From Macrostomum lignano (Eukaryota): DNA of 37,871 nucleotides. Shown here in pieces: positions 1 to 37,871 of this stretch; within the stretch, counting starts at the first letter, position 1; every line of letters begins with the position of its first letter. The stretch is taken from the NCBI GenBank assembly GCA_002269645.1, contig NIVC01002231.1, positions 1-37,871 on the forward strand. The letters run 5' to 3'. The notes beneath the pieces were generated by a model. It searched no databases. It saw only the letters and a program-made list of their open reading frames with translations, and was not told the origin of the DNA. The translations under genes were made by a program, and so were the position numbers.

Positions 1-542
1 ACTAACTAAAATGATAGCTGCAGCTTAAAGGTTCTTCGTGTTCTCAAAGGTGTGGTCTCTAACTAATTGATGTTGTCTCTGTAGTCATTTATGTCCCGTT
101 TTCTATGCAGGGTAGAGTATACTTCATACAATGTTCTGTGAATTTTCTCTGAGCAAACTGAATATCTTCATTCACAATTTTTCAATTCTTTTTGTTCAAC
201 TAACCGCTCCAACGCTTCTTGTTCTGGTCTACTTAGTGGGTATCGGTGATAGTCGACCTGTTAGAGTCTTATATTTATTAGCAAGGAATCGGCTCCTTTC
301 TTGACATTCTCTTTGTTGATTGTGGTAGATAGTGGAATTAGGTTGGTCTACTTCCAATTGTTCGATAGCTTCCCTTTGTTTTTCATACCTACCGAGATAC
401 GGTGGCTTTCTGTTAAACCGTCTCAGATGCTCGTTTTGCAACCAGGCGCTTTCTCTTAAAAAAACGAGAGGCGTTGATTATTTCGCCTCTTTAAGAATTC
501 ATTAACAAAATTTTTGCCGGATTTGCTTTCGGCATTTTTTTC

Positions 543-1039
543 TGTAATGTCCACATGAAAGCCAAGTGGTGTAATGTCTACATGAAAACCAAGCAGTGTA
601 ATGTCTACATGAAAACAAACAGTGTAATGTCTACATGAAAACCAAGCGGTGTAATGTCTACATGAAAACCAAGCGGTGTAATGTCTACATGAAAACCAAG
701 CGGTGAAATGTCTACATGAAAACCAAGGGGTAAAATGTCTACATGAAAACCAAGGGGTAAAATGTCTACATGAAAACCAAGCGGTAAAATGTCTACATGA
801 AAACCAAGGGGTAAAATGTCTACATGAAAACCAAGCGGTGAAATGTCTACATGAAAACCAAGGGGTAAAATGTCTACATGAAAACCAAGCGGTAAAATGT
901 CTACATGAAAACCAAGCGGTGTAATGTCTACATGAAAACCAAGCGGTGAAATGTCGACATGAAAACCATGCGGTGAAATGTCGACATGAAAACCATGCGG
1001 TGTAATGTCTACATGAAAACCAAACGGTGAAATGTCTAT
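543..1039. repeat. 27-bp minisatellite (GTAATGTCTACATGAAAACCAAGCGGT), ~18 copies
   Basis: Unit visible directly; explains the 9-aa-periodic ORFs (FSCRHFTAW / KCLHENQAV). Confidence 0.95.
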
Positions 1040-2037
1040 TAGAAAAACACACTTGAACCCACCAAAAGCGGCCAGATTACTAATCCGTTATTCTTTTATC
1101 CACAAGGAAACAAAACTATATTTGCGTTTCTCAAGCTGCATGATTTCATGAATCGACATTAAATGCATATCAGAGTACAGTTACACCAGGTGGGCGTCCT
1201 TCGTCGGTATTACTCGTAGCTTTTTGAAAAAATCAATAAACTTGGTAAATTTTTTCTCGTTAATATACCGAAAATACTTGCTCGACAATTGCCTCCAAAC
1301 ACGAAGCGGTTATCGACACTCGGACGCAGCTACTAAGAGTAGTCCCTCAGTTCTCGCAAGTTCTAGCAAGAAGCACGCGTTTGTCCAAACGAAAAGAAAA
1401 ATGATGTCTCAAATTACAAATGATGTTAAGAAGTTTACGCAGCCGCTCAACTGCAAGCGCAGACGCCATTCAGGTGCGAAAATCTCACGCGGCCCTAGGG
1501 ATTGTACTTTTATCAAGCATAAGCTAAACGAAAGCAAATTTTGCAACCAAAGCACTCGTGCAAGAAGCTGTTTGCTATATCGGCACGTAGAAAGCAGTTG
1601 GGAATCGCAGCAAATTTTGAGTAAGCCCAGATTGCTGGTTCCTGTCACGGAATGAATGTCTGGAGCAGTGCATTCCGTAATCTATGGGACCGGGACTGCC
1701 ATATTTAAAGCACAGAAGCCAGTCTTTACCGCAGCGAGCTGACAATCCGACGTTAAGCTGATTTGAAATCATTAATTGCATAATGAAAATTTTCATCATT
1801 GCTGTTCTCTGCGCCGCTGCCGCAGTGGCTGAGGCTGATTGTAAGTTGACCTGATCCGTAATTGGTGTTTTGATCCGGTTTTTTGTCTAGCATATTTGCC
1901 GAACAGCTCAGCGGTAAACGCGTCTGACTCTCGTGCCAAAACGACCCACTGGTTCGACTCCGCGAGCGGCCAAATTCATTTGGGCTTTTGCAGGAAAATC
2001 GGGTTTTAGTACAGTTTACAGCCATGAAGGCCAACCC

Positions 2038-2453
2038 CCGAGGCACAGAGAGTGCACGCACGCATGGGGACCAAGTTCCAAGGCGCAGAGAGTGCACGCA
2101 CGCATGGGGACCAAGTTCCAAGGCGCAGAGAGTGCACGCACGCATGGGGACTAAGTCCGAGGCGCAGAGAGTGCACGCACGCATGGGGACTAAGTCCCGA
2201 GGCACAGAGAGTGCACGCACGCATGGGGACCAAGTTCCAAGGCGCAGAGAGTGCACGCACGCATGGGGACCAAGTTCCAAGGCGCAGAGAGTGCACGCAC
2301 GCATGGGGACCAAGTTCCAAGGCGCAGAGAGTGCACGCACGCATGGGGACCAAGTTCCAAGGCGCAGAGAGTGCACGCACGCATGGGGACCAAGTTCCAA
2401 GGCGCAGAGAGTGCACGCACGCATGGGGACCAAGTTCCAGGGCGCAGAGAGTG
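2038..2453. repeat. 40-bp minisatellite (GGCGCAGAGAGTGCACGCACGCATGGGGACCAAGTTCCAA), ~10 copies
   Basis: Near-identical tandem units; source of the overlapping repetitive ORFs at 1753-2621. Confidence 0.95.
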
Positions 2454-3015
2454 TACATTCCGACTATTAGAAAGTCAGGGCTGCTGTATACACTGCGTGA
2501 GCATGTGCATGAGTTCGTGCCTGTGTACAGCATTGGCGCAGGAGTCATATGCTCAGTAGTCAGCGGAATGGGCAGAATTAAGAGGCCTAGACTGAGACCC
2601 GGGACGGGGACCCCTGACTGAAGACACCCACCCTGGCTCCGACCCCTGCTTCCTGACCGGCCGCAAGAGTTCGCCGACGCAGCTACTCTCTGAGCAGCGA
2701 AAGTTCATTGCCCAGTGGCTGACTCAGGAGAGAAAGTTTACTGACCAATCAGAGACCCGCTACTAGTAGACGGGGGAACGCAGCGCAAGGGCCGGGCAGA
2801 GGGAACAGCCACCCCAAACCCCCAAAAAAGGGTGGAGTCATAAGCCCCCAAACCCGGGCCCAGGTGGTGCTGGCAGGCTAGGAAAAACTGGAGGAGGGGC
2901 CAAACCCGCCAGGCAAACACAGGGCGGTCGGCTGGGGATGCACAAAGCAAAACAATTATAGTATTCTAGCATTCCGATGAGTCCGGGGGCAAATCACTGA
3001 GCAATTTTCCTGCAG

Positions 3016-3229
3016 CAAAGTGGCCCACATTGCAGACGGAATGGACCCGATGGTCCGGGACGCCATCGACTGGGTTGAGCGCTTCGTGCCGGAGGTGAAG
3101 GAGGTGCGGACCAACGGCAACTACATGGAGATTCTGGCTAAGGTGATTGACGCCATGCAGCGCTTCCCGGGCCTGCGGGACCAAATGCAGAGGGACAACC
3201 CGCTGCTGTTCAAGATCCTGCTGGGCTGA
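3016..3229 (+). CDS. Probable terminal coding exon of an unidentified gene (KVAHIADGMDPMVRDAIDW...LLFKILLG*)
   Basis: Preceded by acceptor-like TTTTCCTGCAG (ends 3015); GC3-rich codon usage like the gelsolin exons; no recognisable domain. Confidence 0.35.
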
Positions 3230-3970
3230 GCTCTGGGGCCGGCACTTCCTTTTTGACCTTGTCGAAGTGCTTTAAGCTGGTACTTTGATGCGCTTAGGAA
3301 CTGTTGATGTGGTGGTGAGGCTCGCTAAATACATTGGAGTTTCAATACACTGTCTGTACAGAACTTCAGAGACGTGTTAATGAATTCGTATTGCGTTGGA
3401 AAAACACATGCTAGGCAGGCTGCCCCATTCATTCGTGTATTTTAACTGTAGAGGCGCTATTGACCACTACATTGTGTATTAGCAATAGCGAATGCTACTG
3501 AAAGTAACAAGTTGTAAATAAACATGCAGAATCATTGAAAATTGCAAGAAACTTTCGATGCAACAGACTGTGTTAGGAGAAAATTCCAAGGATCGGAATG
3601 TCCCATCATTTTACCCCTAGCAGCCCTAGAGCCCTACTTAGCGAAGTCTAACTCTTTTCTCCAATTCGAATCAAACAGACTAACGCAGCCTTGTCTGATT
3701 ATTGCCGAGTGTGCGGCCTCCCTTTTGTATCTGGCGTGGGTGAACGACTGGCTGCGTGTAACGACTTTATTAGAATTTTGGTGGCCTTGATTGTCCTGAT
3801 TGTCTGCTTGGTTGGCGCGAACGTCGCTGGACTGACCGCTCTTGACTGGTGCCGGCGGCTGTCGTTTTGTCCCCATGGAACCCGCAAGTTCATCTAAAAA
3901 TGTTATTGATTATTTATGAACGATGATTCGAGAAATCCGCTTTCACTCTTTCAGTTGAGTAAGAGCAATA

Positions 3971-6900
3971 CTACTCACGCGTTGCCACGATGTCAGTAGC
4001 TAGACTGGCTCCAGAAGGTCGGCGAAGAGTATTTTCTATCAGTTTATGCTTCAGGTTGGGCTGAAGTTAATCGAAATACGTAGATCAAACCAATACAGCA
4101 AGTAATTCAATGTAATCGATATTTATGAGCTATGAAAATTGTTTTTAAAACCAATTAATGCTAAACAAAAAGCGCCTACCTGAGCATCCAATAAAGTCGA
4201 GACCAGCCTACTCAGATGAGCAGCCGTGATTCTCTTCCTACGCCTGTCGAAAACTCCCATTAGCTGTTCATTGCTGATGCTGTGCTGCAGGCAGTAATGC
4301 AGCAACAGCCCCAGATCCTGGGGATCGCCGTAGTCCCAAGAAAATGTGTTGAAGAGTTCAGCTGCTTTTTCATTGCCATTCGGTTGTTTTCGAATGAACT
4401 CGAGGCGGAGCGCCTTGGACAGCGCGTCGAAATTGATGTAGCTCGCCTGGTCGCGACTTCCCCGACTCAGTGGAAAAATCTCTCTCAGATAGGCTGGAAG
4501 AAACTTGAACTCGACTTTCTTGTGAAATCGGAAATAGAATTTCCAAGCTGAGTCGTTGGTCTGAAGATAACGGAGGACGTCCTCCACCGAGCTCGGGATG
4601 GACTTGCTGACGGTGCTGACCGGGGCGACGAGTGAATAGCCGCTTTTGCCAGTCCTCATGAGCGCCATCGCTCTGAGGCACTCTCGAGCAGTTCTGGCCC
4701 AATCAGGTATGCTGTTGATTTCCTCTTTGATGGTCTTTTCAAAGTTGTCATCAGCCAGCGACAAGAGGACATACTTGATAACATCGTAGGTATCGTGGTA
4801 CTGCAGCTCAGCTGTAGGAAATGACCGCTCTTCCAGCACGGGCAGTAGAAGAAACGGGTGAAACTGGAACTCCATAGAAGGATTTTTGCAGAGTCCTTGT
4901 CGAAATTCTTCCAGTGCAGTAGAAAGATTGCAAATAACTTCTTCAATGGCTCTTCGGATTTCCGACTTGGGGTGGTGATTGCGGTGCAGATAAACAAATG
5001 CATCTCGCAGGAAAAAGTGTTGCATGCACTGATGCGGTGAACAGAAGTCAGTTCTTGTGTTGTGAAAACCTCTTTTAAGCAGAAGCTCCAACGATCGTCT
5101 CACCAGCTCATGAAGACTCTCTTTAGTCCAGTGTTCTCTTGGCGTCCCGTCGAGCATAAAGAAGAAAGTGTTCTTGGCGTGGTACGTTTTCAGTCCATTC
5201 ACTTTAGCGGAAATTACTTTTTTGATAATGTATTTCAGCAGCACGAAAACCTGGCCCTGCTCGTCGGTTAGGCTCTGCATGAGCCGCCTCTCAAGCAGGT
5301 TGGTGCTGACTCGCATTCGTTTGCCACTCAGCCCTGGCGGCGCTGCGGCAACCAAATGGCATGGCGAGTTTTTCAGCTCGTCCGCGAGCGATTTCAGAAT
5401 GTTGGACGGAATGCACGACTGATAGCCAGACTGCAGCACAGCGATCGTGGGATACTCACTGAGTGGATACGCAGTCACAAAGTCCATATTCGGTCGAAGC
5501 ATTGATCCATTTTGAGTGACACTTGGCTCAGAAACTGGAACGGAAGTAACAGGGTGCATGATGATAATGATCGATTGTTTGTAAATTAGACCGGTTACTC
5601 CTACCTGAGATATCAATCTCGATGTGCCCGTCGCTATAGCTATGTTCGGAGCAGACTTTCACTACAGGGCCTTGCTGTAGCGCTGTCATATCGATGTCTG
5701 AATCCGGGTCCAGCTTTCCATCGTTTTGCGTAAAGCACATGCCCCATCCATCAGAGAAGCTACCAACGATGGAGAACTGATCAGAAGGCAGCCTTTGCTT
5801 TTGGATGAATTCTAGGGTGGCCGCAATCCTGCTTTGCATTGCGGCGTTCGCTGCTGTGAAACCGGCAAGCCTCATTTCGGAGCTCAAAGATTCGCAAGAA
5901 TCCATCAGGCTCGTGTCTGAGCTGTCAGATGCAGAGATACTGCTCGGCAAGGCACTCATGGCAAGAGCTGTCAACCAAGGCTCTATGGTTGCCTGCGACT
6001 GGATCAACAACTTCGCAACCTTAGTGTGGCCGTTCTCCAGTGCAACAAGCAATGGAGATTCTTTCCGGCGGTTTCGCTGGTTCAAGTTTGCTCCGGCCTG
6101 AACCAGACTTGCGACGACAGCGATATGACCATTCCTAGCGGCAATCATGAGAGGTGATCCTTTTTTTGTCTGGACATCAACATCCGCCTGAGCCCCAATC
6201 AGTTTCTCAATCACCCGAATGTGACCTCCCTTTGCTGCTGCGAACATTGGCGACGATAGCGGCTTCGGCCAAAGAGAGTTGCCGCAGGCCCCGGCACGAA
6301 TCAGACTGACGGTGGCGTCTACGCGGCCCTTACTGGTCGCTAAGCAAAGCGGGGAGTCGCCCGCTCTGGTCAGGCTGTCGATATTGGCTCCGGCTGCGAC
6401 AAGCAGATCGACAAGGTTGGCTTGAGAGTTCTGTGCCGCTGCATGCAGGGGACTGAAGCCCTTGCAATCGGCCAGGTTAATGTTGGCGTTGGATGCTAGC
6501 AGCTTGCGTACAACGTCGAGTTTGCCATTCTTGGCAGCCACTAAAAGCGCCGTTGCTCCCAATTTAGTCTGGTGGTCAATTTTAACTCCTGCCTGCAAGA
6601 GCTCAGTAATCACGGCTGTGTGCCCGTGACGGGCCGCTATGATGAGCGGCGTGCAGCCGTCCTTGTCCCCGAGATCTATGTTGGCTCCATGTTTAATGAG
6701 CGCTTGCGCAGACTCGACACGTCCTGACTGGGCTGTTGCATGCAAGGCTGCACGACCTTTGTTAGTCTGGAAGTTCAGGTCCGTTCCCGACTCAGCTAAT
6801 AAGGAAATCACTTCCGCGTGTCCGTGCTGAGCAGCGATGTACAAAGGCGTTGCGTTTGAGCAGCGGAGCTGAAGATCAACATTCGCTCCGGATCTTATTA

Positions 6901-7555
6901 GAAATCGAACAAACTCCAGGAGACCTCTCTTAGCGGCGAGGTGAAGCGGTAATGCGTACAGCTCGTTCCGCTTTTGCGCTTCCAAAAGCACTCCACCAAG
7001 GCAGTCGGTCAGTTCCATTCTGCCACACAAAGCCGCAATTTGAATCGCTGCAAATCCGTTGTCCTTTGCTGTTGTGAAATCCGCGCCCATCGATAAGAGC
7101 AGATTCAGTATCTCTCGGTGGCCCCTGAGCATGGCCAGTTCAGTCAGGGTGAGTCGCATTTGACTTAAAATGCGCTTCTCCTGCTCACTCGGTGTCTTCG
7201 CTAGTCTTGAAGCCGCGGCCAGCACCCAGAGAGCTGGAGAGCCGGTGCTGCAAAAATGAACATCGGCGCCAGCGCGAATCAGCACCTCGACGGCGTCCAA
7301 CTGGTCGCAGAAGACGGCAACAAACAGCGGCGAGCCGACCTTCTTGTCAGAAGGACAGTCGAGCCCGACGCCGTGCTTAAGCAGCAGCCGCACAGCAGGA
7401 GCGCAGAATGCCGCTGCCACATGCAGCGGTCGGCTTCCATCGGGATCTTCAGCATCAGCAGAACGGGGCTGGACAGTAAGCAGCCTCTCTGCTGCTTTCA
7501 GGTCACCGTCTCGTAATGCCAATTTGAGCTCTGCCCTGTTCGATTCGCAGTACAT
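3971..7555 (-). CDS. Ankyrin-repeat + Mab-21/cGAS-like nucleotidyltransferase (ANK-cGLR), ~1,120-1,130 aa; exons 7555-5605, 5534-4180 (or read-through to stop at 4123), possible last exon 4060-3971
   Basis: ~15 ankyrin repeats (e.g. GCTPLIIAARHGHTAVITELL). NTase motifs GS (5759-5764), SDID (Asp codons 5696-5698 and 5690-5692) and MDFVTAY (Asp 5482-5484). Mab-21 C-lobe motifs (RVSTNLLERRL, VLLKYI, LKTYHAKNTFF, W, HFF). The two ORFs join in frame across a GT-AG intron. Confidence 0.85.
5535..5604 (-). other. 70-nt GT-AG intron joining the ANK/NTase-N ORF to the Mab-21 ORF
   Basis: Minus strand TCAG|GTAGGAG...CTAAT...TTCCGTTCCAG|TT; phase 1 on both sides gives in-frame ...IDIS-V-SEPSVTQ. Confidence 0.8.
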
Positions 7556-7812
7556 TTCTGTCACTGCCGAAAGGCAGCTACTGCATAATTTACAGGTTTA
7601 TTTATAAAATGCTTCCATGTAGCTGTACTTCATTGCTTCTCGAAAATCACTAGTTGAAGATTTTCCTTGCTTATCTGATTCGATAAAAAAAGACCCCTTG
7701 ACGGCTGGTTGCAGAATTAACCGCAGGCTTCCAACCTCTGCTCAAGCGGAGGACGCACACTCGTGCGATAGTGTCAGTTTGGCGGCGCGAGCTAGTGGCT
7801 GCTGCTGCGTGT

Positions 7813-8331
7813 AGGGGCGTAGCCAGAGGGGGGGGGCAAGGGGGCCGTGGCCCCCCCCAATCAACCAACTCTGGCCTTGGCGCCCCCCCCCTAAAAGAAA
7901 CTGGCGCCCCCCCCCTAAAAGAAACTGGCGCCCCCCCTAAAAGAAACTGGCGCCCCCCCCCTAAAAGAAACTGGCGCCCCCCCTCCCTATAAAAAACTGG
8001 CGCCCCCCCCTAAAAGAAACTGGTGCCCCCGGCCCCTCCTAAAAGAAACTGGCGTCCCCCCCTAAAAGAAACTGGCGCCCCCCCCCTAAAAGAAACTGGC
8101 GCCCCCCCTATAAGAAACTGGCGCCCCCCCCTAAAAGAAACTGGCGCCCCCCCCTAAAAGAAACTGGTGCCCCCCCCCCTAAAAGAAACTGGCGCCCCCC
8201 CCTAAAAGAAACTGGCGCCCCCCTATAAGAAACTGGCGCCCCCCCCTAAAAGAAACTGGCGCCCCCCTATAAGAAGCTGGCGCCCCCTAACTCACGGCCC
8301 CCCCAATCAAAATTCCTGGCTACGCCCCTGC
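7813..8331. mobile_element. Non-autonomous TIR element (MITE-like), filled by a C-rich tandem repeat
   Basis: TIRs AGGGGCGTAGCCAG (7813) and CTGGCTACGCCCCT(GC) (to 8331); flanking direct repeat CTGCGTGT at 7805-7812 and 8332-8339 (8-bp TSD-like; left TIR 2 nt shorter). Confidence 0.75.
7879..8288. repeat. ~22-25-bp tandem repeat CTAAAAGAAACTGGCGCCCCCCC with variable poly-C
   Basis: Directly visible, inside the TIR element. Confidence 0.95.
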
Positions 8332-10666
8332 CTGCGTGTACCTGGCAGAGGAAATACGCTCGTAAGCACTGCACCTATGTAGTGTGCACGTATTTCCCGT
8401 ATTCAATACAAAAGGCAGTGTGTATTCAAGTCTTCTGCAGCTGATAGTGGTTGAAACTTTTTTCACACAAACAGACAAAAAACTCGATAGAGGGCTCAAC
8501 GTAACGGATCTTCCGCACAATTTATACACTAAAACGACAGTAGATAAGGCAATTGGTCACCCTTAAATCAAATGATCTGTCAAAATCTAACGAAACTAGG
8601 CACTATGCATACACTTACAGGCTGGCTCTGCTTCAAATCAAACGAGATCAAAGTCCCAGCGACTACACGGGGTGCACAAAACTGCCGTTTTTATCCTGTC
8701 TGAAGTTGAGACCTTCGACAGAACGATGAACTGGAACCCAAGAAGTGACAAGTCAACGCGATTCCCAAGTGGGTTATCCAGCTGAGAAGCTTCTTTGACC
8801 TCACCAAGCATCGCGACTGCTCCTGCCGAGCCACAAATAGCCACAAAATCAATATTCTAAAGCAGGCTATATAGCTCGTAGCTTGTAAAGATCTCACCGA
8901 CAAGTGTCTTTAATACTCAGCAGTAATAGTACTCTGCAGTCTTACATTTGATTTGGACAAAATTTTTGCTGCGAGCCAGTCTGCACAAGTCGGTGTGGCT
9001 GTGGGTAAGCTTAATGCTAGGACTAGATAGTCTCTCTACCTTACAAAAGGAACTGTAATATAGAGAAGGCACTCCAAGTAAGAAGCTTGTTACGATTCAA
9101 CAATGAGGAAAAAAATCTGGTGACTCCAAGAAGTTCCGTTGTAAACTTCCTGTCGACCTGTCGTCGTTGGAGATTGTCTACTCAGGTCTGAGATTACGTA
9201 TTTAATGCAAGTACAAGAGTGAGCAAGGGCGAGCGAGCAAAGGGAGGAAAGCGAAGAAAGGCGCAGCTTCTTGCTTGTGTTGTGAGCCCCCGTCCTCCGG
9301 AGCAACGCCTACAGCTTTAACCTGTCGGGAAGCTGCGACCCCCACGTCCCCAGTCAGAGCTCCCGTCCCGCGCCCTAGGGAGAAGCAGAAAAAGGACAGT
9401 AACTCGCGAACACGAACTTACACACCGTAGCCGATGCAGTTCGCCGTGCACTTTTTATGGTAGATCGACGAGTCGTTTAGTCAATAGCCAACGGAGGCGG
9501 ACCAACGCGCGCAAGGGAGGAGTCTGCCCTCCAGACAGCGACTATATTTTTCATTGGTCCTACGCGTACATGAATATAACTTAAGAACAAATGTACGGTA
9601 CAGCAGGGGAGGTGGGGCGGGGTGGCGTGATCGGCGTACGCGTTGATTATTGATTGGAGGGTTGGGGCAGACTGGAGGGTTGGGGCGGGGCAGGAGGGCG
9701 AGAAAGGGCACGATTGCACAACACTTGGTTTGATAAGGGTTTGTATGTCATTTTCTCAGTCTTTCGCATTAAAGGATGCTGTCATAGTAAATTACAGCCA
9801 ATACTCTACAGCTTTTGCTAGTTTGAGCATATCCATCAGTTATTAATACATTCAAAGCTGAATAGAAACTTTAGGGCCGAAAGTACATCACTTCATTACA
9901 GTCCAACTGAATGCTTGCGCCTGACAGAAGTAGCCGAATGCCTAGGCGATTAATAATTGGATTGTTTTCGGTCTCCCTGGCAGTCATTTATCGAAGCTCA
10001 AGGTCAAATATGTATCCCGAACAGCTGAATTCGTTGTTGAGAGTTCAAACACACAAGTAATGAAATAATTTAAAAAGCTGTCTCTTTCAGTATATGCGAG
10101 CGATTCACACATTCGCACTGCTTTAACTCTTCATTAACTAAGTCTCTACGAGGCTGAATTCCTACTCAATTGTTAACGCCAGCTGAAGAAGTTAAAAAAC
10201 ACAAAGAACTGGTTCTTGGCTATCGCGAGTTGCGAGAGACATATAGAAGATCATAGCTGACATTGTCTTTATTCTAGCCAACCACTCTTCGTCCTGGCCT
10301 GATAAACACCTTACTCTGTGAAAGAAGAAAATTAATTTGGATTAATTTAGCTAAAGAGAGTTGGCCAACTGACTTTAATCCTGAAAACTTTATGATTTTG
10401 CAGAGCGATTGTTAACTAGTACCTAAAACAAATAGACTAAATTTTATCTGCCGAATCAAGACACGATGGCTATTAAGAAAAAATACTCGTATGTCCTTGA
10501 AAAATGGAAATAAGAATTGAACAGCAGTAACATTAACTGTAGCATCTCTACAGATCAAATATTAGGACTTCTATTGAAATAAATAAAACCGAAACCGAAA
10601 TGGGGATTCAAAAAAAAGCCCGAGTAAAAACAGACGCAATTGGCAAATATTGTGGGATTTCTGAAT

Positions 10667-11728
10667 TCACGAATTGCTGCAAGCTTCGATGCTCTTAGCG
10701 TTGCCTCCGATCCTGATCCTTCTCGACATGCTCTTGGCGTTGCCTCCGATCCTGATCCTTCTCGACATGCTCTTGGCGATGCCTCCGATCCTGATCCTTC
10801 TCGAAATGCTCTTGGCGTTGCCTCCGATCCTGATCCTTCTCGACATGCTCTTGGCGTTGCCTCCGATCCTGATCCTTCTCGACATGCTCTTGGCGTTGCC
10901 TCCGATCCTGATCCGTCTCGACATGCTCTTGGCGTTGCCTCCGATCCTGATCCTTCTAGACATGCTCTTGGCGTTGCCTCCGATCCTGATCCGTCTCGAC
11001 ATGCTCTTGGCGTTGCCTCCGATCCTGATCCTTCTAGACATGCTCTTGGCGTTGCCTCCGATCCTGATCCGTCTCGACATGCTCTTGGCGTTGCCTCCGA
11101 TCCTGATCCGTCTCGACATGCTCTTGGCGTTGCCTCCGATCCTGATCCGTCTCGACATGCTCTTGGCGTTGCCTCCGATCCTGATCCGTCTCGACATGCT
11201 CTTGGCGTTGCCTCCGATCCTGATCCTTCTCGACATGCTCTTGGCGTTGCCTCCGATCCTGATCCTTCTCGACATGCTCTTGGCGTTGCCTCCGATCCTG
11301 ATCCTTCTAGACATGCTCTTGGCGTTGCCTCCGATCCTGATCCTTCTCGACATGCTCTTGGCGTTGCCTCCGATCCTGATCCTTCTCGACATGCTCTTGG
11401 CGTTGCCTCCGATCCTGATCCGTCTCGACATGCTCTTGGCGTTGCCTCCGATCCTGATCCTTCTAGACATGCTCTTGGCGTTGCCTCCGATCCTGATCCT
11501 TCTCGACATGCTCTTGGCGTTGCCTCCGATCCTGATCCTTCTCGACATGCTCTTGGCGTTGCCTCCGATCCTGATCCTTCTCGACAAGCTCTTGGCGTTG
11601 CCTCCGTACCGGATCCATCTAGATGGTGGGTACCTGATTATTATTCTATTCGCACTGCTGACTTCCTCGCAGTCGACTGAAGCACAAATGATGCAGCAGG
11701 CGATGGCGGCCAGCAAAGAGCATAGCAT
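10667..11728 (-). CDS. Secreted multi-peptide precursor-like protein (~353 aa): signal peptide + 24 tandem 13-aa cationic units (RRIRIGGNAKSMS)
   Basis: ATG in CCCGCCATG context; hydrophobic N-terminus MLCSLLAAIACCIICASVDC; 23 RR dibasic sites; common repeat variants (TCG/TCT AGA, AGG/CGG) are synonymous in this frame. Confidence 0.65.
   Translation of the reverse strand: MLCSLLAAIACCIICASVDCEEVSSANRIIIRYPPSRWIRYGGNAKSLSRRIRIGGNAKSMSRRIRIGGNAKSMSRRIRIGGNAKSMSRRIRIGGNAKSMSRRIRIGGNAKSMSRRIRIGGNAKSMSRRIRIGGNAKSMSRRIRIGGNAKSMSRRIRIGGNAKSMSRRIRIGGNAKSMSRRIRIGGNAKSMSRRIRIGGNAKSMSRRIRIGGNAKSMSRRIRIGGNAKSMSRRIRIGGNAKSMSRRIRIGGNAKSMSRRIRIGGNAKSMSRRIRIGGNAKSMSRRIRIGGNAKSMSRRIRIGGNAKSISRRIRIGGIAKSMSRRIRIGGNAKSMSRRIRIGGNAKSIEACSNS
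10689..11623. repeat. 39-bp tandem repeat, ~24 copies
   Basis: Unit CTCTTGGCGTTGCCTCCGATCCTGATCCTTCTCGACATG visible directly. Confidence 0.97.
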
Positions 11729-12145
11729 GGCGGGCTGTCTGAGTACCATTACGGAGTTGGAGAATGCGGTTGGAGATTTTCTGGAGTGTAGAGTGGCGAT
11801 TTGTTGTGGAGAGCTAGCTGCTTTTTATAGTATTTAAATGCCAAGGAGAAATATTTTATCACCTGCTGTTTATTGGCGTCACAATATTTGACGCAGTAAC
11901 AATTAGCGTGGTAATGAAAGATTTTTGACAAAAGTTAAACATAAACTTTGCTGTTCTTAGCTAAAAATGGTCAATGCCATCGAGTGCAAACAGTTTTCGT
12001 CATTCAACTCTATTGCGTAATTTTCAATGCTAGCTGATGCAAAATAAGCTAGTTTTTAGCGAGGCTTTGACAGAAATGAAATTTTGAAGATAATAGAGAG
12101 AGTATTTGTTTACTAGACGGAGCCCTTCGATCAGAGACGAATCCA

Positions 12146-12255
12146 GTTTGGCGCCATCGGCATTCCGTTTGGCGCCATCGGCATTCCGTTTGGCGCCATC
12201 GGCATTCAGTTTGGCGCCATCGGCATTCCGTTTGGCGCCATCGGCATTCCGTTTG
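12146..12255. repeat. 21-bp tandem repeat GTTTGGCGCCATCGGCATTCC, ~5 copies
   Basis: Directly visible. Confidence 0.9.
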
Positions 12256-13183
12256 GAGTGACTTAACGAAATTCTGCGCTTATAATCAAAAAAATTTACA
12301 CCTTCCCGATCAATTTGGGGAAGACTGAAGCATGACGGCATGAACAGATATCCAGGGGCTTCTAGCTGGGCACACGCATACCTTTGGAGATCGAGTCACA
12401 CTGACCAGGTAATTCGTGTTTGAAGAATTCCAATAAGTGCAGTCTCGAATTAAACGCAGTTCTTTGTTCGGGGAAGAAGGCTGGAAGCAGACATTGGGAT
12501 GTGGCTTGGACCCTTGGGAACAAACTAAGGTTGAAATGCCTCATCATTGAATATTGGAAATGAGACAGGCTTCTTCAGACTTCCAGATGGATGTTACGAG
12601 CTAAAATGGATTGCCGCTCTTCAACAAAACAATTTTCGAATTCCTTTTCGAAAAAATCGGACAAAATCATTCCGTGACAAACCGCTATTCCTGGGTCGTA
12701 ACTTTAAAAAGCCTGCATTTTTTCCATTAGAACTGTTTTTTTTAGTTTAAATTGGCAAATTGTAAATCAATTTCCAATGAAACACAGCAGGTGAGAAACA
12801 TAAAATCCGTTAGCTGTGGTATTTTATGCGGTAGTTGACTGGCACCGCGTGTTTATTAATGTTTCCATCATTAAAAGCTTATTAATTAAAAGCTGATAAG
12901 CCGCTTAAAATTGCTTGAAATTGCTTTAAATTAATAAACTGATTGCAGAGCATTGAAAACCGACTAAAAAGTTTAGTGAGAGCTGCTGTCAGCTGATCAT
13001 TATAACAAATTACATGTATAGGGCTAAATGTTCGACTAATCAGAAGATATTCAGCAGATTTAATGGCACGGTGCCCACATGCAGGCAGCTGATCAGCTAC
13101 CGGGCCCGGATTAGCGCTGCTGGTTTCGCATAGGAAGCGAGCAGTCTTTTCTTGTTATTACTATTAGTAGGATTCGTTAGCGA

Positions 13184-15510
13184 TCAGTCCAGGACCTTCT
13201 CCATCTGCGGGTTCTTCATGTTGCCGCGGCAGGCCGTCACCGGAATCAGCGGATGCTGCGTGGTCTTCAGGTAGTCCTGTGGTTCGAAATGGACCAGGTG
13301 TCTAGTAGAGAGCCTCATCGTGGGTTGCAGATTAGCTCAGCGGGTAATGCATACTATAACTCTCTGAATTTGAACTCCAAAGGCACAGCCCCCCCACCGC
13401 ACAAACTAACGTGATAAAGTTATCTCAAACTCGAGCAATCACTCACATGAGCATACTGCAGCGCGTTCATCTTCTCAGCGTCCGAGGCCCTGGCGCCGAC
13501 GTATACGAAAATTTCCACGCCGTGTCGATGATGTACACATCCTGGACGGCGAACGGTCAAGTATGTGATGATCTGCAACCAATACTACTCATAAAGTAGC
13601 TGAGAACTAAAGTTACGCTTACATCCTCATTGATCATAGACCTGGGGCAGTTGCCTTCAGAGACCAGCGAGTACTGCAGCTTGCCCGACTCGTCCGACAG
13701 CCTATGGTAAGATGAGACGGTGAGATGAGTGAGATAGAGAGAGAATGGTGAGAGCGCGGGACTGAAGCCCGTGTGGAGGATGGGGTGGGTGCGGGACTGA
13801 AACCTGTGCGGAGGATGGGGTGGGGCGGGACTGAAACCTGTGCGGAGGATGGGGTGGGTGCGGGACTGAAACCCGTGCGAAGGATGGGGTGGGTGCGGGA
13901 CTGAAACCTGTGCGGAGGATGGGGTGGGTGCGGGAATGAAACCCGTGCGAAGGATGGGGTGGGTGCGGGACTGAAACCCGTGCGAAGGATGGGGTGGTGC
14001 GGGACTGAAACCCGTGCGGAGGATGGGGTGGGTGCGGGACTGAAACCTGTGCGGAGGATGGGGTGGGTGCAAGACAGGCCAGCATCAGCCAACAGATGCG
14101 CACCTGAACATGGCCTTCTTGCCGCTGCGCACATCGCTTTTCACCTCCGAGGATTTCTTGGCGTAGGGCACGTCCGGCAGGCTCTGGTAGAACTTGTGCT
14201 CGGAGCCGATGCTGTTCTCATCCAGGGTGAAAGTCTGCGTCTTGCCGTGGCGCTCGTTCTCCAGCTGCTGCAGGAAAGCGGCGGCCTTGATGCGCTCGTC
14301 CTTGTTGCAGGTTTTGCCGTTCCACTGGTAGGCGGTGCGGCCGAGGTCCAGGATGAAAACGTCATTGGAGTTGAGAGCTTTCCTGGTCAGCTTGACCTCC
14401 TTGACCTCAATGTTGCGCCGGACTCCACAGAAGTGCAGCAGTCGGGGCTTGTACTCCTCAGGCTTCACCTGCCGAAAGCCGGTGGCGCAGCCGCCCTTGA
14501 GATAACTTCCGGCGCAGCGAGAGGTTGGGAAAGTGGATTTTTAATCTAGCAAAAATGGAAGAAAGACTACAGTAAACTGAGAATCTAGCCTGACATGGAT
14601 GTAGGGAATAGAATGGATTGCTAATCTGGCCTACATCAATGCAGAAACAGAATGGATTACTAATCTAGCCCACTCGCTTACGTGATGGTCTTGAAGTAGG
14701 ACTTGAACATCGAGGACTCGTGCTCCTGAACCTCGCGATGCTGCACGGCCTTGTCGTCCAGGAAGGTGTCCAGCTCCACGGTCTTGTAGGCGGCCGTGCC
14801 GTACTCGTCCTGATTGAGGATATTCAAAGATTTAAGCTTAATACAACGCTAATTACTAGTGCTACATCTAGTGCTCAAAAGCTCCCGCACCTGAGTGCTG
14901 TGCTTTCCAATCCAGAAGTGCACATCGTAGAGCAGCTCATCACCGTCGGGGTCCTTGTACACATTGAGCACGATGTAGGAGTCGCCGCTGAAGAACTTGC
15001 CGTAATCCTCCTTGGGCCAGGCCTTTACTTTGAACTTCTCGATGCGCCACACGAAGAGCTCGTCGCTGGTGCACTCCTTCACCGGCTGCCAGGCCGTCTC
15101 GACCTCGGACGCGGCCTCTGCGGGCAACAATTAGTCCAAGTCAGTTTTTGTCTGACTTGGTCAACTTCCGACCTTGTGGACTTTCGAAGTTTAAAGGAAG
15201 CAACAAGTACGTGCTTTGTCCAAGGTTGATCTACGATTAAGACTCAAGACACGCTAGTGATGACCGAAACGGATTTCTTGAATCCACTATATTGAAGTAA
15301 ACATCCCCACAGCTGAAGTTTCTATAAGAATCTACCAGTGACCAGTGACTCTTCAACTTGGCCTACTTGAACGCTTCTGGCTACAATGAGGTAGCTTAAC
15401 CTACAACAGCATGATTCATTAATGACCTCACTTTTCACATCCTTCTCGGTCTTGCTGCCGAACAGAGCAAGGTTGGAGTCTTTCCAGTCGTACTTCTGCG
15501 GCTTCTGCAT
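13184..15510 (-). CDS. Three-domain gelsolin/severin-family actin-binding protein (~367 aa); exons 15510-15432, 15117-14891, 14809-14682, 14505-14104, 13701-13623, 13541-13447, 13276-13184
   Basis: Motifs [86 protein letters not shown]. All six introns are GT-AG with consistent phases. Exon 6 is one base short (ACGGCGTG for ACGGGCGTG, ~13520). Confidence 0.93.
13756..14070. repeat. 35-bp G-rich intronic minisatellite (GCGGGACTGAAACCTGTGCGGAGGATGGGGTGGGT), ~9 copies
   Basis: Directly visible inside gelsolin intron 13702-14103. Confidence 0.93.
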
Positions 15511-15604
15511 TGCTTCGCTTGCTTGAAACACAGAAGAGTTTCTAGGCTGAAGAAGAAGAGAGCCTGGCAGTAAAAGCGGCCGGGGTCTGTCGGTGCAGCG
15601 GCTG

Positions 15605-15611
15605 TTTTATA
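15605..15611 (-). promoter_or_regulatory. Candidate TATA box of the gelsolin-like gene
   Basis: TATAAAA on the minus strand ~95 nt upstream of ATG 15510. Confidence 0.4.
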
Positions 15612-16389
15612 TGCGCGGTTTTTTGCGATGGGCAGCCCCAGCCAGCCAGCTGCAGGGTGGGAGTTGCGACTGGCTGGAAGAAACAAACGACGGCGCGCGA
15701 AAGAAAAAAGGATCGATAGAAAAGTAAAAAGGCAACCCAGCTGTGGGTGAGAGGCCGCAACGTGCAGATCGCATTATTTAGGCTGGACATGTACACGAGA
15801 GCTGGCGCATTGCACACTCGTGGCTGGAACTGCGCTGGCCCGGAGGGGGTGGGTGCCGCGGACCAGCAAACCTCTGTCTGGCCTGGGGATGGAAAGCAAG
15901 TTGAGGCTCCCAGGCCCCAAGCAATGATCGAAGCGAGCGAAGCCGAAAATTTTGCGCCCTCGGACAGGCATTCGCAGATGTTGGCCCCCGGTTTACAACT
16001 CTTGCCTTCTCTCCTACCTGGCAAAGGTGCGCGGTGCTCCATTGCCACTCGAACTTTATCGATCCACCGAGCACCGCTTTCTGCCCAAAAACCAGCGCGA
16101 CATGAAATATGACCAGTGGCCGCTGCACTTTGTGTATACCAGATTAAGATAATGATGACAAACCGCGCTGAACTTCTTCGGAACTAAATAAATTGAAGAG
16201 CCGACCTTTGATTTCAGAAACCGAGACTCGGCTTGGCACAATTTTCAACAGAAATTCCGGTCGGTTTTCGCCAACTTTATGGCGCAATAATAAAACTGCA
16301 GAATACTGCAGCGCAACTCACTTTGGTAACTTACCAATGCGCGTTGAAATAGGTTATGCACTGTGCTACGTTGCCTTACGCTATTAAAC

Positions 16390-16812
16390 ACCTGACACTA
16401 TTCAGCACAGCCTGACACAATTCAGCACAGCCTGACACAATTTAGAACAGCCTGACACAATTCAGCACCTGACACTATACAGCACAGCCTGACACAATTC
16501 AGCACAGCCTGACACTATTCAGCACATGACACTATTCAGCACAGCCTGACACAATTCAGCACAGCCTGACACAATTCAGCACAGCCTGACACTATTCAGC
16601 ACAGCCTGACACAATTCAGCACAGCGTGACACTATTCAGCACAGCCTGACACTATTCAACACATTGACATTACACGACTCGTATTTAACACCTGGCACTA
16701 TATTCAACACCTGACACTATATTTAACATCTCCTGACACTATATTGAAAATCTCCTGACACTATATTCAACACCTGACACTATCTTGAACATCTCCTGAC
16801 ACTATATTGAAA
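16390..16812. repeat. ~17-22-bp degenerate tandem repeat (CCTGACACTATTCAGCACAG)
   Basis: Directly visible; ends at the 5' LTR of the Mag-type element. Confidence 0.9.
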
Positions 16813-16813
16813 A

Positions 16814-17073
16814 TGAGGCAGCGCTGGATTCTGCCGCTGTACTTTTGACTAGTGGCTAGCTGATTAACTATTGAAATATTGACTGTACATCCAGTGTACC
16901 CACCACCCCGGCTTCGTGTCCCGTGCGCCCCGCCACCCCAGTGCGTTAATAATTATATATTGAGCATCGTTTGTGTTAGCATCGTTTATGAATAATATAT
17001 CGAAACTGAGATATCGTTTATTTTACCAAATCATCGTGCCACTCAGGTGAACTCTTAGTTAAACGACGCGACA
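16814..17073 (+). repeat. 5' LTR (TG...CA)
   Basis: Direct repeat of 22669-22928 with ~10 differences by eye. Confidence 0.9.
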
Positions 17074-17074
17074 A

Positions 17075-17115
17075 TGTCGTCGCAAGCAGGATCCGAACCT
17101 GCGCGGGGAAACCCA
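17075..17115 (+). other. Primer-binding site, extended complementarity to a tRNA-Ser 3' half
   Basis: TGTCGTCGCAAGCAGGATCCGAACCTGCGCGGGGAAACCCA resembles the reverse complement of the eukaryotic tRNA-Ser acceptor stem, T arm (GGTTCGAATCC-like) and variable arm. Confidence 0.75.
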
Positions 17116-17126
17116 TCAAAAAGCTA

Positions 17127-18581
17127 ACAGACTCGGATGAGGCTCGGGACAAAACTGACCTATTCTTATCTAAGGCCGGCCTTCAGGCAATTCGCACGCT
17201 ATCTCTAATGGCAGCACCAAAAAAACTTGATGAGATGAAATTCGATGACATCAAAAAGCTCGTTGACGAGACGATCCGGCCGAAAAAATCACTTGTAATT
17301 GCCGAACGCACCAGATTCCTCAGCCTGAAGCAGGAATCGGGTGAGACCGTCATAGCCTACTACCGGAGGCTGAGGGCTGCTACGTCACACTGCGAGTTTG
17401 AAAAGCTGGGCAGCAAGCAGACAAAGGAGGACGACATGATTACCATGCGATTAATTGACGGCCTCAACTCCTCAGAGCACAAAAAAAGAAACTTGGAGCG
17501 CCTACAAAACGAAGATGGAGAAACGCCACTCGACAGGATTTTGCAGAATTTGCAGCAGCTTGAGCAGATCCGTGACTACAACACGGGAGCACGAGAAATG
17601 CCCGCAGACGAATTGCCCGCCGAGATTTGCCCGCAGGAGATTTGCCCGTGGAGATTTGCCCGTGGAGATTTGCCCGCCGAGCTTTTCGCGCGGAGATTTG
17701 CCCGCAGTGCATTTTGCCCGTGAGCGAATTGCCCGTGGAGATTTGCCCGCCGAGAATTGCCCGCCGAGGTTTGCCCGCAATGCAATTTTCCCGCGAGTGA
17801 ATTGCCCGCGAGCGAATTGCCCGCCGAGTTTTTTCCCGCCGAGGTTTGCCCGCGATCCTTTTTTGCAGCGCATTTGGCAGCTAGATTCTGTCTATACATT
17901 GCTACCCCCAAAATATGCATTTGATATGCAGTTACTATCAAAACGTTTTGATCGTGTAAATCTCTTTATTGAGATTAACACGTACTAAGCATGGGAAGGC
18001 AATGCAGACAAAATCTGCCGCGTCGCCAAATGCGCTGCTGGAAAAAATCATTGAATCATTGCGGGCAAACCTCGGCGGGAAAAAACTCGGCGGGCAACTC
18101 GCTCGCGGGCAATTCACTCGCGGGCAAATTGCACTGCGGGCAAATCTCGGCGGGCAATTCTCGGCGGGCAAATCTCATGGACCCCTACAACACGCCGGCT
18201 CCTGCTGACATCGCCTTCGCCGGTCAACAGAGGGGAGTCTCCTCACCTGCCAAGCCGCAGCCGTCAATCAAATGCGGGTTCTGTGGTGCCAATCACCCGA
18301 GAGGCAACTGCCCAGCCTACGGCAAAAAATGCTTCAAGTGCCAAAAAAGAAATCACTTTGCGGCTGTCTGCAGATCGCGAGCTGTCCATCAGGAAATCGC
18401 ACTCGATGCAGAAGAAGCAGACGTGTATACTCTCAGTCCCAACAGAGCTAAAGTGGGCCTTTTCAAGACCATCAAAATCAACGGCCAGGGCATCTCAATG
18501 CAAGTCGACACCGGAGCTGAGGTCAGCTTGATTCCGCAGAACCTCTGGCGCCAGCTGGGCCAGCCCACCCTGCGCAAGTGA
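17127..18581 (+). pseudogene. gag: Gag + aspartic protease of the Mag-type element (5'-truncated, interrupted at 17586-18185)
   Basis: FLSLKQESGETVIAYYRRLR (MHR-like), two zinc knuckles, protease VDTGA; excising the insert restores frame (IRDYNT-PAPAD). Confidence 0.85.
17586..18185. mobile_element. Non-autonomous Mutator(MULE)-like foldback element in gag
   Basis: Long imperfect inverted repeats built of GAGATTTGCCCG(C) units with G-starting termini; TSD TACAACACG at 17577-17585 and 18186-18194 (9 bp, possibly 10). Confidence 0.75.
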
Positions 18582-20432
18582 AGGAGAATTCTCTGGCAGT
18601 TCGACGGCTCCAGCATCGCCTGCCTCGGGGAATTCAATGCGTCACTCGAGACCAACTCGAAATTCGTCACGATTGACTTGGTTGTCACCGCCGCGGAGCA
18701 GAAGCATGGAAGAAGCATGCTTGGCATGGACAACATCAAGCTCCAAGAAGACGCGGTCACCATCAACGCGGTCCAGCAGCTCGGGTGCCTCAAAGGGTTC
18801 AAAGCTAAGATTAGACTGGTGGAAGGAGCCAAAGCGTTCTATTGTGCTGCCCGATCTGTGCCGCTACACCTCAGAGACTTGGTGGTGCGCGAGCTGCAGA
18901 GAATGGAATCCGAGGGTATCATTGAGGCGGTCCCTCCCGGAGGCAGCCAGTGGGCATCGCCTATTGTCAACGTGCTCAAACCAAATGGAAAGGTTCGTGT
19001 CTGTGCCGATTTTAAAGCTGGTGTCAATCACCAGATATGCAATGACACCTACCCGATCCCGGAGATGGAGACGATTTTTTCTGAGATAGCAGGCATGTCG
19101 CACTTTGCTAAACTGGATCTCTCTGATGCTTATCTGCAAATCGAGCTCGATGAAGATAGCCGAGAGGTGACGACAATCGCGACACCTTTGGGTCTCTTCC
19201 GCTACAAAAGGCTGGTTCCCGGGCTGAAATCTGCATCGGCCATTTTCCAGAAAGCCTTGGAAACAATCCTACAGGATGTCAGCAACAAGATTGTCTACCA
19301 GGATGACGTCCTCCTGGGAGCGAAATCCAACGCCGAATTAAGGAGCAAAGTGCAGCACGTTCTCCAGACGATGCGAGCTGCTGGAATGGCAACGGAGGTC
19401 AGATTCCTCGGCTACAGCATCAGCGCGAGCGGGATCACCCCGGACCCCAATCTGGTCGGAAAAATTCGCTCCGTGAACTCGCCGAAGGACAGAAAGCAGC
19501 TCTAATCGTTTCTAGGACTTTCCAACTTCTTCGGGAGGTTTATTAAGAACTACTCTGACGTCATAGAACCGCTCAATCAACTCCGGGGCCGAAACGTTGA
19601 GTTCGTCTGGGGCCCAACCCAGGAAGCTGCCTTCACGCGAATCAAGGATCTGCTCTGCAGCGAGCCTGTAATCAAGCCGTATGACAAGCACAAAGAGACC
19701 ACGCTCACTACCGATGCTAGCGAGAAAGCCATCGGAGCGATCCTCTCGCAGGGAAACCACCCGATCATGTACTTCAGCCGGAGACTGAGCAGTGCAGAAG
19801 CACGGTATTCAAACATCGAGAGAGAGGCGCTGGCGATCGTCTGGGCTATGGAGCGTGCGAAACAGTTCCTATTAGGGTCGCGCTTCACACTCAGAACGGA
19901 TCATCGCCCGCTGGAATTCATCTTCGGGTCGAGGCGCCAGTTGCCGAAGGTTGCCAATGCGAGACTTCTCCGATGGGCAATCAAACTGATGGCCTTTGAC
20001 CATGACATAATCTACACTAAAGGCGAATCGATTCCGCAAGTAGATGCACTTTCACGGCTGGATTTCGAAGGTGACAGCAGCAACGAGCTGACAGAGCGGC
20101 CGGAAAGCATCATTCACTGGACTGGCGAGGCTGTGATTCCGTGGCAGGAGCTGAAATCAGAGACCCAAAGGGACCGGTTGCTGGTTGATATTATTAAATG
20201 CGTTGCTATCAACAGATGGTCAAACTGCTCGCCAGCTGAACGACCTTTCAAGGCCATCCGACACGCCCTCACGACCGACGGCGGAGTTCTCTGCTACGGT
20301 GATCGCCCAGTCATCCCGGCTGTCCTCCGACAAAGCGTTCTTGGAATCGTGCACGACACGCATCAGGGATCTGGCTCAACGCTCGCCTACAGAACTCAGC
20401 CTGGTGGCCTGGCTATTGCAACGACGTCGAGG
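18582..20432 (+). pseudogene. pol: Pol (RT, RNase H, start of integrase) of the Mag-type element
   Basis: WASPIVNV, VRVCADFK, KLDLSDAYLQ, YQDD; RNase H TDASEKAIGAIL, YSNIEREALA, TDHRPL; internal TAA and a small deletion before FLGY. Confidence 0.9.
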
Positions 20433-21724
20433 CCCAAGCAACAGGTACGCACGTATTACGCGCATAAAACGCGCATTTTCGTTCGCGTTTTACGCGCGTA
20501 AGCGAACACACAAAATGCGCGCCTTTTGTAACACAGAAAATACGCTGTAATAACGCAATGCTAACTGCAGACTGGTACAGGAACAGGACTAATCATACAT
20601 GTATATATAGGTTCCGCGGATTCGTATATTCATGCAAGCGTACTTAATTGTCATAAGGCTTTAATTACATCGAATAACCCAGAAGGAACGTTAGCTGAGC
20701 CAATCCAAGGCTGAAGTGGCTTTTAGTAAATAAAGTATAGGAAAAATCAATACAAATATTGGTCAGTTTATGTGCATCAAAATGCCAGCCCGTAGGGACG
20801 TTGCCGAAAACGGAGTTCTGATAAATGAACTGCAAATTTTTATTTTTAAAAAATAATTTAAGAACAAATAGATACATAAGAGTGTAATGAAAGAGCAACT
20901 TAAATTAACGAGTAGTGATGAGTAGTGAGTAGTGGTTATTAGCATAAAAGAAAAAACCGCTAAAGCACACGAAAATATACACACAATTCTGACCGAGTTA
21001 AAAAGAAAAAAGTGAAAGTGAAAAGTGAAAGTGAAAAGTAAAATGATTTGGATTAACAATTATTTTCAAACAAAAAGCAACTACATGTAACTCTAGTTAA
21101 ATAAGTGAATATAAATTTAAAAAGGAAACAACAATAAAGCAATCTTTTTTAAAAGCCTTTGAGGCCATTTAAGTTTGAAACATAAAAATCCAATATATAC
21201 ATGTAATATATTTCAAAGTAATAAAAGAAGCCAAATTAATGCATGATAAAATGTATCAAATAGCTATATTTTAATATATCGCTATCTAGCTATAATTAAC
21301 TATGATATAAGTCATATAAAGCAAAGTAATCCATAAAACAAGTGTTGCATGCTCCAGATTACATGCAGTTGGCTTAAGTCCAACTAATGTTAACACGAAA
21401 CACATACTGAGTATGCTATAACTATTGAAAAGAATGGTTCTACTGTAACGATAGGAAACAAAGAATTAAATAAAATACTAACATACTAAATAAAAGCATG
21501 CGAACGCGTTACACATGCGTTGTTCACACGCATGGTGCACGCTGTTAGCTTTACTGGATATTTGAATAATTAACCATTTTTTATTTGCTTTGAGCAAAGT
21601 ATCGCGTCTAAAACGCACTAAATATACTAGCGTATAATAACGCGCGTAATACGCGTGTTTTACGCGCTGTGTATGACATTACGCTCCAAATATGCGCGTA
21701 ATACGCGCGTACCTGTTGCTTGGG
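20433..21724. mobile_element. Non-autonomous TIR DNA transposon, CACTA/EnSpm-like, in integrase
   Basis: TIRs CCCAAGCAACAGGTACGC(A/G)CGTATTACGCGCATA at both ends; 2-bp TSD GG (20431-20432, 21725-21726); excision restores ...NDVE-A-YVRGCSTC. Confidence 0.8.
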
Positions 21725-22668
21725 GGCCTACGTTCGAGGTTGCTCGACCTGCTCAAGACTGCGCCCGAGTGGTCTGGAGAGTGTCCACAGGTGGCCCGAC
21801 GAGGAAAAGCCGTGGCACAGAGTCCACATGGATCATGCGTGCGTGCCGAGGGTCGGACTCCTGCTCATTCTAGTTGACGCTATGTCCGGCTGGCCCGAGG
21901 CCGTACGAGTGCAAAACAGGGACGCGGCGGCAGTCAAGCGGGTGTTGCAGGCGGTCTTTGCTAGGAACGGCGTGCCTCATGTGCTGGTCAGCGACAACGC
22001 CGCCGAGTTCCACGACGCCAATCTGATCGCCTGGCTGGAAAGAATTATCGGCTGCCGCGCCATCAAGACTCCCCCGCGACACCCTGAGTCTAACGGCTTG
22101 GCCGAGCGGATGGTCCAGTCTATCAAGAGAGCATCTGCGGCGTGGGACATGTCCGAAAGCTACGAGTCGTTCCTGTCCAGGGTACTGCTAAACTGCAGGT
22201 GTGTTCCGCATGCTGGGCGCCAGCAGAGCCCGTCGCAGCTCATGGGCCGACAACTACGCAACCCGATAACCATGCGCACACCAATTGGAGCGAGCCTGTG
22301 GTACACGCCTGGAGATCAGCAGCGTCAGGAGCGAGCTGAGTTCGTCGTGCAGAAAGGGACCAACACTGCCCTAATCGCTCGTCAAGGCGGTCGCATCGCC
22401 CTGGCGCATGCGGATCAGCTGAGCCGCGTTGTAGAAGACCAGGTCCAGCCAAACCGATTAGGCCAGAGCCTACCTATCGAACTCGGTCAGGATCCGCCCT
22501 GCGGCCTCGGTGAGGACCCGCCTGGCGAACTCGGTCAGGACCCGCTCGGCGAACTCAGTCGGGACCCGCCCACCGAATCCGAACAAGGCCCAAGTCAAAC
22601 AGCAGCACTTCGCTACCCAGCTCGGTCAACTCGAGGCGTGCCCCCTATCCGTTTCGAAGGGGGGGGGA
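21725..22668 (+). pseudogene. pol: Integrase core of the Mag-type element
   Basis: CSTC, RVHMDHA, VSDNAAEF, NGLAERMV (DDE core). Confidence 0.88.
22656..22668 (+). other. Polypurine tract
   Basis: GAAGGGGGGGGGA directly before the 3' LTR. Confidence 0.85.
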
Positions 22669-22928
22669 TGAGGCAGTGCTGGGTTCTGCCGCTGTACTTA
22701 TGACTAAGTGACTAGCTGATTAACTATTAAAATATTGACTGTACATCCAGTGTACCCACCACCCCGGCTTCGTGTCCCGTGCGCCCCGCCACCCCAGTGC
22801 GTTAATAATTATATATTGAGCATCGTTTTGTGTTAGCATCGTTTATGAATAATATATCGAAACTGAGATATCGTTTATTTTACCAAATCATCGTGCTACT
22901 CAGTTGAACTCTTAGTTAAACGACGCGA
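22669..22928 (+). repeat. 3' LTR
   Basis: Direct repeat of 16814-17073; terminal CA is absent or altered. Confidence 0.9.
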
Positions 22929-23225
22929 TGAAATATTTTAAAATATATGTTATTGTTCTTCTTCTGGTCTCTCACTTCTATGGCTCTTGTTCTACTTCAA
23001 ATATCAATGTGAGAGCCAAATAACTGAGGCGGCGGATTCAACTGACTTTTCCTGATGATGCAAACACTTGATGGTAACTTACAGACCGTTGTATTTGATG
23101 GTCACAATCTCGAGATGTTTTCTCACAAAATATAATGTCTAAGGTGGAATTCCAAATAAGAAGCTCGTTCGATTTAAGTCACAAGGTGTTTCTAGTTGTT
23201 CGGGTGAACCGAAGGTTCAGTCTAT

Positions 23226-23530
23226 TGTGAAACGTGGATTGGGTGTTGGTTTGGCTTTAGTAAGTCGACTTATAAGTTTTGGTGTTTGGGTTGAGACCCT
23301 AACTGTGTCAATCAAAATAGTCAAACGAGGTAAGCTAGGAGAATGGCGAAGGAGAGGCAAGGGCGTGGAGAGGCGGAGCGAGCAGAAAAAAGGGGCGAGC
23401 TTCTTGCTTGGTTAACATGAGCTTTTATAGTACTTTTCAGTCTTGATCGCATTGGATGGTACATAACTGCTTTTCATTGGTTGAGGTTGGGGTCGTGTCC
23501 TCAGCTTTTGCTATTTGGAGCGCATTCATT
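23226..23530 (-). promoter_or_regulatory. Possible 3' LTR (U3-R-U5 end) of the large env-bearing element
   Basis: Minus strand: three CCAAT boxes, then TATAAAAG (~23422-23429), a pyrimidine-rich stretch, ending ...TTTCACA at 23226. No matching second LTR found in the window. Confidence 0.35.
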
Positions 23531-24810
23531 GGTTAAAATACATTCAATCTGGATGGGAGCTTTCTAGAGCCAAAATGTATCACTTCATTCGCTCTATTTT
23601 TCGGGGAAGCGAGGCCCTCCGAGCGCATAAAAACAGAAAAAGAATAGTAGGGGGTTAAAATTGATAAAATTGCAGAAAAAGATAACGCATTGTAGTGAAC
23701 GAGAAAAGTTGTCGCAGAAAAAATAGTTCGCAGTGAATAATGTTAGCAAAAATGTTTGAGTAAAAGGGAACCAATTTAAGCAAGGTAACATAGGTTAAAG
23801 TACAACATCAGTTTAAATAGCGAAAGAAGGGATAGCGCAGAGGGCCTTTAGTTAGGCTAAGCTAAACTAGCTAAGCAAGGATGGAATAAAACGCAGCGAG
23901 GGTAACCAAAAAATCGATAAAATGGGTGTACAGAGCAAAATGGAGGTTTAGCGACGCAAGCTTAAAGTGAAAACGCGGTGAGTTAAAAGGAGGGTAATAA
24001 AAATCATTGTACAGCGAAAGTTGGGGGGGGGGGGTTAGCGAGGAACCGCTCAGCTAATAAATCATGTACAAAGTAGAGGTTAAAATTTTAACTGGGGAAA
24101 CGAAAAAGATAAAAATTCTAGGAAAAATTGTACAGTCCAAAGGGGGTATATAACACAAGGCTTTAAAATGGAGCAAGGCGAGTTAAGCGATTTTTGACTG
24201 ACGGTTAATAATCAAGTAAATTCGATTCATCATGAGCACAAGGAAGAACTTGCGGTTTTTGCTAGGCGACTTAGCAAAGCGGTCCCAAGATGATTGGGAC
24301 CTTGGCGACAGGCGGTGGGCGATCACGCTCGTCCTTCTCGCTGTGCTGGGAGTGCTGGTGCTGCTGCTGCTGCTGTGCCAATGTTGCCGTTGCTGTCGTT
24401 GTTGTCGGCGCAACTGCTGCAGGTCGGGCGCGCCTGGAGCGTCGACTGCGGTAGCAGATGTGGAGGCGCCGCCAGCGGAGTCGGTGGTGTAAGAGCCGAG
24501 CTGCTTTGCTGGTTCGTCCGGCCTTCTGAACGCAACAACGGCCCTTTTCAGGGCCACCACTTGATGTGATGCCGAAGTTGTCAGATAAGCAGACTGTGCA
24601 GTCATGAAGGAACAAACGTTGTTGAGCCGTATGCTTTAGTGCTAGTTGGTTGACTTAGGTGAAAGCAGCGCCAGGGACAGAGCGATTTGCAGAGACCAGG
24701 CATAGTGTAGGGCGATGGCTGCGTAGATCAAGGTTGTGGCTTGAATCCGGTTGAAGCAGCGCCAGAGACAGCAATTGGCAGTGACCAGGCACAGAGCAGC
24801 AGTCGTGTAG

Positions 24811-24866
24811 GTCAGGGTTGGGCAGGGTTGAGCAGGGTTGAGCAGGGTTGAGCAGGGTTGAGCAGG
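24811..24866. repeat. 10-bp tandem repeat AGCAGGGTTG x5-6
   Basis: Directly visible. Confidence 0.9.
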
Positions 24867-25051
24867 CTAGCGCGTGATGACTTTTGAAAAAGCAGTTGAC
24901 AGAATAACAGAGAAAAATAGCGTAAGCTTTACACAAGTGAGCGCAAAAGAGCGGAGGAGTAATAGGCAGAAGAACGGAAAATATTTTTTTTTTTAGTATT
25001 TTTGAACAATTTTTGTAGTGTTTCAGCGCTCAATATTGAAGAAAAAGCGGA

Positions 25052-26140
25052 TTAAAATAGTGAGCGATGATGGTGAATCAAGTCATAAAAAAGAGCGTAT
25101 GCCAGTCGAGCAAAATTAATATTAGGATCAGAAGGCGGAGAATGTTGAATACGCTTGATGGAGAAGGTATGAAGAGTGGCGTACTCTGGCAAGGTGTTAG
25201 GATAGCCAACAAGAGCATTTCGTATACGGTGAATATCGTATAAATATCGACGAAGGGGAGGACAAGAGAAAGGAAAAATAGTATGGGCAACTACCGAGCG
25301 AGAATAAAAATCGATAATTATAAAAGCAAAGCTTCTTGAACGCGTTGAGAGAATGAAAACAGCGTGGGTAAAGAAAAAATTGTGCGGATACAAACGATTG
25401 AGCGTGCGTATCATAGCTTTCTTAGTAGCACGAGGAGAAAATGGAGGAAAAATTTGATAAACATAAGGGGCGAGAGAATCGAAGGAGGTTAAATAATTTT
25501 GGAGCGTAGAAGTTAACTGTTGCGCCGAAAGATTAGCAGCATCATGGCGGAATTGTTGCCATGGGTAGCGTAGAGAGGAAAGCAACAGAGGCCAAGTGTC
25601 TTGGTTAAAGCGCATGCATGGTTGAGGGAGAGTAGAAGCAGAGAGTTGAAAGAAATCGTCGATAGACATATTAGGAGAAAAAAGAAAATGTAGGATTGGT
25701 ACGAAGCTGCGGTTGAGAACGTCAGTCATAGTGGGAGAAAAGTTCTGTATACGTGGTCGTGAGTGAGTACGACGCAGCACACCAAATAGACTAATTCGCA
25801 GAACGCGGAGCATCTTAGGATAAAAGCGATGGCAGCGGATAACATAAAAACGAGAGAAGAAAGCGGAGGCCATGCGTAGCCGTTGGGGTTCACCAATAGT
25901 TTCAGAATAAAATATTGCTTCAGTGAACCAAGCAACAACGGTTGCGAGGCAAATAAGATCATGATTTAACTGTGGTCGAATATCCATCGGTTGCGGAAAT
26001 GGATCCATAAGAGAAAGGAAAAAGGAGAAAAGCAATAGATACACAAAATATTGTTTTAGCGTGTGAGCTCTGCAATGTAAAGAGGGAAAAGAGAAAATTT
26101 TTTGTAGCTTTTGTTGATAAAACGGAAAATAAAAGTTCAT
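25052..26140 (-). CDS. Orphan 362-aa ORF downstream of integrase, probably an accessory gene of the element
   Basis: Long stop-free non-repetitive ORF, same strand as pol, 170 nt after the IN stop, behind a strong splice-acceptor-like signal; F/aromatic-rich; no known motif. Confidence 0.55.
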   Translation of the reverse strand: MNFYFPFYQQKLQKIFSFPSLHCRAHTLKQYFVYLLLFSFFLSLMDPFPQPMDIRPQLNHDLICLATVVAWFTEAIFYSETIGEPQRLRMASAFFSRFYVIRCHRFYPKMLRVLRISLFGVLRRTHSRPRIQNFSPTMTDVLNRSFVPILHFLFSPNMSIDDFFQLSASTLPQPCMRFNQDTWPLLLSSLRYPWQQFRHDAANLSAQQLTSTLQNYLTSFDSLAPYVYQIFPPFSPRATKKAMIRTLNRLYPHNFFFTHAVFILSTRSRSFAFIIIDFYSRSVVAHTIFPFSCPPLRRYLYDIHRIRNALVGYPNTLPEYATLHTFSIKRIQHSPPSDPNINFARLAYALFYDLIHHHRSLF

Positions 26141-26310
26141 TGTGTCAGTTCGTCAATACTCGTAGTCACGTAAAGAGTCGCAATGCAGGGAGAGAGAGCA
26201 AAAGCTAGAAAAGAAGGAAAGAAAAAAGGAAGAGAAAGAAAGGAAGAGAAAGCAATATTGTCAGTCAAGGAAAAGAAAGAAGAAAAGAAATTTAGAAGAT
26301 TTTTTATCAT

Positions 26311-27520
26311 TCACGACTTCTTGTTCTTCGATCTTAGGTTGTAGCCGTGCGTCTGTGGCTGACCTGGTGGCTCATCAGTGGACGTGGTTTGCAGCGCGAT
26401 GGACTTGCTCAATGGCGGCCGATGGTTGTGGTGGACCTGAATGTCATCAGTTGTGAACTCAGGTAGGTGACTAGGTCCAGCGCTGAGTCCATCTCCAGGC
26501 CATGGTTTGAGCTTGGAGGCATGTACCACGATTGGTCGTTCGCTTGGCCGGTTGACATCGGAAATCAGTGCGTTCTGATCGGAGAGCCATGCTAGTAGAC
26601 GCATTGGGCCACGATAAGGATTGGAGAATTTTGTCTCCTTTGTTGCTGAGACATCCAAGTAGCATCGTGCACCTGGGCGTATGTAGCGGCGGTTGATCTT
26701 CTTGTCAGAGTTTTCAGCGCGCTGTTCAGCTGAGTTGTGCAGAAGTTCCTTGGCGACTTCTCTGGCAAGCAAAATAGCTGAACAGGTCAAATTGACTGGT
26801 TTAATAACGTCCATGTATGCAGTTGTCTGGTGTTCCATGATCCGTGCGTTGGGTGGCAGAAAGTCTCGAGCGAAGAACAGTAGAATGGTGATTCGTTCAT
26901 CGTTGAGTGAGCGGCGGTATTGATTGCTAGTGTCACCGCGGGTAGGAAGTCAATCCAGAGATCTGGTTTGTCATGGACAAAGGCCGTAAGAGTTTGCTTC
27001 AGTGTCTTGTGTGCGCGTTCGACGAAGTTGCTAGATGGTTGGTACACCGAGGTGTAGATCAGGTGTATTCCAAGGGCACCCATAAACTCTCGAAATTCTT
27101 GCGAGATGAATTGGGGTCCATTGTCTGAGATGATGTGTGCTGGTAGTCCTGCGAAAGCGAACACACGGTTGAAGAGGTTGTTGCAGATAGTTGCAGAAGT
27201 TGTCTCAGTTAGCGGGATAGTGAACAGGAATTTGCTAACGCCGCATTGGGCCGTGAGTATGTACTTGTAGACGTCGCGGCCGTGGAAGCTGGTGGCAGTG
27301 GTCCTACAAGGTCGATAGCCAAATGAGAAAAAACCTCGTTGAATTTGACGGCTTTGTGCAGCGGTCGCAGTCGAGGTGCTGTTTTCGCTTTGTGGCAGAC
27401 TTCGCAGTTGTTAACGAAATTGAAGACGTCTTGCCGTAGTGTAGGCCAGTAATAGAAGTGATTGATTTTGTCAGCTGTCTTTTGGTGACCTAGATGACCA
27501 CCAAGGGCTGTCGAGTGGTT
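26311..27520 (-). CDS. pol: Integrase (HHCC + DDE + GPY/F), frameshifted in this sequence
   Basis: H..LGGHLG, YYWP, CEVC, IDLVGP, SDNGPQF, NFVERAH, PYRGP. Confidence 0.9.
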
Positions 27521-29330
27521 ACTGTCAAAAGAGCTTCACGGTAGCGTGTTGGTATCACGAGGCGGCTTCGTCCTTCGTCATCTTCAAAGTATAGAGTGTT
27601 TCCGTCCAGGAAATAACGTGCCAGGTGTCGGCGAACATATTGTTGGTCTTTCTTGGACAGCTCGTGAGTGGGTGATTTTTCCGATAGAAGTGCTTTGATT
27701 GTTGACAGTAATGGGTCTTGATCAATGGCATCCTGCAGTCCGTTGAATGTTGACAGCGATTGTATCTGACAGACTTTGGGGATGCGTGAAAGGCAGTCCG
27801 CTACTACGTTTGATTTGCCTTTCACATAGTTGAGAGTGAAGTTGTAATCTTGTAGCGCTAGAATCCACTTCTGAAGTCGTTTTGAGATAGGTTGCTTGTC
27901 ACTGAATAGACTCTTGAGTGGCTGGTGATCAGTGAAGACGTGGAATTGTTGGTAAGAGGCGTAGAGGAACACGTGTAGCTTCTTTATTGCCCAATAGATG
28001 GCGTATGCTTCGCGTTCAATCGGTGGATAGCGTTGTTCGGTTGGACTTAACGTCTTAGAAATGTAGGCAACCGGGCGTTGGTGGTTGCTGTCGTCTAGCT
28101 GTGAGAGTACTGCTCCAATGGCGGTATCCGAAGCATCAGTGTGCAGAAAGTACGGTTTTCGCGGATTTGGATGAACCAGTAGTATATCCGTAGAGAGAAG
28201 TTGTTTCAGCTTTTCAAAGGCTGCTTGGGCGGCGTTTGTCCAGACGAATTTGTTAGGCTTCGAAGTATTTTTGATGATACTCAGAAGTGGTTGTACTACT
28301 CGTGAGTAGCCAGCAATGTGCGTTCGGTAGAAATTTGCAAGTCCAAGGAAAGATTGTAGTTGTTTAACCGTTTGAGGCACAGGGAAGGTCTTGATTTTCT
28401 CGATGAGGCTGGGTGCGGGTCTAATGCCTTGAGCAGAAACCACAAATCCAAGATATTGTACCTCTGTTTTGGCAAAGATGCATTTTCGTAGTGAAATTCG
28501 CAATCCATGATGTCGTAACTTTTGGAAGAAGCGTTCGATTTCTTTGAGCATGCCGGTGAAGTCTTCGGCGATGAGCATGACGTCATCCAAGTAGGCAATC
28601 TGATTTGGAGAGTCAGCTGTTAACAATGCTACAAGACGGCACATTAAGCTAGGACTGGACTTGAGTCCTTGAGGTAGTCGATTGAATTCCCAAAGTAGGC
28701 CGTTGGGTGCAATGAACGCAGTGTATTTTGTGCTTTCTGGATCGATCCGAACTTGGTAGAAAGCATCTGCTAGGTCACAGAGTGTGTACAGTTTAGCGTT
28801 TTTCAATCGATGTAGCAAATCCGGAATCTTAGGAGGTCGGATGCTAGGAGCACGAATTAGCTTGTTCAGTTTTCGGTAATCCGTCACGAGTCTTAGTTGT
28901 CGGCGACCTTGAGCGTCGAGCGTCTTCTTTTCCACGAGAAGACATGGACTTGAGTATTCCGATTCACTCGGACTGATGATTCCTTTTTGACGGAAGTTTT
29001 CGATGAGCTCATCAAACCGTTCTTGTAGTCCATGAGCGATTGGATAGGGTCTGGACGTGACTGGCTCAGAGTGTGGGTGTAGATGCAGGTGAGCCGTGTA
29101 TTGGGTAGAGCAACCCATGTCGGTTGGCAGTAGTGCCAAGACGTCACGGTACTTGTTCATTAGAGTAACTAATTGTTCACTCTGCTCGGTTGAGAGGTGC
29201 TGGTTGGCTTGTTTGAGTTGAGTACGGATCATGTCAGTCGTAGGTGCTTCTTGTTGCAGCGTGCGGAGACTGTTGATTTGAGCTGCTGGGCGCACGATGT
29301 TGTAGTCAGACATGTTAGCCAGATTCCAAT
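27490..29330 (-). CDS. pol: Reverse transcriptase + RNase H (Gypsy type)
   Basis: YSSPCLLVEK, LRLVTDYRKLN, DLADAFYQ, LPQGLKSSP, YLDD (28582-28593), FLGL; RNase H LHTDASDTAIGAVL, YPPIEREAYA, FTDHQPL. Confidence 0.95.
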
Positions 29331-29960
29331 GACTTGTTGAGGATGCAAGGTTTGCGTTGTCAGCGACGGGTTGGCAATTTCCACAGTGATAGTTTGTCCG
29401 TCCGGGTTGACAGAAACAAGGCAAGTTGGTATCATCAACTGGTGTTTCTGGATCGTGTGGTCCTTAGGGACGAACAGGACAGGAATCGTTGGCTCATGTC
29501 GAGAAGAGAGTTTCAGCGTGACTTGGTGCGTTGTCTGTGGTGGTAACTCTAGCTTGTTTTGCATCACCGCAGAGGTTTCTTGCAACTGTTGGATGGAGTT
29601 GAGCATCGCAAATTGCTCATTGCCAAGCTTAGCTGTCGCTTTCGAGTAGTCGAATTGTAGTGGTATTCCCAGTGACTTAAAGGTTTCTACTCCTAAGAGC
29701 AAATCATAGTCAGCGTCGGGGGTGTCGAGCACAAAGGCCGATATCTTGTGGTTGCGTCCATCGATTTCGAGATCAAAAGTGGCCTTTTTGTTGAGGTTTA
29801 GTTGTTGTCCTCCTGCACAAATGGCGTTCATATTGGTGTCTTGTAGTGGTACTCGAAGCTTTTGGCGAATGCCGGTGAGATGCAGGAGATCGAGGCGCCG
29901 CTGTCAATGAGGGCGGTGCATCTGTGTCGAGTATGCGGTGCGTTGCGGCACCACAGGTTG
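29330..29960 (-). CDS. pol: Retroviral-type aspartic protease + spacer (frameshifted near 29860)
   Basis: ALIDSGAS (DSG 29897-29905) and DLLLG motif. Confidence 0.88.
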
Positions 29961-30229
29961 ATCATAGTTGCTGTTGTTAGATGCTTCAAAACAAAGGCGT
30001 ATGAGTAGTTTGCTGGCCATTTTGGAACTTTAGGTTCTGGCGGTGGTCTCCGTGGTGGCGGAAGGGTGGCACGAAGTTCAATCGTTTCGATGGGTGCCGA
30101 GGTGTTGGCGCTTGTCTCGGTGGTATCAGTTGCTGTTGTTGGGAGTAGTCGTTTCGTGATTCCACTCGAGTTGGAGTTCGTTGTTGCCGCAGCACTTGTA
30201 TAGTGTGCGTTCTGCCGTAACGGATGGTG

Positions 30230-33207
30230 CTGGCGACGCAGAGTCGGCCAAGATTGCACACGAAGATAATAACGGCAATGTAGACGATTACAGCTGCTGT
30301 TAAGACGAACTTTTCTTGATAGTTTGCGACTAGTCGATCCCAGTTGAATATCGACGAAGACCATAGATTGAAGAGAGCGAGTTTTGAGTCCAGGAATGCA
30401 CTGTCAGCATGTGCTGTTCTGTGTCGTGTTCGATTCGGAAGTTTGAAAACTGTAATCAGAAAATCGCGAGTTTGCATGAACTGGTGCATTAGGTCGGTCA
30501 CCGTTATCGGACTACGAAGTGAAGTATAATTGATATCTCCCATAGGTTTGAAGATGCTTTCGGAGACTGAAGTTTGCAAATCGGACAACCGATAGTTTTC
30601 ATCGGATCTGACATTAGCGTTGTGGGTTCAAACTCGAAAAATTTAGTGTGGTCTTGAATAGCATCGATTGTTTAGGCAGGTAGTAGTACGGGAAGGCGTC
30701 GCATGAGATTAGAGCTGGAGTAGCTGTGGAGACAATACGAGTCGTTGTGTCCAAAAATCCAAGAACAGTATAATTTTGTAGACGGAATTCCAGTGGGGGA
30801 CGCGTGAAGCATTGGTTCGTCTTATACTTTGGTTGGACAAAGCGAAATTGATGTAGAGGTTTGCACTGGTAGACGAAGAGATATCCAGCAATGGATCTAG
30901 CTCGCAAGAAAGGATCATTTAATAAGAGTCGACCAGCGAGCGTTGGTTGTGTGTAGTATAACTGTCGGTTGTACTTGAGATTAGTTGCGTACATCATGCA
31001 TTGAGTAGTTGCAAGCTGCCTCTGTACTTGGAGAAGGTCTTTTCGAGCTTTACTAGCAGCTCCTTGTAGTTGTCCAGCAAGAAGTTCAGCGGATGCGAAC
31101 GTTGATGAAAGTTGCGCAGTAGAGTTGCCTGAAGGGGCTGCGATGGTTTTGTCGTCTGTGCTTCGCTTGTTGCGTGGTAGTAGTAGGAGATCCGGTTGAC
31201 TGCCTTGGGGTTCGTGATGTGGAACTGCTAGATTCGTGTGAATAGAAGCCAGTTGTGGATTGGTTGTTGTCGCTGGTGAGTTCGTGGTGAAGGTTGAGGT
31301 TGCAGACTTTGCTGGTGCACTGGTTGTGCTGCTAGAGGTTGAGGTTGTTGGCGGTAAAGTGGTGGTGGTACGAGGTTGTGTCGTCACTTTTGTTGTCGTC
31401 GTAGTTGGACCTGCTGTTGTTGTTGCTGCTGAGGTTGTAGCAGTTGTGGTTGTTGAAGTTGTCGGTGTTACGGTTGTGGTAGGTATTGTTGTCGTTGTAG
31501 TCGGTGGCATTGTCGTCGTAGCTGGTGGTGTTGTCATTGTAGTCGGTGGTGTTGTCGTTGTAGTCGGTGGTGTTGTCGTTGTAGTCGGTGGTGTTGTCGT
31601 TGTCAAAATTGTAGTTGTTGGTGTTGATTTTGTAGTAGTTAGTATCGTAGTTGTTGGCGTCATTGTTGTAGAAGTGCTTGACGTCGGTGGATGATCAGGT
31701 CGCTCTTGTCGTAAAGGTTGCGGCGGTAGGAATTGTCGTGACTGAGTTGTCGTAGTGAAAGGATGTTGAGTCGTCGATTGCTGAACGGGTAATATTGTTG
31801 GTGGCGTTGGTAGTATCGCTGGTGGTGAACGACGTTTTTGTCTCGAAGAAGTGGTTTCTTCGCTAGTTTGAGGTTTTGGAGTAGCTTCTTCTAATGGGCT
31901 TCGTAAGGTGGCGAGAAATTCTGCTTCTTTGTTGTCGAGGATGTCTACGTATAGACCTTGCGTTGAAAGGTACAACGTCTTACGGACGCCAGTGCAGGTG
32001 AGAGTGTGAGTCGACGGCACTGGGTTGAAGGTTAGTCCCAATGTTTGATCATTAGTTAAGAACAAGCCGGAGTTTAAGTTGCCTTCAAGAGTACGAAATG
32101 GAAATGGTTTTTGTCTCGAAGAAGTGGTTTCTTCGCTAGTTTGAGGTTTTGGAGTAGCTTCTTCTAATGGGCTTCGTAAGGTGGCGAGAAATTCTGCTTC
32201 TTTGTTGTCGAGGATGTCTACGTATAGACCTTGCGTTGAAAGGTACAACGTCTTACGGACGCCAGTGCAGGTGAGAGTGTGAGTCGACGGCACTGGGTTG
32301 AAGGTTAGTCCCAATGTTTGATCATTAGTTAAGAACAAGCCGGAGTTTAAGTTGCCTTCAAGAGTACGAAATGGTTTTAAAGGACAATCAGCGAGTGGTG
32401 GAGGTGTCCAAATAAGATTTAGATGTCTTGGTCCTTTCACGTCAATTTGGTAGATTGCTTCAGTTTCCAAAGGATCCCAGGGGATGTTAGTATCGGCAAA
32501 GGTAGGTTGAAAGCTCGCATTTCTTGTGCAGTTGTTTTAATTGTACAAAATTTGTCGGCGAGTTTGCAGTTGTCCATTGGGAAGGACAAAGATTCCATTT
32601 TTTGATCTGCTGTTGAGTAGGCTGGGATTCCGGTGATCACTGTTGTTACTATTTGTTCTGAATGTGAACCAGGAGTGCAACGCACGGCATTTTGCGTGTT
32701 GAATGTCGATTGCAGGCGTTGGATAGACTGAGTTGACGCAGTCTTTAACACTAATGATCCATCAGGCGATAGCTTTGTTCGTGCCCAGTTTTCACAATCA
32801 GCTTGAGTGACTGGTTGCGGTTCCAACTCTACCAGGGCGGATGTCCAGGTTCTTATCACCGCCTTATCACATCTAATAGTGATTTTCTCACGGAAACAGA
32901 CAGTCATAACCAGGGAACTGGTTTCTACGTTCGTTGTGTAAAGTTCCAGTTTCAACGGGAGTGTCGGCGTTGTTTGGTGTTTGAGCTGTTCGCAACGGAT
33001 CTCATGTGGTATCGTGAAAATTCTTGGGATCTGGTTGTACGGACAGACCATTGGTGTGTCAATGAAGCCCTCGTGAGATTGTCTCTCAATCGATGGTGGG
33101 GTTGACGTCGTTACCGGCGTAGCGTTGGCTAGTGCGAAGAGTGAAGTTGCTAGGCACAGGAGAAAAAGTGTCAGTAGTGATCGGCGAATTCCGACGGAAG
33201 CTTTCAC
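30230..33207 (-). CDS. env: Envelope glycoprotein, herpesvirus gB-like / class III fusogen (three frame breaks)
   Basis: Signal peptide RRSLLTLFLLCLATSLFALANA; Cys-rich N-half; furin sites RQKR and RNKR; gB domain III/IV-like LQ-x21-C, QP, RAR, YQC, CFTRP, GFL, SC motifs; TM FVLTAAVIVYIAVIIFVC (30256-30309). Confidence 0.82.
31835..32374. repeat. 273-bp (91-codon) in-frame tandem duplication inside env
   Basis: Copies offset by 273 nt (31840/32113, 32038/32311), apparently identical. Confidence 0.92.
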
Positions 33208-33253
33208 GGTTTTCTCGCGGTTGTTGTTGCTGGTCGGTGGAGTGTAGTGTCAG

Positions 33254-35025
33254 TCATTCTTTCAACCGTACAAAGGCGAATAGAGTTGATAGTCGCAGCG
33301 GCAGTAGTCGGTTTTTGAGTAAAGATTTCAGCTGCTTAGCGTCTCCAGAGTAGCGAATTTCGTTTCCAAAAGTCGGTGGGCGTTCATCAACTGTAGCAAT
33401 GTGCATCAGTTGGGCAGACTCGGGAGCGTCGTGAGTCGTCCATCCAATCTGCGGCTGTTGATTCCATCCTGGGTGGGACGTTTCAGGGTCCTGAGCAGTG
33501 ATGGCGCGTATCGTGGATATTGTTGTTGCGCAAATCTCGGAGGTTGTCGTTGATTGTTGGTGCCGTTGTATCGAGGCGGATAGCGTTGCTGAGGCCGGTT
33601 TCCATAGTCTTGACGGGGTGGAAATCGTGATTGTTGTGTCGCCGGTGGACCGTAGCCTTGTGTACGTTGGGCTCGTAGTCGGCACTGGTTAATAGAGTGT
33701 CCTGGTTTTCGGCAATAGTTACAGGTCAATCGTGGCGGTCCCTGCTGGTAACGATTTCGCGGGGCATCAGAGCCGTATTGGGCTGTGTTCCTTCGATCAC
33801 TTGAGTTAGGTCGGAAGGACGAGGTTGTTGGTCATTCCTTCGACGACAGTCGGCGGCATAGTGTCCAGGTCGACCGCAATGATAACAAGTGGGCTTCTGT
33901 TGCATATTAGCGATAGGTGGCTTGGTTTGTGTTTGCAGGGAGGCAACCACCTGCTGATTGGCTTCCTTCGTCGTTTTTTCTAAGGTAGTTAGACGCTCTG
34001 TGAGAGCTTTCAAGTCAGTGCCATCAGAGTCCATGGTGGAGTCGCGGATTTGTTCGGCGCGGATGGCCTTGTTGATTAGCGTACTTTCCGTGGTGATATT
34101 TTGCTTCAAGAGTTCTCGTTTGATGTAGGGTAGAGCATTGTTGATAGTCGTAGCCATCAGGGTAGCAAGGAAGTCTCGGTTGCGCTGGTCGATGACAGCT
34201 TGGTTCGCGGTGGTGTTTCCGGACCGGCACCTTCCGGAAATTCTTCCGGTATTTCCGGCATAGCTGACGCTGAGCTTTCGACGAATATCGGTGAAATAAG
34301 ACAGGAACGGTTCGCCGTACTGTTGTTTCCGGGTTGTTGCATTATGCAGCGTTAGAGCCGAGCCAATGGTTACTTCCCGAAGGCGTTGAGACAGTGCCTC
34401 AATGGTGGCTGGATAAGAGGCTTGGACTGCGGCAGAGAGGCGACTGTATTCGAGTTTAAGAAGGTCATTCAGTAGTCGCGGAAGAGCCGAATCTTTGCGT
34501 TCTCCGATAGTCCAAAGGAGCGTGTGATCAAGTCGAACTCTTCAGTGAAGGAGCGGAAGTCATGCATTTGGTCGATTCCTTTCAGGGATTGACGAATTTC
34601 AGCAAGAGCAGTAGCTGAGACGGGATGGTTTGATTGCAATTGCAGACTGCGGTTCATAACGTCAGTAAGTTCACGGACAGCATTTGTCGCTGCAGCATCA
34701 ACATGGGGAGCGCCGTCCTGATCAGCCATATCTAGAGTAGATTCTTCAGCAATATCGTTTGGGGCTGGTTGAACTGTTTCGTCCGCGTCTGTTAGGATGG
34801 AGCTGGGTGCTGGTGAGTGTGCACGGTTGTGTTCAAAATGATCCGCGAGAGGGTTATTAAACTCAACGTTATTTGGTATAAACAGGTTAGGTACTGGTGA
34901 ACTATTCGTGGGAGCTGTTCACCTATTTGGCAGTCAGAAGTTTCTAAATTTTGTTCAGGGGGTCTGTTAATATTTGAGCTTTGAAAAACTGGTCCGGAAC
35001 GTAAATCTCGGACAGGTGTGGTCAT
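33254..35025 (-). CDS. gag: Gag (frameshifted in this sequence)
   Basis: Start MTTPVRDLRSG; MHR-like RKQQYGEPFLSYF; CCHC knuckles CYHCGRPGHYAADC and CNYCRKPGHSINQC. Confidence 0.85.
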
Positions 35026-35412
35026 TAACAAGAATTCAATCAATAATTTCAAGGCAACGATAGCACAAAAGTGTAACTAATAGCAAAGTAGAGTGTCAAA
35101 TTCAAAGTGAGCAAACGGCAATGGCTTTCAGGGTTGCGGTTGGCGGACTGGCTGGGGAAGGGAGAAAAAGAGAGACTGTGTAATTTTTTAACTGTGATCT
35201 GCGACGAGCTTTGAAAATCGAAGTAATTTTGAATTGAACTGCCTTTTGATTGGTTCTGAAACTTTGAATTTTGAAATTTTGAACTCGGAAATCTTGAATT
35301 GAACTGCCGTTTGATCGGTTCTGAAACTTTGAAACTGAATTTGATAAAGGAGCTCCTGAATGTTGGACTAGACGGACATCAGTGGTGGCCAATAAAATCG
35401 AATTTGTATCAT

Positions 35413-35480
35413 TGAAGTCGGCAGTTTTCTTTTTCTTGAAGTCGGCAGTTTATTCTTTTCATGAATTCGGCAGTTTTCTT
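35413..35480. repeat. Three ~24-bp direct repeats (TGAAGTCGGCAGTTTTCT) in the 5' leader of the element
   Basis: Copies at 35413, 35437 and 35462. Confidence 0.7.
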
Positions 35481-36295
35481 CTGAGAACTCGTTCTGGCTT
35501 TTGAATTTCGAATCTGAATTTTTTTTGAGCTATCTGACGAGTTTCAGCTAGGGGGGTTGATTTCATAATTTTAAGCAAACGTAGAGAAATGTTTTTGTAG
35601 TTTTAAATTTGCTATTTTTAATTTTTTGAAAATTTTATAATTTTTATTGATCGGACTGATCATTTTGTAACTTTAACATGATAAGAGCAGTACGGGTTGT
35701 ACGAAATGAACTATAAGCAATGGTATTGTTTTTTGTGTTTTCAAGTTTTATTATTTTTTTGCGATCTAATGATCATTTTGAGTTTGTCGCAGGCTACGAA
35801 AATACTATGTGAATAGTCTAGCATAGATGAAGCGAAGAAGAGTAAATGGAGACGTGCGTTTTTTGAGGTTTTAAATTTTTTATATTTTTTGTCGATCAAA
35901 TGATCATTTTCAAAGTAGTGTTTACACCATGCAGTTTAAAGTAACAGAAGGTGAGCTGGAAATGAGACTACGATCAAAAGACAATGAGAGAGTATAGTAT
36001 ATTTACAGGGCCCAAGGGGGCTGATGCTGAGGCGATAGAAATTGCGGCTTATGGGGGGGGAATCACTCAGGGCGACCACCGTATGCGGAGGCGAGAAGTT
36101 TGGGGCAAGGAGAGTCGCTAACGTCAAAACAGGGGTCGTCGGTAAAGTCGGGGTGGCCAACTATATGTTCCCGGTGGAACCGAGGGAGGGTGAGGAAATG
36201 AGCTTCAATGGCCTGACCTCTAGAACTGCCGCGATGGCGCGTCCAGGTCGACCAGAAGTGGTAGCGGAGTTGGTAAGAGGCAAGGTGGAACAGGC

Positions 36296-36850
36296 TTAAG
36301 GGTGAGTCGGAAACGGGGGAACAAAGCTCTGGAGCAATAGTTCGTGGCGTTCACACTCCTCGTCATCAATTTTGCGACAGTATATTCGGCGGAGATCTTT
36401 GTAGCGAAGAGGAACGCCGGTATGAAAATCAACGCAACGCAGAGCGCGGAAGAGTAGCTCGAAGTCCTGGCCTCGGAGGGCTATATCGACGATTGCGGAC
36501 TTAAAAGCTCCTTGCAGGGGCGGCAGATGGAGGCCTTCGAGATGGAATAGCATATTGTCTATCTGCCCCGGGATGTGGCATTGGAGGCAGTCATAAATGT
36601 GGGTCAGGTAGGAATCAGTAATGGTGAGGACAAACTTGGTTACGGACCAGGGCGTCCATTACAACTGAAGAGATCGTGAAACAGGGAATCCGGGATTGCG
36701 GGCTACGGAGAGGAAAGGGCGAGAGATAGGAGGGGTGATAGTAAATGAAACTGCGGCGATGTTGGCAATAATACGTCTGACACTGGCAATCAAATAGACG
36801 GGGGCAGTAAGGGATGCGGCTTCAGCGTAGATACGTGCGAAAGTAGTCAT
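36296..36850 (-). pseudogene. Orphan ~184-codon ORF upstream of gag, broken by one in-frame TAA (36659-36661)
   Basis: ORFs 36659-36850 and 36296-36553 share a frame, and the intervening sequence has no further stop. Confidence 0.35.
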
Positions 36851-37871
36851 GTTGAAATTATAATAAGTGAATTAAAGTACTTTAATTTAATTTACAGTGT
36901 TACCAAGTTGCTGGAACGGTAGAGACTGGATGTGAAGAGTGTCGTTCTTGCAGTTGGCTTCGGTAGTACTGGAGAGGAGATTAACTCAAGAGTGCAGGAT
37001 TCTGTCAATCTATAGTGCTGCAAAAGTGCTAGTATAATAGTGCTGTTGATGGCGAATTCTGAAGGGAGTTGGGAACGGAGTTTGCGGCGTCCTCATTGGT
37101 TGGTTAGGGGGATTCCAAGCCATGCCTGGGAGACGGGCGGTTATATTGGTGAAACTGAAGGGGACGGGTAAGGCTTGCTACTCCTTCGCGACTCCGCTAC
37201 TTCAAACACTCCCGGACGACGATTGCTCGACTATATTATTAGGCTATGCAAGCTCAACTCGAAAGGACGAGGAAGACGGCAGATCAATGGTGGTGGCTCT
37301 GTCGGCGGTTGTGGGAGCTCGAATTGCTGCTGGAGGACGGCTGGCCCCGCGACACGAAGCGGGTGCTCGGCGGGGTTCGCGACTCCTGTCAGCGTTCAGG
37401 CGGCTAGTCACACCCGTCCGTAAGTGGTGTGAGCGCCGCCTCGAATGGTGGCAGGAGCTCCAGCATGTGGAAGAAGAGATTGTCGCAGGACGCCGTTGGG
37501 TAATTTTATCTTAGTTTAATGTAATTGAAGGGGCTAACCGACTGAAGGTAGGGGTAATCTTGAATTTAATTTTTTGTAATTTTGTATAGTTTTTGTAGAT
37601 ATGCTAACACAATTGAATTGCTTATTAGTGTACATATATTTATATTGTTATTGTTGCGATTACCCTTTTGTACGTGTGAATGTTTTTGTAAAAAAATACA
37701 TAACTAACCTGTTTAACTATTTGAATTGATAAAGGCTGCTCAGGTTAGAGGGGGGGCTATGGTAGGGCTCAATCTTGACAAAGCAAAGGATGGATAGCGT
37801 AAAAAGTAGTTTTCGTAAAAACGGGAACAAGATGGTTAACAAAATAAGTAGGGCAAAAGCTGTATGGGGCA

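Follow-up and report, generated by a model that had tools for sequence, protein, structure and literature searches.

The window, the whole 37,871-nt stretch of Macrostomum lignano contig NIVC01002231.1 (GCA_002269645.1) analysed here, holds most of a young, recently copied, multi-copy Ty3/gypsy LTR retrotransposon that carries a herpesvirus gB-like Env between Gag and Pol. The element lies on the minus strand, spans 14.8–17.3 kb (about 15–17 kb) across its copies and has a 5′ leader of 2.5–4.7 kb. Its features in the window, in the order in which the element is read, are as follows.

37243–37514, plus strand: antisense accessory ORF, about 93 aa with 9 Trp, broken in the window
36044–36850, minus strand: 5′ accessory ORF of about 269 aa, rich in Cys and His; its frame is broken in the window and only long-form copies carry it
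33679–35025, minus strand: Gag, with its start codon at 35025, a capsid-like region, and CCHC knuckles at 33843–33890 and 33679–33726
33190–33678, minus strand: low-complexity linker between Gag and Env (Ka/Ks 0.3–0.4)
33124–33189, minus strand: internal signal sequence with basic residues, a hydrophobic core and an Ala-x-Ala end, predicted to be cleaved
31844–33123, minus strand: N-terminal half of Env, beta-rich, resembling gB domains I–II, with conserved cysteines
31834–32374, minus strand: perfect 273-nt (91-codon) tandem duplication in env
31163–31843, minus strand: mucin-like spacer, about 240 aa and 50% Ser+Thr in copy L033, disordered in the structural model
30313–31162, minus strand: C-terminal half of Env, resembling gB domains III–V, with a long central helix and five N-glycan sequons
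30259–30312, minus strand: transmembrane (TM) helix with a Kyte-Doolittle value of 2.7; Cys and Arg residues lie just after it
30001–30258, minus strand: proline-rich cytoplasmic Env tail of about 105 aa, within which the window's frame breaks
29601–30000, minus strand: aspartic protease (Pfam), broken in the window, catalytic motif in 20/20 copies
29201–29600, minus strand: conserved domain between protease and reverse transcriptase (RT), with matches in sister families
27561–29200, minus strand: Ty3-like RT and RNase H
26311–27560, minus strand: integrase (H2C2 zinc domain and rve core) with the long frame's stop codon, broken in the window; the end interval is open in 16/16 copies
25052–26140, minus strand: 3′ accessory ORF, 362 aa from its first ATG
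23588–23600, minus strand: purine-rich tract, probably the polypurine tract, which precedes all listed 3′ LTRs
22929–23587, minus strand: 3′ LTR, 659 bp; the 5′ LTR lies beyond the right end of the window and contig

The LTRs are 659 bp long with TGA...TCA ends, and LTR pairs are 100, 100, 99.85 and 98.6% identical. Four-bp target duplications flank 4/4 stand-alone copies that have both ends. An identical tRNA-Glu primer site follows all nine of the 5′-type LTRs listed; this site matches 34 genomic sites, and the three that were checked are all tRNA-Glu. A Pfam search gives the Pol order protease, RT, RNase H, integrase. RT matches Ty3 with an E value of 1e-71, compared with 6e-38 for foamy virus, 1e-36 for MLV-type and 6e-12 for HIV sequences, no BEL/Pao or copia RT being among the matches available for comparison. 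By these similarities RT is nearer to Ty3 than to retroviruses, and the Pol order, LTRs, target duplications, primer site and purine tract are those of Ty3/gypsy elements (Metaviridae). In a tree made here, the 13 env-bearing rows group together in a single starred clade, which does not include the 7 env-less rows.

A preliminary description of this DNA proposed that two CCHC knuckles, a hydrophobic signal, an ectodomain, a TM segment, protease, RT, RNase H and integrase follow one another on the minus strand, and Pfam and hydrophobicity searches recover that order. It further proposed that these parts form a single frame, restored by editing 15 sites. The single frame holds, on the evidence of natural copies and sister families rather than of the edited frame. 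The window's own copy is broken, with frame changes in 13/31 landmark intervals. Our comparison set comprised 20 other copies of the family, all with env at the same place, and at 16 places, compared with the 15 edited sites, at least 14 of the 20 differ from the window by 1–2 nt. Of 217 binned 1–2 nt events, 167 occur in a single copy only. For all 31 intervals the open state is the commonest among copies or ties for commonest, the weakest cases being 8/17 and 9/20. The frame is open from the Gag start into the ectodomain in 11/20 other copies, from the second CCHC knuckle into the ectodomain, across the Gag-Env junction, in 15/20, and from the TM helix into the protease in 12/20. Copy L033 has a natural 2,069-aa frame that runs from Gag into RT. 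Because every one of the 20 copies in this assembly carries breaks (2–17 each), the full-length frame is seen piecewise in this family and whole in sister families only, where 7/14 stretches hold unbroken Gag-Env-Pol frames of 2,859, 2,859, 2,458, 2,503, 2,535, 2,538 and 2,538 aa. A public protein of 2,852 aa carries the same domain order, and fusions of Env to protease or of Gag to Env occur in public proteins from other sources. At the places within 26300–31150 where the window's frame breaks, short-read contigs from four runs, each of a different study, have a length other than the window's, and one contig of 1,638 nt runs from env past the protease. The window's frame breaks thus look like assembly errors.

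The proposed length of 2,909 aa fared less well than the long frame itself, since it includes the in-frame 273-nt duplication, which is absent from 19/20 other copies and shared only with copy L021. The other 16 measurable copies, leaving aside L021, span about 2,800–2,850 codons. The peptides predicted for the two junctions are not those that natural copies encode: all 12 copies that are open from TM helix to protease keep the TM frame for at least 36 codons past 30254, and the natural frame of L033 reads differently at the Gag-Env junction.

Several lines of comparison identify Env as a gB-type (class III) fusogen. A Pfam search with the window's own pieces found no env family, and gB was reached only with a profile built from relatives, which themselves match PF24664. 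Searched against PDB sequences, this profile gave 49 matches, all 49 to herpesvirus gB (best E 4e-15). The top Foldseek matches of the Env model are likewise all gB (best E 9e-15), with a whole-chain TM-score of only about 0.3, a pTM of 0.46 and a disordered mucin spacer. Sequence identity to gB and to Monjiviricetes fusion proteins is 8–10%. Ka/Ks values of 0.05–0.10 for env, similar to those for Gag and the protease, indicate purifying selection. Two strong hydrophobic segments, one on each side of the ectodomain, are found in 6/6 family representatives, and furin-type sites at both ends of the spacer (31829–31843 and 31163–31174) are both kept in 20/20 copies. A PSAP motif lies in the Env tail of 18/20 copies and is likely a budding signal. 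Across families, 7/8 tails contain P[TS]AP, PPxY or LYPxL, with a chance of 0.03–0.15 each in shuffled tails, and 3/6 public-protein tails contain a late-domain motif, two of these three being already within the 7/8; these counts are not independent, because the families are related and the sets of tails overlap.

In the window's family, three conserved ORFs appear to accompany the Gag-Env-Pol frame as accessory genes. The 3′ ORF stays open for at least 325 codons in 9/11 other loci (Ka/Ks 0.1–0.7). It has no Pfam match at E 5, no Atlas match and no homologue among 873 candidates of 174–557 aa, and its single-sequence model (pLDDT 42) is unusable; a SUMO-protease-like identity found no support. 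Compared with L057, the antisense ORF shows 18 synonymous and 5 non-synonymous changes, and all sense frames beneath it are closed. Small ORFs at 24183–25029 and the first ORF of the leader have mixed Ka/Ks values and were not accepted as genes.

We consider it probable that this young Ty3/gypsy element, with its gB-type Env in one frame between Gag and Pol, is translated into a single polypeptide, threaded through the membrane of the endoplasmic reticulum and then cut. The hydrophobic pattern fits a membrane-threaded polyprotein. In this model, Gag would remain cytosolic while the internal signal inserts with its basic N-terminal side inside. Signal peptidase could cleave after the Ala-x-Ala end and leave Gag anchored by the signal stub. 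The capsids of flaviviruses and HCV are likewise anchored by a signal stub. The ectodomain would fold as a gB-like trimer and furin would cut at both ends of the mucin spacer. The TM helix would halt transfer, so that the tail, protease, RT, RNase H and integrase return to the cytosol and Pol at first stays attached to the Env tail, at the spot where three chains come together. This proximity would favour protease dimerization at the budding site, where the PSAP motif in the tail could recruit ESCRT. The protease would then release the enzymes; a Trp-Pro bond conserved immediately ahead of the protease may be the cut site.

It is possible, but we think improbable, that splicing or internal starts also yield Gag alone or Env-less Gag-Pol from the single frame, in which case the parts would depart from 1:1:1 and the threaded chain would be one product of several. 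Retroelements usually require more Gag than Pol, and the long leader would suit such a scheme, as would the accessory ORFs on the far sides of gag and integrase, for which separate messages would be required. Against it, single shift-free Gag-Pol frames are common in LTR elements, and no joints appear in the short-read contigs over 26300–31150, a stretch that stops short of Gag and for which contigs show presence only. An unlikely alternative is that Env serves some purpose other than infection between cells, for example siting assembly on an internal membrane, and that the element moves only within its own cell. The accessible part of one survey of such elements (PMC13524379) yielded no particle or infection data, but the gB fold, conserved cysteines, invariant furin sites and Ka/Ks near 0.1 fit a working fusogen. 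Still less likely is an uncleaved internal signal, which would leave Env as a two-pass protein joined to Gag, with later release by the element's protease at the linker. Some gB-type ectodomains do have TM domains on both sides, according to the same survey, but the segment here is short and its Ala-x-Ala end is a signal-peptidase pattern. Finally, a nested or mis-assembled env, or a fusion created by the earlier frame edits, might be suspected from the window's broken intervals and perfect duplication, but is ruled out to near certainty by env in the same place in the 20 other copies, by the domain order common to sister families and public proteins, and by the 1,638-nt contig.

A bolder and tentative reading is a 'complex' invertebrate retrovirus-like element with a rebuilt, flavivirus-style assembly. 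In such an element Gag would be held on the membrane by its signal stub, the budding signal would have moved from Gag to the Pol-carrying Env tail, a mucin excised by furin would shield the fusogen, and the host would be tuned by three family-specific accessory genes, one of them antisense. The family is young and multi-copy in what is probably a laboratory flatworm, which puts its natural tissue within reach of direct study; concrete predictions come from the late-domain motifs in Env tails across several diverged families and from the selection acting on accessory genes.

The layout was at first thought to be undescribed. The interpretation that env shares the frame of gag and pol, lies between them and is not nested stands, but gB-type elements in GAG-ENV-POL order and in-frame env genes have already been published. 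Citing Sacco et al (2022), Chary and Hayashi (eLife 2026, PMC13524379) describe Ty3/gypsy elements of Nematoda, Bryozoa and Platyhelminthes that have the order GAG-ENV-POL and an env of the gB type. The window's family resembles the 'ancient errantiviruses' described there in its Ty3/gypsy Pol, LTRs, tRNA primer and near-identical copies, as well as in the order of its genes and the HSV/gB-type ectodomain between signal and TM helix. By eye, rather than by computation, the N-terminal half of Env has its cysteines and motifs arranged as in the bryozoan C2b rows of that study's Supplementary file 2. In-frame, polyprotein, accessory and splicing terms are absent from the main text. The family is distinct from the catalogued Platyhelminthes_Rhabditophora_Mlig_errantivirus_2, whose LTRs measure 863 bp, whose span is 10.6 kb and whose primer site is a different one, compared with 659 bp, 14.8–17.3 kb and tRNA-Glu here; this span also exceeds the study's 14-kb LTR cut-off. 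The nematode endogenous retroviruses have env before pol (Sacco et al, 2022, J Gen Virol, doi 10.1099/jgv.0.001739, as cited in PMC13524379). Their hosts are nematodes, and the likeness is one of description only. They are reportedly built around a continuous gag-env-pro-pol ORF.

Env shares its profile and fold with herpesvirus gB and Monjiviricetes fusion proteins. It differs from them in having a long spacer, rich in Thr and flanked by two furin sites, and in being embedded in a retroelement polyprotein. The retroviral combination of an env 3′ of pol encoding a class I fusogen and a retroviral RT is absent here. Burro/GYPSM1 from Schmidtea mediterranea is about 30 kb long and encodes a 4,873-aa polyprotein with env in frame between gag and protease and, at the place corresponding to the conserved domain between protease and RT, a dUTPase-like domain (Arkhipova and Yushenova, 2019, PMC6431247). 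Like Burro, the present family is a flatworm gypsy element with an in-frame env between gag and protease, one polyprotein and accessory ORFs, but the BIR, BCL2, ankyrin and MATH domains of the Burro polyprotein have no Pfam match in the window. Our literature search found no report of Env-tail budding motifs or selected accessory genes in such elements. The gene order is thus already known, and the window's family adds to it a furin-flanked mucin spacer that is predicted to be excised, an Env tail with a PSAP motif, and three conserved accessory ORFs.

In the window, the Gag-Env-Pol element lies beside a second retrotransposon and several further features:

26311-35025, minus strand: a pair of CCHC knuckles followed by an env-like region and then by protease, reverse transcriptase (RT), RNase H (RH) and integrase (Pfam)
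22929-23587: 659-bp long terminal repeat (LTR) of the same element
16813-22928, plus strand: second LTR retrotransposon, without env, with LTRs of ~260 bp and protease-RT-RH-integrase ORFs
17595-18176 and 20424-21733: two inverted-repeat insertions within this neighbouring retrotransposon
14085-15229, minus strand: exons resembling a gelsolin-family gene by eye
4123-7597, minus strand: ankyrin-repeat ORF, then an ORF resembling a Mab-21/nucleotidyltransferase domain by eye
546-14070: several arrays of tandem repeats, 21-40 nt per unit

The LTR was delimited at 22929-23587 because the sequence common to the copies ends sharply at 22929 and other copies carry the segment again at their 5′ end. 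LTR pairs are 100, 100, 99.85, and 98.6% identical, a 4-bp target duplication flanks all four stand-alone copies having both ends, and the primer site matches tRNA-Glu. Whole copies occur in a short form of 14.8 kb and a long form of 16.9-17.3 kb, in which the leader is ~2 kb longer. Among solved structures, Ty3 is nearest to the RT-RNase H (E 1e-71), followed by foamy virus (6e-38) and HIV (6e-12). The Macrostomum lignano assembly holds 21 full-length matches of the Env-protease junction at 95-100%, the window counted in, and the other 20 form the comparison set used here. Not all of the 21 matches are separate insertions: of 11 3′ flanks examined, ten were distinct. Copy L021 has the window's 4-bp duplication and 273-nt duplication and a flank that continues the neighbouring LTR, and therefore seems to be the window's insertion represented a second time, on a different contig. 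The element is real, young, and well supported.

The element was inserted 2 bp before the end of the neighbour's right LTR; at locus L060, the neighbour's missing LTR end and the matching 5-bp flank stand ahead of the 5′ LTR. Locus L049 (G000:C172) holds a tandem pair of copies with one LTR in common, where a primer site and the internal region of the second copy come after the 3′ LTR of the first. At L045/L046 and L052/L053, two copies are 99.9% alike in the compared stretches yet their target duplications differ, a sign of very recent transposition.

The single reading frame was scored on natural copies, with no edited frame used. In the window it is interrupted in 13 of the 31 landmark intervals, and none of the 20 other copies is unbroken from end to end, with 2-17 breaks each. 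The stretch from the second knuckle to the ectodomain is open in 15/20 copies, from the Gag start to the ectodomain in 11/20, from the transmembrane segment (TM) to the protease in 12/20, and from the C-terminal half of env to the protease in 6/19. Both junctions are open in L021, and copy L033 has a frame of 2,069 aa running from the Gag start into RT. These breaks resemble errors: of 217 binned small indel events, 167 occur in one copy alone, and at 16 places the window departs from 14 or more copies. Where the window's frame breaks between 26300 and 31150, contigs from four runs in four studies differ from it in length; a single contig of 1,638 nt reaches from env to past the protease.

The single-frame design is settled, at the level of sequence, by sister families, where seven of 14 fetched stretches have unbroken frames of 2,458-2,859 aa, all ordered Gag, signal, Env, TM, protease, RT, integrase. 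With the open junctions in natural copies, these frames bear out the preliminary description in placing Gag, Env, and Pol in one frame. Its two junction peptides did not survive: at Env-protease, each of the 12 copies with an open TM-to-protease stretch continues in the TM frame for 36 codons or more beyond 30254, and at Gag-Env the natural frame of L033 reads otherwise. The proposed 2,909 aa includes a 91-codon duplication seen in only 1/20 other copies; the frame spans ~2,800-2,850 codons in the 16 others with a measurable span.

Public protein P0002 (2,852 aa, labelled Macrostomum lignano) has the same order as the sister-family frames, the metagenomic P0003 combines Env with Pol, and of the 29 protein matches scanned several fuse Gag to Env or Env to protease. 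P0004, a gene model labelled Macrostomum lignano, is 90-96% identical over the aligned parts. Loci L089-L102 show that this genome contains four or more other Gag-Env-Pol families, one with dozens of copies, with RT-RH 33-75% identical; in a small tree all env-bearing rows fall in one starred clade. For P0008 and P0089, which are Gag-Env and Env-Pol halves, the source is in each case a 9,072-base contig with the label of a bacterial genome bin, and the two are probably one misbinned animal element; P0056 bears a similar label. In P0027, P0074, and P0039, Env-like relatives are joined to NADAR, nucleotidyltransferase, or helicase domains.

When 21 natural env sequences were combined into a profile, it matched 49 PDB sequences, all 49 of them herpesvirus gB (best E 4e-15). 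The predicted Env structure (mean pLDDT 64) has two confident halves with a disordered spacer between them, and Foldseek matches it to gB at E 9e-15 with a whole-chain TM-score of ~0.3. Two furin-type sites, both kept in 20/20 copies, bound the ~240-aa spacer, half of whose residues are Ser or Thr. Ka/Ks is 0.05-0.10 in the folded env halves, 0.05 in the protease, 0.11-0.18 in Gag, and 0.3-0.5 in the spacer and linker.

Strong hydrophobic segments stand on both sides of the ectodomain in 6/6 family representatives, four of which have a weak third segment in Pol. Since basic residues precede the first segment and Ala-x-Ala ends it, its sequence fits an internal cleavable signal that would leave Gag inside. 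After the second segment come Cys and Arg and then a ~105-aa tail that continues into the protease. By established rules for membrane proteins, this arrangement would put Gag and Pol in the cytosol and Env in the lumen. PSAP is present in the Env tail of 18/20 copies, and P[TS]AP, PPxY, or LYPxL in 7/8 tails, with shuffle chances of 0.03-0.15 each, the families being kin; only 3/6 public proteins with a readable tail carry such a late-domain motif, two of them already among the eight tails. A Trp-Pro pair occurs shortly ahead of the protease in 7/8 tails. Retroviral proteases cut at aromatic-Pro sites, and by analogy this pair is a candidate self-cleavage site.

Three ORFs outside the long frame have silent change in excess of amino-acid change, in a test that assumes 24% silent sites:

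362-aa ORF, after integrase: open for at least 325 codons in 9/11 other loci; silent:replacement 23:32 against copy L058, p 0.003
~269-aa Cys/His-rich ORF, in the long leader: p 2e-8 against copy L057, in an alignment possibly with shifted codons
93-aa Trp-rich antisense ORF: silent:replacement 18:5, p 6e-8; sense frames beneath all closed

None of the three has a Pfam match. The 362-aa ORF has no match in the protein collection or Atlas, and the other two were searched beyond Pfam in their own genome only.

The interest of the element rests on the inferred processing and budding model and on these accessory genes. In the literature searched, nothing relevant was found on such elements with regard to late domains, processing by signal peptidase, or envelopes in Macrostomum; this silence is weak evidence of absence, because paywalled articles, figures, and bioRxiv supplementary files were out of reach. 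The layout itself, for which the preliminary description knew of no described element, is already in print. PMC13524379, which cites Sacco et al. 2022, reports that nematodes, bryozoans, and flatworms carry GAG-ENV-POL elements of the gB type and catalogues nine flatworm elements, and PMC6431247 describes Burro, with env in frame between gag and pol. The Macrostomum element catalogued in PMC13524379 differs from the family in the window, which is a new family with a known layout.
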